From Escherichia coli (GTDB taxonomy: Bacteria; Pseudomonadota; Gammaproteobacteria; Enterobacterales; Enterobacteriaceae): a DNA stretch of 64,000 bases. Location of the stretch: assembly GCF_003018255.1 (NCBI RefSeq), contig NZ_CP027440.1; one strand, given 5' to 3'. The position numbers were made by a program, and so were the translations under genes. Below, in pieces: positions 1 to 64,000 of this stretch; positions within the stretch are counted from its first letter, which is position 1; the number at the start of each line of letters is the position of its first letter. The notes below the pieces were generated by a model. It had not been told where the DNA came from. It did not search any database and saw only the letters and a list, made by a program, of their open reading frames with translations.

Positions 1-2216
<2,216 letters not shown>

Positions 2217-2227
2217 ACTCTCCTTAC

Positions 2228-3742
2228 TCAGGCAACTGCCTGGCTGACTTTAGGCATCGCAAGGCTCAGTGCCTGACGCTCATCTGCCTGCTCGTGTAAC
2301 AATTCACCGGCGATTTCGCCTTCCCGCATCACCACAATCCGGTCGGCAACGCCGAGGACTTCAGGTAAGTCGCTGGAGGCAAACAGCACCGCCACACCCT
2401 GCGCCGCCAGCGCATAAATTACGTTATATATTTCGTGCTTAGCACCAACATCAATGCCGCGCGTAGGTTCATCCAGCAAAATGACCTTCATCTCTTCCGA
2501 TAACCAGCGGCCCAGAATGGCTTTTTGCTGATTTCCGCCTGAGAGATTCATGATCAGTTGATCAGCGCCCGGCGTTTTGATGTTGAGCGAACGAATGTGG
2601 TGATCGGCATTGTTTTCTTCCCAACCGTTGTTGATTACACAACCGCCGAGCACATGTGTACGTCTGGCACTGATGTTGATATTGTCGCGAACGGAGTGCA
2701 CGGGAATAATGCCTTCCGCTTTGCGATCTTCCGGGCAGAGCATCATGCCTGCGGCAATGGCGTGGCTCGGTTTACGAATATCGATCGGCTGTTGGTCGAT
2801 ATAAACCTGACCGGCGGTGATTTGCGTCCCGCCAAACATGCCTTTCATTAATTCGCTACGCCCTGCCCCGACCAGACCAAACAGACCGACAATTTCACCA
2901 CTGCGAACCGCCAGACTTATTGGCGTACGTACGCCTGGTGCTTTCACAGCATCAAGACGCAGCCGCTCCTCGCCATAACTACGCGGTTGCCAGCCGTAGA
3001 TATCGCCAATGTCTCGCCCGACCATCGCCTGCACCAGTGCGTCGTGGTCAACCTGCTGCATATCGGTAAAGGTTTTGACATAACGCCCATCTTTAAAGAC
3101 GGTGATGGCATCGCTGAGGGCAAATATTTCTTCCATACGGTGAGAAACGTATAAGATCACCCGCCCCTCTTTTCGCAGTTCACGAATAACGCGGAAAAGA
3201 TTGTCGATTTCGCGGGCAGAGAGGGAGCTGGTTGGCTCATCAAAGGCGATAATTTTGGCGTTACGCGCCAGCGCTTTGGCGATTTCAACCATCTGCCACT
3301 GACCAATGGAGAGATATTTCAGCGGCGTGTCCGGGTCAATATCCATACCAAGATGTTTAAGTTGTAAACCCGCCTCATAATTCAGCAATGAGCGATTCAC
3401 AATGCCGCCTTTATGCGGCAGCTGGCCGAGATAGATGTTTTCCGCGACGGTCATTTCCGGCACGAGATGCAGTTCCTGGTAAATAATCGCCACCCCCGCG
3501 TTAAGTGCTGCGGTCGTGTCGGAAAAGGACATTTCCTGCCCATTAATCACTACAGAACCCGTGGTTGGCGCATAGTTGCCGCTGAGGATTTTTAAGAGAG
3601 TTGATTTTCCTGCGCCATTTTCACCCATCAACGCATGAACCTGACCGGCATAGCAATCAAAACTAATATCCGTCAGCGCCTTAACGCCGGGAAACGTTTT
3701 ACCGATGCCGCGAAATGAGAGATACGGGGTAGACTGTTGCAT
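2228..3742 (-). CDS. araG: L-arabinose ABC transporter ATP-binding protein AraG
   Basis: ORF 2228..3787. Two ABC cassettes (Walker [10 protein letters not shown] and LSGGNQQK signature). Start trimmed to [17 protein letters not shown] (504 aa). Confidence 0.92.
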
Positions 3743-3811
3743 AACGTCTCCGTGAATCACTGGTCGTTCACACCCCCTCTGCATCATGCAGAGGGGAATT
3801 TTTCCGGCAAA

Positions 3812-4801
3812 TTACTTACCGCCTAAACCTTTTTTCTCCAGTTCTTCTTTAAAGTTGTCACGCGTGATCAATACCACGTCGGTAACTTCGGTAAATTTTG
3901 GCGGTTCAACGTCTTTTGCTACCCAGTTGTAAAGCATTTCGCTGGATTTATAGCCATGTACGTCCGGGCTTGGCAGCAGGGAACCGTAGAAGCCGGTTGC
4001 CTGTGCCTTAGACAGTTCGCTCACCGCATCCACACCGTTAATACCGATACCGATGATATCGGCCGCTTTAAAGCCCTGACCTTCCGTCGCGCGTACGCCG
4101 CCAAGTACGGTGCTGTCGTTCATACCGACGATCAGCCAATGTTTAACTTCCGGATGTTGAACCAGCATTGAGTTGGCAGCGTCAAATGCCCCCGGGATGT
4201 CGTTAGATTTGGTAGGTACCTGATAAATTTGTTTTTCCGGGAATCCTGCAGCTTTCAGCGCATCCATAGACCCCGTAGTACGGCGACGAGCCGTATCCAG
4301 TTCGTTGGCGGTAATCGCCATCACCGCGCTTTCTTTGACATCCCAGCCACGTTTCTGCATCTCTTTATACAGTTCCTGGCCCTGACGTTCGCCAATTTTG
4401 GTCGCTGCCATCATCACCAGCGGAACGGTATCCATTGGCTTGCCTTTGGCGTTAACAAACTGGTCATCCACGGCAATGACTTTCATATCGTAGCCACGCG
4501 CTTTCGCCACGATGGCAGAGCCGAGTTTCGGGTCCGGAGTACAAATAACGAAACCTTTTGCGCCACTGGCAGCCAGGCTGTCGATCGCGTTCAATGTTTT
4601 TTCGCCATCCGGCACGGCAATCTTAATAACTTCAAACCCTAAATCCTTCCCAGCTTTATCGGCAAACTTCCATTCGGTCTGGAACCACGGCTCTTCCGGT
4701 TGCTTCACCAGGAAACCGAGCTTCAGGTTCTCCGCCATAGCGGATTGTGACATAACGGCTGCCAGACCAATGGCTGCCAGGGCTTTAGTAAATTTGTGCA
4801 T
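3812..4801 (-). CDS. araF: L-arabinose-binding periplasmic protein AraF
   Basis: ORF 3812..4852. Start trimmed to MHKFTKALAAIGLAAVMSQSAMA signal peptide followed by ENLKLGFLVKQPEEPWFQTEWKFADKAG. Confidence 0.92.
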   Translation of the reverse strand: MHKFTKALAAIGLAAVMSQSAMAENLKLGFLVKQPEEPWFQTEWKFADKAGKDLGFEVIKIAVPDGEKTLNAIDSLAASGAKGFVICTPDPKLGSAIVAKARGYDMKVIAVDDQFVNAKGKPMDTVPLVMMAATKIGERQGQELYKEMQKRGWDVKESAVMAITANELDTARRRTTGSMDALKAAGFPEKQIYQVPTKSNDIPGAFDAANSMLVQHPEVKHWLIVGMNDSTVLGGVRATEGQGFKAADIIGIGINGVDAVSELSKAQATGFYGSLLPSPDVHGYKSSEMLYNWVAKDVEPPKFTEVTDVVLITRDNFKEELEKKGLGGK

Positions 4802-5597
4802 GGTTCTCTCCAGCTTTAGTGTCGTTTTGTGTAGGGCAAAAACGAATGACATTCGTTAAATTAATCGGAAAACAAAGCATTACCTTTTAACTAAAAGATA
4901 AGTGACTGTGTTGACATAGTTTTAGCGAGAAATTAATTCTCCATAGGAGAGCAATATCACATCGCAGAATTACAGTGAGAACGTGCATAAATTTAGCGGG
5001 AAAAGACATAAGGGAAAGCCAATTTGTCAGACAAATTGTCGAATGCACAGCAGATTAATCCATAAGATTAGCCTGGAAATCCTTGTTGTCTTTGGTACCC
5101 ATGCGGGATGTCTTCTTTTTAACCAGTCAATAGGCCGCATTACCTGGCGTTGAGTTTTTGAAATGGTGTAATAACCACAACTCAAAGATGTGGAAAATGC
5201 GCGTCATTCATTTCGCCATTAATTATCACTGTGCTCATTAATTAACAGAACACGTATAATGAGAGCCATCTCGCAAAAATGAAAAAACGTTTTATAAAAT
5301 CATTGCTTCATCATGAATTCAAACCCACCTATTAATATCAACAAGATACAAAAAGCATCATCATTAAAATTCATTGCAGTTACATTGATTTCATCAATGA
5401 AATGTAAAAATATATAAACTTGATGATTTAAGCATTTTCTTATACCCGTTCAGACGTTATTCTTATTTCAGATCATCGTCAGAATTGACTCCACGATCAC
5501 ATTTCGGACCGGCAGAAAGGAATTATTCTGCAAACAGTAATTATGGTGTTTTGATTTATCTTGCACCTTTCCACTTCTGGATATAAGGATATTAGGT

Positions 5598-6101
5598 ATG
5601 GCAACCGCTGGAATGCTTCTCAAACTCAACTCTCAAATGAACCGCGAGTTTTACGCATCCAATCTCTACCTTCACCTGAGTAACTGGTGTTCTGAACAGA
5701 GTCTGAACGGCACCGCCACTTTCCTTCGCGCCCAGGCACAGAGTAATGTGACCCAAATGATGCGCATGTTTAACTTTATGAAGAGTGTCGGCGCTACCCC
5801 AATCGTTAAAGCCATTGATGTTCCCGGTGAAAAACTGAACTCTCTGGAAGAACTGTTCCAAAAAACGATGGAAGAATACGAGCAACGTTCAAGCACGCTG
5901 GCGCAGTTAGCCGATGAAGCGAAAGAACTGAATGATGATTCAACCGTCAATTTCCTGCGCGATCTGGAAAAAGAACAGCAGCATGATGGCCTGTTGCTGC
6001 AAACCATTCTTGATGAAGTGCGCAGTGCGAAACTTGCGGGTATGTGCCCTGTGCAGACCGACCAACATGTTCTGAATGTCGTGTCGCATCAGCTGCATTG
6101 A
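5598..6101 (+). CDS. ftnB: ferritin-like protein FtnB
   Basis: 167-aa [34 protein letters not shown]..., ferritin fold; paralog of ftnA located 1.3 kb downstream. Confidence 0.9.
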
Positions 6102-6145
6102 TCATACATCGGCGCTAATGCATTGCGCCGATGAAGTTTTTGAGA

Positions 6146-6182
6146 AACCGCTGCCTCATCTTTTTGAAGCAGCGGTTTTTTT
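6146..6182 (+). terminator. rho-independent terminator downstream of ftnB
   Basis: Stem aaccgctgc (6146-6154) pairs with gcagcggtt (6169-6177), followed by a T7 run. Confidence 0.6.
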
Positions 6183-6432
6183 AATGGGATTCGCCCTGTG
6201 GGGTAAACTTGAGTTCAATCAGCGCGATGGCTTTTTGGATTGCCCGCATGGTGACCGGGTCTGCGGCGGCGGGATGGTTAGTAAAGTCGATATTCTTCAG
6301 CTGGCTGGACATTTTTTCACGAACTTCAACGGGCGCGATTACATCGAGAACATCCAGAATTTGTTTGATAACCAACTGGCAAGCAACCACATCAGAAACC
6401 AGTTCCTGATCGGCATTCAGCGGCTGGGACAT
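6181..6432 (-). CDS. yecJ: DUF2766 family protein YecJ
   Basis: 83-aa [32 protein letters not shown]..., matching the K-12 yecJ position between ftnB and azuC. Confidence 0.85.
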
Positions 6433-6518
6433 CGTAAACTCCTGATAGCATTTTGAAAGCCGTTATAGTAGCGGCTTCACATCTTCAGCGATAGTCACAT
6501 CCACCGTCATCAGGACAC

Positions 6519-6546
6519 AAAAAAACCTGCCGGAGCAGGTTTTTTG
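6519..6546 (-). terminator. rho-independent terminator downstream of azuC
   Basis: Hairpin aacctgc-cgga-gcaggtt flanked by an A7 run (5' side) and a T5 run (3' side) on the plus strand, so it can terminate in either direction. Confidence 0.6.
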
Positions 6547-6633
6547 TTATCGGAACATATTGCCTGGCGGTACGTCTTTGAACGTCTTGCAATAGTTATT
6601 GAACATACTTTTCAGGATTTTGCGCAGTTTCAT
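6547..6633 (-). CDS. azuC: small membrane-associated protein AzuC (28 aa)
   Basis: Minus-strand ORF atgaaactgcgcaaaatcctg... translates to MKLRKILKSMFNNYCKTFKDVPPGNMFR*. It is absent from the supplied ORF track because it is shorter than the track's minimum length. Confidence 0.8.
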   Translation of the reverse strand: MKLRKILKSMFNNYCKTFKDVPPGNMFR

Positions 6634-6895
6634 CGCGGCACTCCAACCATTTGTTATACATGTGTTATTGTCTTTGCGCTTATAATATGACAACCATCAC
6701 AAAAATCAATCTTTATGTGATGTAAATCACATAAATACCCCTTTAATGTTATAAAAATGATAATCAAAAAGCAGCTACCCCATTTCTGACACCTACAGAT
6801 GGCGAGAAATAGCGCCTGCCAGGCGTCTTTTCCGGCCATTGTCGCAGCGCTGTAACGCGTAAAATAGTGCTTTCTTTTACTCTTCTGGCTGGACC

Positions 6896-7219
6896 ATGAG
6901 ACTTCTGATTCTGACTCTTTCATTAATAACGCTGGCGGGGTGTACGGTTACTCGCCAGGCCCATGTGAGCGAAGTTGACGCGGCAACAGGTATTGTACGG
7001 TTGGTTTATGACCAGGCTTTTTTGCAGCATGCCTATACCGATCGTTATGTCAGTCGCGGGATCGCCGATCGCGCATGCCAGCAGGAAGGCTATACCCACG
7101 CTATCCCCTTTGGTCAGCCAGTAGGCAACTGTAGCCTCTTTGCGGGTTCCTTATGTTTGAATACGGAATTCACTTTGTCATATCAGTGCCATCATTCCGC
7201 CTTCCCTGTCTTTCTCTAA
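6896..7219 (+). CDS. yecR: lipoprotein YecR
   Basis: 107-aa ORF with lipoprotein signal MRLLILTLSLITLAGC. Confidence 0.85.
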   Translation: MRLLILTLSLITLAGCTVTRQAHVSEVDAATGIVRLVYDQAFLQHAYTDRYVSRGIADRACQQEGYTHAIPFGQPVGNCSLFAGSLCLNTEFTLSYQCHHSAFPVFL

Positions 7220-7390
7220 ATGTTTTAATCAGCGAGGGGGATCTTCGCTGATTAAATAAATAGCGGTAATGCGTTTTATTCCCATTCGTATTTTTAATAA
7301 ATGAAGTTTATATTTTACCTTTTGCAAATAATAAAATAACAAATTATAGTGACGCCACAGCAACAAATATAACCTTTGTGGAGCACTATC

Positions 7391-7888
7391 ATGCTGAAAC
7401 CAGAAATGATTGAAAAACTTAATGAGCAGATGAACCTGGAACTGTACTCTTCACTGCTTTATCAGCAAATGAGCGCCTGGTGCAGCTATCATACCTTCGA
7501 AGGTGCTGCCGCGTTCCTGCGCCGTCACGCCCAGGAAGAGATGACGCATATGCAGCGTCTGTTTGATTATCTGACTGATACCGGCAACTTACCGCGTATT
7601 AATACCGTTGAATCTCCGTTTGCTGAATATTCCTCACTTGATGAATTATTCCAGGAAACCTATAAACACGAACAATTAATCACGCAGAAAATTAACGAAC
7701 TGGCTCATGCTGCAATGACCAATCAGGATTACCCAACATTTAATTTCCTGCAATGGTATGTTTCTGAGCAACATGAAGAAGAGAAACTGTTCAAATCGAT
7801 TATTGATAAATTAAGTCTGGCAGGCAAAAGCGGCGAAGGTTTGTATTTTATCGACAAAGAACTCTCTACCCTCGACACACAAAACTAA
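7391..7888 (+). CDS. ftnA: ferritin FtnA (iron storage)
   Basis: ORF 7376..7888; start trimmed to [31 protein letters not shown] (165 aa). Confidence 0.93.
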
Positions 7889-7925
7889 TGTTCTCCGGCG
7901 GCAGGTTTACTGCCGCCGTTTCAAA

Positions 7926-8165
7926 TCAGTGACGGCAAATCTTACTCTGATCGGTCGAAAAACCTTCTTCCGAAGGTATAAATTTGCCTTTTGCTGCCAG
8001 AAACGCCACCAACTCTCCCGCAGTCATCCCTTCTGCCGAGCAGGTGCGAAAACGTGCCTGTTCACCAAAACGCGCTTTAATTGCTGCTTCCAGACTGGCA
8101 TGCGTATATTGCTCGCCTGATTCAATCATCATATTTAACACTTCATGACCGTGAATAGAGTCCAT
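7926..8165 (-). CDS. yecH: YecH family protein
   Basis: 79-aa ORF MDSIHGHEVLNMMIESGEQYTHASLEAAIKARFG...; conserved position between ftnA and tyrP. Confidence 0.85.
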   Translation of the reverse strand: MDSIHGHEVLNMMIESGEQYTHASLEAAIKARFGEQARFRTCSAEGMTAGELVAFLAAKGKFIPSEEGFSTDQSKICRH

Positions 8166-8246
8166 CGTTCCTCCTCAAAAAAAGCCTAGCGTAGCGATTG
8201 CCGCTTATGAAGACTTTGCGCCAGCGCAGAACTGAACGCTTTTTAT

Positions 8247-8264
8247 TGTACATTTATATTTACA
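8247..8264 (+). promoter_or_regulatory. candidate TyrR box upstream of tyrP
   Basis: TGTACATTTATATTTACA fits the TGTAAA-N6-TTTACA TyrR box pattern, ~90 bp upstream of the tyrP start. Confidence 0.5.
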
Positions 8265-8355
8265 CCATATGTAACGCCGGTTTGACGAATCAGCCGTTAT
8301 GCCTTAACCTGCGCCGCAGATATCACTCATAAAGATCGTCAGGACAGAAGAAAGC

Positions 8356-9567
8356 GTGAAAAACAGAACTCTGGGAAGTGTTTTTATCGTGGCGGGAACC
8401 ACAATTGGCGCAGGCATGCTGGCAATGCCGCTGGCTGCGGCAGGTGTTGGTTTTAGCGTCACGTTAATCTTGTTGATTGGGCTTTGGGCGTTGATGTGCT
8501 ACACGGCGCTATTACTACTGGAGGTGTACCAGCATGTCCCGGCAGATACCGGTCTGGGCACGCTGGCAAAACGCTATCTAGGACGCTACGGTCAGTGGCT
8601 GACGGGCTTCAGTATGATGTTCTTAATGTATGCTCTGACTGCGGCATACATCAGCGGTGCCGGTGAATTGTTGGCCTCCAGCATCAGCGACTGGACAGGT
8701 ATTTCAATGTCGGCAACCGCTGGCGTGCTGTTGTTCACTTTTGTTGCCGGTGGCGTGGTTTGTGTCGGGACATCGCTGGTCGATTTATTTAACCGTTTTC
8801 TGTTCAGCGCCAAAATTATTTTTCTGGTGGTGATGCTGGTATTGCTGCTACCGCATATTCACAAAGTGAATCTTTTAACCCTGCCGTTGCAACAGGGACT
8901 GGCACTGTCTGCAATCCCGGTGATTTTTACGTCGTTTGGTTTTCACGGTAGCGTGCCGAGTATTGTCAGCTATATGGATGGCAACATTCGTAAGCTACGC
9001 TGGGTGTTTATAATCGGTAGTGCGATCCCCCTGGTGGCATATATTTTCTGGCAGCTGGCGACCCTTGGCAGCATTGATTCAACAACCTTTATGGGATTGC
9101 TGGCTAATCATGCCGGATTAAACGGGCTGTTACAGGCGTTACGCGAAATGGTGGCCTCTCCGCATGTTGAGCTGGCAGTGCATTTATTTGCTGATTTAGC
9201 CCTCGCCACGTCCTTCCTCGGCGTAGCGTTAGGCTTATTTGATTATCTGGCAGATTTGTTTCAGCGTTCAAATACCGTTGGTGGACGATTGCAAACTGGT
9301 GCAATTACCTTTCTGCCGCCACTGGCGTTTGCACTGTTTTATCCACGAGGATTTGTGATGGCGCTGGGTTACGCCGGTGTGGCGCTGGCGGTACTGGCAT
9401 TGATTATCCCTTCGCTGTTGACCTGGCAAAGCAGGAAGCACAATCCTCAGGCGGGTTACCGGGTGAAAGGTGGTCGTCCGGCGCTGGTGGTGGTGTTTCT
9501 CTGTGGTATTGCTGTGATTGGCGTGCAATTTTTGATTGCGGCAGGCTTGTTACCAGAAGTGGGGTGA
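8356..9567 (+). CDS. tyrP: tyrosine-specific transport protein TyrP
   Basis: 403-aa multi-pass membrane [36 protein letters not shown]... Confidence 0.93.
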
Positions 9568-9617
9568 TTAGATTCTTATTGGGTGCCAGAATTAACGCTG
9601 ACACCCAATTTGACCTC

Positions 9618-10283
9618 TTAATGCAGGCAGCACTGCTTAAATTTCTTACCACTACCGCACGGACAAGGATCGTTACGCCCCGGTTTCTCTTCTGCTTTGA
9701 TAGGTTGCTGAACAGCTTTTTCCTGCGGATGCGCCATCCAGTATGCATGTAAATCAAGCGCCGCCAGTCGAATAGCATCTACGCTCTCTTCAAACGCTTC
9801 TGGCGACATCTTCTCTACCCGCTCGAAGTTTTCCTCAGTACCGTGCAGCGCAATCGCATCCAGCGCTGGTTTTAACGAATCGGGCAACGTTGACCAGTCA
9901 GAAAGTGCCACGCCCCGCATATAGCCAAAGCACCACTCCTCAACAATCGTCAGCTCGCTGCCATCGACTTCTCGCAAGCCGAATAACGGCTCAAACTGCT
10001 CCGGGAATTCGTTCAGACGCTCTGCGGTATCAGCCATATGTTGAAAAGCCAGGTTCATAAAGCGCGTCATCTCTTTCTCTGACGCCCAGCGCGGCACATA
10101 GTCAGCCCCACCCCACACGGCAACCAGCCACTGTGCCGGTTCAATCTCTTGCGGAGAACTCAACACCGCCGTCAATAAACCGTCCAGCTCCGCCACATCA
10201 AGAATGGCGTGGTCAGTGTTGTATTTGGTCAGAATATCGTCCAGCCATTCCAACTCACTTTCGTTTAACGGTCCCGTTTTCAT
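9618..10283 (-). CDS. yecA: UPF0149 protein YecA with C-terminal SEC-C metal-binding motif
   Basis: 221-aa ORF ending ...[20 protein letters not shown] (SecA-like zinc-binding C-terminus). Confidence 0.9.
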
Positions 10284-10478
10284 ACGCTTTTCCTTGTGGA
10301 TCTCAACTCGCCAGCACCTATCTTACATGCCGGTCCGTATCAGAGATACTTTTTGAGTGGCTTTGCCGGTGATTAAAAATTAAGGAGGGTGTAACGACAA
10401 GTTGCAGGCACAAAAAAACCACCCGAAGGTGGTTTCACGACACTGCTTATTGCTTTGATTTTATTCTTATCTTTCCCA

Positions 10479-10565
10479 TGGTACCCGGAGCGGGACTTGA
10501 ACCCGCACAGCGCGAACGCCGAGGGATTTTAAATCCCTTGTGTCTACCGATTCCACCATCCGGGC
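10479..10565 (-). tRNA. leuZ: tRNA-Leu (anticodon TAA)
   Basis: Reverse complement GCCCGGATGGTGGAATCGGTAGACACAAGGGATTTAAAATCCC...GGGTTCAAGTCCCGCTCCGGGTACCA; 87 nt with long variable arm and CCA end. Confidence 0.93.
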
Positions 10566-10577
10566 TCGGGAAGAAAG

Positions 10578-10651
10578 TGGAGGCGCGTTCCGGAGTCGAA
10601 CCGGACTAGACGGATTTGCAATCCGCTACATAACCGCTTTGTTAACGCGCC
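10578..10651 (-). tRNA. cysT: tRNA-Cys (anticodon GCA)
   Basis: Reverse complement GGCGCGTTAACAAAGCGGTTATGTAGCGGATTGCAAATCCGTCTAGTCCGGTTCGACTCCGGAACGCGCCTCCA; 74 nt. Confidence 0.93.
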
Positions 10652-10705
10652 AAATTCTTCAGGCCTTTCAGCCAGACATCCGCTTGACGCCGATGTCTTT
10701 TAAAC

Positions 10706-10781
<76 letters not shown>

Positions 10782-10932
10782 ATTCATCAAGCAATCAGTT
10801 AATCACTTGATTTTATTATCGTCTGGCAATCAGTGCCGCCGTTCGATGCGTTGCATTCTACTTACCTGGCGCGATGAGTCAACGATATTTTTCACCACTT
10901 TTGATCGTTTGCTGAAAATTGCGCCGAAACGA

Positions 10933-11481
10933 TCACTGATCAAGCAAATCTGCACGCGCAGCGCTCAAATATTGCAACATTGACCACAGAGTCAGTACCG
11001 CAGCCACAAAGAAAAGTGCAATACCGGCGTACTCAACCCAAATGTTCGGACGCCACAGCAGCCAGGCCAGCGCCACCATCTGGGCAGTGGTTTTCACTTT
11101 CCCAATCCAGGAGACAGCCACGCTACTGCGTTTACCCAACTCCGCCATCCATTCGCGTAACGCAGAAATAATAATTTCACGGGCGATCATCGTTGCTGCC
11201 GGTAAGGTCACCCACCAGCTGTGATAATGCTCGGTTACCAGCACCATGGCGATAGCCACGAGAACTTTATCTGCTACAGGGTCAAGGAAAGCACCAAACC
11301 GGGTACTCTGGTTCCAGCGGCGTGCCAGAAAACCATCGAACCAGTCAGTCACCGCCGCGACGCAGAAAATGAGCGCGGCGGCAAACGGCGACCAGGTGAC
11401 AGGCAGATAAAAGACCAATACAAAGAATGGGATAAGGATGACACGGAACAGTGTAAGCAACGTAGGGATATTAAATTGCAT
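10933..11481 (-). CDS. pgsA: CDP-diacylglycerol--glycerol-3-phosphate 3-phosphatidyltransferase PgsA
   Basis: 182-aa [28 protein letters not shown]... with the CDP-alcohol phosphatidyltransferase motif region DGFLAR...G...D...D. Confidence 0.93.
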
Positions 11482-11537
11482 AATGACGGGTAACTATCTG
11501 TTGTCAGTAAGATTACCCCTATGTTGCTACAGAGACA

Positions 11538-13370
11538 TCAATGTTTCAACGACCAGAAGATCTTTTCTGCCAGACCTTGCGAAATACCCGGCACTTTTGC
11601 AATTTCCTCGACGCTGGCGTTACGTAAACCTTGCAAACCGCCCATATATTTCAACAACATTTGCCGACGTTTTGGCCCGACGCCTTCAATGGTTTCCAGG
11701 GAACTGGTATTTTTGACCTTCGCCCGTTTTTTACGGTGCCCGCCAATCGCGTGATCGTGTGATTCATCGCGAATATGCTGGATAACATGCAGTGCGGGAG
11801 AATCTGGCGGCAAACTGAATCCCTCACCTTCCGGCTCAAAGAACAGCGTTTCCAGCCCAGCCTTACGATCTGCTCCTTTGGCAACGCCTAGTAGCAGCGG
11901 ATGATTTTTATCCCATGAGACATCCAGTTCGGCGAAAACATTTTTCGCCTGCGCAAGTTGGCCTTTGCCGCCGTCGATAAGGATCACATCCGGGATCTTA
12001 CTCTCGTCGATGGCTTTACCATAACGCCGACGCAGCACCTGATTCATCGCCGCATAATCATCGCCCGGCGTGATGCCAGTAATGTTATAGCGTCGATACT
12101 CCGCACGCAGCGGGCCGTTAGCATCAAACACCACACAGGAAGCGACGGTTTGTTCCCCCATGGTATGGCTGATGTCAAAGCATTCCATCCGCTTCACTTC
12201 CGGCAATTTCAACACGCTGGCAAGCGCGGTCAGTCGCTGGTGAACGGTAGATTGCTGCGAAAGTTTGCTGGTTAAGGCCGTCGCCGCATTGGTGCGCGCG
12301 AGTTTCAGATAACGCGCCCGATCGCCGCGAGGTTTGGTTTGAACATTAATCTTGCGTCCCGCCAGTTCTGAAAGGGAATCGGCGAGCAGCGTTTTATCGC
12401 TAAGATTAAAATCGAGCAGGATCTCACCCGGTAAGGTGCGCATCTGGCTGCCTTGTAAATAGAACTGACCTACGAAGGTTTCCACCACCTCGCTCAGTTC
12501 CGTACCGCCAGGCACTTTCGGGAAATAGCTGCGGCTGCCGAGCACTTTACCCTGACGAATGAACAATACGTGGACACAAGCCATGCCCGCATCGAACGCC
12601 ACACCAATAACGTCGAGGTCGTCGCCGGTATTGGACACAAACTGTTTTTCGGTGACGCGTCGCACCGCCTGAATTTGGTCGCGAATACGTGCCGCTTCTT
12701 CAAACTCCAGATTCTGGCTGGCAGTTTCCATACGACTAATGAGTTGCGTAAGCACCTGATCATCTTTGCCAGACAAAAACAGGCGCACATACTCGACCTG
12801 CTGAGCGTATTCTTCTTCACTCACCAGTCCTTCAACGCACGGTCCCAGACAGCGCCCTATCTGATATTGCAGACACGGACGCGAGCGATTGCGATAAACA
12901 CTATTTTCGCACTGGCGAATGGGGAATATCTTTTGCAGTAGCGCCAGTGTTTCACGTACGGCATAGCCATTCGGGAACGGGCCGAAATATTCACCTTTAG
13001 CATGCTTCGCACCACGATGCATCGCCAGACGCGGATGGGTATCGCCACTCAGGAAGATAAAGGGATAAGATTTATCATCGCGTAGCAAAACGTTGTAACG
13101 CGGCTGATAGAGTTTGATGTAGTTGTGTTCCAGCAACAGCGCTTCGGTTTCTGTATGAGTAACCGTTACATCAATTTGCTGGATCTGGGCGACCAGCGCT
13201 TCGGTTTTGCGCGAAGCGAGGTTGCTACGGAAATAGCTGGAAAGCCGTTTTTTCAGGTCTTTCGCTTTGCCGACATAGATAACCGTACCACCAGCATCGT
13301 ACATGCGATAAACGCCTGGCTGGCTGGTTACGGTTTTTAAAAACGCTTTTGCGTCAAACTGATCACTCAC
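11538..13370 (-). CDS. uvrC: excinuclease ABC subunit C UvrC
   Basis: 610-aa [50 protein letters not shown] (GIY-YIG N-terminal domain). Confidence 0.95.
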
Positions 13371-14023
13371 TGACTTGATAATGTCTCCGCATTACACAGA
13401 CCATGGCGAATTGCCAGGTGAGTCAGCTCAACATCGCCATGAATGTTTAGTTTACTGAACATACGATAGCGGTAGCTGTTCACCGTTTTCGGACTGAGAT
13501 TGAGCTGTTCTGAGATCTCATTGACCTTCTGGCCCTTGGTGATCATCAGCATAATCTGCAATTCACGTTCAGACAAACTGGCAAATGGGCTTTCTGTTTT
13601 TTCTGGTTCGATCTGGCTTAACGCCATTTGTTGAGCGATGTCAGAAGCAATGTAACGCTGCCCTGAATAGACAGAACGGATCGCACTCACAACTTCCTGC
13701 GGAGCCGCGCCTTTGCTGAGGTAGCCCGCAGCACCGGCCTGCATGACTTTCGCTGGTAAAGGGTTTTCTGTATGGACGGTAAGCATGATGATTTTAACAT
13801 CAGCTGTGGAACGCGCGATTTTACGCGTCGCCTCAAGGCCGCCAATGCCCGGCATACTCATGTCCATTAGCACCACGTCAACGGCATTTGCCCGGCACCA
13901 TTTAACGGCGTCTTCACCGCACGATGCCTCTCCGACGACTTTTATACCCTTTATATCTTCCAGAATGCGTCGTATCCCTGCGCGCACCAGTTCGTGGTCA
14001 TCAACAAGTAGAACGTTGATCAA
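13367..14023 (-). CDS. uvrY: response regulator UvrY (BarA/UvrY two-component system, LuxR/FixJ family)
   Basis: 218-aa [26 protein letters not shown]... with receiver domain and C-terminal HTH; overlaps the uvrC start by 4 bp. Confidence 0.93.
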
Positions 14024-14481
14024 AGGAATATCTCCAGAAATAGGGATAACGCTACTGATAGTTAGTCATTCGTATATTAGCGGTTTTTATTGCAACTTTG
14101 AAACGTTAAAAATGGTGGGTATTCGATTTTTCTCTCGTTTTTGTAAATTCGATTGTCCACAGTTATGGTCACGCCCGTCACCAACGGCTTCCGGGATCGT
14201 TTCACTGTAAGCCCTGCGATGAAATGTGACAAAAATTGACTTTATTCAGCAAAAATGAAAATCAGCCCGCTGAATATGTAACATTAATTAACCCGAACAA
14301 TACGGGCAAAAAACATTCATGATAAAAATATTTATTGGTCATTATATTAACGTATTTTATAGCACTGCCGATATCACGCTCAAAAAACAACCACTGCTAT
14401 TTTTAGCAAAGCTTATGGTATACTCCGCCGCCTTAACATTTTTCACCGCAAATTTTCATTGCAACATGACGAGGAAAATAA

Positions 14482-14706
14482 ATGAGTACGCCTGATTTTT
14501 CTACTGCCGAGAATAATCAAGAACTGGCAAATGAAGTCTCCTGCCTGAAAGCGATGCTGACGCTGATGCTGCAGGCGATGGGACAAGCTGACGCGGGCCG
14601 CGTGATGTTAAAGATGGAAAAACAGCTTGCGCTGATCGAAGACGAAACCCAGGCTGCAGTATTTTCCAAAACGGTTAAGCAAATTAAACAAGCCTACCGT
14701 CAGTAA
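14482..14706 (+). CDS. yecF: uncharacterised protein YecF
   Basis: 74-aa [42 protein letters not shown]... Confidence 0.8.
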
Positions 14707-14772
14707 TATAAAACCGGCTGAGAGCGTGCCTTTCAGCCGGTTTTTGCATCTGGCACGCAGAAAGAAAAGCGA

Positions 14773-15495
14773 TCAAATTAAGCCAGTAGCGGCCGCGTAA
14801 CAGGCCACCTGGGTCTTATTTGGTGCATTGATTTTTTTCTGCATGTTTTTCTGATGGAAATTGACCGTATTCTCAGAGATTGACAAAATCATCGCTATCT
14901 CTGCTGATGTCTTCCCTTCCGCCGTCCATTTCAGAATTTCTTTTTCGCGCTTGCTGAAATTCATCTCTGGCGTCATCACTATTTCATCATTTAAACGCAT
15001 CAGAGCCATCAGACTTTCGCGCACCAGTAACTGCATTTTTAATTGCAGTTCATCACTAAGAATGGGTATTTCGCGCGCAGTGCAACGGGAAAAGGACAAA
15101 AAGCCCAGCGCCCGGTTTGGCAGCATTAAATACTGAGTGACACCGCGGCGTAAACCATGCGCGCGCGCAGCTTCCCATAACGGCTGTGCTTCGCTGAATA
15201 AGTCATCATTCCACATTAAATGGCCCTGACTAAAGTTTTCAGGGTTCAGTACAGGATCAATTGCGAGAAAGTTTTTTGCCTGATAATAACTAACCCACGC
15301 CTCAGGGTAATTGGTGTAGAAAGCCACTTTAGGTCGCGTGAATGGTACCGGGTGGCGAACACATAACGAATAGTAATCGTACTCCAGCTGCTGAGCCTGA
15401 AGCTCTATTTCATGGTAGACCTCTTCTGCGGCCTCCATCCTCTGAAAACGCAACAGCATCGTGCGACGCCAGCTGAAAAAATCCGTATCCTGCAT
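14773..15495 (-). CDS. sdiA: LuxR-family quorum-sensing regulator SdiA
   Basis: ORF 14773..15507; start trimmed to MQDTDFFSWRRTMLLRFQRMEAAEEVYHEIELQAQQLEYDYYSL (240 aa). Confidence 0.92.
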   Translation of the reverse strand: MQDTDFFSWRRTMLLRFQRMEAAEEVYHEIELQAQQLEYDYYSLCVRHPVPFTRPKVAFYTNYPEAWVSYYQAKNFLAIDPVLNPENFSQGHLMWNDDLFSEAQPLWEAARAHGLRRGVTQYLMLPNRALGFLSFSRCTAREIPILSDELQLKMQLLVRESLMALMRLNDEIVMTPEMNFSKREKEILKWTAEGKTSAEIAMILSISENTVNFHQKNMQKKINAPNKTQVACYAAATGLI

Positions 15496-15724
15496 AGTAA
15501 ACCGCAACGCCCCTGAGAGTGAGTATCATTTATAATGATAATTCAAACTATCACATAAATAAGATTTATATATAATTTATATTATTCAGGCAATGAATTA
15601 CTTTTGCAAGCCATCGCATTCTCTTATGTTATTAATGAGTTATGCTGATTTGTTAAGCAGTTTTATCACGTTTGAAGTGGCGCACCGCCCCGACAGGTGA
15701 ATCGTCGGGGCTGATTTTTTCTTA

Positions 15725-16477
15725 TTATTGCAGCAGAAACTTCTCGAGGAACTGGCGGGTGCGAGGCTGCTCGGGATCGGCAAATAACGCTTTTGCGGCC
15801 CCCTGCTCGACTATCCGCCCCTGGTCCATAAAGATCGCCCGGTCCGCAACATCCCGGGCAAAGCTCATTTCGTGCGTCACAATCACCATCGTGCGCTTTT
15901 CCTGCGCCAGCTGGCGGATGGTGTTCAGGACTTCGCCCACCAGCTCTGGATCCAGCGCCGACGTTGGCTCGTCAAACAAAATCACTTCAGGACGCATAGC
16001 CAGCGCTCGCGCAATCGCGACACGCTGCTGTTGACCGCCAGACAAACGACGTGGATAGCTGGTTTCTTTACCTGCCAGCCCAACTTTCGCCAGCAGCTCG
16101 CGAGCGCGCGCCGTGGCCTCTTCTTTCGGTTCGCCTTTGACGATCACCGGCCCTTCAATAATGTTTTCCAGCACCGTACGATGCGGAAACAAATTAAAGT
16201 TCTGGAAGACAAACCCGACGTGCTGACGCAACTGGCGAATCAGCGATTTTTGCTGACTTAATGAACGTGCAGTATCAATGGTGATATCGCCAACGGTGAT
16301 GGTTCCCGCTTCCGGTTGTTCCAGCAGATTTATGCTGCGTAGCAACGTGGTTTTGCCGGAACCACTTGGACCGATAATTGCCACCACTTCGCCAGGCTTC
16401 ACCTCAAGGTCGATACCGTGCAGCACCGTCTGACCGTGGAATTTTTTCACCAGGTTCTTAACTTCAATGGCACTCAT
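15725..16477 (-). CDS. tcyN: L-cystine ABC transporter ATP-binding protein TcyN (YecC)
   Basis: 250-aa ABC ATPase with GPSGSGKTT Walker A and LSGGQQQRVAIARAL signature. Confidence 0.92.
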   Translation of the reverse strand: MSAIEVKNLVKKFHGQTVLHGIDLEVKPGEVVAIIGPSGSGKTTLLRSINLLEQPEAGTITVGDITIDTARSLSQQKSLIRQLRQHVGFVFQNFNLFPHRTVLENIIEGPVIVKGEPKEEATARARELLAKVGLAGKETSYPRRLSGGQQQRVAIARALAMRPEVILFDEPTSALDPELVGEVLNTIRQLAQEKRTMVIVTHEMSFARDVADRAIFMDQGRIVEQGAAKALFADPEQPRTRQFLEKFLLQ

Positions 16478-17142
16478 TTTGGTTCTCTCTCCTGGCGATT
16501 AAGTTGATTCTCAAAATGGTTCTGCAACGTCGATAATACTGTCGCCATGATCCAGTAGATGAGCGAAGCCGCCAGGTACATGGTGAACACCTCCAGCGTG
16601 CGCGAGGTAATCAACTGCGCCTGACGGAACAGCTCCGGCACCTGGATTGTCGCGGCCAGCGACGTATCTTTTACCAGGCTGATAAAGCTGTTCGACAGCG
16701 GCGGCAACGCCACACGCGCCGCCTGTGGCAAAATCGCGCGACGCATGGTCTGCCACGGCGTCATACCAATACTGGCAGCAGCTTCCCACTGACCTTTATC
16801 AATAGAAGAAATGGCGGCGCGCAGTGTTTCGGCGGCATAGGCGGCAGTGTTTAGCGACAGACCAATCATTGCTGACGGAATGGGATCTAATTCGATGCCA
16901 AACTGCGGCAGGCCGTAATAGATCATAAACAGTTGTGCGATGAGTGGCGTACCACGAAAAATAGAGATATAAAAACGCGCCAGCCAGCGCACGGGCCAGA
17001 TTGGCGAAAGGCGCATCAGCGCGAGAATAAACCCGAGCAGTAAGCCAAAAAACATGCCGCCGATACTGAGTTGCAGCGTATACCCAGCCCCTTTCAGCAG
17101 GAACGGCAAGGAATCAATAACCAGTTGTATACTTTCTTGCAT
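16474..17142 (-). CDS. tcyL: L-cystine ABC transporter permease TcyL (YecS)
   Basis: 222-aa polar-amino-acid ABC permease; 4-bp overlap with tcyN. Confidence 0.92.
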   Translation of the reverse strand: MQESIQLVIDSLPFLLKGAGYTLQLSIGGMFFGLLLGFILALMRLSPIWPVRWLARFYISIFRGTPLIAQLFMIYYGLPQFGIELDPIPSAMIGLSLNTAAYAAETLRAAISSIDKGQWEAAASIGMTPWQTMRRAILPQAARVALPPLSNSFISLVKDTSLAATIQVPELFRQAQLITSRTLEVFTMYLAASLIYWIMATVLSTLQNHFENQLNRQEREPK

Positions 17143-17156
17143 GAGCGTTTCCGGAG

Positions 17157-19048
<1,892 letters not shown>

Positions 19049-19135
19049 ATTTACCCCGAATGTTGTTATGTCTGTTTGCAGTGTAGAGCCATTGTTTGTA
19101 AACACAAAAACAACTCCGCTACATCTTATTCTTAT

Positions 19136-19687
19136 TTAATATATATCAGAAGCAGGCAGACTGGAGGATTTCTGCACAAGTCCGGTACACGTTTGACGCT
19201 GATAGTGTTGATACTTCCGTAACGCAATGCGGTAATTGTTGGTGCTGGTGGTGGGCAGCCACGGGGCGAGGATTTCATCAAGGAAACCGTCCTGCAGCTG
19301 ATCGAGGGAAATATTTTGCTCGTGTAGATGATTACCCAAACGGCGCAGACGAACGACATATTCACGCACCGTACCTGGGCTCATTTCAGTTTGCTCAAAA
19401 AGAAATTGCTTAAAGCCGATAATATCGAAAAAATCACTCTGCGTTTTGCAATGTAAATCACCGCAAAATCGGCACAATGCCGCCCATGATTTTTGTTCCA
19501 CTTGCCAGCCATTTTCATCAAGCAGCATGTCCAGGCGGGAAATCTCGATTTTATTCACTATTTTGCCGTCGCGAACGAGGGTAATGCGATCGAGTAATTT
19601 ACGGCAATGCGCGCAATGGGTCTGGCTGTGTTTAAAGTCTTTAAGATAGCGGCTTAATGGCCGTCTTTTCAGGTGCTGCACCATCAT
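19136..19687 (-). CDS. fliZ: flagellar regulator FliZ
   Basis: ORF 19136..19723; start trimmed to MMVQHLKRRPLSRYLKDFKHSQTHCAHCRKLLDRITLVRDGK (183 aa). Confidence 0.92.
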   Translation of the reverse strand: MMVQHLKRRPLSRYLKDFKHSQTHCAHCRKLLDRITLVRDGKIVNKIEISRLDMLLDENGWQVEQKSWAALCRFCGDLHCKTQSDFFDIIGFKQFLFEQTEMSPGTVREYVVRLRRLGNHLHEQNISLDQLQDGFLDEILAPWLPTTSTNNYRIALRKYQHYQRQTCTGLVQKSSSLPASDIY

Positions 19688-19732
19688 TAAGAACTCCTGG
19701 TAGTCAAAATTAAAGTGCGGCATTTACTGACG

Positions 19733-20452
19733 TTATAACTTACCCAGTTTAGTGCGTAACCGTTTAATGGCCTGGCTGTGTAACTGACTGACCCGCGATT
19801 CCCCGACCTCCAGCACCGCGCCAATCTCTTTGAGATTCAGCTCTTCCTGGTAATAGAGGGTTAATACCAGTTTTTCGCGCTCCGGCAACGTTTCGATAGC
19901 TTCCATCACCCGCTGGCGCAGATTACTGTCCAGCAGTTGTTGTAGCGGGTTTTCTCGCTGATGATCATCAGTAACCAGTTCGATGCTATCGCCGTGCTCT
20001 TCGCGCCACTCATCGTAGGAGAAGAGCTGGCTGTTATTGGTGTCGAGCAACATTTGGCGATAGTCGGCAATATCGATCCCTAAACGTTCCGCTACCTCAG
20101 TTTCCGTGGCGTTGCGGCCAAGTTCCTGCTCCAGTTGCCCTATTGCCTGTGCCACTTCACGCGCGTTGCGTCGCACGCTGCGCGGCACCCAGTCACGGCT
20201 GCGAAGTTCATCCAGCATAGCGCCACGGATACGCTGCACTGCGTAAGTTGTAAATGCCGTTCCTTGTAGGGCGTCATAGCGTTCGACGGCATTGAGTAAC
20301 CCAATGCCGCCCGCCTGTAGCAGATCGTCAAGTTCCACGCTCGCGGGCAGTCGAACCTGCAGGCGCAATGCTTCGTGACGCACCAGCGGGACATAACGCT
20401 GCCACAGCGAGTGTTTATCCATTACACCTTCAGCGGTATAGAGTGAATTCAC
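19733..20452 (-). CDS. fliA: flagellar sigma factor FliA (sigma-28)
   Basis: 239-aa ORF MNSLYTAEGVMDKHSLWQRYVPLVRHEALRLQVRLPASVELDDLLQAGGIGLLNAVERYD. Confidence 0.95.
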   Translation of the reverse strand: MNSLYTAEGVMDKHSLWQRYVPLVRHEALRLQVRLPASVELDDLLQAGGIGLLNAVERYDALQGTAFTTYAVQRIRGAMLDELRSRDWVPRSVRRNAREVAQAIGQLEQELGRNATETEVAERLGIDIADYRQMLLDTNNSQLFSYDEWREEHGDSIELVTDDHQRENPLQQLLDSNLRQRVMEAIETLPEREKLVLTLYYQEELNLKEIGAVLEVGESRVSQLHSQAIKRLRTKLGKL

Positions 20453-20573
20453 GATAAACAGCCCTGCGTTATATGAGTTATCGGCATGATTATCCGTTTC
20501 TGCAGGGTTTTTAATCGGACGATTAGTGGGTGAAATGAGGGGTTATTTGGGGGTTACCGGTAAATTGCGGGCA

Positions 20574-20597
20574 GAAAAAACCCCGCCGTTGGCGGGG
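20574..20597 (-). terminator. candidate rho-independent terminator about 175 nt downstream of fliC
   Basis: Plus strand aaaaaaa-ccccgcc-gtt-ggcgggg; on the minus strand this is a GC hairpin followed by a U7 run. Confidence 0.55.
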
Positions 20598-20629
20598 AAG
20601 CACGTTGCTGACAAATTACCATTCATGTT

Positions 20630-20663
<34 letters not shown>

Positions 20664-20698
20664 AAAATCCGCAAATTCAATAAATTGCAATTCACCTT

Positions 20699-20727
20699 GT
20701 AGGCCTGATAAGCGCAGCGCATCAGGC
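20699..20727. repeat. REP element, inverted partner (with the previous one forms a BIME-like pair)
   Basis: GTAGGCCTGATAAGCGCAGCGCATCAGGC, in inverted orientation relative to the REP at 20630. Confidence 0.85.
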
Positions 20728-20770
20728 AATTTGGCGTTGCCGTCAGTCTCAGTTAATCAGGTTACGACGA

Positions 20771-22510
20771 TTAACCCTGCAGCAGAGACAGAACCTGCTG
20801 CGGTACCTGGTTAGCTTTTGCCAGCACGGAGTTACCGGCCTGCTGGATGATCTGCGCTTTCGACATGTTGGACACTTCGGTCGCATAGTCGGCGTCCTGA
20901 ATACGGGACTGCGCTTCGGACAGGTTGGTAGTGGTGTTGTTCAGGTTGGTGACCGCGGAATCCAGACGGTTTTGCACCGCACCGAGGGAGGAGCGGAATT
21001 TGTCGATGGAGCTGATGGCTTCGTCCAGAGCTTTCAGTGGATCGGCGGTGGTTGCAGCTTTAGTTTCAGCGTCAGTAGTAAAATTACCATCCGCTGAAAC
21101 ATAGACTGCTTTACCTGAACCATTGGTCACAGTTCCGTCTTTTTGCAAAAACAGATTGGTTGTATTATCGGTAGTCAGTGAACCATCAGCTTTGGTGTAA
21201 GCGTCTTCAAAAACTGTACCTGTGTATTGTTGTACTATACCTTTACTATCAACTTTAATATCGCCTGCGCTGGTACCAGTAGCTCCAACATCAACTGTGA
21301 ATCCTGTGGACTTAGTTGCCGATTGAAGAGACTCAGCACTCATTCTTGCATTTGCTACAGTGATTGCACCAGAAGTAGTAGCATCAGTACCGCCATCCAG
21401 AGTGAAGGTTGTTTCATCTTCAGTTGTAATTACCGTAGATACGGCACCCGGTGTGCCTGTTGTATGCCAGTTTTTAGTCAGTGCATCAAGAGTGGCTGCT
21501 TTGACAGTCCCAGCATTGTTTTGAGTGAGGTTACCATCTACGTCAATAAATAGTTCTGAACCATCTTTCGCGGTAATTTTACCGTCGCTAGCCAATACAA
21601 CGTCAATTGACGTAGAACCAATTTTAACGTTTAAGTTAGCAGTATCGCCCGCTTTTGGTGTCAGGAAGGATTGTAACTGAGCACTGTTACTATCACCAGA
21701 ATTTGTACCAGCTGCAATAGTTGCACTATATGTAAAATCACCTGTAGCGCTGTTGTATGTATAATCTGTAGCTGTTGGCGATCCAAAACCATTTGCAATT
21801 GTGGCATTAACTTTTGCGTTATTAGCCAAACTCGCAATTACATCTGCAGCTGTAGATGTTTTCAGGCCTGCGCTAACAGTATAGGTAACTGTACCATTAG
21901 CATCAGCAGTACCTGGAGCCAAGAGTTGAGCTGCTGCCAAATCAGATTTAGTCGCTGCAGTATTAGCCACAGCCCCGCCACCATTCACATTAAACCCACT
22001 CAGCCCCAGCGTATCAGAGTCAATTTTCTTCAGATCAATAGTGATAGTCTGGCCGTCATTCGCACCAACCTGAATTTTCATTGAACCGTCTTTCGCCAGT
22101 ACGTTCACGCCGTTGAACTGGGTCTGGCCAGATACGCGGTCAATTTCGTCCAGACGGGATTTGATTTCGTCCTGAATGGAGTCCAGATCCGAATCGGAGT
22201 TAGTCCCGGTAGAAGCCTGAACCGTCAGTTCACGGATACGCTGTAAGTTGTTGTTGATTTCGGACAGCGCGCCTTCGGTGGTCTGTGCAACGGAGATACC
22301 GTCGTTGGCGTTACGTGCAGCTTGAGTCAGACCTTTAATGTTAGAAGTAAAACGGTTAGCAATCGCCTGACCTGCGGCGTCATCCTTCGCGCTGTTAATA
22401 CGCAAGCCAGAAGACAGACGCTCGATAGAACTCGACAGCGCAGACTGGTTCTTGTTGATATTATTTTGAGTGATCAGCGAGAGGCTGTTGGTATTAATGA
22501 CTTGTGCCAT
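20771..22510 (-). CDS. fliC: flagellin FliC (579 aa; conserved termini, hypervariable central domain; not the K-12 allele)
   Basis: N-terminus MAQVINTNSLSLITQNNINKNQSALSSSIERLSSGLRINSAKDDAAGQAIANRF and C-terminus ...QVPQQVLSLLQG; T/S/A/G-rich central region. Confidence 0.95.
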   Translation of the reverse strand: MAQVINTNSLSLITQNNINKNQSALSSSIERLSSGLRINSAKDDAAGQAIANRFTSNIKGLTQAARNANDGISVAQTTEGALSEINNNLQRIRELTVQASTGTNSDSDLDSIQDEIKSRLDEIDRVSGQTQFNGVNVLAKDGSMKIQVGANDGQTITIDLKKIDSDTLGLSGFNVNGGGAVANTAATKSDLAAAQLLAPGTADANGTVTYTVSAGLKTSTAADVIASLANNAKVNATIANGFGSPTATDYTYNSATGDFTYSATIAAGTNSGDSNSAQLQSFLTPKAGDTANLNVKIGSTSIDVVLASDGKITAKDGSELFIDVDGNLTQNNAGTVKAATLDALTKNWHTTGTPGAVSTVITTEDETTFTLDGGTDATTSGAITVANARMSAESLQSATKSTGFTVDVGATGTSAGDIKVDSKGIVQQYTGTVFEDAYTKADGSLTTDNTTNLFLQKDGTVTNGSGKAVYVSADGNFTTDAETKAATTADPLKALDEAISSIDKFRSSLGAVQNRLDSAVTNLNNTTTNLSEAQSRIQDADYATEVSNMSKAQIIQQAGNSVLAKANQVPQQVLSLLQG

Positions 22511-22586
22511 GATTCGTTATCCTATATTGCAAGTCGTTGATTACGTATTGGGTTTCCACCCGTCGGCTCAATCGCCGTCAACCCTG

Positions 22587-22613
22587 TTATCGTCTGTCGT
22601 AAAACAACCTTTA
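22587..22613 (-). promoter_or_regulatory. sigma-28 (FliA) class 3 promoter of fliC
   Basis: Minus strand reads TAAAGGTT-N11-GACGATAA, fitting the sigma-28 consensus TAAAGTTT-N11-GCCGATAA. Confidence 0.75.
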
Positions 22614-22704
22614 GAATTTTTTTCACAAACAGCCATTTTTTGTTAGTCGCCGAAATACTCTTTTCTCTGCCCCTTATTCCCGCTATTAAAAAAAACAATT
22701 AAAC

Positions 22705-22731
22705 GTAAACTTTGCGCAATTCAGGCCGATA
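22705..22731 (+). promoter_or_regulatory. sigma-28 (FliA) promoter of fliDST
   Basis: TAAACTTT-N11-GCCGATAA, a near-perfect sigma-28 consensus 45 bp upstream of the fliD start. Confidence 0.75.
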
Positions 22732-22775
22732 ACCCCGGTATTCGTTTTACGTGTCGAAAGATAAAAGGAAATCGC

Positions 22776-24182
22776 ATGGCAAGTATTTCATCGCTGGGAG
22801 TCGGGTCAGGTCTGGATTTAAGTTCAATCCTTGATAGCCTCACCGCCGCGCAAAAAGCGACGCTAACCCCTATTTCAAATCAGCAATCGTCGTTTACCGC
22901 TAAACTTAGCGCCTACGGTACGCTGAAAAGCGCGCTGACGACTTTCCAGACCGCCAATACTGCATTGTCTAAAGCCGATCTTTTTTCCGCCACCAGCACT
23001 ACCAGCAGCACCACCGCGTTCAGTGCCACCACTGCGGGTAACGCCATCGCCGGGAAATACACCATCAGCGTCACCCATCTGGCGCAGGCGCAAACCCTGA
23101 CCACGCGCACCACCAGAGACGATACGAAAACGGCGATCGCCACCAGCGACAGTAAACTCATCATTCAACAAGGCGGCGACAAAGATCCGATTACCATTGA
23201 TATCAGCGCGGCTAACTCATCGTTAAGCGGGATCCGTGATGCTATCAACAACGCAAAAGCGGGCGTAAGCGCAAGCATCATTAACGTGGGTAACGGTGAA
23301 TATCGTCTGTCAGTCACATCAAATGACACCGGCCTTGATAATGCGATGACACTCTCGGTCAGCGGTGATGATGCGCTACAAAGTTTTATGGGCTATGACG
23401 CCAGTGCCAGCAGCAACGGCATGGAGGTCTCGGTCGCCGCCCAGAATGCGCAGCTGACGGTCAACAACGTCGCCATTGAGAACAGCAGCAACACCATCAG
23501 CGACGCGCTGGAAAACATCACCCTGAACCTGAACGATGTCACCACGGGCAACCAGACGCTAACCATCACTCAGGACACCTCCAAAGCGCAAACGGCGATT
23601 AAAGACTGGGTGAATGCCTATAACTCGCTAATAGATACCTTCAGCAGCCTGACCAAATACACCGCCGTAGATGCGGGAGCTGATAGCCAGAGTTCTAGCA
23701 ATGGCGCACTGCTCGGCGACTCCACGTTGCGGACGATTCAGACGCAGTTGAAATCGATGCTGAGTAATACCGTTAGTTCTTCCAACTATAAAACGTTGGC
23801 GCAGATTGGTATCACGACCGATCCCAGCGATGGCAAACTGGAACTGGATGCCGACAAACTCACCGCTGCACTGAAAAAAGATGCCAGCGGCGTAGGTGCA
23901 TTGATTGTTGGCGATGGTAAAAAAACCGGCATCACGACCACCATCGGCAGCAACCTGACCAGTTGGCTTTCGACAACAGGCATTATTAAAGCCGCTACCG
24001 ATGGCGTTAGTAAGACCCTGAATAAGTTAACCAAAGACTACAACGCCGCCAGCGATCGCATTGATGCGCAGGTCGCGCGCTACAAAGAGCAATTTACCCA
24101 ACTGGACGTTTTAATGACCTCGTTAAACAGCACCAGCAGCTACTTAACGCAGCAGTTCGAAAACAACAGTAATTCCAAGTAA
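22776..24182 (+). CDS. fliD: flagellar filament capping protein FliD
   Basis: 468-aa ORF MASISSLGVGSGLDLSSILDSLTAAQKATLTPISNQQSSFTAKLSAYGTLKSAL. Confidence 0.95.
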   Translation: MASISSLGVGSGLDLSSILDSLTAAQKATLTPISNQQSSFTAKLSAYGTLKSALTTFQTANTALSKADLFSATSTTSSTTAFSATTAGNAIAGKYTISVTHLAQAQTLTTRTTRDDTKTAIATSDSKLIIQQGGDKDPITIDISAANSSLSGIRDAINNAKAGVSASIINVGNGEYRLSVTSNDTGLDNAMTLSVSGDDALQSFMGYDASASSNGMEVSVAAQNAQLTVNNVAIENSSNTISDALENITLNLNDVTTGNQTLTITQDTSKAQTAIKDWVNAYNSLIDTFSSLTKYTAVDAGADSQSSSNGALLGDSTLRTIQTQLKSMLSNTVSSSNYKTLAQIGITTDPSDGKLELDADKLTAALKKDASGVGALIVGDGKKTGITTTIGSNLTSWLSTTGIIKAATDGVSKTLNKLTKDYNAASDRIDAQVARYKEQFTQLDVLMTSLNSTSSYLTQQFENNSNSK

Positions 24183-24206
24183 TCAATATTCATCGGGAGA
24201 CAGGTC

Positions 24207-24617
24207 ATGTACGCGGCAAAAGGCACCCAGGCCTATGCACAAATTGGCGTCGAAAGCGCCGTAATGAGCGCCAGCCAGCAACAGCTGGTCACCATGCTAT
24301 TTGATGGAGTGCTGAGCGCACTGGTTAGAGCGCGCCTGTTTATGCAGGACAACAATCAGCAAGGCAAAGGCGTCTCTTTGTCAAAAGCGATCAACATCAT
24401 TGAGAACGGGCTGCGGGTGAGTCTTGATGAAGAGAGCAAAGACGAACTAACCCAAAACTTGATTGCTCTTTATAGCTATATGGTCAGGCGCTTGCTGCAA
24501 GCCAATTTACGCAACGATGTCTCCGCAGTCGAAGAAGTGGAAGCATTAATGCGCAATATTGCCGATGCCTGGAAAGAGTCTTTACTCTCCCCTTCTTTGA
24601 TTCAGGACCCAGACTGA
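24207..24617 (+). CDS. fliS: flagellin-specific export chaperone FliS
   Basis: 136-aa [37 protein letters not shown]. Confidence 0.93.
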
Positions 24618-24982
24618 TGAACAATGCACCGCATTTGTATTTCGCCTGGCAACAACTCGTCGAAAAAAGTCAGCTCATGTTACGCCTGGCGACAGAAGAA
24701 CAATGGGACGAACTCATCGCCAGCGAAATGGCGTATGTGAATGCGGTGCAGGAGATCGCACACCTGACTGAAGAGGTTGCCCCGTCCACCACGATGCAGG
24801 AGCAGCTCCGCCCGATGCTGCGCCTGATTCTCGACAACGAAAGCAAGGTAAAGCAGTTATTACAGATTCGGATGGATGAACTGGCGAAACTGGTCGGTCA
24901 GTCATCGGTGCAAAAATCGGTGTTAAGTGCCTATGGCGATCAGGGTGGCTTTGTGCTGGCTCCGCAGGATAACCTCTTTTGA
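24617..24982 (+). CDS. fliT: flagellar chaperone and anti-FlhDC factor FliT
   Basis: 121-aa ORF directly following fliS (ATGA overlap). Confidence 0.9.
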
Positions 24983-25059
24983 ATCTTAAAGAGCCAATGG
25001 CTCGCGAATAATCTGATTACGGCTACGCTTCTAATGTTCCCCTTGAATGGAGTCGAAGA

Positions 25060-26547
25060 ATGCGTAATCCCACGCTGTTACAATGTTTTCACTGGTATTA
25101 CCCGGAAGGCGGTAAGCTCTGGCCTGAACTGGCCGAGCGCGCCGACGGTTTTAATGATATTGGTATCAATATGGTCTGGTTGCCGCCCGCCTATAAAGGC
25201 GCATCGGGCGGGTACTCGGTCGGCTACGACTCCTATGATTTATTTGATTTAGGCGAGTTTGATCAGAAAGGCAGCATCCCTACTAAATATGGCGATAAAG
25301 CACAACTGCTGGCCGCCATTGACGCCCTGAAACGTAATGACATTGCGGTGCTGCTGGACGTGGTAGTCAACCACAAAATGGGCGCGGATGAAAAAGAAGC
25401 TATTCGCGTGCAACGTGTAAATGCTGATGACCGTACGCAAATTGACGAAGAAATCATTGAGTGCGAAGGCTGGACGCGTTACACCTTCCCCGCGCGTGCC
25501 GGGCAATACTCGCAGTTTATCTGGGATTTCAAATGTTTTAGCGGTATCGACCATATCGAAAACCCTGATGAAGATGGCATTTTTAAAATTGTTAACGACT
25601 ATACCGGAGAAGGCTGGAACGATCAGGTTGATGATGAACTCGGTAATTTCGATTATCTGATGGGTGAGAATATCGATTTTCGCAATCATGCCGTGACGGA
25701 AGAGATTAAATACTGGGCGCGCTGGGTGATGGAACAAACGCAATGCGACGGCTTTCGTCTTGATGCGGTCAAACATATTCCGGCATGGTTTTATAAAGAG
25801 TGGATCGAACACGTACAGGAAGTTGCGCCAAAGCCGCTGTTTATTGTGGCTGAATACTGGTCGCATGAAGTCGATAAACTGCAAACGTATATTGATCAGG
25901 TGGAAGGCAAAACCATGCTGTTTGATGCGCCGCTGCAGATGAAATTCCATGAAGCATCGCGCATGGGTCGCGACTACGACATGACGCAGATCTTCACTGG
26001 GACGCTGGTGGAAGCCGATCCTTTTCACGCCGTAACCCTCGTTGCCAACCACGACACCCAACCGTTGCAAGCCCTCGAAGCACCGGTCGAACCGTGGTTT
26101 AAACCGCTGGCGTATGCCTTAATTTTGTTGCGGGAAAATGGCGTTCCTTCGGTGTTCTATCCGGACCTCTACGGTGCACATTACGAAGATGTCGGTGGTG
26201 ACGGGCAAACCTATCCGATAGATATGCCAATAATCGAACAGCTTGATGAGTTAATTCTCGCCCGTCAGCGTTTCGCCCACGGTGTACAGACGTTATTTTT
26301 CGACCATCCGAACTGCATTGCCTTTAGCCGCAGTGGCACCGACGAATATCCCGGCTGCGTGGTGGTCATGTCGAACGGGGATGATGGCGAAAAAACCATT
26401 CATCTGGGAGAGAATTACGGCAATAAAACCTGGCGTGATTTTCTGGGGAATCGGCAAGAGAGCGTAGTGACCGACGAAAACGGCGAAGCGACCTTCTTTT
26501 GCAACGGCGGCAGCGTCAGCGTGTGGGTTATCGAAGAGGTGATTTAA
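25060..26547 (+). CDS. amyA: cytoplasmic alpha-amylase AmyA (GH13)
   Basis: 495-aa [50 protein letters not shown] with GH13 motifs ([15 protein letters not shown]). Confidence 0.93.
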
Positions 26548-26553
26548 ATTCAT

Positions 26554-26572
26554 CCCCGGCGGCAAGCCGGGG
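26554..26572. terminator. candidate bidirectional terminator hairpin between convergent amyA and yedD
   Basis: ccccggc-ggcaa-gccgggg perfect 7-bp GC stem; the flanking U-run is weak. Confidence 0.4.
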
Positions 26573-26580
26573 AGATTTCA

Positions 26581-26994
26581 TTACGGCAGTGGCGTCGGTA
26601 ACGGCGCTTTATCCAGCGCGGCGGCACACTCTGCCGTCGGGCGATCCACACGCTCCATCGTCATACCATCGTACTCAATGGTGTTACCGTCACGCTCAAC
26701 CTCGTACAGCTCACGTTTCACGGTAACGTTAGTGAGATCATCAGACATCAATGTCAACTTACCCGGCACGGCAATCACCCGCTGCCACTGACGGCAATCC
26801 AGGGTATCGCCCTCTTTAGTGACAATCAGGCTGCCTATCGCTTCCGGACTGACCAGCGCACTTTGCGGCCCTTTGGTCTGCCAGTAGCCCGCCAGCCAGT
26901 CCGGCGCGGGGGTTTTCACGACATTGTTATAGTTTTCGACTTCGGCACAGCCCGCCAGCAACATGAGCGCGCCTGCAATTGCGAGTTTTTTCAT
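26581..26994 (-). CDS. yedD: lipoprotein YedD
   Basis: Lipoprotein signal MKKLAIAGALMLLAGC; ORF 26581..26997. Confidence 0.85.
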   Translation of the reverse strand: MKKLAIAGALMLLAGCAEVENYNNVVKTPAPDWLAGYWQTKGPQSALVSPEAIGSLIVTKEGDTLDCRQWQRVIAVPGKLTLMSDDLTNVTVKRELYEVERDGNTIEYDGMTMERVDRPTAECAAALDKAPLPTPLP

Positions 26995-27180
26995 CATTCG
27001 TCCTGCATGAGAAGAAAAGAGGATTGTGGCATTAAAGCCCTGATGTCGCCAGCCTTTCCAGGTTCAGAGAGAAATTTGATCTAACTATTATTTTTGTGAA
27101 TTATTACCCCGAAAATAAATTTGCTTGATGTATGATTCGCAACTCTTGTTTCAAACCTTCTGAGTTCAGAGGCTACATAC

Positions 27181-28386
27181 ATGTCATGGCAGCAATTCAA
27201 ACACGCCTGGTTGATTAAATTCTGGGCCCCCATCCCTGCGGTCATCGCGGCGGGTATTCTCTCCACTTACTACTTTGGCATCACTGGCACCTTTTGGGCT
27301 GTCACGGGTGAATTTACCCGCTGGGGCGGTCAGCTTCTGCAGCTGTTCGGCGTCCATGCTGAAGAGTGGGGTTATTTTAAAATTATCCATCTGGAAGGAT
27401 CGCCATTAACCCGCATCGACGGCATGATGATCCTCGGTATGTTTGGCGGCTGCTTTGCTGCAGCGCTGTGGGCCAACAATGTCAAACTACGCATGCCACG
27501 CAGCCGTATCCGCATTATGCAGGCCATTATTGGCGGCATTATCGCTGGTTTTGGCGCGCGTCTGGCAATGGGCTGTAACCTGGCGGCGTTCTTTACCGGC
27601 ATTCCTCAGTTCTCGCTGCATGCCTGGTTCTTTGCCATCGCCACTGCCATTGGTTCATGGTTTGGCGCGCGCTTTACCCTGCTGCCCATCTTCCGTATTC
27701 CCGTGAAAATGCAGAAAGTTTCTGCCGCCTCACCGCTGACGCAAAAACCGGATCAGGCGCGGCGTCGTTTTCGTCTCGGGATGCTGGTCTTTTTCGGCAT
27801 GCTGGGCTGGGCGCTGCTCACGGCGATGAACCAACCAAAACTGGGGCTGGCAATGCTGTTTGGCGTCGGCTTTGGTTTACTGATTGAACGTGCGCAAATC
27901 TGCTTTACTTCGGCGTTCCGCGATATGTGGATCACCGGACGTACCCATATGGCGAAAGCAATCATTATCGGTATGGCGGTGAGTGCCATCGGGATCTTCA
28001 GTTACGTACAGTTAGGCGTTGAACCTAAAATCATGTGGGCGGGACCAAATGCGGTAATTGGTGGTTTACTTTTTGGTTTTGGCATCGTGCTGGCAGGCGG
28101 CTGCGAAACCGGCTGGATGTACCGCGCGGTAGAAGGCCAGGTGCACTACTGGTGGGTCGGTCTGGGCAACGTGATCGGCTCAACGATTCTGGCGTATTAC
28201 TGGGATGATTTCGCTCCGGCGCTGGCCACCGACTGGGACAAAATCAACCTGCTGAAAACCTTTGGTCCGATGGGTGGCCTGCTGGTGACATATTTGCTGT
28301 TGTTTGCAGCTCTAATGTTGATTATCGGCTGGGAAAAACGCTTCTTCCGCCGTGCGGCACCGCAGATTGCTAAGGAGATCGCATGA
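27181..28386 (+). CDS. yedE: YedE/YeeE family membrane protein (putative selenium/thiosulfate-related transporter)
   Basis: 401-aa multi-pass ORF MSWQQFKHAWLIKFWAPIPAVIAAGILSTYYFGITG...; paired with the TusA-like yedF. Confidence 0.88.
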   Translation: MSWQQFKHAWLIKFWAPIPAVIAAGILSTYYFGITGTFWAVTGEFTRWGGQLLQLFGVHAEEWGYFKIIHLEGSPLTRIDGMMILGMFGGCFAAALWANNVKLRMPRSRIRIMQAIIGGIIAGFGARLAMGCNLAAFFTGIPQFSLHAWFFAIATAIGSWFGARFTLLPIFRIPVKMQKVSAASPLTQKPDQARRRFRLGMLVFFGMLGWALLTAMNQPKLGLAMLFGVGFGLLIERAQICFTSAFRDMWITGRTHMAKAIIIGMAVSAIGIFSYVQLGVEPKIMWAGPNAVIGGLLFGFGIVLAGGCETGWMYRAVEGQVHYWWVGLGNVIGSTILAYYWDDFAPALATDWDKINLLKTFGPMGGLLVTYLLLFAALMLIIGWEKRFFRRAAPQIAKEIA

Positions 28387-28616
28387 AAAATATCGTTCCT
28401 GATTACCGTCTTGATATGGTGGGTGAACCCTGCCCTTATCCGGCTGTCGCAACCCTTGAGGCGATGCCGCAGTTAAAAAAAGGGGAGATCCTGGAAGTGG
28501 TGAGCGACTGTCCGCAGTCGATCAATAATATTCCACTGGATGCGCGTAATCACGGCTATACGGTGCTGGATATTCAGCAAGACGGGCCGACCATTCGTTA
28601 TTTAATTCAGAAGTAA
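28383..28616 (+). CDS. yedF: TusA-like sulfurtransferase-family protein YedF
   Basis: 77-aa ORF with the conserved CPxP motif (GEPCPYPAV); 4-bp overlap with yedE. Confidence 0.88.
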   Translation: MKNIVPDYRLDMVGEPCPYPAVATLEAMPQLKKGEILEVVSDCPQSINNIPLDARNHGYTVLDIQQDGPTIRYLIQK

Positions 28617-28724
28617 TCCCTCATTCCCGCTGTGGCCCACAGCGGGAACATCGTTACCACTCTATCACATAGATTTTACCCGCCCCCTCTCCTATTCTTT
28701 TCAGTGTGCTCTCAGGAGGTTTCT

Positions 28725-29393
28725 ATGTGTGGACGCTTTGCCCAATCCCAAACGCGTGAAGATTACCTCGCGTTTCTCGCGGAAGATATTGAACGCGATA
28801 TTCCCTACGATCCCGAACCTATTGGCAGATACAACGTCGCGCCGGGAACCAAAGTCCTTCTGCTCAGTGAACGTGATGAACACCTTCATCTGGATCCGGT
28901 TTTCTGGGGATATGCTCCCGGATGGTGGGATAAACCGCCGCTGATTAACGCCCGCGTAGAAACTGCCGCAACCAGTCGCATGTTTAAACCGCTCTGGCAA
29001 CACGGTCGGGCAATCTGTTTTGCCGATGGCTGGTTTGAGTGGAAAAAAGAAGGCGACAAAAAACAGCCTTATTTTATCTATCGCGCTGACGGACAACCTG
29101 TTTTTATGGCCGCGATAGGTAGCACACCGTTTGAGCGTGGTGACGAAGCCGAAGGATTTTTGATCGTCACTGCGGCGGCAGATCAAGGTCTGGTAGATAT
29201 TCATGACCGCCGCCCGCTGGTTCTGTCGCCAGAAGCTGTACGGGAATGGATGCGGCAAGAGGTTGGCGGTAAAGAAGCCTCAGAAATTGCTGCCAGTGGC
29301 TGTGTGCCAGCAAACCAGTTCACCTGGCACCCGGTATCGTGCGCGGTGGGTAATGTTAAAAACCAGGGAGCGGCGTTAATTCAACCTGTTTGA
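28725..29393 (+). CDS. yedK: SOS-response-associated peptidase (SRAP) YedK, abasic-site-processing protein
   Basis: ORF 28632..29393; start trimmed to MCGRFAQSQTREDYLAFLAE (Met-Cys2 N-terminus typical of SRAP proteins; 222 aa). Confidence 0.88.
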   Translation: MCGRFAQSQTREDYLAFLAEDIERDIPYDPEPIGRYNVAPGTKVLLLSERDEHLHLDPVFWGYAPGWWDKPPLINARVETAATSRMFKPLWQHGRAICFADGWFEWKKEGDKKQPYFIYRADGQPVFMAAIGSTPFERGDEAEGFLIVTAAADQGLVDIHDRRPLVLSPEAVREWMRQEVGGKEASEIAASGCVPANQFTWHPVSCAVGNVKNQGAALIQPV

Positions 29394-29503
29394 TAAGCCT
29401 GGAGATTATTGATCAACAATACTGCGTCATAAGAAATCTCTATTAGACAAAGATTTCAGTACCTGTTGGCATATTGCAAAAATAACACCAATACGGAATC
29501 GTC

Positions 29504-29983
29504 ATGTTCACGATTAAAACAGATGATCTCACCCATCCAGCAGTGCAAGCATTAGTGGCTTACCATATTTCCGGCATGCTGCAGCAGTCTCCCCCCGAAA
29601 GTAGTCATGCTTTAGATGTGCAAAAATTACGTAACCCGAAAGTGACATTCTGGTCAGTATGGGAAGGCGAACAACTCGCAGGAATTGGTGCGCTGAAGTT
29701 GCTGGATGATAAACATGGCGAACTGAAATCAATGCGTACCGCGCCAAATTATTTACGTCGGGGTGTCGCCAGTCTGATTTTACGCCACATTTTGCAGGTC
29801 GCCCATGACAGATGCCTTCATCGCCTGAGCTTAGAAACGGGTACACAGGCTGGATTTACGGCCTGCCATCAACTTTATTTGAAACATGGATTCGTTGATT
29901 GCGAACCGTTTGCTGATTATCAACTTGATCCGCACAGTCGATTTTTGTCATTGACGCTATGCGAAAATAATGAATTGCCATGA
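29504..29983 (+). CDS. yedL: GNAT-family N-acetyltransferase YedL
   Basis: 159-aa ORF MFTIKTDDLTHPAVQALVAYHISGMLQQSPPESSHALDV... with acetyl-CoA-binding-like region RRGVASLIL. Confidence 0.85.
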   Translation: MFTIKTDDLTHPAVQALVAYHISGMLQQSPPESSHALDVQKLRNPKVTFWSVWEGEQLAGIGALKLLDDKHGELKSMRTAPNYLRRGVASLILRHILQVAHDRCLHRLSLETGTQAGFTACHQLYLKHGFVDCEPFADYQLDPHSRFLSLTLCENNELP

Positions 29984-30387
29984 GCCAGACGCAGCACATT
30001 CTTGCATTCGACGTGCTGCGCCTTTATTTATTATCAGCCGCAAATGTCTTGTCCTTAGACGCTCTTTCCACATGCGCCACAAGAAACCTCTATTCCAGTG
30101 ACACAATTATGCCTGATTATTTCCCTAGCCCGGAATATGAATAAAAACATCAAATAAGATGAAATTATCAAAATATTAATGTTGCGTCTGAGGTCGTAAC
30201 AACATCCGACGTGGTGATATGTCAAATGAGACACTCTGATGGTCAAAGGGTTTATCGCGTTTACAGATCGTGGATGGCAGAAAACTTTCAGAATCAGGTT
30301 TCCATTTTAAACCAGAAATTAAGTGAGTTTGTCCCATCCATGCCCCACGCGGTGAGATCGGATGTAATCAACAACAGGTTACAAAAC

Positions 30388-30702
30388 CTACACCTGCATG
30401 CTCATCACTTCCTGATACGCCGCCACCAGCTTATTACGCACCTGAATCCCCATTTGCATTGAAACTGAGGCTTTTTGCATATCGGTCATCACATCGTTTA
30501 ACGCCACGCCGGGTTCACCGAGAGTGAATTTTTCTGCCTGCGTGCGGGCGGCTGTTTGTGTATCGCTTATGCGATCGAGCGCGGCGTGCAGCTGCCCGGC
30601 AAAACTAATGGTCGGTTGTGGCAGTGATTCCTGTGTACGCGCACTCATCGCCGTAGCCTGTAACTGGCTGATAACCCCTTCAATCCCCTGTATCGCTGAC
30701 AT
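30388..30702 (-). CDS. fliE: flagellar hook-basal body complex protein FliE
   Basis: ORF 30388..30732; start trimmed to [22 protein letters not shown] (104 aa). Confidence 0.92.
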
Positions 30703-30916
30703 TTTCATCTCCCGGATAATTTCTGGCAGCAAAGCCTACCAGTAAGTCAATAAGACAAAGGCGCTAAATAGCAACAAAAAAACGGGTTTATTGGCGGATA
30801 GAAAAAAACGAAAGCACAAATAATGGGAGCGTCAATTTTTCGAGTTTGCTGACCCGGGAGTGAGTCTTGTTCCACTTTGCCAATAACGCCGTCCATAATC
30901 AGCCACGAGGTGCGCG

Positions 30917-34241
<3,325 letters not shown>

Positions 34242-34242
<1 letters not shown>

Positions 34243-35615
34243 TGACCACGCGCCTGACTCGCTGGCTAACCACGCTGGATAACTTTGAAGCCAAAATGGC
34301 GCAGTTGCCTGCGGTACGTCGCTACGGGCGATTAACCCGCGCTACCGGGCTGGTGCTGGAAGCCACCGGATTACAATTGCCGCTCGGCGCAACCTGTGTC
34401 ATTGAGCGCCAGAACGGCAGCGAAACGCACGAAGTAGAAAGCGAAGTCGTTGGCTTTAACGGTCAACGGCTGTTTTTAATGCCGCTGGAGGAAGTCGAAG
34501 GTGTCCTGCCCGGCGCGCGTGTTTATGCCAAAAACATTTCGGCTGAAGGGCTGCAAAGCGGCAAGCAGTTGCCGCTCGGTTCGGCGTTATTAGGTCGCGT
34601 TCTGGACGGCAGCGGTAAACCGCTTGATGGCCTCCCCTCCCCCGATACGACGGAAACCGGTGCGCTGATTACCCCGCCATTTAACCCGTTGCAACGTACA
34701 CCGATTGAACATGTGCTGGACACCGGCGTGCGCCCAATCAATGCCCTGCTTACCGTCGGGCGCGGGCAGCGTATGGGGCTGTTTGCCGGGTCCGGCGTTG
34801 GTAAAAGTGTGCTGCTGGGGATGATGGCACGTTACACCCGCGCCGATGTCATTGTCGTGGGTTTGATTGGTGAACGAGGGCGCGAAGTAAAAGATTTTAT
34901 TGAGAATATCCTCGGTGCCGAAGGACGTGCACGCTCCGTGGTGATTGCCGCTCCGGCGGATGTTTCTCCGCTCCTGCGAATGCAGGGTGCCGCCTATGCC
35001 ACGCGCATTGCCGAAGATTTTCGCGATCGTGGTCAGCATGTGTTGCTGATTATGGACTCCCTCACCCGCTACGCGATGGCCCAGCGTGAAATTGCGCTGG
35101 CGATTGGCGAACCACCTGCCACTAAAGGTTATCCACCGTCGGTGTTTGCCAAATTACCGGCACTGGTCGAGCGTGCCGGAAATGGCATTAGCGGCGGCGG
35201 CTCGATTACCGCGTTTTATACCGTGCTCACCGAAGGCGATGACCAGCAGGACCCCATTGCCGACTCCGCGCGGGCAATCCTCGACGGTCACATTGTGCTG
35301 TCTCGCCGACTGGCGGAAGCCGGGCACTATCCGGCTATCGATATTGAAGCGTCGATCAGTCGCGCAATGACGGCGTTGATCAGTGAGCAACATTACGCGC
35401 GAGTGCGCACCTTCAAACAGCTGTTGTCGAGTTTTCAGCGTAACCGCGATCTGGTTAGCGTCGGCGCGTATGCCAAAGGCAGCGATCCGATGCTCGACAA
35501 AGCCATCGCCCTGTGGCCGCAGCTGGAGGGCTATTTGCAACAAGGCATTTTTGAACGCGCGGACTGGGAAGCGTCTCTCCAGGGGCTGGAGCGTATTTTC
35601 CCGACAGTATCATAA
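34242..35615 (+). CDS. fliI: flagellum-specific ATPase FliI
   Basis: 457-aa ORF with Walker A GSGVGKS; F1-ATPase-like. Confidence 0.95.
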
Positions 35616-35633
35616 CCCAGGAGATAACGGCAG

Positions 35634-36077
35634 ATGACAGAACATGGCGCGCTGGCGACCCTGAAAGATCTGGCAGAAAAAGAGGTAGAGGATGCCGCGC
35701 GCCTGCTGGGTGAAATGCGTCGGGGATGTCAGCAGGCGGAAGAACAGCTCAAAATGCTGATCGATTATCAGAATGAATATCGCAATAACCTCAATAGCGA
35801 TATGAGTGCCGGGATGACCAGCAACCGCTGGATCAACTATCAGCAGTTTATCCAGACGCTGGAAAAAGCCATTACTCAGCATCGCCAGCAACTTAATCAG
35901 TGGACGCAGAAAGTAGACATTGCCCTGAACAGCTGGCGAGAAAAGAAACAACGTTTGCAGGCTTGGCAGACACTGCAGGAACGGCAATCCACGGCGGCAC
36001 TGCTTGCAGAAAACCGCCTCGATCAGAAAAAGATGGATGAGTTCGCCCAGCGCGCCGCCATGAGGAAACCTGAATGA
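35634..36077 (+). CDS. fliJ: flagellar export protein FliJ
   Basis: 147-aa coiled-coil [34 protein letters not shown]. Confidence 0.92.
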
Positions 36078-37201
36078 TTCGCATAGCGCCCTTGATTACC
36101 GCTGACGTTGATAACGCCACATTGCCTGGCGGCAAAGCCAGCGATGCTGCACAAGATTTTCTCGCGTTGTTGAGCGAAGCATTAGCAGGCGAGACAACAA
36201 CCGACAAAGCGGCCCCCCAGTTGCTGGTGGCAACAGATAAGCCCACGACAAAAGGCGAGCCGCTGGTCAGCGATATTGTTTCCGATGCGCAACAAGCAGA
36301 TTTACTGATCCCTGTGGATGAAACACCGCCTGTCATCAACGACAAACAATCCACATCAACATCGTTAACCACCGCTCAGACGATAACGTTGGCTGCGGCG
36401 GCTGACAACAATACGGCAAAAGACGAAAAAGCGGATGATCTGAATGAAGACGTCACCGCAAGCCTGAGCGCCCTTTTTGCGATGTTGCCGGGTTTTGACA
36501 ATACGCCCAAAGTGACTGATGCACCGTCAACCGTGTTACCGACAGAGAAACCAACGCTTTTCACAAAACTGACTTCTGCGCAACTCACTACAGCACAGCC
36601 TGATGACGCCCCCGGCACACCAGCTCAGCCATTAACACCGCTGGTAGCAGAAGCCCAGAGTAAAGCGGAAGTCATCAGCACGCCTTCGTCGGTGACCGCT
36701 GCCGCCAGCCCGCTAATCACTCCACACCAGACACAGCCACTGCCCACCGTCGCCGCGCCTGTTTTGAGTGCACCGCTGGGTTCTCACGAATGGCAACAAT
36801 CATTAAGCCAGCATATTTCGCTGTTCACCCGCCAGGGGCAACAAAGTGCAGAGTTGCGTCTGCACCCACAGGATTTAGGTGAAGTGCAAATTTCCCTCAA
36901 AGTGGATGATAACCAGGCGCAAATCCAGATGGTTTCACCGCATCAGCACGTACGCGCCGCCCTGGAAGCAGCGCTGCCGGTACTGCGTACGCAGCTGGCC
37001 GAAAGTGGCATTCAGTTAGGGCAAAGCAACATCAGTGGCGAAAGCTTTAGTGGTCAGCAGCAGGCCGCTTCCCAACAACAGCAAAGCCAACGCACAGCAA
37101 ACCATGAACCTCTGGCGGGGGAAGACGACGATACGCTTCCGGTTCCCGTCTCTTTACAAGGGCGTGTAACAGGCAACAGCGGCGTTGATATTTTCGCCTA
37201 A
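36074..37201 (+). CDS. fliK: flagellar hook-length control protein FliK
   Basis: 375-aa Pro/Thr/Ala-rich [36 protein letters not shown]. Confidence 0.92.
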
Positions 37202-37305
37202 CGTCAGAGGTAGCACCGTAATCCGCGTCTTTTCCCCGCTTTGTTGCGCTCAAGACGCAGGATAATTAGCCGATAAGCAGTAGCGACACAGGAAGACCGC
37301 AACAC

Positions 37306-37770
37306 ATGACTGATTACGCGATAAGCAAGAAAAGCAAGCGATCGCTTTGGATCCCGATTCTGGTATTCATTACCCTCGCGGCCTGTGCCAGCGCAGGTTA
37401 CAGCTACTGGCATTCGCATCAGGTTGCCGCTGAAGACAAAGCGCAGCAACGCGTCGTGCCCTCCCCGGTCTTCTATGCGCTGGATACCTTTACGGTCAAT
37501 CTGGGCGATGCGGATCGCGTACTTTATATCGGCATAACCCTGCGACTCAAAGATGAAGCTACCCGCTCGCGGCTGAGTGAGTATTTGCCGGAAGTCCGTA
37601 GCCGTTTGCTGTTACTGTTTTCGCGTCAGGATGCTGCCGTACTGGCGACAGAAGAAGGTAAGAAAAACCTGATTGCCGAGATTAAAACCACACTTTCCAC
37701 CCCGCTTGTTGCCGGGCAACCGAAACAGGATGTCACCGACGTGCTGTATACCGCTTTTATTCTGCGATAA
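37306..37770 (+). CDS. fliL: flagellar basal body-associated protein FliL
   Basis: 154-aa [38 protein letters not shown]. Confidence 0.92.
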
Positions 37771-37774
37771 CGAC

Positions 37775-38779
37775 ATGGGCGATAGTATTCTTTCTCAAGC
37801 TGAAATTGATGCGCTGTTGAATGGTGACAGCGAAGTCAAAGACGAACCGACAGCCAGTGTTAGCGGCGAAAGTGACATTCGTCCGTACGATCCGAATACC
37901 CAACGACGGGTTGTGCGCGAACGTTTGCAGGCGCTGGAAATCATTAATGAGCGCTTTGCCCGCCATTTTCGTATGGGGCTGTTCAACCTGCTGCGCCGTA
38001 GCCCGGACATTACCGTCGGGGCCATCCGCATTCAGCCGTACCATGAATTTGCCCGCAACTTGCCGGTGCCGACCAACCTGAACCTTATCCACCTTAAACC
38101 GCTGCGCGGCACAGGGCTGGTGGTGTTCTCACCGAGTCTGGTGTTTATCGCCGTGGATAACCTGTTTGGCGGCGATGGACGCTTCCCGACCAAAGTGGAA
38201 GGTCGCGAGTTTACCCATACAGAACAGCGCGTCATCAACCGCATGTTAAAGCTGGCGCTTGAAGGCTATAGCGACGCCTGGAAGGCGATTAATCCGCTGG
38301 AAGTTGAGTACGTACGTTCGGAAATGCAGGTGAAATTTACCAATATCACCACCTCACCGAACGACATCGTGGTTAACACGCCGTTCCATGTGGAGATTGG
38401 CAACCTGACCGGCGAATTTAATATCTGTCTGCCATTCAGCATGATCGAGCCGCTACGGGAATTGTTGGTTAACCCGCCGCTGGAAAACTCGCGTAATGAA
38501 GATCAGAACTGGCGCGATAACCTGGTGCGCCAGGTGCAGCATTCACAGCTGGAGCTGGTCGCCAACTTTGCCGATATATCGCTACGCCTGTCGCAGATTT
38601 TAAAACTGAAACCCGGTGACGTCCTGCCGATAGAAAAACCCGACCGCATCATCGCCCATGTTGACGGTGTCCCGGTGCTGACCAGTCAGTACGGCACCCT
38701 CAACGGTCAGTATGCGTTACGGATAGAACATTTGATTAACCCGATTTTAAATTCTCTGAACGAGGAACAGCCCAAATGA
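37775..38779 (+). CDS. fliM: flagellar motor switch protein FliM
   Basis: ORF 37673..38779; start trimmed to MGDSILSQAEIDALLNGDSE (334 aa), immediately after the fliL stop. Confidence 0.93.
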   Translation: MGDSILSQAEIDALLNGDSEVKDEPTASVSGESDIRPYDPNTQRRVVRERLQALEIINERFARHFRMGLFNLLRRSPDITVGAIRIQPYHEFARNLPVPTNLNLIHLKPLRGTGLVVFSPSLVFIAVDNLFGGDGRFPTKVEGREFTHTEQRVINRMLKLALEGYSDAWKAINPLEVEYVRSEMQVKFTNITTSPNDIVVNTPFHVEIGNLTGEFNICLPFSMIEPLRELLVNPPLENSRNEDQNWRDNLVRQVQHSQLELVANFADISLRLSQILKLKPGDVLPIEKPDRIIAHVDGVPVLTSQYGTLNGQYALRIEHLINPILNSLNEEQPK

Positions 38780-39189
38780 GTGACATGAATAATCCGGCCG
38801 ATGACAACAACGGCGCAATGGACGATCTGTGGGCTGAAGCGTTGAGCGAACAAAAATCAACCAGCGGCAAAAGCGCTGCCGACGCGGTGTTCCAGCAATT
38901 TGGCGGTGGTGATGTCAGCGGAACGTTGCAGGATATCGACCTGATTATGGATATTCCGGTCAAGCTGACCGTCGAGCTGGGCCGCACACGAATGACCATC
39001 AAAGAGTTATTGCGTCTGACGCAAGGGTCCGTCGTGGCGCTGGACGGCCTGGCGGGCGAACCGCTGGATATTCTGATCAACGGTTATTTAATTGCTCAGG
39101 GCGAAGTTGTCGTAGTCGCTGATAAATATGGCGTGCGGATCACCGATATCATTACTCCGTCTGAGCGAATGCGTCGCCTGAGCCGTTAG
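38776..39189 (+). CDS. fliN: flagellar motor switch protein FliN
   Basis: 137-aa ORF MSDMNNPADDNNGAMDDLWAEALSEQK... with C-terminal SpoA domain. Confidence 0.93.
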   Translation: MSDMNNPADDNNGAMDDLWAEALSEQKSTSGKSAADAVFQQFGGGDVSGTLQDIDLIMDIPVKLTVELGRTRMTIKELLRLTQGSVVALDGLAGEPLDILINGYLIAQGEVVVVADKYGVRITDIITPSERMRRLSR

Positions 39190-39557
39190 TGATGAATAAC
39201 CATGCTACTGTGCAATCTTCCGCGCCGGTTTCTACTGCGCCACTGCTGCAGGTGAGCGGCGCACTCATCGCCATTATTGCCCTGATCCTCGCTGCTGCCT
39301 GGCTGGTAAAACGGCTGGGATTTGCCCCGAAACGCACTGGCGTTAACGGTCTGAAAATTAGCGCCAGTGCTTCGCTGGGCGCGCGTGAACGGGTCGTGGT
39401 GGTCGATGTGGAAGATGCACGGCTGGTGCTCGGCGTTACCGCAGGGCAAATCAATCTGCTGCATAAACTTCCCCCTTCAGCACCAACGGAAGAGATACCG
39501 CAGACCGATTTTCAGTCGGTCATGAAAAATTTGCTTAAGCGTAGCGGGAGATCCTGA
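39189..39557 (+). CDS. fliO: flagellar biosynthesis protein FliO
   Basis: 122-aa [47 protein letters not shown]. Confidence 0.9.
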
Positions 39558-39770
39558 TGCGTCGTTTGTTGTCTGTCGCACCTGTCCTTCTCTGGCTGGT
39601 TACGCCCCTCGCCTTCGCGCAACTGCCGGGTATCACCAGCCAGCCGCTGCCTGGCGGTGGACAAAGCTGGTCGCTCCCGGTGCAGACGCTGGTGTTCATT
39701 ACCTCGTTGACGTTTATCCCGGCAATTTTACTGATGATGACCAGTTTCACCCGCATCATCATTGTTTTTG

Positions 39771-40000
39771 GTTTATTGCGTAACGCACTGGGAACACCCT
39801 CCGCGCCACCTAACCAGGTATTGCTGGGGCTGGCACTGTTTTTGACCTTTTTTATTATGTCGCCGGTGATCGACAAAATTTATGTCGATGCGTACCAGCC
39901 ATTTAGCGAAGAGAAAATATCAATGCAGGAGGCGCTGGAAAAAGGGGCGCAGCCGCTGCGTGAGTTTATGCTGCGTCAGACCCGTGAGGCAGATTTAGGG
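39771..40000. repeat. direct repeat copy 1 (native fliP sequence)
   Basis: 230 bp, identical apart from a 1-bp G deletion to 40106..40334. Confidence 0.9.
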
Positions 40001-40069
40001 GTCCATGCGCTGTTGTCTTGACTGTTACGTCTTCGCGCAACTTTCAACCTGCTGCTGACGCTGTTTGCA

Positions 40070-40105
40070 TTTTTTTTTTTTTTTTTTTTTTTTTCATTTT
40101 TTTTT
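40070..40105. repeat. homopolymeric T tract (T25-CA-T9) at the duplication junction
   Basis: 25 consecutive T, then CA, then 9 T, read directly from the sequence. Confidence 0.95.
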
Positions 40106-40334
40106 GTTTATTGCGTAACGCACTGGAACACCCTCCGCGCCACCTAACCAGGTATTGCTGGGGCTGGCACTGTTTTTGACCTTTTTTATTATGTCGCCGG
40201 TGATCGACAAAATTTATGTCGATGCGTACCAGCCATTTAGCGAAGAGAAAATATCAATGCAGGAGGCGCTGGAAAAAGGGGCGCAGCCGCTGCGTGAGTT
40301 TATGCTGCGTCAGACCCGTGAGGCAGATTTAGGG
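40106..40334. repeat. direct repeat copy 2 (duplicated fliP sequence)
   Basis: Repeats 39771..40000 with a single G deletion (cactgggaac becomes cactggaac). Confidence 0.9.
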
Positions 40335-40637
40335 TTGTTTGCCAGACTGGCGAATACCGGCCCGTTGCAGGGACCTGAAGCCGTGCCGATGCGCATTTTG
40401 CTCCCGGCTTACGTGACCAGCGAGTTGAAAACCGCATTTCAGATAGGCTTCACGATTTTCATTCCTTTTTTGATTATCGACCTGGTGATTGCCAGCGTGT
40501 TGATGGCATTGGGGATGATGATGGTTCCCCCAGCCACCATTGCTCTGCCCTTTAAACTGATGCTGTTTGTACTGGTGGATGGCTGGCAATTGCTGGTCGG
40601 TTCGCTGGCGCAGAGCTTTTACAGCTAGAGAGGCAAA

Positions 40638-40907
40638 ATGACACCTGAATCGGTCATGATGATGGGGACTGAAGCGATGAAAGTCGCGCTGGCACTGGCT
40701 GCCCCACTGTTGCTGGTGGCGCTGGTCACGGGTCTTATCATCAGTATTTTGCAGGCCGCCACGCAGATCAACGAAATGACGCTGTCGTTTATTCCAAAAA
40801 TCATCGCCGTATTTATCGCCATTATTATTGCCGGACCGTGGATGCTCAATCTGTTGCTGGATTACGTCCGCACCTTGTTCACTAACCTGCCGTATATCAT
40901 CGGGTAG
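40638..40907 (+). CDS. fliQ: flagellar export apparatus protein FliQ
   Basis: 89-aa [57 protein letters not shown]. Confidence 0.93.
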
Positions 40908-40915
40908 GCCGTACA

Positions 40916-41701
40916 ATGATGCAGGTAACAAGCGATCAATGGCTTTCCTGGTTAAGCCTGTACTTCTGGCCGTTACTGCGCGTGCTGGCGCTCATTTCTA
41001 CCGCACCAATTCTGAGCGAACGCAGCGTGCCGAAACGGGTAAAACTGGGTCTGGCAATGATGATCACGTTCGCTATTGCCCCATCATTACCTGCCAACGA
41101 TGTTCCTGTTTTTTCGTTCTTTGCTCTGTGGCTGGCCGTGCAGCAGATCCTGATCGGCATTGCGCTTGGTTTTACCATGCAATTTGCCTTTGCCGCGGTG
41201 CGAACCGCTGGTGAAATTATCGGTCTGCAAATGGGGCTGTCATTTGCGACGTTTGTCGATCCGGCCAGCCATCTCAATATGCCCGTTCTAGCGCGTATCA
41301 TGGATATGCTGGCGTTATTGCTGTTCCTGACATTTAACGGTCATTTATGGTTGATTTCACTGCTAGTCGATACCTTTCACACCCTGCCAATTGGTGGCGA
41401 ACCGTTGAACAGCAATGCGTTTCTGGCACTCACCAAAGCAGGGAGTTTGATTTTCCTTAACGGGCTGATGCTGGCATTACCGCTCATTACTCTGCTGCTG
41501 ACCCTGAATCTGGCATTAGGTTTACTGAATCGTATGGCCCCGCAATTATCCATTTTTGTTATTGGATTTCCATTAACTCTGACTGTCGGTATCTCTTTAA
41601 TGGCGGCATTAATGCCGTTAATTGCGCCTTTTTGCGAACATTTATTCAGTGAGATGTTTAATTTGCTGGCTGATATTATTAGTGAATTGCCATTAATATA
41701 A
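40916..41701 (+). CDS. fliR: flagellar export apparatus protein FliR
   Basis: 261-aa multi-pass [59 protein letters not shown]. Confidence 0.93.
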
Positions 41702-41990
41702 TTCCGTAACGTTTATCATGTTATCCTAAGGATTATCCGAAAAATAATACCTACGAACATCTTCCAGGATACTCCTGCGGCGAAATATTTGTTTTAAGCT
41801 CACTCACATATCGCAACATTTACTTTACTTTAAGACAATTCCAGGCAAATTATACAACACTTTACGGGATAGTAAGTCCGCCTGAAAAATCGCGAGAGTG
41901 GCGCATTAGGTGACCCATGTTGTTCCGTTTAGTCATGATGAAATATTCAGGTAAGGGGAATTATCGTTACGCATTGAGTGAGGGTATGCC

Positions 41991-42614
41991 ATGTCAACGA
42001 TTATTATGGATTTATGTAGTTACACCCGACTAGGTTTAACCGGGTATCTGTTGAGTAGAGGGGTTAAAAAAAGAGAAATCAACGACATTGAAACCGTTGA
42101 TGACCTTGCCATAGCTTGTGATTCACAGCGCCCTTCAGTGGTGTTTATTAATGAGGACTGTTTCATCCACGATGCTTCTAACAGTCAGCGCATCAAGCAC
42201 ATCATTAATCAACATCCCAATACGTTATTTATCGTTTTTATGGCAATTGCCAATGTTCATTTTGATGAATATCTATTGGTCAGAAAAAATTTATTGATCA
42301 GTTCTAAATCGATTAAACCGGAATCTCTCGATGATATCCTTGGCGATATTCTGAAAAAAGAGACAACGATAACCTCGTTTTTAAATATGCCGACGTTATC
42401 ATTGAGCCGAACCGAATCGAGTATGTTGCGAATGTGGATGGCAGGTCAGGGAACCATTCAAATCTCCGACCAAATGAATATCAAAGCCAAGACCGTTTCA
42501 TCGCATAAAGGTAATATTAAACGTAAGATCAAAACGCATAATAAACAGGTTATCTACCATGTCGTCCGACTGACGGATAATGTGACTAATGGTATTTTTG
42601 TCAACATGCGCTAA
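41991..42614 (+). CDS. rcsA: colanic acid capsule regulator RcsA (LuxR-type HTH)
   Basis: 207-aa [61 protein letters not shown]. Confidence 0.93.
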
Positions 42615-42657
42615 CACATTCTGACTGGTGGTTTCCCACCAGTCAGGCTGAATTAGA

Positions 42658-42936
<279 letters not shown>

Positions 42937-43008
42937 CTATACTTAAGAGATGCCAGGCGGACTTAACGACTGGCGGCAACAACAGAGTAACGGTTGCGAG
43001 GAAAGATG

Positions 43009-43236
43009 ATGAAAACCGCAAAAGAGTACAGCGATACCGCAAAACGTGAGGTCAGCGTCGATGTCGATGCCCTGCTGGCGGCGATCAATGAAATTAGCGA
43101 AAGCGAAGTTCATCGCAGCCAGAACGATTCTGAACACGTTAGTGTCGATGGACGTGAATATCATACATGGCGTGAATTGGCGGATGCCTTCGAACTGGAT
43201 ATTCATGACTTCAGCGTCTCTGAAGTGAATCGTTGA
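43009..43236 (+). CDS. yodD: stress-induced protein YodD
   Basis: ORF 42994..43236; start trimmed to MKTAKEYSDTAKREVSVDVDALLAAINEISESEVHRS (75 aa). Confidence 0.85.
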   Translation: MKTAKEYSDTAKREVSVDVDALLAAINEISESEVHRSQNDSEHVSVDGREYHTWRELADAFELDIHDFSVSEVNR

Positions 43237-43250
43237 ATGCACAATAAAAA

Positions 43251-43337
43251 AAATCCCGACCCTGAGGGGGTCGGGATGAAACTTGCTTAAGCAAGAAGCA
43301 CTTAAAAAATTCGTTACACCAGGAAATCTGATGTGTT
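43251..43337 (-). ncRNA. dsrA: DsrA small regulatory RNA (Hfq-dependent; activates rpoS translation, represses hns)
   Basis: Minus strand reads AACACATCAGATTTCCTGGTGTAACGAATTTTTTAAGTGCTTCTTGCTTAAGCAAGTTTCATCCCGACCCCCTCAGGGTCGGGATTT; the 3' stem-loop CCCGACCCCCTCAGGGTCGGG plus U-run is its intrinsic terminator. Confidence 0.93.
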
Positions 43338-43516
43338 CATCACCTTATCCGCAATTTTTTTCGCTGACAAGAAAATATTCGTGATATGAATGATTAACGC
43401 TACTTATGAATAGAAATGTGACGCGCGTCACCCCTTGGTGGCTCTGGCGTCAACGGGATCGCTCCCAAAAAAATCATCTTTGATAATTTGTGCTGTTTTG
43501 AGAATCATCCTGGTAA

Positions 43517-46041
<2,525 letters not shown>

Positions 46042-46211
46042 CCTGACGACTCCCAACCTGCTTTTTTATGATTCTGGCATAACCCGGCGATAACGTACCG
46101 CAAAACAGCGATAATTTTATAATGGTGGCATGATAAGACGCGACTATCATTCATTGCAGGCATTGGCACACCAGGCCGGATGTGATCCGGCCTGGTGTTA
46201 ATGATACCCTT

Positions 46212-46394
46212 TCAAACTTCTTCCGCAGAACGACTCCCCTCCCCCGGAACAAGATCGGTTTCATGAAAAGCTTCCCGCTTGACCCCGTAACCGTCATACC
46301 AACGACACTCAACCATACCGCTGGAGTATCCAGTGACAATCATCCGCGGGCCGCCCTCTTTAACCGTAACTTCCTCACTAACCATAAAGCTCAT
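46212..46394 (-). CDS. yodC: uncharacterised protein YodC
   Basis: 60-aa ORF MSFMVSEEVTVKEGGPRMIVTGYSSGMVECRWYDGYGVKREAFHETDLVPGEGSRSAEEV. Confidence 0.85.
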   Translation of the reverse strand: MSFMVSEEVTVKEGGPRMIVTGYSSGMVECRWYDGYGVKREAFHETDLVPGEGSRSAEEV

Positions 46395-46472
46395 ACTCGC
46401 CTCCTTTTTTCGAGTGAAACTTGTTCACCTTAGTTGAAGATGGCGAATTTTGCATAATAGCCAGTGCGAGTA

Positions 46473-47390
46473 TTAATGTGCCTGACCGCGCATTTTCGCT
46501 ACTGCTTTCACTCCCAGCACCACGATGCCGCCGATGATAAAACCAAGAATCAGATTTAAAACAGTCGGTAATATCATCGCCACCACTGCACTTTGCTGCC
46601 CGGCGAAATGTTCAATGGCGTGATGCAGCGGCGCAATACCATGTACCACAATCCCGCCGCCGACGAGGAACATCGCCAGCGTGCCGACAATCGATAACGC
46701 CTTCATCAACCAGGGCGCAATGATCAATAACCCTTTACCTAATGCCTGCATCAGCGCGCTGGATTTTTCCGCCAACCAATACCCCAGGTCATCAATCTTA
46801 ACGATAACCCCTACCAGACCGTAGACGCCCACGGTCACTACCAGCGCGATGCCTGAAAGCACCAGCACCTGATTAAGCAACGGCGCTTCTGCCACAATCC
46901 CCAGCGTGATGGCGACGATTTCCGCAGACAAAATAAAATCGGTACGAATCGCCCCTTTAATTTTGTCCTTTTCAAACTTCAGCGGATCCTGCGCCGCCAG
47001 CTTCTCCAGACGCTGCTGGCTCTGCGCTGGATCTTCTTTATGTTTACGCGCCTCCAGCATATGCAGCACTTTCTCTACCCCTTCAAAGCAGAGAAACGCG
47101 CCACCAATCATCAACAGTGGCGTAATCGCCCACGGGATAAACGCACTGATGATCAGCGCCAGCGGCACCAGAATCACTTTATTGATCAGCGATCCTTTCG
47201 CCACGCCCCAGACCACGGGAAGTTCCCGGTTGGCCCGCACGCCCGAAACTTGTTGCGCATTGAGCGATAAATCATCCCCTAATACACCGGCGGTTTTCTT
47301 CGCCGCCAGTTTGCCCATCACGGAGATATCGTCCAGCAGTGTGGCGATATCATCGAGCAACGTCAGTAAACTACTCCCGGCCAAAAGCAT
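46473..47390 (-). CDS. yedI: DUF808 family inner membrane protein YedI
   Basis: 305-aa [54 protein letters not shown]. Confidence 0.9.
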
Positions 47391-47562
47391 TCCCTCTCAT
47401 TTTTATTGTTGAAGGGTGTAAGTATGAAGCAAAAACGGCAGCTCTGATACTTGCTTCACAGGTCAACATTTATTTAACAATCAAGTGCAATTATATCTCT
47501 CGCCAGCAGAATGATTTTCACGTTTACTATGAACCACCTTTTTATTTCCGCCGTGAGGGATT

Positions 47563-48483
47563 ATGCGTTTCCGCCAGTTGTTACCGCTTTTTGGCGCGCT
47601 GTTTGCGTTGTATATCATTTGGGGCTCAACCTATTTTGTCATTCGGATTGGCGTGGAAAGCTGGCCTCCGTTAATGATGGCGGGCGTTCGATTCCTGGCA
47701 GCCGGTATTTTATTGCTGGCATTTTTGCTACTGCGCGGACACAAACTTCCCCCGCTACGTCCGCTGCTCAATGCCGCGCTGATTGGCCTGTTATTGCTGG
47801 CTGTCGGTAATGGCATGGTGACGGTTGCCGAACATCAAAATGTTCCTTCCGGCATCGCCGCCGTAGTGGTTGCAACCGTGCCCCTCTTTACCCTGTGCTT
47901 CAGCCGCCTGTTTGGCATTAAAACGCGCAAACTGGAATGGGTGGGTATCGCCATTGGGCTTGCCGGAATCATCATGCTCAATAGCGGTGGAAATTTAAGC
48001 GGCAATCCGTGGGGCGCGATTCTGATTTTAATCGGCTCGATTAGCTGGGCGTTTGGCTCGGTTTATGGCTCGCGCATTACCTTACCTGTAGGGATGATGG
48101 CGGGTGCGATTGAGATGCTGGCGGCAGGCGTGGTGTTAATGATTGCGTCGATGATTGCGGGTGAAAAACTGACGGCGCTCCCTTCCCTTTCAGGCTTCCT
48201 TGCGGTCGGCTATCTGGCGCTGTTTGGTTCGATTATCGCCATTAACGCTTATATGTATTTAATCCGCAACGTCAGTCCGGCTCTCGCCACCAGCTACGCC
48301 TACGTTAACCCGGTGGTCGCGGTCTTACTGGGTACGGGACTGGGTGGCGAAACGCTGTCGAAGATTGAATGGCTGGCGCTCGGCGTGATTGTCTTCGCGG
48401 TGGTACTGGTCACGTTGGGAAAATATCTCTTCCCGGCAAAACCCGTAGTTGCGCCAGTTATTCAGGACGCATCAAGCGAGTAA
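47563..48483 (+). CDS. yedA: EamA/DMT-family transporter YedA
   Basis: 306-aa ORF with 10 predicted TM segments, MRFRQLLPLFGALFALYIIWGSTYFVIRIG. Confidence 0.9.
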   Translation: MRFRQLLPLFGALFALYIIWGSTYFVIRIGVESWPPLMMAGVRFLAAGILLLAFLLLRGHKLPPLRPLLNAALIGLLLLAVGNGMVTVAEHQNVPSGIAAVVVATVPLFTLCFSRLFGIKTRKLEWVGIAIGLAGIIMLNSGGNLSGNPWGAILILIGSISWAFGSVYGSRITLPVGMMAGAIEMLAAGVVLMIASMIAGEKLTALPSLSGFLAVGYLALFGSIIAINAYMYLIRNVSPALATSYAYVNPVVAVLLGTGLGGETLSKIEWLALGVIVFAVVLVTLGKYLFPAKPVVAPVIQDASSE

Positions 48484-48942
48484 ATGAATCCCCTGCGTGT
48501 CGATCTGCGCGCTGGCACCTTCGCCGCAGATCCACTCTTCCAGACGCTCGGTAAGCGCCGCATCCGTAAGCTTCTCGCGCCCACGTAACGCACACTCCCA
48601 GACAATCAGTACGCGCCAGCCGAGTTCCTGCAAGCGACTGATATCGCGGCGATCGCGTTCAACATTTTTACCTATCTTCTCCAGCCAGAACTCGGTTCGA
48701 GTCGCAGGCACTTTAAACAGATAGCAGTGATGATGATGCCAGAAGCAGCCGTGGGTAAATATCACGCAGCGATATTCATCAACGACAAAATCCGGGCGTC
48801 CGGGCAGACTGGCGTCCTGAACGCGAAACGCCAGGCCCTGCCCGGTTAACAAACTGGCGAGGCGCTTCTCAATCGCCGTATTACGCGTGGCAATTGCGCG
48901 CATATTTTTGCTGCGGGTGGCCTTATCGTGAACGTCGACCAT
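48472..48942 (-). CDS. vsr: very-short-patch-repair endonuclease Vsr
   Basis: ORF 48472..49104; start trimmed to [32 protein letters not shown] (156 aa); overlaps the dcm 3' end in a different frame. Confidence 0.9.
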
Positions 48943-50341
48943 GTTGTGCCTCTTGCTGACGCAACGCCACCGCCTGTTTGATTTTTGGCTCAAGCAGTTT
49001 TGCCACCGCGGCAAAGACCGGCACGACCACCGAGTTACCGAACTGGCGATAGGCCTGAGTGTCCGAAACCGGAATGCGGAATTTCGCTTCTCCCGGCGCT
49101 TCAAAACCCATTAAGCGCGCGCATTCCCGAGGCGTTAACCGACGTGGACGATGTTGCTGATTCAGCGGATCGTCAAAGTCTTTCTCACCCGTGGCCATAT
49201 CCCAGCCGCGATCGATTAGAATTTCCGCGCCATCTTTGTAATAACGCGCAGACAGCGTACGCGTGACGCTTTGCGGATTGTTCGGATAAACCATTCCATA
49301 ACCGAAGCCGTTACCGCGCGCCTGATGTTTTTTCGCATAACGATAGAGGTACTTCCACAGCACCGACGTCAGGATATATTTCGCCTCGACCATCGGGTCC
49401 AGCAGCTGCGCCAGCGTCACTCGCTGTGCAGGGAAACATTTGCTGATATCACGCAGAGTAAAATCGGCTTTCAGATTCAGATCGCGACGAAAACCCACCA
49501 GCACGATGCGTTCACGGTGCTGCGGCAGAAAATGTTTGCCGTCGATGATTTTCGGATCGTCTGGCCCGTTATCTTCTGCATCAGCCACGTCATAGCCCAG
49601 TTCGTCCAGCGTCTGCATGATGATGCGGAACGTTTTACCCTGGTCGTGACTTTTCAGGTTTTTGACGTTTTCGAGCACAAACATCGCCGGACGACGCGCG
49701 TCGATAATGCGCACCACATCAAAGAACAGCGTGCCCTGGGTATCGCAGGCAAAACCGTGCGCCCGCCCGAGCGAGTTCTTTTTCGATACGCCAGCCAGCG
49801 AAAATGGCTGACAAGGAAAACCCGCCAGTAATACATCGTGTTCAGGAATGTGTTGACGAATATGTTCCGCCGCCGCCTCATCACTCACGCCTTCTTTATG
49901 GCTGAGGGTGATGTCGCGGATATCTTCATTAAAATGATGCGTCGCCGGGTCGCAATAATGATTGGCTTTATAAGTGCGTACCGCATGTTTGTTCCATTCG
50001 CTGGTAAAGACGCACTGTCCGCCAATCGATTCAAAACCGCGACGGATGCCGCCAATTCCGGCAAATAGATCGATAAAGCGAAACGCATAATGCGGATGAT
50101 GTGCCGGTGGTTTGGGTAACAACGTTTGCAGATGGGCGAACTCTTTCTCACTTAAACGGTGCCATGCCGAGTCATTCGCCAGCGCACGTTTTAAAATTGC
50201 CGCGCTCCAGTGATTCTCACCCACACCATTAAGCTGCGCCACCAGCGTTTTAACATCATAAATTTGCAGCAGTTTCTCCAGCATTGCCTGAACGACATTC
50301 CCGGTGCTGTATGAATCGGTTACTGATATATTTTCCTGCAT
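48923..50341 (-). CDS. dcm: DNA-cytosine C5 methyltransferase Dcm (CCWGG)
   Basis: 472-aa [40 protein letters not shown]... with C5-MTase motifs FAGIGG, PCQPFS, ENV. Confidence 0.93.
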
Positions 50342-50407
50342 AGATTTAACCGGCCATCTGAGATGGCCGACAGGTTAACATAATTACTGCCGTTTAGGGC
50401 CACGCGC

Positions 50408-51103
50408 TCAGCCCGCGGGTGAAAACGCATCTATCACCTTGTGATCGACACCTTCATTCTCCCCCGCCAGTTCGGCACTGAGCTTCGCCATAAACTCGAC
50501 TAAAAATTGCGCGTTGTGCTGCGCCAGCTGCTTGCCTCTTGCGGTTTGCATGGTTTGCGGTAGCTTCAGCAACTTAGTCTGGAAATGATCCAGCGCGTAG
50601 CGTTTATCATCAAGCGGGCGATGCTGTGCGAACGGATCTTCGCCATCAAACAGCGCCACGCCCAATGCCCCTGAAACAGCAAACACGCGCGCCAGGCCAA
50701 TCGCCCCCAGGGCTTCCAGCCGATCCGCATCCTGGACGATTTTAGCTTCCGTTGTTAAGGGGGCGATTTGCGCGCTGAAACTGTGCGCGGCAATGGCATG
50801 ACAAACGGCCTCGATTTTCTCCGCCGGAAATTGCACGAACTCTTCACGGAGCAGGCGACGCGTCTCTTCTGCCGCCAGGATTGAAGAATGCTGCCGTTGC
50901 GGATGATCTTTCGCCAGGCTCACAATATCGTGAAAATAACAGGCGGATAAAATCACCAGCATATCGACATCGTCATCTGCCGCCAGCTTCTGTGCCGTAG
51001 CCCAGACGCGGCGAAAATGACACACGTCATGGGCCGCGTCCTGGTGCTGATGATGGTTTTTCAACCAGTTTTCGAACTGTGCCTGCCAGTGTTGTAAGTC
51101 CAT
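50408..51103 (-). CDS. yedJ: HD-domain phosphohydrolase YedJ
   Basis: ORF 50408..51130; start trimmed to [34 protein letters not shown] (231 aa; HD motif ...HD...D). Confidence 0.88.
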
Positions 51104-51142
51104 ACGCGCTCCGTTGCCAAAGAGTCGCAACCTTAGCAGTTT

Positions 51143-51526
51143 TTATTCATAGCGTCTGCTACGTGCGGGACGAGGTCGGGTGTACCAGGCAATGCTGCCT
51201 AACAATGCCCCGACCAGAGCCATAAATAAAAATCCGACCAGTGCCCCTAACCACTTTCCCGCGGTAGAGCCTAAATCGCTTTCAAATCCCGACACCGGGG
51301 CATCAGGGATCCGGCTCATCACCCAGATGTAACGCGCCATTGCCCAGACGAAATAGCCACACCATGTATAGAAAGCCCACAAAGCCAATTTGCCGCCAGG
51401 GCTGCGAGAGAGTCTCTCTTCCATCTTTGTCGAACCGTATTCCATTTTGAGATAACCCGGAAAATTCAGACTTAGTACTATTATGTGATAAAAGTCACAT
51501 TTTTCCACATTGGATGAGCCAGTCAA
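51143..51526 (-). CDS. yedR: inner membrane protein YedR (start codon uncertain)
   Basis: ORF with two TM helices (...LALWAFYTWCGYFVWAMARYIWV... and ...WLGALVGFLFMALVGALLGSIAWY...); the true start may be an internal Met (MEYGSTK or MEERL). Confidence 0.65.
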   Translation of the reverse strand: MTGSSNVEKCDFYHIIVLSLNFPGYLKMEYGSTKMEERLSRSPGGKLALWAFYTWCGYFVWAMARYIWVMSRIPDAPVSGFESDLGSTAGKWLGALVGFLFMALVGALLGSIAWYTRPRPARSRRYE

Positions 51527-52070
51527 GACTCAATCATTTTTTGAACAAATAGATAAATTTTGCGCAACGGCGGTGAATACAGGAAAATTCGATTTGAACG
51601 ATGTTATTTATCTTTGATTTCGGCTTTATTAATTCACTCAATCAATATATTGGCACTGATTACAATTATACCTTTTTATTTTTCTGTGTCATCATGCCTC
51701 CGTTATTAGCCTTTTATCGTCTTGTTTATATTTTTTTGGCCGGCATGATGCCGGCTTTTTTTATGCCTTCATTAATGTGCGCGAGATCACACCAGCCGTT
51801 TAGCACACAATCATTGATACTCCCTATCTTTTCGATCAACTCATAACATATTGATATACATCCATAATGTTCGTGAATATTTATATTCAGAATTCATAGC
51901 CACGAATTATATTAAATAGATTAGAAACATTTTGAAATCTTTTAAATACATTTGTTACATGTAATCTTTAAAATAAAATGAACTTCATAGAATAGTATCC
52001 AAATGTGCTTTTTTTGGATAACAGCACTTATTGATATATTCATGAAGATTATAATCACAAGGGAATACAT

Positions 52071-52172
52071 AATGAAAAGAAAAGTTCTGGCAATGCTGGT
52101 CCCGGCGTTATTAGTTGCTGGCGCAGCAAATGCGGCTGAAATTTATAATAAAAATGGGTTTTTTGTTGCCTG
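52071..52172 (+). pseudogene. yedS: 5' remnant of an OmpC-family porin gene (yedS-like), truncated after about 30 codons
   Basis: atgaaaagaaaagttctggcaatgctggtc... translates to [29 protein letters not shown] then FFVA-stop. This is the porin signal peptide plus mature N-terminus (AEIYNK[DN]G); homology ends where the prophage begins. Confidence 0.8.
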
Positions 52173-52244
52173 AAATTTATGCTCTTTAAAATCATGATGT
52201 TAGAAGCACTGTTTTTTAACGATGGCGACAAAATGGCGGCAGCG

Positions 52245-52463
52245 TCAAAGAGAGAGCGCCACCTGTCCTGATTTCATTGGATGCGGCTGAACCGGATTTG
52301 ACTCTTTTGGCGTTGCAATCGAACGAACAAAAGTTTCATGAGTAACAAAAGTATGGCTGCAGTTAATGTTCTGGCACTGGTTGTAACGCTCTTTGGTCAA
52401 TGAAGATACCTGAAAACTGCTGCGAGTATGGGCGGCACTTCCACACAGTGGGCAAATCATCAT
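52245..52463 (-). CDS. ogr: P2 Ogr-like zinc-finger late-gene transcription activator
   Basis: ORF 52245..52496; MICPLCGSAAHTRSSFQVSSLTKERYNQCQNINCSHTFVTHETF contains the CxxC...CxxxxC Ogr/Delta zinc finger. Confidence 0.85.
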   Translation of the reverse strand: MMICPLCGSAAHTRSSFQVSSLTKERYNQCQNINCSHTFVTHETFVRSIATPKESNPVQPHPMKSGQVALSL

Positions 52464-52553
52464 TTTTCGAGTTCTCCCCATTTTTGCTAAATTCACAATA
52501 ATGATACCGCATTATTCCATTTTGAAAACTTAAAAGTTCTCCATTGCGAAGAA

Positions 52554-53654
52554 TCATTCCATTTCGAAATCATCAATCTTCACTTCAAGCTCCAGACTGG
52601 TCGTAAAACCGTTATCCGGGCTGACAGTATGCGTCAGGGTGGTAATAGTCCATTCCGCATCATCTATCGGCTGTTTAAAGCCACTGACTTTCACTGGCAT
52701 TTCCGTGTAGAGATCTGCCCGCCCTTCCGCCAGTTGTAGCGAGAATGACGCAACGCCGCGTTGCAGGCGTTCCCACTGCATTTTCGCCGCTCGTTCGGCG
52801 TTGCTCCGGTTGGCATAAGTGCGATTAAGTACCAGCACGTTTTCATCCGTACCCACCAGGTAATCGCCCTGCTTCGCTTCCGGCTCTTTCTTCTGCTTCT
52901 TAGTTCTGCGCTTACGCTTCACCGTGGTGCTTTCTTTCTTCGCGGGTTCGCGGGTATGCAACCAGCTGGCAATTACGCCCGTGTAAGCTCCGCGATCTGC
53001 CAGGGTAAAGCGGTGACTGTCGCCGTCCTTACGTGTGATAGTGATAACCGGTAGTGGTTTACCACTGGCGCTTTTACCCTGCCCCTGCCTGATGAATAAC
53101 AGATTGCCATTTTTCACCGACGCAATAGCACCGTACTGGCGCGCCAGCCGCATCAGAAAACTGCCGTCACTCTCATTGGTCTGGTCTATATGTTCCACGG
53201 GTTTATCTGACAGGTCTTTACCCAATGCCATCTTCAGTTTGTGCCGCGCAGCTATTTCCTTCACCACTTCCCCAACGGTGGTCTTGTGCCACGACTTTTC
53301 ACGGCGGGTATTCAGTGTTTCACGAAAATCAGCACTTCGCGCCCGGATAGTCAGGCGGTCCGGTGCGCCAGTGTGTTCAATCTCGTCCACTGTGAATGCC
53401 CCTTTCGGGAAAAGCGGCTGCCCCTTCCAGCCTAGCGCCAGCGTAATGACCGCACCACGGCGCGGCAGCGCTATTTTTCCATCGGCGTCATCCAGGTCCA
53501 GATCAAGCTGGTCCGCTTCAAAGCCCCGGTTATCCGTCAGCGTCAGACTCATCAGGCGGTTATCCAGCACAGTGGTGATATCCCTGCCCTCAATACTGAT
53601 ACTGAATGCCGGAGTTTTGTTGCCTTTGTTAAGCAGTTCAGAGCTGAAATTCAC
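52554..53654 (-). CDS. P2 gpD-like tail protein (late control gene D)
   Basis: 366-aa ORF MNFSSELLNKGNKTPAFSISIEGRDITTVLDNRLMSLTLTDNRGFEADQLDLDLDDADG..., gpD family; position between ogr and U. Confidence 0.85.
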   Translation of the reverse strand: MNFSSELLNKGNKTPAFSISIEGRDITTVLDNRLMSLTLTDNRGFEADQLDLDLDDADGKIALPRRGAVITLALGWKGQPLFPKGAFTVDEIEHTGAPDRLTIRARSADFRETLNTRREKSWHKTTVGEVVKEIAARHKLKMALGKDLSDKPVEHIDQTNESDGSFLMRLARQYGAIASVKNGNLLFIRQGQGKSASGKPLPVITITRKDGDSHRFTLADRGAYTGVIASWLHTREPAKKESTTVKRKRRTKKQKKEPEAKQGDYLVGTDENVLVLNRTYANRSNAERAAKMQWERLQRGVASFSLQLAEGRADLYTEMPVKVSGFKQPIDDAEWTITTLTHTVSPDNGFTTSLELEVKIDDFEME

Positions 53655-54136
53655 GACAGAAGCCCTCCCACCGTTTTACTGATATCGCTTAAGGCAGATG
53701 TTGCCGTTCCCTGCAGATTATTCAGCTGCGCACTGAGATCACCGAACATATCGGACAGGGATTCATCCACCCGTTTGAGCGACAGGGTGAACTCAATCCG
53801 GCGCGGCATACCGTTGCGGAAAAACTCCGTTTTAGTCTGATTCAGTCCCTCAATCACATACATGCCGTAAATCGTGCCGCTGCCTTCAATCAGAGGCCAT
53901 GCTTTCCCCTGTTCTGCCATCTGCTCAAGTGCCAGCAACGACAGCCTGCCGCCTGTTATCTCCGGCATAAGAACACCGGAAAGCGTCAGCATGTCGTTGT
54001 CTGGTCCCAGAAACTGCGTGGACGGACGACGATTTACCCGGCTGTTAACCGCATGTCGCCAGCTGCGTTGATACTGCAGTTCCTGATACGGCACGGTGCG
54101 CAGCATAAACACGTACAATCCCAGCACCATCATCAT
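53651..54136 (-). CDS. P2 gpU-like tail protein
   Basis: 161-aa ORF; position between D and the tape-measure gene; 4-bp overlaps on both sides. Confidence 0.8.
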   Translation of the reverse strand: MMMVLGLYVFMLRTVPYQELQYQRSWRHAVNSRVNRRPSTQFLGPDNDMLTLSGVLMPEITGGRLSLLALEQMAEQGKAWPLIEGSGTIYGMYVIEGLNQTKTEFFRNGMPRRIEFTLSLKRVDESLSDMFGDLSAQLNNLQGTATSALSDISKTVGGLLS

Positions 54137-57100
54137 GCGTCGTATCCCCCCTGATCGCTGTAGTTACTCCTGGCTTTTGCCTTCAGCCTGCGTTCACGTT
54201 CATCAAGCTGGCGTGCCACCTCCCGCGCAATATCCTGCGCACTTTGTCCTGGCTGCGTCTGAATGATGATCTGCGTCGGTGCCTCAATCCGTTGAACGAG
54301 CGGCACAGTGGCTGCGCGACTCACAATTGCTTCTCCACCTTTCGCGGGAAGTGCCAAAGGGTGCAACGGTGGAAGCTCTGCTGGCGCGGCAGCAACGCCC
54401 ATCATTCCGGCAACAACGGCAGCCAGTGCAGCTGTATTTCTCCGGCTGGTCACATTTGCCGGGCCGTTAACAATTTCCGGCCCGTTTTCACCGACGATGC
54501 CAAACTGCCCGCGCGGGATATACCCGCCGCTGTCATACATCCCCGCAAAGCCATATCCCCATGATGGAAAACCACCCGATGGCATCATCACTTTACCGTC
54601 TGCATTCACCGTCGCAGGTTGCTGACGCGTCACGCTTTCCGGCAGTTTTGCCTTTGCGGCCTCTTTACTGACAATGCCGAGCTTCTCCAGCAACCAGGAA
54701 ACGCCGGATTTCAGGGAGTCCAGCGGATGCATGACCATATTCAGCCCTTCCACCAGTGCCTCCCCGAATCGCCGCCCCATTGCCGCTGCGCTCTGCAGTT
54801 CGGCAGAGGTCGACTTAACGGGCGTCAGCAGATCAGTAAACCAGCCCCACAGCGCCTGCACTTTGTCGCCAATCCACTGGAACACGGGCTTAAGCGGTTC
54901 GAACGCTGCACTGATGGGACCTGCCGCCGCTTTGAATCCTTCCACCACGCCACCGAGAAATGCGGTGATGGGTTGCCAGTATTTCCAGACAACCAGCGCC
55001 ACGCCCGCCAGTGCAGTAACCACAAGACCTATCGGACTGAGCAGAGCACCTAACAGACCAGATATGGCATACAGGGCAACGCGCAGCATCGCCAGTGGAC
55101 CAGATGCCAGTACTCGCAGCACCGTGCCTGCGGCGGCCAGTCCACCGCGCAGTACCGACAGAGGATTCATAAACATCACAGCAACAGCACGTAAACCGGA
55201 TAATCCAGACCGCAAAAGTGCAACCGGCGCACCTGCTACAGTTTTCAGGACATTTCCCGTCAGTGATGCCGTGCGGCGCAAAGACGACAACGGCGCAGTA
55301 AGTAAACCTGCGGCGTTGCCCGATGAAGCAAGCCCGCGTCGCAGCAGTGCCAGTGGTGCGCCAGCCAGCCAGGACAACGCGCTGCTGGTTCGAGTTACTG
55401 CTGCCGTAACGAAAGATAACGTTTTGATACCCAGCACAGAGAATCCCAGACGGATCACTGCCAGCGGCCCCAGCACTGCAGCCAGCGCCACCGCTAAGGT
55501 GCCGAGGCCGACGGTAACCGCAGCCACAACAGCCGATGCTTTCATCAGTGTGCCTGTCAGTTCCGGGTTAGCTTCCACCCAGCGACGCAACGCCCCCGTG
55601 ACGCTTTTCACCGTGTACAGAATATCCATCAGCGGCTGGCGCAGCGTTTCGCCCAGGCTGCTGAAGGTGTTCTGCGCTCCGGTTTTGACCAGCAACCACT
55701 GCGCAGAAAGTGAATCCTTGTTAATGTCGGATTCTTTCTGCATGGAGCCGAGCGCATCATTGCCCGCTGTCAGTTTTAACTGACGCTGCAGTTCCGGCAG
55801 GTTGTTTGCCAGTTTCGCCGCGTCATCGCCAAACTCTTTACCAAACAACATAGTCATGGCAGACAGGCGCTTGTCCTGCGGCAGCGCGTTTACCTTCTCC
55901 AGCACGCGCTGGATGGTTCCCATCGCATCCTTCGTCATCTGCTTTTCAATCACTTCAGGATTGAGTTTCAGCAAATTCATCCCTTCAAAGAAACTTTTGC
56001 TTTGCATGGTGGCAATGGACAATTCACGCACCATCGCGTTTGCTGCACTGGCTGCAACCTCTGGCGCAGCGCCCAGTGTCAGGAAGGTGGAACCCAGCGC
56101 CGCCGCTTTACGATAATCCAGACGGTCAGCCACACCGCCCAGACGTTGCATCACATCAATGATGTCTGCCCCTTTCGACATGGCGTTATCATCCAGATAG
56201 TTCAGCGCATCACCGAGCTGTTCAATATTGCGGGTGGGGATTTTGTAGAGCTGGGCGATTTTCCCCAGACTTTCTGACAGTTCATCCGCTGGCAGCTCAA
56301 AGGCTGTTGCCGCCTTTGCTGCCGTACTGGCGAAGGCCAGCAGGTCACGTTTCTGATCTTCCCAACTGTCGTCAGGGTTTGCGACGTTCATGCGCGCACC
56401 ACCTTCAACCAGTGCAGCGAAATCCACCGCACCGTTTTCCATCGGCAACTGTTCGCTGGCAGCCTTGATGGCATCCTGCATTTCATAAAAACGTGCAGTG
56501 CGGTTGCCATTATCGTCACGCAGACCATTGACCTGCTTTGCCACACCTTTCATGGCATCTTCCATGCTGGTATAGCTTTTTACTGCCGCCATCACTGGTG
56601 CGCCCATTGCCAGCCCTGCAGCCGTGGTGGTGGCTCCGGCACCTGCAATACGATCACGCACCTCCAGCGAACGGGCATAACTGGCACGCGCTGCATTCAT
56701 CCTGCGCTGAGCTTCCCCCAGTCGCTTCAGCCGCGCCTCCTGTTTCGAAAGTTCCTGGTTATAACGTGATGTTTCACGGGCTAAACGGGCAGTTGCTCCC
56801 GCATCGTCTTTCGCAGAAATTCCCGCCCGGTACAGTTCAGCACGCACAAGCGCCGTCTGCTGCTGCAGCTTTTTCTGGCGTTCTTCCAGGCGCTGAACAG
56901 CCAGCCGTTGACGGCCCAGAGCAACAACCTGACGTTGCGAAGGCGGCCCCATCGCTCCCAGTTCCTGACTGAGCAAATTTGCACGCTGGCGGGCATAGTT
57001 CAGCCTGTCGCCTAATTTCTGATTTTCTGCCTGCAGCTTTCGGAAGCTGTCCAGACTGCTCCCGGCCTGATCAAGCTGCTTTATTGCATCGCGGGATTTT

Positions 57101-57210
57101 TTGACAGCAGCAGCCAGTTCTCTTGAACTGGCCTGCGCAGATCGAAATGGGCGGGTGAGCTTGTCAACCGCATTAAGAATGACCTGCAGACGCAGGTTGT
57201 TATCACTCAT
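54133..57210 (-). CDS. tail tape-measure protein (P2 gpT-like)
   Basis: 1025-aa ORF with Ala/Leu-rich coiled-coil N-terminal half and Gly/Ala-rich segments, typical of tape-measure proteins. Confidence 0.88.
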   Translation of the reverse strand: MSDNNLRLQVILNAVDKLTRPFRSAQASSRELAAAVKKSRDAIKQLDQAGSSLDSFRKLQAENQKLGDRLNYARQRANLLSQELGAMGPPSQRQVVALGRQRLAVQRLEERQKKLQQQTALVRAELYRAGISAKDDAGATARLARETSRYNQELSKQEARLKRLGEAQRRMNAARASYARSLEVRDRIAGAGATTTAAGLAMGAPVMAAVKSYTSMEDAMKGVAKQVNGLRDDNGNRTARFYEMQDAIKAASEQLPMENGAVDFAALVEGGARMNVANPDDSWEDQKRDLLAFASTAAKAATAFELPADELSESLGKIAQLYKIPTRNIEQLGDALNYLDDNAMSKGADIIDVMQRLGGVADRLDYRKAAALGSTFLTLGAAPEVAASAANAMVRELSIATMQSKSFFEGMNLLKLNPEVIEKQMTKDAMGTIQRVLEKVNALPQDKRLSAMTMLFGKEFGDDAAKLANNLPELQRQLKLTAGNDALGSMQKESDINKDSLSAQWLLVKTGAQNTFSSLGETLRQPLMDILYTVKSVTGALRRWVEANPELTGTLMKASAVVAAVTVGLGTLAVALAAVLGPLAVIRLGFSVLGIKTLSFVTAAVTRTSSALSWLAGAPLALLRRGLASSGNAAGLLTAPLSSLRRTASLTGNVLKTVAGAPVALLRSGLSGLRAVAVMFMNPLSVLRGGLAAAGTVLRVLASGPLAMLRVALYAISGLLGALLSPIGLVVTALAGVALVVWKYWQPITAFLGGVVEGFKAAAGPISAAFEPLKPVFQWIGDKVQALWGWFTDLLTPVKSTSAELQSAAAMGRRFGEALVEGLNMVMHPLDSLKSGVSWLLEKLGIVSKEAAKAKLPESVTRQQPATVNADGKVMMPSGGFPSWGYGFAGMYDSGGYIPRGQFGIVGENGPEIVNGPANVTSRRNTAALAAVVAGMMGVAAAPAELPPLHPLALPAKGGEAIVSRAATVPLVQRIEAPTQIIIQTQPGQSAQDIAREVARQLDERERRLKAKARSNYSDQGGYDA

Positions 57211-57336
57211 CGTTGGCCCCGCTTCTCTGAATCGCTTTATACCGCCATTCCAGCACTTCGGTCAGCGGCATAACGTCAGTAACGGATGGCGGCCAGTGAA
57301 AAATGGTGGCGATATCTGCCACCAGATCGTCAACCG

Positions 57337-57639
57337 TCAGGCTGTCGGTAAACCGGCAAGCACCGACTTCTTCAACAAAAAAGTGACAACCTCAACCGAC
57401 ATGGCAGTGAGATCTGCCGGGTCCATCTCTGCAATTTCCTGTGCAGTCAGTGCCGGACTGGAGATGCGGGGGATCACGATCATCATCGCGTTTACATCCA
57501 TATCCATAATGGCCTGCAGGCGTGTACCGCGCAGCGCACCGGACTGCGGTTTACGCAGCACAATTTCGGTGATTTCTGTTTTACCGCGCTTGATGGGGGT
57601 ATCCAGTTGAATGGTCTTTTCAGTCTGCTTATCGCTCAT
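57337..57639 (-). CDS. P2 gpE-like tail assembly chaperone (0-frame product; E+E' made by -1 frameshift extends to about 57203)
   Basis: 100-aa ORF MSDKQTEKTIQLDTPIKRGKTEITEIVLRKPQSGALRGTRLQAIMDMD...; a slippery site lies near its 3' end. Confidence 0.8.
   Translation of the reverse strand: MSDKQTEKTIQLDTPIKRGKTEITEIVLRKPQSGALRGTRLQAIMDMDVNAMMIVIPRISSPALTAQEIAEMDPADLTAMSVEVVTFLLKKSVLAGLPTA
57376..57382 (-). promoter_or_regulatory. programmed -1 ribosomal frameshift slippery heptamer T-TTT-TTG (E to E+E')
   Basis: Minus strand reads ACT TTT TTG in the E frame. The -1 frame stays open for about 59 further codons, stopping at TGA overlapping the first codons of the tape-measure gene. Confidence 0.7.
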
Positions 57640-57693
57640 TTTGCTGTCCTGTCAATTGGGTTCTGGCGCGGTATCCCGCGCCGTTCAGATATA

Positions 57694-58209
57694 TCAGAGG
57701 CCGAGGGCGTTGCGGTGCGCTTCCATCAGGTCCACACCGTCCACAATTTCCACCATGTTGATAAGGTCCACTTCATAGAGCACCTCACCATTGATGGTCA
57801 GCTTCGCGTAGCTGTTGGTACTGGTCACTTTGGTGGTGTTGCTTTCGCCCGTCTTCCACTCGCCGGAATCCACTTCTTTGTGACGTCCACGCACGACAAG
57901 CTCCACAGCCTGCACTTCCCCGGTATCGTCACGCTGAATAGAGCCGGTAAAGCGCAGCTGGATGCCATCCACCGTGGCTTTACCCATCTGTTTAAACAGC
58001 AGCAATTCAGTACCACCAATGGAAAATTCTGTGTCCAGCGCACTGTCATCAAGCCCCAGATCCACATCCACCGCACCCGGCATTCCGCCGCCGCGATACT
58101 TCTCATATTTGCGGGTGAATTTCGGCAGCGTCAGCGACTCAACGATCCCCTGCCAGTTGTTCCCGTCGTTAAACAGGTTCAGGTGTTTTAATTTGCGTGG
58201 TAAAGCCAT
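57694..58209 (-). CDS. tail tube protein (P2 FII-like)
   Basis: 171-aa ORF MALPRKLKHLNLFNDGNNWQGIVESLTLPKFTRKYEKYRGGGMPGAVDVDLGLDDSALD. Confidence 0.88.
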   Translation of the reverse strand: MALPRKLKHLNLFNDGNNWQGIVESLTLPKFTRKYEKYRGGGMPGAVDVDLGLDDSALDTEFSIGGTELLLFKQMGKATVDGIQLRFTGSIQRDDTGEVQAVELVVRGRHKEVDSGEWKTGESNTTKVTSTNSYAKLTINGEVLYEVDLINMVEIVDGVDLMEAHRNALGL

Positions 58210-58218
58210 GTTGTCCCC

Positions 58219-59391
58219 TTACGCGCTGACCTGGCTGGCGAAATTCACCAGGTACTGATCGGTGATGCGCTGACGCAGCATCAGGTTTTCAAGTGGCGGC
58301 ACTGGCGTGTAGTCGTAGTCGATGGTGAGTTTTCCGGCTTTCAGCGTGTCTTTGTCGTTCACCGACTCATCCAGCCAGCAATCACCACCAATGAGATAGC
58401 CCTGACTGACCAGGCTGCGCATTTTGGCGCGGATACCTTCGATAATGTCGCGGGCCAGCGACGGGTTAAGCGGTTTATCCACCGCCCACATGTGTGCTTC
58501 TGCCATCGTGTCCATCAGCACCTGCGCCGTGCGGGTGTAGTTTTCGAAGGCAAAGAGCGGGTCATCACTCAGGCAGCGGGAACCCCAGAAGCGGAAACCG
58601 TCTTTACGCACAAGCGTGGTGACGTCGTTCTGGTTCAGCAGACCTGCATCGGTTGCCGGGTCCTGCAGATCCCAGAACACATCTGCAGAAATTCCGGTGA
58701 CACCGTTCACGCCCACGTTGGACAGGCTTTTGTGCCATCCGGTCTGCTCGTCAATTTTGGCGCGCAGACCAAGCGCACGGGCGGTGGCATATGCCGTTGC
58801 TTCGGCATTCAGCACCGTGTCCCAGCCAGTAAAGTCAGGCCAGATCAGCATCCCTTCGCGCTGGCTGAAGTTTTCGCGGTAAGTGATCGCCTCCTGCACT
58901 GTCTTGCAGCCATACGCTGACAGGTAAGCAAATCCACGCAGGCTTTGCGCCACGCTCAGCAACTCAGTAGCTACCGCCTTGGTGTCGTGGCCTGGCACGC
59001 CGAGAATGCGCGGTTTAACGCCGAGCTGTGACTGGGCAGATAACAGGGCTTTCATACCTGTTTTTTTACCTTCAGCAGTCACTGCGCCGATGATATTGGT
59101 CGTGGTTTCGTCTTCCGTTTCACCCTGCGGCACACGCACAACAATGGTCACGGGTTTTGCCTGGTCAGCGATGGCATCCAGCGAACGGGCCAGAGTACCG
59201 GACTCACCCGCTTTACCGCTGGCAGTCAGCACATCAGTGATCAGCACGGGTTTATTAAGAGGAAACATTTTTGCATCGGCATCATCGCCCGTGCAGACCA
59301 TACCCACGATGGCGGTGCTCACCGTGGTAATAGATCGGGTGCCTTCGTTGACTTCAACAACGCGCACCCCGTGGTGGTAATCCTGAGCCAT
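58219..59391 (-). CDS. contractile tail sheath protein (P2 FI-like)
   Basis: 390-aa [56 protein letters not shown]. Confidence 0.9.
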
Positions 59392-59533
59392 AGTGGCGAA
59401 CCTCCTGATTGGATTAGGCTTCGCCCTATGTTGAAGTGATTGTGCCTGACAAACAGCTAAGCGCAGTTGTGTCGTTATTCACACAAAATAACGGTATTTG
59501 TCTGCTTGCAGGGATAATCAACATAATGCTGAT

Positions 59534-60100
59534 TCAGGGGGATTCATTGATCTTATTTGCCGGAAATTTTCTATAAATGGTAGAAACGCCTACATCAAAA
59601 ATCAGTGCAATACGCTGTCTTGATTCTCCGGCCTCGAGTAAACGCCCAATCTGTGCCCACTGTTCGGTGGTCAACTTAGGACGGCGTCCACCTACTCTGC
59701 CTTTGGCACGAGCTGCAGCCAGCCCTGCCCTGGTACGTTCAACTATCAGTTCGCGTTCCATTTCAGCCAGGGCACCCATGACATGAAAAAAGAAACGGCC
59801 CATTGGGGTACTGGTATCAATACTGTCAGTCAGGCTTCTGAAATTCACACCACGCTGGCGCAACTCTTCTATCAGCGTAACAAGATGCCGCATACTGCGC
59901 CCCAACCTGTCCAGCTTCCAGACAACCAGCGTGTCTCCTGCCGATAGTGTCCTGAGTAGTTTTTTCAGCCCCGGTCTGTCGGACTTAGTGCCACTGATTT
60001 TGTCCTCAAAAATCCGCTCACATCCCGCGCAGTTCAGTGCATTACGTTGCAAATCGGTGTTCTGGTCATTTGTTGACACGCGTACATAGCCAATAAGCAT
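59534..60100 (-). CDS. pin: serine-recombinase DNA invertase (Pin/Gin/Cin/Hin family)
   Basis: ORF 59534..60106; MLIGYVRVSTNDQNTDLQRNAL... with catalytic Ser in the YVRVST motif and C-terminal HTH (GVSTIYRKF); very close to e14 Pin. Confidence 0.9.
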   Translation of the reverse strand: MLIGYVRVSTNDQNTDLQRNALNCAGCERIFEDKISGTKSDRPGLKKLLRTLSAGDTLVVWKLDRLGRSMRHLVTLIEELRQRGVNFRSLTDSIDTSTPMGRFFFHVMGALAEMERELIVERTRAGLAAARAKGRVGGRRPKLTTEQWAQIGRLLEAGESRQRIALIFDVGVSTIYRKFPANKINESP

Positions 60101-60155
60101 GATCATCCCCCTGAATAAAAACCGGAGATGATGCCAGTTAGCTGTTACCTCTGCA

Positions 60156-60181
60156 TTTTCTTAAACGTTGGTTTGGGAGAA
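60156..60181. repeat. invertase crossover site, left (pix/gix/cix-like)
   Basis: ttttcttaaacgttggtttgggagaa; inverted repeat of the site at 62124..62149. Confidence 0.75.
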
Positions 60182-60664
60182 GGTTCAGCATTACCTGTTG
60201 GTGCGCCTGTTCCGTGGCCTTCAGAGACACCTCCAACAGGCTGGCTGAAATGCAACGGGGCGGCTTTTTCTGCTGAAGAATACCCGGAACTGGCAAAGGC
60301 TTACCCGACAAATAAATTGCCTGATTTACGAGGTGAATTTATTCGTGGCTGGGATGATGAACGTGGTGTGGATAGTGGGCGAACTCTGCTTTCAGCGCAA
60401 GGAGATGCTATTCGAAACATTACTGGCGGTTTTGGTCAGTTGCGCGTAAACAGCGAAATTAATGCAATTGTCGATGTTCAAAGTGTGAGTGGGGCTTTTT
60501 ACGGAGGTACCTCAGTCCGGAATAACATCAATGTGTCTATGACATACGCTAATGACCGAAAAATCCGACAAGATGTTCACTTCTCGGCGGCAAATGTTGT
60601 TCCAACAGCAAATGAAAATCGTCCACGTAACATCGCCTTTAATTATATTGTGAGGGCCGCATGA
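60156..60664 (+). CDS. alternative tail-fibre C-terminal segment (Sv'-like), silent in this orientation and lacking its own start
   Basis: The frame is open through the crossover site (..LGE-GSALPVGAPVPWPSETPPTGWLKCNGAAFSAEEYPELAKAYPTNKLPDLRGEFIRGWDDERG...), so inversion would fuse it to the H constant part at the conserved GLGE junction. The track's ATG at 60128 is probably not a real start. Confidence 0.7.
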
Positions 60665-61265
60665 TGAATAAAGCTGTATTAAATAGCAAACTCATTGCCA
60701 TAAAAGCGGGAGACATTATCATTTATAATTATGATGGTGAAACGCGGGAATATATTTCTACATCAACTGAATATCTCGCTGTCGGCGTCGGTATCCGGCA
60801 TGTTCTTGTTTGGATGCACCAGGTACACATAAAGCTGGTTATGCAATTTGTCGTTCTGTAGATTTAAACTCATGGGAATATGTGCCAGACCATCGCGGTG
60901 AAGTTGTCTATAACACCGAAACGGGAGAATCAAAAGAAATCACAGCTCCGGGTGATTACCCTGAAAATACAACCACTATCGCCCCATTAACGCCATACGA
61001 TAAATGGGATGGCGAGAAATGGGTGACGGATACCGAGGCACAGCATAGCGCCGCAGTAGATGCAGCGGAAGCACAGCGCCAGTCGCTGATTGATACTGCA
61101 ATGGCTTCCATCAGTCTGATTCAACTGAAATTGCATGCCGGACGTAAACTGACGCAGGCAGAAACAACCCGGCTTAACGCTGTGCTGGATTACATTGACA
61201 CGGTGACGGCAACAGATACCAGCACCGCGCCGGATGTCATCTGGCCTGAACTACCGGAGGCGTAG
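60661..61265 (+). pseudogene. tail-fibre assembly protein gene (Tfa', partner of Sv') with an apparent 1-bp frameshift
   Basis: N-terminal part in frame 1 (60661..60861, MMNKAVLNSKLIAIKAGDIIIYNYDGETREYISTSTEYLAVGVGI) and C-terminal part in another frame (60810..61265, ...DAPGTHKAGYAICRSV...TDTSTAPDVIWPELPEA). The frames join if one C is added in ggtatc-cggca around 60795. Confidence 0.6.
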
Positions 61266-61680
61266 GCCATTCAATATCTGGAGCACTGGAGGTATCAACC
61301 AGTTCCAGTGCGTCCAGATAATCCAGCCATAAATTATATTGTTCCAGTTCGTCACCTTTCAGACGACCAATAGCAGCTTTGCCAGGCCACTGATGGGTGT
61401 TGATGTAGGTATTGGCTTCTGAAACCAAAGATATTTTTTTCATTTCAGCCATCAACACCTCATCCTCTTTTGAAGGCGGTGGGGAATTAATCCATATTGG
61501 CCGTCCTGAACTGTCAGCGCCAATTTCTTTCCCTTCTGGATGCAGCCCAAGAAATTGCTCATATCTTTCTCTGGTAATTTCAATAACATCATCAGGAAGC
61601 GTTCCCGCATCCTCATATTCTGGAAACAATTCTTGCAGATAAAAACTTTTACTTCCGGGTGAAAAGAATACTGAGTTCAT
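61237..61680 (-). CDS. tail-fibre assembly protein (Tfa / P2 gpG-like), active orientation
   Basis: 147-aa ORF directly downstream of H; C-terminus ...DTSSAPDIEWPTPPVVQAR resembles the Tfa family C-terminal motif. Confidence 0.8.
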   Translation of the reverse strand: MNSVFFSPGSKSFYLQELFPEYEDAGTLPDDVIEITRERYEQFLGLHPEGKEIGADSSGRPIWINSPPPSKEDEVLMAEMKKISLVSEANTYINTHQWPGKAAIGRLKGDELEQYNLWLDYLDALELVDTSSAPDIEWPTPPVVQAR

Positions 61681-61682
61681 TC

Positions 61683-63185
61683 TTACCGTCCAATGATTAA
61701 GGCTGAGACGCTGGTATCTGAAGGAAAGGCTGCATTCAGTGGTTTGTCGACTTTGAATACAATCGTATTATTCCCCCTGACAGCGGCAAAAGAACAAACC
61801 GCAGTCGCGTATGAACCTGTAATATTACTGGATACACCACCATAAGCTGTTGTTGATACCAGAGGGATAACGCCCAGCACCTTATTAGGAAATACAAAGG
61901 GCAATGTGGCTGTGGCAATATAAGACTTATTAGAACCTGTGATGGAATAAGCATTATCAGTCATTCCATTCATCGCCACTGGGCCGCTTATACTTACAGT
62001 AACCATCTGAATGATTAGCCCGTCAGGTTGACGAATCACAAAATTTCCATTGCCACCAGTAACCGTCCAGAAAGACATATCAGGGATTTGGTTTTCCCCG
62101 TTGCCCACATTCCGTTTTGCCGCTTCTCCCAAACCAAGGTATGTGAGAAGACCAGCTACATCCTTTCCACTCAAATTGGTAAGCGTATTGTCCAGCGGTT
62201 GTTTACCTGCCAGCGCATTAAGCATTGTCGTGGCAAAGTTCGGATCATTCCCCAGTGCCGCCGCCAGTTCGTTCAGTGTATCCAGTGCAGCAGGTGCAGA
62301 ACCCACCATTCCTGCAATCGCCGATTTCACAAAAGCCGTAGTGGCAATCTGTGTATTGTTGACCGACTGCGCCGCCGTGGGGGCTGTTGGCGTTCCGGTG
62401 AGTGCCGGACTCGACAACGGTGCTTTTAGTGCCAGCGCATTGTTAATGGTGGTACTGAAATTCGGATCATTGTTAATGGCTGCGGCTATTTCTTTCAGCG
62501 TGTCCAGCGTGGCTGGCGCACCATTAATAAGGGCCGTCAGTGCCGCCTGTACAAACGCAGTGGTCGCAACCTGCGTGGTATTATTCCCCGCCGCTGGCGT
62601 TGGCGCTTTGGGGGTTCCGGTAAATGTCGGGCTGGCTTTTGGCGCGTACTGTGAATGCGGGTCCGGTGCGGCAAGATGTTTTGCCATCTGATCATCCGCG
62701 TACACCTTCAGCTCCAGTGCCTTGTCATCCACATACTTGCGGGTTGCCAGCACTACAGCAGGGTCGATTTTCAGGGTGATATTGTCCGTGCTGCTGGTAA
62801 TCAGCACCATGCGCACGGTCTGAGTGCGCCCGCTACCTTCAGCCAGTTGCGGCTTATAGCTTTCCGGGCAGTTGCCCACGGCAATCAATGCCCCGGACTC
62901 ATCAAACAAGCCCACTTCACGTATCCACCAACCGCCCTCGTTTTCAGGGATCACCTGTTCGGCAATAATCTGGCTGCTGTTCTGCGGGTCGATATAAAGC
63001 ATATTCAGCGCAGCCCGGCGTTTCTCATTTACCAGTGCCGTCTGCTTTGCGTCCGGCGTTGGCAATACTCCACCGCCATCGCCCACCGCCATATGGGTAA
63101 TTTTTAGCGGCACACCGAGCGCGGCGGCGCTGGCAAGTTTCGCCGCGCCAATATCCGTCAGCAGGGTATAAAATTTTGTGCTCAT
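61683..63185 (-). CDS. tail fibre protein (P2 gpH-like); C-terminal part (61683..62123) lies inside the invertible segment
   Basis: 500-aa ORF; N-terminus MSTKFYTLLTDIGAAKLASAAALGVPLKITHMAVGDGGG... resembles P2 gpH; repeated motif TAFV...ALDTLNELAAALGNDPNF. Confidence 0.88.
   Translation of the reverse strand: MSTKFYTLLTDIGAAKLASAAALGVPLKITHMAVGDGGGVLPTPDAKQTALVNEKRRAALNMLYIDPQNSSQIIAEQVIPENEGGWWIREVGLFDESGALIAVGNCPESYKPQLAEGSGRTQTVRMVLITSSTDNITLKIDPAVVLATRKYVDDKALELKVYADDQMAKHLAAPDPHSQYAPKASPTFTGTPKAPTPAAGNNTTQVATTAFVQAALTALINGAPATLDTLKEIAAAINNDPNFSTTINNALALKAPLSSPALTGTPTAPTAAQSVNNTQIATTAFVKSAIAGMVGSAPAALDTLNELAAALGNDPNFATTMLNALAGKQPLDNTLTNLSGKDVAGLLTYLGLGEAAKRNVGNGENQIPDMSFWTVTGGNGNFVIRQPDGLIIQMVTVSISGPVAMNGMTDNAYSITGSNKSYIATATLPFVFPNKVLGVIPLVSTTAYGGVSSNITGSYATAVCSFAAVRGNNTIVFKVDKPLNAAFPSDTSVSALIIGR
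62124..62149. repeat. invertase crossover site, right (pix/gix/cix-like)
   Basis: ttctcccaaaccaaggtatgtgagaa; lies inside the H coding sequence at codons ~346-354 (LTYLGLGEA). Confidence 0.75.
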
Positions 63186-63787
63186 GGATTCACTCTCATT
63201 GTGTCAATAACATGGACCGCCCCGCCTTCATGCGCGGTGCCACCGGAAATAATCGTTTCGTTGATATACGGATAGATCGTGATTTCTTCGCCAAGATAGC
63301 TGGCGGCTCCCACCCAATGCGGGCCGCTGGTCTGCAGATTGATGGACATGCCGATCATGTGGCGGCTACATGGTTTGGCATCGCTTATCAGTCGCTCAAG
63401 TTCCAGATAGGTATCTTCAGTGATGCCCTGGTCCTGCACGCCGATATCCAGGCGAAACGTGCCCGGTGTTTCTCCGGTCTGCCACCACTCAATAATGCGG
63501 ATCAGGAATCCGAACGGTTCCACCGCCCGCCGCACGGCACTGGTGGTTCCTTTATGCTGATGAATATAAAAAGCATCCTTCACTACCTGGCGTTTGACGC
63601 TTTCTGTCCAGCCCTCGTCCCAGCGATCCACAGAGAACGCCCAGGCGAGATAAGGCAGGAAGCTGACCGGACAGGTAGCCGGATTCCACAAGTCACGCAG
63701 CGGCACCTGCAAATCAGAAATCCCGCTACAGGTTTGCGCCAGTCGGCGCTCCAGTGAAGTTGAACCCGGTGGCAGCAGACTATTCAT
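63182..63787 (-). CDS. baseplate protein (P2 gpI-like)
   Basis: 201-aa ORF with RDLWNPATCPVSFLPYLAWAFSVDRWDE... matching my memory of P2 gpI (RELWNPDTCPANLLPWLAWAFSVDRWDE). Confidence 0.85.
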   Translation of the reverse strand: MNSLLPPGSTSLERRLAQTCSGISDLQVPLRDLWNPATCPVSFLPYLAWAFSVDRWDEGWTESVKRQVVKDAFYIHQHKGTTSAVRRAVEPFGFLIRIIEWWQTGETPGTFRLDIGVQDQGITEDTYLELERLISDAKPCSRHMIGMSINLQTSGPHWVGAASYLGEEITIYPYINETIISGGTAHEGGAVHVIDTMRVNP

Positions 63788-64000
63788 CCGTTCCTCCGTT
63801 GGTTACGCTCCACTGCGTACATGATGCCGCCTGTGTTTTGTTCAGGACCACATCCGCCAGCGGAGAAGCCAGTTCCACACGTTGAACACCCTCAACATGC
63901 AGAGCAGCAAAGATGGCGCTACGGCGAATATCCCGACCAAGCCTCGTCTGGCTGGCAATGTACTTCTGCAGACTGGCTTTTGCCGCTGCCATTACCGGCT
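63780..64000 (-). CDS. baseplate assembly protein (P2 gpJ-like), C-terminal part only (5' end beyond window)
   Basis: ORF fragment ...LQKYIASQTRLGRDIRRSAIFAALHVEGVQRVELASPLADVVLNKTQAASCTQWSVTNGGTDE; overlaps the gpI start. Confidence 0.75.
   Translation of the reverse strand, partial: PVMAAAKASLQKYIASQTRLGRDIRRSAIFAALHVEGVQRVELASPLADVVLNKTQAASCTQWSVTNGGTDE

Follow-up and report, generated by a model that had tools for sequence, protein, structure and literature searches.

Organization of the locus

The window, that is, the whole 64-kb stretch of Escherichia coli DNA that was analysed, contains a prophage tail cluster with the genes in the order J, I, H, G, then FI, FII, E, T, U, D and ogr. 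This is the tail-gene order of phage P2, and the assignment to a P2-like (Peduoviridae) prophage is also supported by 95-99.8% DNA identity to Peduoviridae records, for example Escherichia phage 500465-1. Within this cluster, a serine DNA invertase gene adjoins two short inverted sites that bracket two tail-fibre cassettes, one of which is fused to the constant part of the tail-fibre gene H (Table 1). The window copy displays the Sv/Tfa state, and the Sv' cassette is promoterless, with no independent start backed by evidence.

Table 1. Features of the invertible tail-fibre locus (positions in the window).
Feature	Coordinates	Strand	Remarks
Pin-type serine DNA invertase gene, 188 aa	59534-60100	-	ATG at 60100; the mechanical ORF begins at 60106, two codons upstream
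Candidate recombinational enhancer, nt 19-90 of the invertase gene	60011-60082	-	two Fis-like 15-mers
Left 26-bp site, invertase-proximal	60156-60181	+	TTTTCTTAAACG-TT-GGTTTGGGAGAA; central dinucleotide 60168-60169
Invertible segment, 1,968 bp, between both central dinucleotides	60169-62136	.	reverse-complemented in public assemblies of the same prophage
Sv', silent alternative C-terminus, ~164 aa, Collar domain	60169-60664	+	PHROG tail-fibre families, E 7e-74
Tfa', TfaE-type assembly gene, broken	60661-61265	+	1-nt deletion after 60794 (CCC -> CC)
Tfa, assembly gene of the expressed cassette, 147 aa, intact	61237-61680	-	PHROG 188 'tail fiber assembly protein', E 1.5e-54
H tail-fibre gene, 500 aa	61683-63185	-	constant part + Sv
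Sv, expressed variable C-terminus, H residues 351-500	61683-62136	-	weak Pfam Gp53-like_C match, E 0.0017
Right 26-bp site, within the H coding frame	62124-62149	+	TTCTCCCAAACC-AA-GGTATGTGAGAA; central dinucleotide 62136-62137
H constant part, residues 1-350	62137-63185	-	Pfam Phage_tail_fib N-terminal domain, E 1.5e-64

Recombination sites

A repeat finder returned a pair of inverted arms at 60156-60182 and 62123-62149 (27 nt, 81% complementary, spacing 1,940 nt), in which the two 26-bp sites lie in opposite orientation and share a perfect common core of 15 bp, CTTCTCCCAAACCAA. Together with a search for the site pattern, this confirms the initial annotation, which had placed two such sites, with a core of this length, about 2 kb apart and next to a serine invertase. 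At up to three mismatches, the pattern is matched at 2 places in the 64-kb window, where 0.06 are expected by chance, and a count of 2 was reached in none of 100 shuffles. A third site, of the kind that makes the EPEC locus discussed below shufflon-like, was sought in the 64-kb window at the same tolerance and was not found. The two-site locus thus stands apart from multiple-inversion systems with more than two sites, such as the shufflons, Min of p15B and the three-repeat P2-like locus of EPEC.

A comparison with pix, gix and cix sites had been proposed as a check, and its outcome is favourable. All four half-sites agree with the consensus TTNTCNNAAACC, which was built from the cix sites as annotated, the boundaries of the Mu G segment and the e14 repeats, and the left site agrees with the pix site next to pinE in e14 at 25 of its 26 bases. 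The central dinucleotides are compatible as well, since they read AA and AA once both sites are taken in the same sense. Two inverted 26-bp sites with consensus halves and the same centres are what characterizes the sites of the Hin/Gin/Cin/Pin systems.

The invertase and a candidate enhancer

The invertase ORF is intact, contains the catalytic-serine motif YVRVSTNDQ, and matches Pfam Resolvase (E 4e-53), HTH_7 (E 3e-15) and PHROG 125 'DNA invertase' (E 1e-101). Its identity is 85.3% to PinE of e14, 77.4% to Cin and 73.4% to Gin, hence it is a small serine recombinase with a resolvase domain and a C-terminal HTH, akin to Gin, Cin and Pin, as expected of a Hin/Gin/Cin/Pin enzyme. An NCBIfam scan of the protein returned only sub-cutoff serine-recombinase models. 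On the minus strand between the start codon of the invertase and the left site, a simple scan found no sigma-70-like promoter, and the number of promoter-like matches in the region equals the shuffle expectation. A terminator-like hairpin is located at 60139-60120, between the left site and the invertase start.

The 5' part of the invertase gene had been singled out as the place to look for a Fis-binding enhancer, and two Fis-like 15-mers were indeed detected there, at 60064-60078 (TGTCAACAAATGACC) and 60016-60030 (GCGCGGGATGTGAGC), with a centre spacing of 48 bp. They correspond to nt 23-37 and 71-85 of the gene, and an alignment with pinE, gin and cin shows both motifs at the same positions in all three. 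According to the P1 record, the enhancer of C inversion spans nt 19-90 of cin, and both motifs fall inside the equivalent stretch. Furthermore, the centre of the left site lies 97.5 bp away from the nearer motif, compared to 96.5 bp in Mu and e14, and the native enhancer-site spacing of Hin is ~100 bp (PMC3798978). At the sequence level, the locus thus has the enhancer arrangement of the Hin/Gin/Cin/Pin systems, and Fis would be expected to bind these motifs. Their conservation is no independent proof of enhancer function, because the coding stretch that holds them is the best conserved of the invertase.

Alternative C-termini and assembly genes

The right site codes for ...LTYLGLGE... in the H frame, and the junction peptides given in the initial annotation, LTYLGLGE/AAKRNVG for H and VGLGE/GSALPVG for Sv', proved correct. 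The predicted swap of the H C-terminus is likewise borne out. When the segment is inverted in silico, H residues 1-350 join Sv' in frame to form an open 514-aa H' in place of the native 500-aa protein, and this H' carries a Pfam Collar domain (E 8e-15). Sv and Sv' share no significant sequence similarity (E 0.26), and an NCBIfam scan of H, Sv', Tfa and Tfa' detected no family above threshold. As the C-terminal domains differ, with Collar in one and a weak Gp53-like_C match in the other, the two fibre tips may confer different host ranges. An in-frame swap of C-termini, each variant with its own assembly gene, is the arrangement of a host-range switch, with the qualification that Tfa' is frameshifted here.

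This frameshift modifies the original description of the cassettes. The layout, with Sv-Tfa on the minus strand and Sv'-Tfa' on the plus strand, holds, but of the assembly genes Tfa alone is intact. Tfa shares with Tfa' only its C-terminal ~80 residues, at 35% identity, and Pfam Caudo_TAP was found on the identical Tfa gene of a public assembly (L014). The deletion leaves Tfa' as two ORFs, of 66 and 151 aa, which cover positions 5-49 and 56-203 of the PHROG 105 profile, and a single gap was located by alignment with intact 200-aa homologues. In four otherwise identical assemblies the deletion is absent, and an extra C restores an intact 200-aa ORF; the frameshift is private and represents the sole feature specific to the window copy. 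A programmed frameshift was considered for the split gene and rejected on account of these four copies, and no obvious slippery run was seen at the deletion when the sequence (GGTATCCGGCATG) was read by eye.

With Tfa' frameshifted, the Sv'/Tfa' state may therefore be impaired in the window copy, provided that the deletion is real. It is rather doubtful that the deletion is real and not a sequencing error and that the switch of this lysogen, instead of choosing between two working fibres, alternates between one that works (Sv/Tfa) and one without its cognate chaperone. If this were true, the Sv' state would be 'off' for infectivity, or the 147-aa Tfa would chaperone both tips.

Both orientations in public genomes

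An exact-protein look-up in draft assemblies retrieved the 514-aa H' from 16 public contigs and the native 500-aa H from 5. The constant part of H is 100% identical in assemblies of either orientation. Public assemblies with this prophage match the window at 100% on either side, as far as 60182 and again from 62123, and have the segment in between reverse-complemented. This is illustrated by L012 (inverted) and L014 (native), which carry the segment at the same contig coordinate with flanks 100% identical to the window, and whose breakpoints fall within 60165-60182 and 62123-62137, i.e. in the 26-bp sites or their common core. The comparison of assemblies thus reveals actual inversion with breakpoints in the sites, and the same allele is present in nature in both orientations.

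Among RefSeq complete E. coli genomes, the best match to the exact window sequence is just 96.6%. Related alleles (~96% identical) occur in complete E. coli genomes in the native order in 23 cases and inverted in 31, counted at a cover of at least 80%. In addition, three pairs of complete-genome loci have flanks that are 100% identical and a segment that is exactly inverted.

Nature of the switch

We consider the element, with a probability of roughly 90%, to be a two-state DNA inversion switch of the Hin/Gin/Cin/Pin family in the tail cluster of a P2-like (Peduoviridae) E. coli prophage. The initial annotation had proposed such a Pin/Gin/Cin-type switch, and the invertase, the sites, the Fis-like motifs, the in-frame swap and the occurrence of both orientations all speak in its favour.

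A different view would be that the locus is a frozen relic, which was formerly invertible and no longer switches in this lineage, with the orientations in the databases representing old fixed states. The frameshift of Tfa' in the window is in line with this, and such switches do decay, as attested by the relative NCTC9966 with its frameshifted invertase. Here, however, the invertase ORF and both sites are intact, and both orientations exist among assemblies whose flanks match the window at 100%, as does their segment save for a 1-nt indel. Near-identical assemblies in both orientations therefore indicate very recent switching and not old fixed states, which makes a relic unlikely.

The involvement of the invertase itself might also be questioned, if RecA-dependent homologous recombination at the inverted repeats, or an exchange of cassettes with other prophages, had produced the orientations. 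A perfect repeat of just 15 bp is short for efficient RecA recombination, the breakpoints lie exactly in the 26-bp sites in every pair, and the adjoining dedicated invertase is conserved together with the segment. All of this renders the proposal very improbable, even though E. coli genomes often harbour several related cassettes (median 2 matching places) and one pair, L003/L004, has 17 substitutions within the segment, which suggests some exchange or mixed assembly. Mis-assembly across the repeats deserves hardly any more credence as the source of the public orientations, because the repeat of 15-27 bp is shorter than usual reads and assembly k-mers, and the fused genes are intact, be it in the native or in the inverted state, in 21 contigs from independent assemblies. 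One record, NZ_OU342919.1, does resemble an assembly problem, with two opposite copies ~19 kb apart across the record start, but the most plausible cause of this oddity is a culture that supplied reads of both orientations.

By analogy with the family, the two-state inversion switch would operate as follows. Invertase dimers would bind the two 26-bp sites and, together with host Fis on the 5'-terminal enhancer of the invertase gene, would assemble into an invertasome. The enzyme would then cut at the central AA/TT within the 15-bp core, and a 180-degree subunit rotation would flip the 1,968-bp segment. Because the right site lies in the H reading frame, the constant part of H, which ends in LGLGE, is joined either to Sv (500 aa) and followed by Tfa, or to Sv' (514 aa) and followed by Tfa'. 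Transcription of the late operon would presumably yield one receptor-binding tip and its chaperone at a time, which could result in lysates of mixed host range.

Comparison with known systems

The closest counterpart is the P segment of e14 with its invertase PinE. Besides the enzyme and the proximal site, the two systems have in common the inner half-site GGTTTGGGAGAA with the central TT, an invertase transcribed away from the segment and a site-enhancer motif distance of 96.5-97.5 bp, and Sv'/Tfa' are 83-88% identical to stfE/tfaE at the DNA level. They differ in that the present cassette belongs to a P2-like tail cluster, where a P2-type H gene is its fusion partner, whereas e14 is a defective lambdoid element, and in that Sv and the 147-aa Tfa are unlike stfP/tfaP apart from the 3' end of tfa. 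The Mu G segment with Gin and the P1 C segment with Cin share the enzyme family (73-77% identity), the architecture of the 26-bp sites, an enhancer within the 5' portion of the invertase gene and the alternation of S/U with S'/U'. The fibre tips are different, and the segment, at ~2.0 kb, is shorter than those of Mu (~3 kb) and P1 (4.2 kb). The cin gene of P1 is directed towards its segment, with cixL overlapping the 3' end of cin, whereas the arrangement in the window is of the Mu/e14 type. Invertases of this kind are also present in Fels-2 and SopE-phi.

In phage P2, fun(Z) lies between G and FI, without an invertase or a second cassette, and blastn of the window region against the P2 H-G-Z-FI stretch yielded no match. 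The initial annotation was right that P2 lacks such a segment and has fun(Z) at this locus, but the arrangement is not unusual among P2-like prophages. Both the inversion of tail-fibre segments in P2-like prophages and the presence of invertases at the Z/fun hotspot of P2 have been published before, and the present locus is an instance of known biology. Phase-variable tail-fibre inversion was demonstrated by paired-end sequencing and PCR in e14 and in P2-like prophages of EPEC E2348/69, and sequencing and PCR also demonstrated the coexistence of variants in the latter (Goldberg et al. 2014, PMC4272514). Similarly, invertases have been found to be frequent at the P2 Z/fun hotspot (bioRxiv 10.1101/2024.10.15.618418). 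By their published description, the EPEC E2348/69 prophages resemble the window in phage type, in position and in having an invertase and inverted repeats that swap the fibre C-terminus, while one EPEC locus differs by its three repeats and four variants, compared to two sites only in the window.

Significance

Beyond correct annotation, the finding matters little. The Sv' cassette is not to be called as an independent gene, and H should be regarded as a phase-variable gene with two products. Where E. coli assemblies that otherwise agree differ in orientation at this locus, this is expected biology and neither an assembly error nor a strain marker. Finally, both tips need to be considered in host-range prediction and in tail-fibre typing.

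The prophage module and its genes

The window opens with 25 kb of E. coli chromosome that carry uvrC, fliC, araG and other genes and match strain JNE23-011 at 99.6% identity; further along, DsrA is at 43251-43337. From about 52.2 kb onwards lies one arm of a prophage of P2-like (Peduoviridae) type, and its genes are arranged on the minus strand in the order ogr, D, U, T (1,025 aa), E, FII (171 aa), FI (390 aa), invertase, invertible segment, H, I and J. The prophage end lies within 51673-52500, where an ogr-like zinc-finger ORF (about 52245-52460, minus strand) adjoins a porin-like N-terminus (ORF 52003-52173). Because this N-terminus breaks off, the arrangement suggests that the prophage is inserted in a porin gene, immediately downstream of rseX (51673-51762), an sRNA gene.

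The gene content proposed in the initial annotation, an invertase with H and Tfa on the minus strand and Sv' and Tfa' on the plus strand, is borne out by the coordinates, except for the intactness of Tfa'. Pfam assigns the invertase a Resolvase domain (E 4e-53) and an HTH_7 domain (E 3e-15), and the protein contains the catalytic-serine motif YVRVSTNDQ. Its identity is 85.3% with e14 PinE, 77.4% with P1 Cin and 73.4% with Mu Gin. A terminator-like hairpin, with a T run after it, separates the left site from the invertase start codon and could insulate the gene from late-operon read-through; a simple scan for a sigma-70-like invertase promoter found none. Within the constant part of H, 62191-62645 shows about 72% DNA identity to a P1 S gene region with annotated repeated elements b1/b2 and carries short internal repeats (e.g., 62438-62449 and 62468-62479), in line with the mosaic fibre shafts common to P1-, Mu- and P2-type phages.

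Features of the invertible module (window coordinates)
Feature	Position	Strand	Length or sequence
Serine invertase	59534-60100	-	188 aa
Fis-like motif	60064-60078		15 nt
Fis-like motif	60016-60030		15 nt
Terminator-like hairpin and T run	60120-60139	-	
Left 26-bp site	60156-60181		TTTTCTTAAACG TT GGTTTGGGAGAA
Sv', promoterless fibre C-terminus	60169-60664	+	
Tfa', TfaE-type assembly gene (broken)	60661-61265	+	
Tfa, after H	61237-61680	-	147 aa
H	61683-63185	-	500 aa
Right 26-bp site	62124-62149		TTCTCCCAAACC AA GGTATGTGAGAA

Of the two assembly genes initially annotated, Tfa stands, while a 1-nt deletion breaks Tfa' into two ORFs (66 and 151 aa) corresponding to positions 5-49 and 56-203 of the PHROG 105 profile. 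Aligned with intact 200-aa homologues, the gene lacks one C after 60794 (CCC to CC, 60794-60795). Four public assemblies of the same prophage, compared across as much as 6.3 kb, show no other difference once an alignment edge effect at 60167 is set aside, and since the missing C is the only difference from them, the deletion is, as judged from these alignments, private to the window sequence. Either a recent mutation or an error in sequencing accounts for it, and the frameshifted tfa' is the sole copy-specific point of the module.

Recombination sites and a candidate enhancer

Repeat finding recovered the two inverted 26-bp sites that had been noted, within inverted repeat arms of 27 nt (60156-60182 and 62123-62149) that are 81% complementary, and with a perfect 15-bp core common to both. 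A degenerate pattern allowing up to three mismatches detected no further site in the 64 kb (0.06 expected), and because it matches in two places only, this is a simple two-site system. The initial annotation had proposed a comparison with pix, gix and cix, and reference sites were taken from annotated records, namely P1 cixL and cixR, for which the crossover points are annotated, the Mu G-segment boundaries and the bounding repeats of the e14 P segment. All four window half-sites fit the consensus of sixteen half-sites, TTNTCNNAAACC, so the match is not poor beyond the 15-bp core, and the site next to the invertase shares 25 of 26 positions with the pinE-side pix site of e14. Inversion by a 2-bp staggered cut and 180-degree rotation needs identical central dinucleotides, and those of the window (left TT on the plus strand, right AA) are identical in the same reading sense.

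A check for a Fis-type enhancer in the 5' part of the invertase gene had likewise been proposed. In the P1 record the enhancer of C inversion is annotated at nt 19-90 of cin, and when the initial 135 nt of the window's invertase gene, pinE, gin and cin are aligned, two 15-mers fitting degenerate Fis motifs lie at nt 23-37 and 71-85 in all four. Their centres are 48 bp apart, reportedly the spacing described by Johnson, Glasgow and Simon in 1987. The nearer motif lies 97.5 bp from the left-site centre, compared with 96.5 bp in both Mu and e14, and the native Hin arrangement has about 100 bp (PMC3798978). These family positions point to a candidate enhancer, with the caveat that the motifs lie in coding sequence for the best-conserved part of the invertase, so that conservation alone is no proof of enhancer function.

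Effect of inversion on the fibre

When 60169-62136 is inverted in silico, the H frame (...LTYLGLGE) runs into GSALPVG... and stays open to a stop after 514 aa, which overlaps the tfa' start; the junction peptides quoted initially are right, and the C-terminus is swapped in frame. The 500-aa and 514-aa forms have the N-terminal Phage_tail_fib domain in common. Beyond it, the 514-aa form carries a Collar domain (E 8e-15), and the 500-aa form gives only a weak match to Gp53-like_C. A comparison of Sv with Sv' found no significant similarity (E 0.26), and Tfa and Tfa' have only their last ~80 residues in common, at 35% identity.

Both orientations in public genomes

Inversion was judged from public assemblies in place of reads. 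The 3.8-kb region inverted in silico has single-piece matches with 100% coverage among complete E. coli genomes, and at a cover of at least 80% the inverted order occurs in 31 of these genomes and the native order in 23. Three locus pairs (strains 1604D011 and 1504D004, with chromosomes equal in length and the locus at the same coordinates; NCTC11121 and NCTC9966; and two copies in the single record NZ_OU342919.1) have flanks that are 100% identical and a segment that is exactly reverse-complemented, with breakpoints within the shared core. Among NCBI assemblies, 16 contigs encode the predicted 514-aa fusion exactly, and five encode the native 500-aa protein. Two loci from draft assemblies, one inverted (L012) and one native (L014), lie at the same coordinate on contigs of about 446 kb; their flanks are 100% identical to the window, as is the segment save for the 1-nt indel in Tfa', and the junctions are confined to 60165-60182 and 62123-62137. 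Repeats of 15-27 bp are too short to have misled an assembler, and these sequence comparisons show the two orders to be real alternatives of one allele, found among bacteria that are very closely related.

Individual records have peculiarities of their own. The NZ_OU342919.1 copies (5676-12477 and 4889462-4896263) lie about 19 kb apart across the start of the circular record, with flanks 100% identical and segments in opposite orientation, and the terminase that follows each copy bears the annotation 'partial in the middle of a contig'. The pattern resembles an assembly overlap that was left untrimmed, its two ends staying separate because the culture contained both orientations. Two swine isolates (L003 and L004) have identical chromosome lengths, 100% identical flanks and 2-3 matching places in their records, and differ by 17 substitutions, all inside the inverted segment (locus positions 3232-4204), which could stem from an exchange of cassettes between prophage copies or from the polishing of reads in mixed orientation. 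The annotation of the NCTC9966 invertase (NZ_LS483296.1, locus positions 1635-2200) records a frameshift, and the segment there has the inverted orientation; this relative may be a naturally locked variant.

Relation to known inversion systems

The closest likeness of the module is the e14 Pin system, with 83% DNA identity over the invertase, site and start of stfE and 88% over tfaE. Compared with P2, the module sits where that phage has fun(Z), between G and FI, which agrees with the position first assigned to it. A DNA invertase is often found in the Z/fun hotspot of P2-like phages, with inversion of adjacent genes (2024 preprint, 10.1101/2024.10.15.618418), and an invertase between two tail-fibre cassettes is annotated in many deposited P2-like phages (Cartapus, pro483, 500465-1/-2 and several Klebsiella phages). 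In the P2-like prophages of EPEC E2348/69, phase-variable tail-fibre inversions were demonstrated by paired-end sequencing and PCR, one locus having two variants and another three repeats and four variants (Goldberg et al. 2014, PMC4272514).

The nearest phage records are Peduoviridae, such as Escherichia phage 500465-1 (NC_049342.1), which matches the window's flanks at 99.8% identity as far as the sites; its cassette set (locus positions 2229-4100) is different and shorter, with the TfaE-type part alone related (88.7%) and in opposite orientation. Judging from such comparisons, segments are evidently exchanged as modules among otherwise near-identical phages. To conclude, the observed two-site inverted segment is confirmed and its interpretation as a Gin/Pin-type inversion switch is supported; the feature is not new, being a textbook host-range switch of this type, previously described for P2-like prophages, with a predicted effect on host range.

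Follow-up and report, generated by a model that had tools for sequence, protein, structure and literature searches.

The window, as we call the 64,000-nucleotide stretch of E. coli DNA analysed here, ends in a prophage that carries two genes for tail-fibre assembly chaperones, one expressed and one silent. The silent gene, Tfa', changes reading frame part of the way along: at positions 60795-60796 it reads GGTATCCGGCA, a CC run that is one C short. Has the isolate lost the chaperone of its alternative fibre by mutation? Does the frameshift serve a function? Or is the missing base a fault of the assembly?

The last ~12 kb of the window constitute a P2-like prophage in the E. coli chromosome, adjoining the fli, dcm, vsr region. 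Read along the minus strand the order is J, I, H, Tfa / Tfa', Sv' / invertase, sheath, tube, E, tape measure, U, D and ogr. The right end of the prophage is at approximately 51900-52160. A prophage-free relative (L010, GCA_045611385.1) aligns to position 52157 and continues into a porin gene, which would place the att site just beyond the drpB and HD-domain (yedJ-like) genes beside dcm-vsr. The features that concern us are these:

59534..60106, minus strand: DNA invertase, a serine recombinase of the Gin/Cin/Pin/Hin type, 190 aa from the first ATG (Pfam Resolvase, E=2.3e-53, and HTH_7, E=1.5e-15)
60156..60182, no strand assigned: left crossover site, an inverted repeat arm with a 12-bp core, GGTTTGGGAGAA, at 60170-60181 that is common to the right site
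60183..60664, plus strand: Sv', silent alternative C-terminal segment of the fibre (Pfam Collar, E=3.4e-16; mechanical ORF 60128-60664)
60664..61265, plus strand: Tfa', chaperone gene of the silent orientation, split into ORF 60661-60861 (66 aa) and ORF 60810-61265 (151 aa)
60795..60796, plus strand: the lesion, CC where relatives have CCC, a one-base deletion at codon 45/46 (alignment and exact-pattern counts)
61237..61680, minus strand: Tfa, chaperone of the expressed orientation, 147 aa (Caudo_TAP, E=5.2e-28; ORF list)
61683..63185, minus strand: tail fibre gene H, 500 aa in the present orientation (Pfam Phage_tail_fib, E=4.5e-65)
62123..62149, no strand assigned: right crossover site, inside the H gene, with the core as reverse complement at 62124-62135

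The invertase matches structures of phage Mu Gin (PDB codes 3UJ3 and 4M6F) over its full length with E=1e-92 (1.2e-92 for 3UJ3, residues 3-186). The crossover arms, 27 nt long and 81% complementary, are 1940 nt apart and bound a segment of ~1.95 kb. Within it two cassettes converge, Sv with Tfa, expressed and completing the 500-aa fibre, and Sv' with Tfa', which are silent. The constant part of H lies above ~62136 and the variable part, Sv, occupies 61683-62122; an identical H protein is present on 5 contigs. The 3' ends of Tfa and Tfa' overlap by 29 nt. At the 5' end of Tfa' the ATGATG (60661-60666) overlaps the TGA stop of Sv' (60662-60664), an arrangement in which Tfa' is directly downstream of the Sv' fibre-tip segment and would be translationally coupled to it. 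With the segment inverted in silico, the constant part of H reads in frame into Sv' and the fibre is of 514 aa. The relatives L017, L018 and L020 have a fibre gene called at that same length, with a 200-aa Tfa' after it. In the present orientation, then, H (500 aa) and Tfa (147 aa) would be the expressed pair, and after inversion the constant part of H with Sv' (514 aa) would be made, then Tfa' (200 aa).

All the structural features tested were found and, judged by its sequence, the locus is an invertible tail-fibre switch of the Gin/Cin/Pin/Hin type in a P2-like prophage. The G segment of Mu (gin; S/U, S'/U'), the C segment of P1 (cin) and the P segment of e14 in E. coli K-12 (pinE; stfE/tfaE, stfP/tfaP) share with it an adjacent serine invertase, imperfect inverted crossover sites, one inside the fibre gene, and two convergent cassettes of fibre tip and Tfa, so arranged that on inversion the fibre receives a different C-terminus in frame. 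Close homologs of Tfa' bear the name tfaE in RefSeq. Unlike the switches of Mu, P1 and e14, this one sits in a P2-like prophage and its Tfa' has a one-base deletion in one assembly. For E. coli, PMC4272514 describes segments of this kind inverting in the e14, Mu and P2-like prophages. P2-like phages and prophages that carry an invertase, such as Escherichia phage pro483 (KR073661 / NC_028943) and the P2-like prophages of EPEC E2348/69, display the same order, I, H, Tfa, Tfa', Sv', invertase, sheath, tube, E, T, U, D, ogr. Over window positions 60100-61300, pro483 aligns with 89% identity across 80% of the query and is annotated there with tail fiber, tail fiber assembly and DNA invertase genes. 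The fibre-tip sequences of the window differ from those of pro483-type prophages, and the homologs have an intact Tfa'.

The frame opened by the ATG at 60661 (frame 1) encodes MMNKAV...EYLAVGVGI and then, out of frame, a further 21 residues (RHVLVWMHQVHIKLVMQFVVL) up to its stop at 60861. Frame 3 runs on through ...RRRYPACSCLDAPGTHKAGYAICRS... (also written ...YPACSCLDAPGTHKAGYAICRS...) to its stop at 61265. The sequence at window 60780-60815 is tgtcggcgtcggtatCCggcatgttcttgtttggat. Alignment of the DNA with three E. coli homologs places a single gap in this stretch, of one C, with GGTAT-CCGGCA in the window against GGTATCCCGGCA in the homologs; a query of 1201 bases around the site corresponds to homologous E. 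coli regions of 1202 bases. The alignment confirms the sequence-only reading of the window, which had put the frame break down to the loss of one C from ggtatcc(c)ggca. That reading had also predicted that one extra C would give a continuous Tfa of ~200 aa containing ...VGVGIPACSCLDAPG..., and the C-restored protein is of 200 aa, as are the homologs, and is identical to an E. coli protein that 48 public contigs carry. Its assignment of Tfa' to the silent orientation stands as well, the gene lying in the unexpressed half between the inverted crossover sites. A separate start of the homologs at 60810, with which no frameshift would be needed, was considered and rejected, all homologs being single ORFs of 200 aa. 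Read directly, the sequence in front of the TTG at 60810 contains nothing like a Shine-Dalgarno sequence.

In the repaired Tfa', Caudo_TAP (PF02413) is matched by residues 78-199 (Pfam, E=2.9e-32, 112 bits against a cut-off of 22.1), and the N-terminal part is covered by Caudo_TAP_N (PF28596) in precomputed annotation. Sequence searches of the repaired protein against the PDB and NCBIfam gave no matches. A member of the Tfa family should consist of one uninterrupted ORF of ~150-200 aa; the window copy is split at codon 45 and, as written, is a pseudogene of that family.

How common is the shortened run? CCC is present, as GGTATCCCGGCA, in 12 of the 12 homologous loci fetched, and exact-pattern counts find CC only in a further locus, L004. 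Homologs are annotated as one gene of 603 nt encoding a 200-aa 'tail fiber assembly protein'. In IMG/VR the 22-mer with CC occurs on 0 contigs and that with CCC on 82. The truncated 66-aa product is found on exactly one contig, of 4,892,666 bp, among ~15 billion proteins. Besides the window, one of ~140 complete genomes has CC at the site. This is E. coli CREC-591 (L004, NZ_CP024821.1), in which the site belongs to the invertible segment of a different P2-like prophage (4440-5730). Around six other single bases are missing there within a stretch of ~200 bp of Sv', one more is missing from the opposite Tfa, and RefSeq marks the H and Tfa genes of the segment 'frameshifted'. The CREC-591 sequence is direct evidence that consensus deletions accumulate in invertible segments, which may be especially error-prone in some long-read assemblies, and it suggests that the C run of Tfa' is miscalled recurrently.

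A homology search with the 66-aa product retrieved many truncated N-terminal fragments of Tfa from public data. We considered whether these share the frameshift of the window and rejected the idea. Fragments such as P0032, P0047 and P0049 retain ...GIPACSCLDAP and change frame a few codons later at CCAGG (window 60819-60823); among the truncated fragments that extend over the out-of-frame tail, a shift at the C run is confined to the product of the window itself. Since their shift site is CCAGG, the fragments lend no support to CC as a natural allele. Most truncated Tfa' products of ~65 aa shift at CCAGG, a Dcm-type site, and many derive from short Logan or ENA contigs. A methylated motif that is systematically misread in sequencing may account for these shifts. 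Over the short stretch of Tfa' around the C run and CCAGG, apparent frameshifts are, as far as the retrieved sequences indicate, common in low-quality contigs.

The accuracy of the window elsewhere can be judged against close relatives. RefSeq complete E. coli genomes include no clone-mate, the best matches being 99.2-99.5% identical, and the comparison was made with other assemblies. Positions 55684-64000 align with L005 over 8318 bp with 0 mismatches and 1 gap, and the alignment with L006 covers 3834 bp, also with 0 mismatches and 1 gap. When the segment is inverted in silico the window aligns with L017 (GCA_029307295.1) over 6962 bp with 0 mismatches and 1 gap, which is the missing C; this base is the sole difference in a 1974-bp segment. 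Positions 40128-60182 (20 kb) and 38589-40000 (1.4 kb) show 0 differences from L008, and positions 10771-32510 (21,740 bp) show 0 differences from L014. In total ~47 kb are base-for-base identical to clone-mates except for the C, the orientation of the segment and a 335-bp block in fliP. Comparison of 30074-40000 with relatives revealed no gaps, and in the remainder of the window there is a single intergenic T5/T4 difference that is common to another relative. The 64-kb window thus has two private anomalies only, the C of Tfa' and the fliP block. Outside that block no private one-base indel other than the missing C occurs in ~62 kb, despite ~880 C3/G3 runs and many longer ones. The notion that the whole assembly is error-prone was rejected on this ground.

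The switch is flipping in this clone, because clone-mates with 0 mismatches carry both orientations: L008, L017 and L022 have the segment opposite to the window, whilst L005, L006 and L021 have it as in the window. In the sample fetched, the Sv'/Tfa'-ON state is the commoner consensus (L017 and 14 similar places). The contigs of the short-read clone-mate assemblies L021-L023 break at the segment or the crossover sites. Tfa sequence recurs within E. coli genomes, at as many as 11 places in one.

The second anomaly is of a different kind. Window positions 40001-40335 (335 bp) are a second copy of the preceding part of fliP, 39680-40000 (321 bases), and interrupt the gene (39557-~40630). The first ~125 bases of the copy are noisy and rich in deletions, with a T25 run, a T9 run, G-to-T changes and a GGG-to-GG change; the remainder is identical. 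In clone-mates L008, L009 and L011, otherwise identical to the window, FliP is intact at 245 aa. A real tandem duplication in a clone free of single-nucleotide differences would give two identical copies, and for this reason the block looks like an artefact of an assembly join or circularisation rather than a real mutation. A copy that begins at the quality of a raw read is the mark of an unpolished long-read join, and it shows that long-read sequence went uncorrected in this assembly at a place beyond the reach of short reads. The sequence-only reading had taken fliP and Tfa' as two homopolymer-linked anomalies, the second, in Tfa', bearing on the trust to be placed in the first. The link in trust holds; the description does not, as the fliP lesion is a noisy duplicate of 335 bp and not a simple homopolymer slip. 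Together the two anomalies lower trust in both as biology, and it is not a matter of one merely casting doubt on the other.

We consider that the missing C is probably a consensus error of this one assembly, in a region that would polish poorly owing to mixed orientation and the multi-copy tfa sequence. A culture in which the switch is active would hold both orientations, and this, with several copies of tfa, would make read mapping and polishing unreliable at Tfa'. A long-read miscall of the deletion type, CCC to CC, could survive into the final sequence because polishing is weakened in this way. The lesion resembles the residual consensus errors of long-read assemblies in heterogeneous or repeated regions: it is a private one-base deletion in a short G/C run, inside a segment with two orientations, and the same window holds a noisy duplicated block. 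CREC-591 would represent a more severe case. In the window segment, by contrast, a single base is affected; its origin in long reads is presumed. We infer that the C deletion and the fliP block probably share a technical origin.

The other reading with some weight is that replication slippage has genuinely, and very recently, shortened CCC to CC in this isolate alone and so inactivated Tfa'. Overall we regard it as unlikely, yet with a share of the probability that has to be taken seriously. The deletion is present in the sequence as given. Because ~62 kb are otherwise free of private indels, the fliP block aside, a miscall at a three-base run is not something that the general error rate leads one to expect, and the segment shows one difference only, in contrast to the heavily damaged segment of CREC-591. 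In the lysogen, selection does not act on a silent prophage gene, which could therefore tolerate a real frameshift. The break, at codon 45 within Caudo_TAP_N, would leave neither fragment as a working chaperone, and the TTG at 60810 offers no evident means of rescue in the form of a ribosome-binding sequence ahead of it. Against this, the absence of any substitution in ~47 kb relative to clone-mates makes a real one-base indel in Tfa' unlikely a priori, private real mutations being very rare in this strain. The CC allele is missing from IMG/VR and from the 12 loci, its one other occurrence is in the error-ridden segment of CREC-591, and the window itself holds a clear assembly artefact with a like miscall, GGG to GG. 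The sequence-only reading had left the choice between a real mutation and a sequencing error open. The evidence gathered here tips it towards error.

Could the frameshift be functional, either programmed at the ribosome or a slippage-prone site that turns the gene on and off as phase variation atop the inversion? That two unrelated assemblies, those of the window and of CREC-591, show CCC to CC is what such a proposal would draw on. All other homologs are a single uninterrupted 200-aa ORF with CCC, however, and neither a two-frame architecture nor a slippery site is conserved. A run of three bases is too short for appreciable slippage, the CREC-591 copy occurs among many other deletions, and the other truncated products in the databases shift at CCAGG 60819-60823. 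We therefore give the proposal hardly any credence, and on the sequences compared a programmed or phase-variable frameshift appears effectively excluded. Equally improbable in our view is the more ambitious form, in which CCC to CC would be a real and recurrent off-switch of the slippage type for the alternative chaperone, adding a second, mutational layer of host-range control to that of inversion.

What would follow if the deletion were real? The products would be an N-terminal fragment of 44 residues and a C-terminal fragment that could be started only at the TTG at 60810. For the Tfa of Mu, a variable N-terminal domain is described as binding the fibre and a conserved C-terminal helical domain as trimerising (PMC9608196, citing North et al. 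2019). By analogy with Mu Tfa the two fragments would provide no working chaperone, because the break falls in the fibre-binding N-terminal domain. Phage of the Sv' orientation might then lack the cognate chaperone for the alternative fibre, or fail to assemble that fibre. One of two host ranges would be lost at no cost to the lysogen, and the lesion would be a case of ordinary early prophage decay.

At face value the window suggests two pseudogenes, fliP, and hence a non-motile strain, and Tfa', and hence a crippled host-range switch. Both are probably products of the assembly. The main value of the observation is in quality control, since neither pseudogene is usable for biological inference without reads. 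For the biology of the organism there is nothing new: the frameshift is most probably not a biological feature, and the invertible tail-fibre switch is textbook biology.
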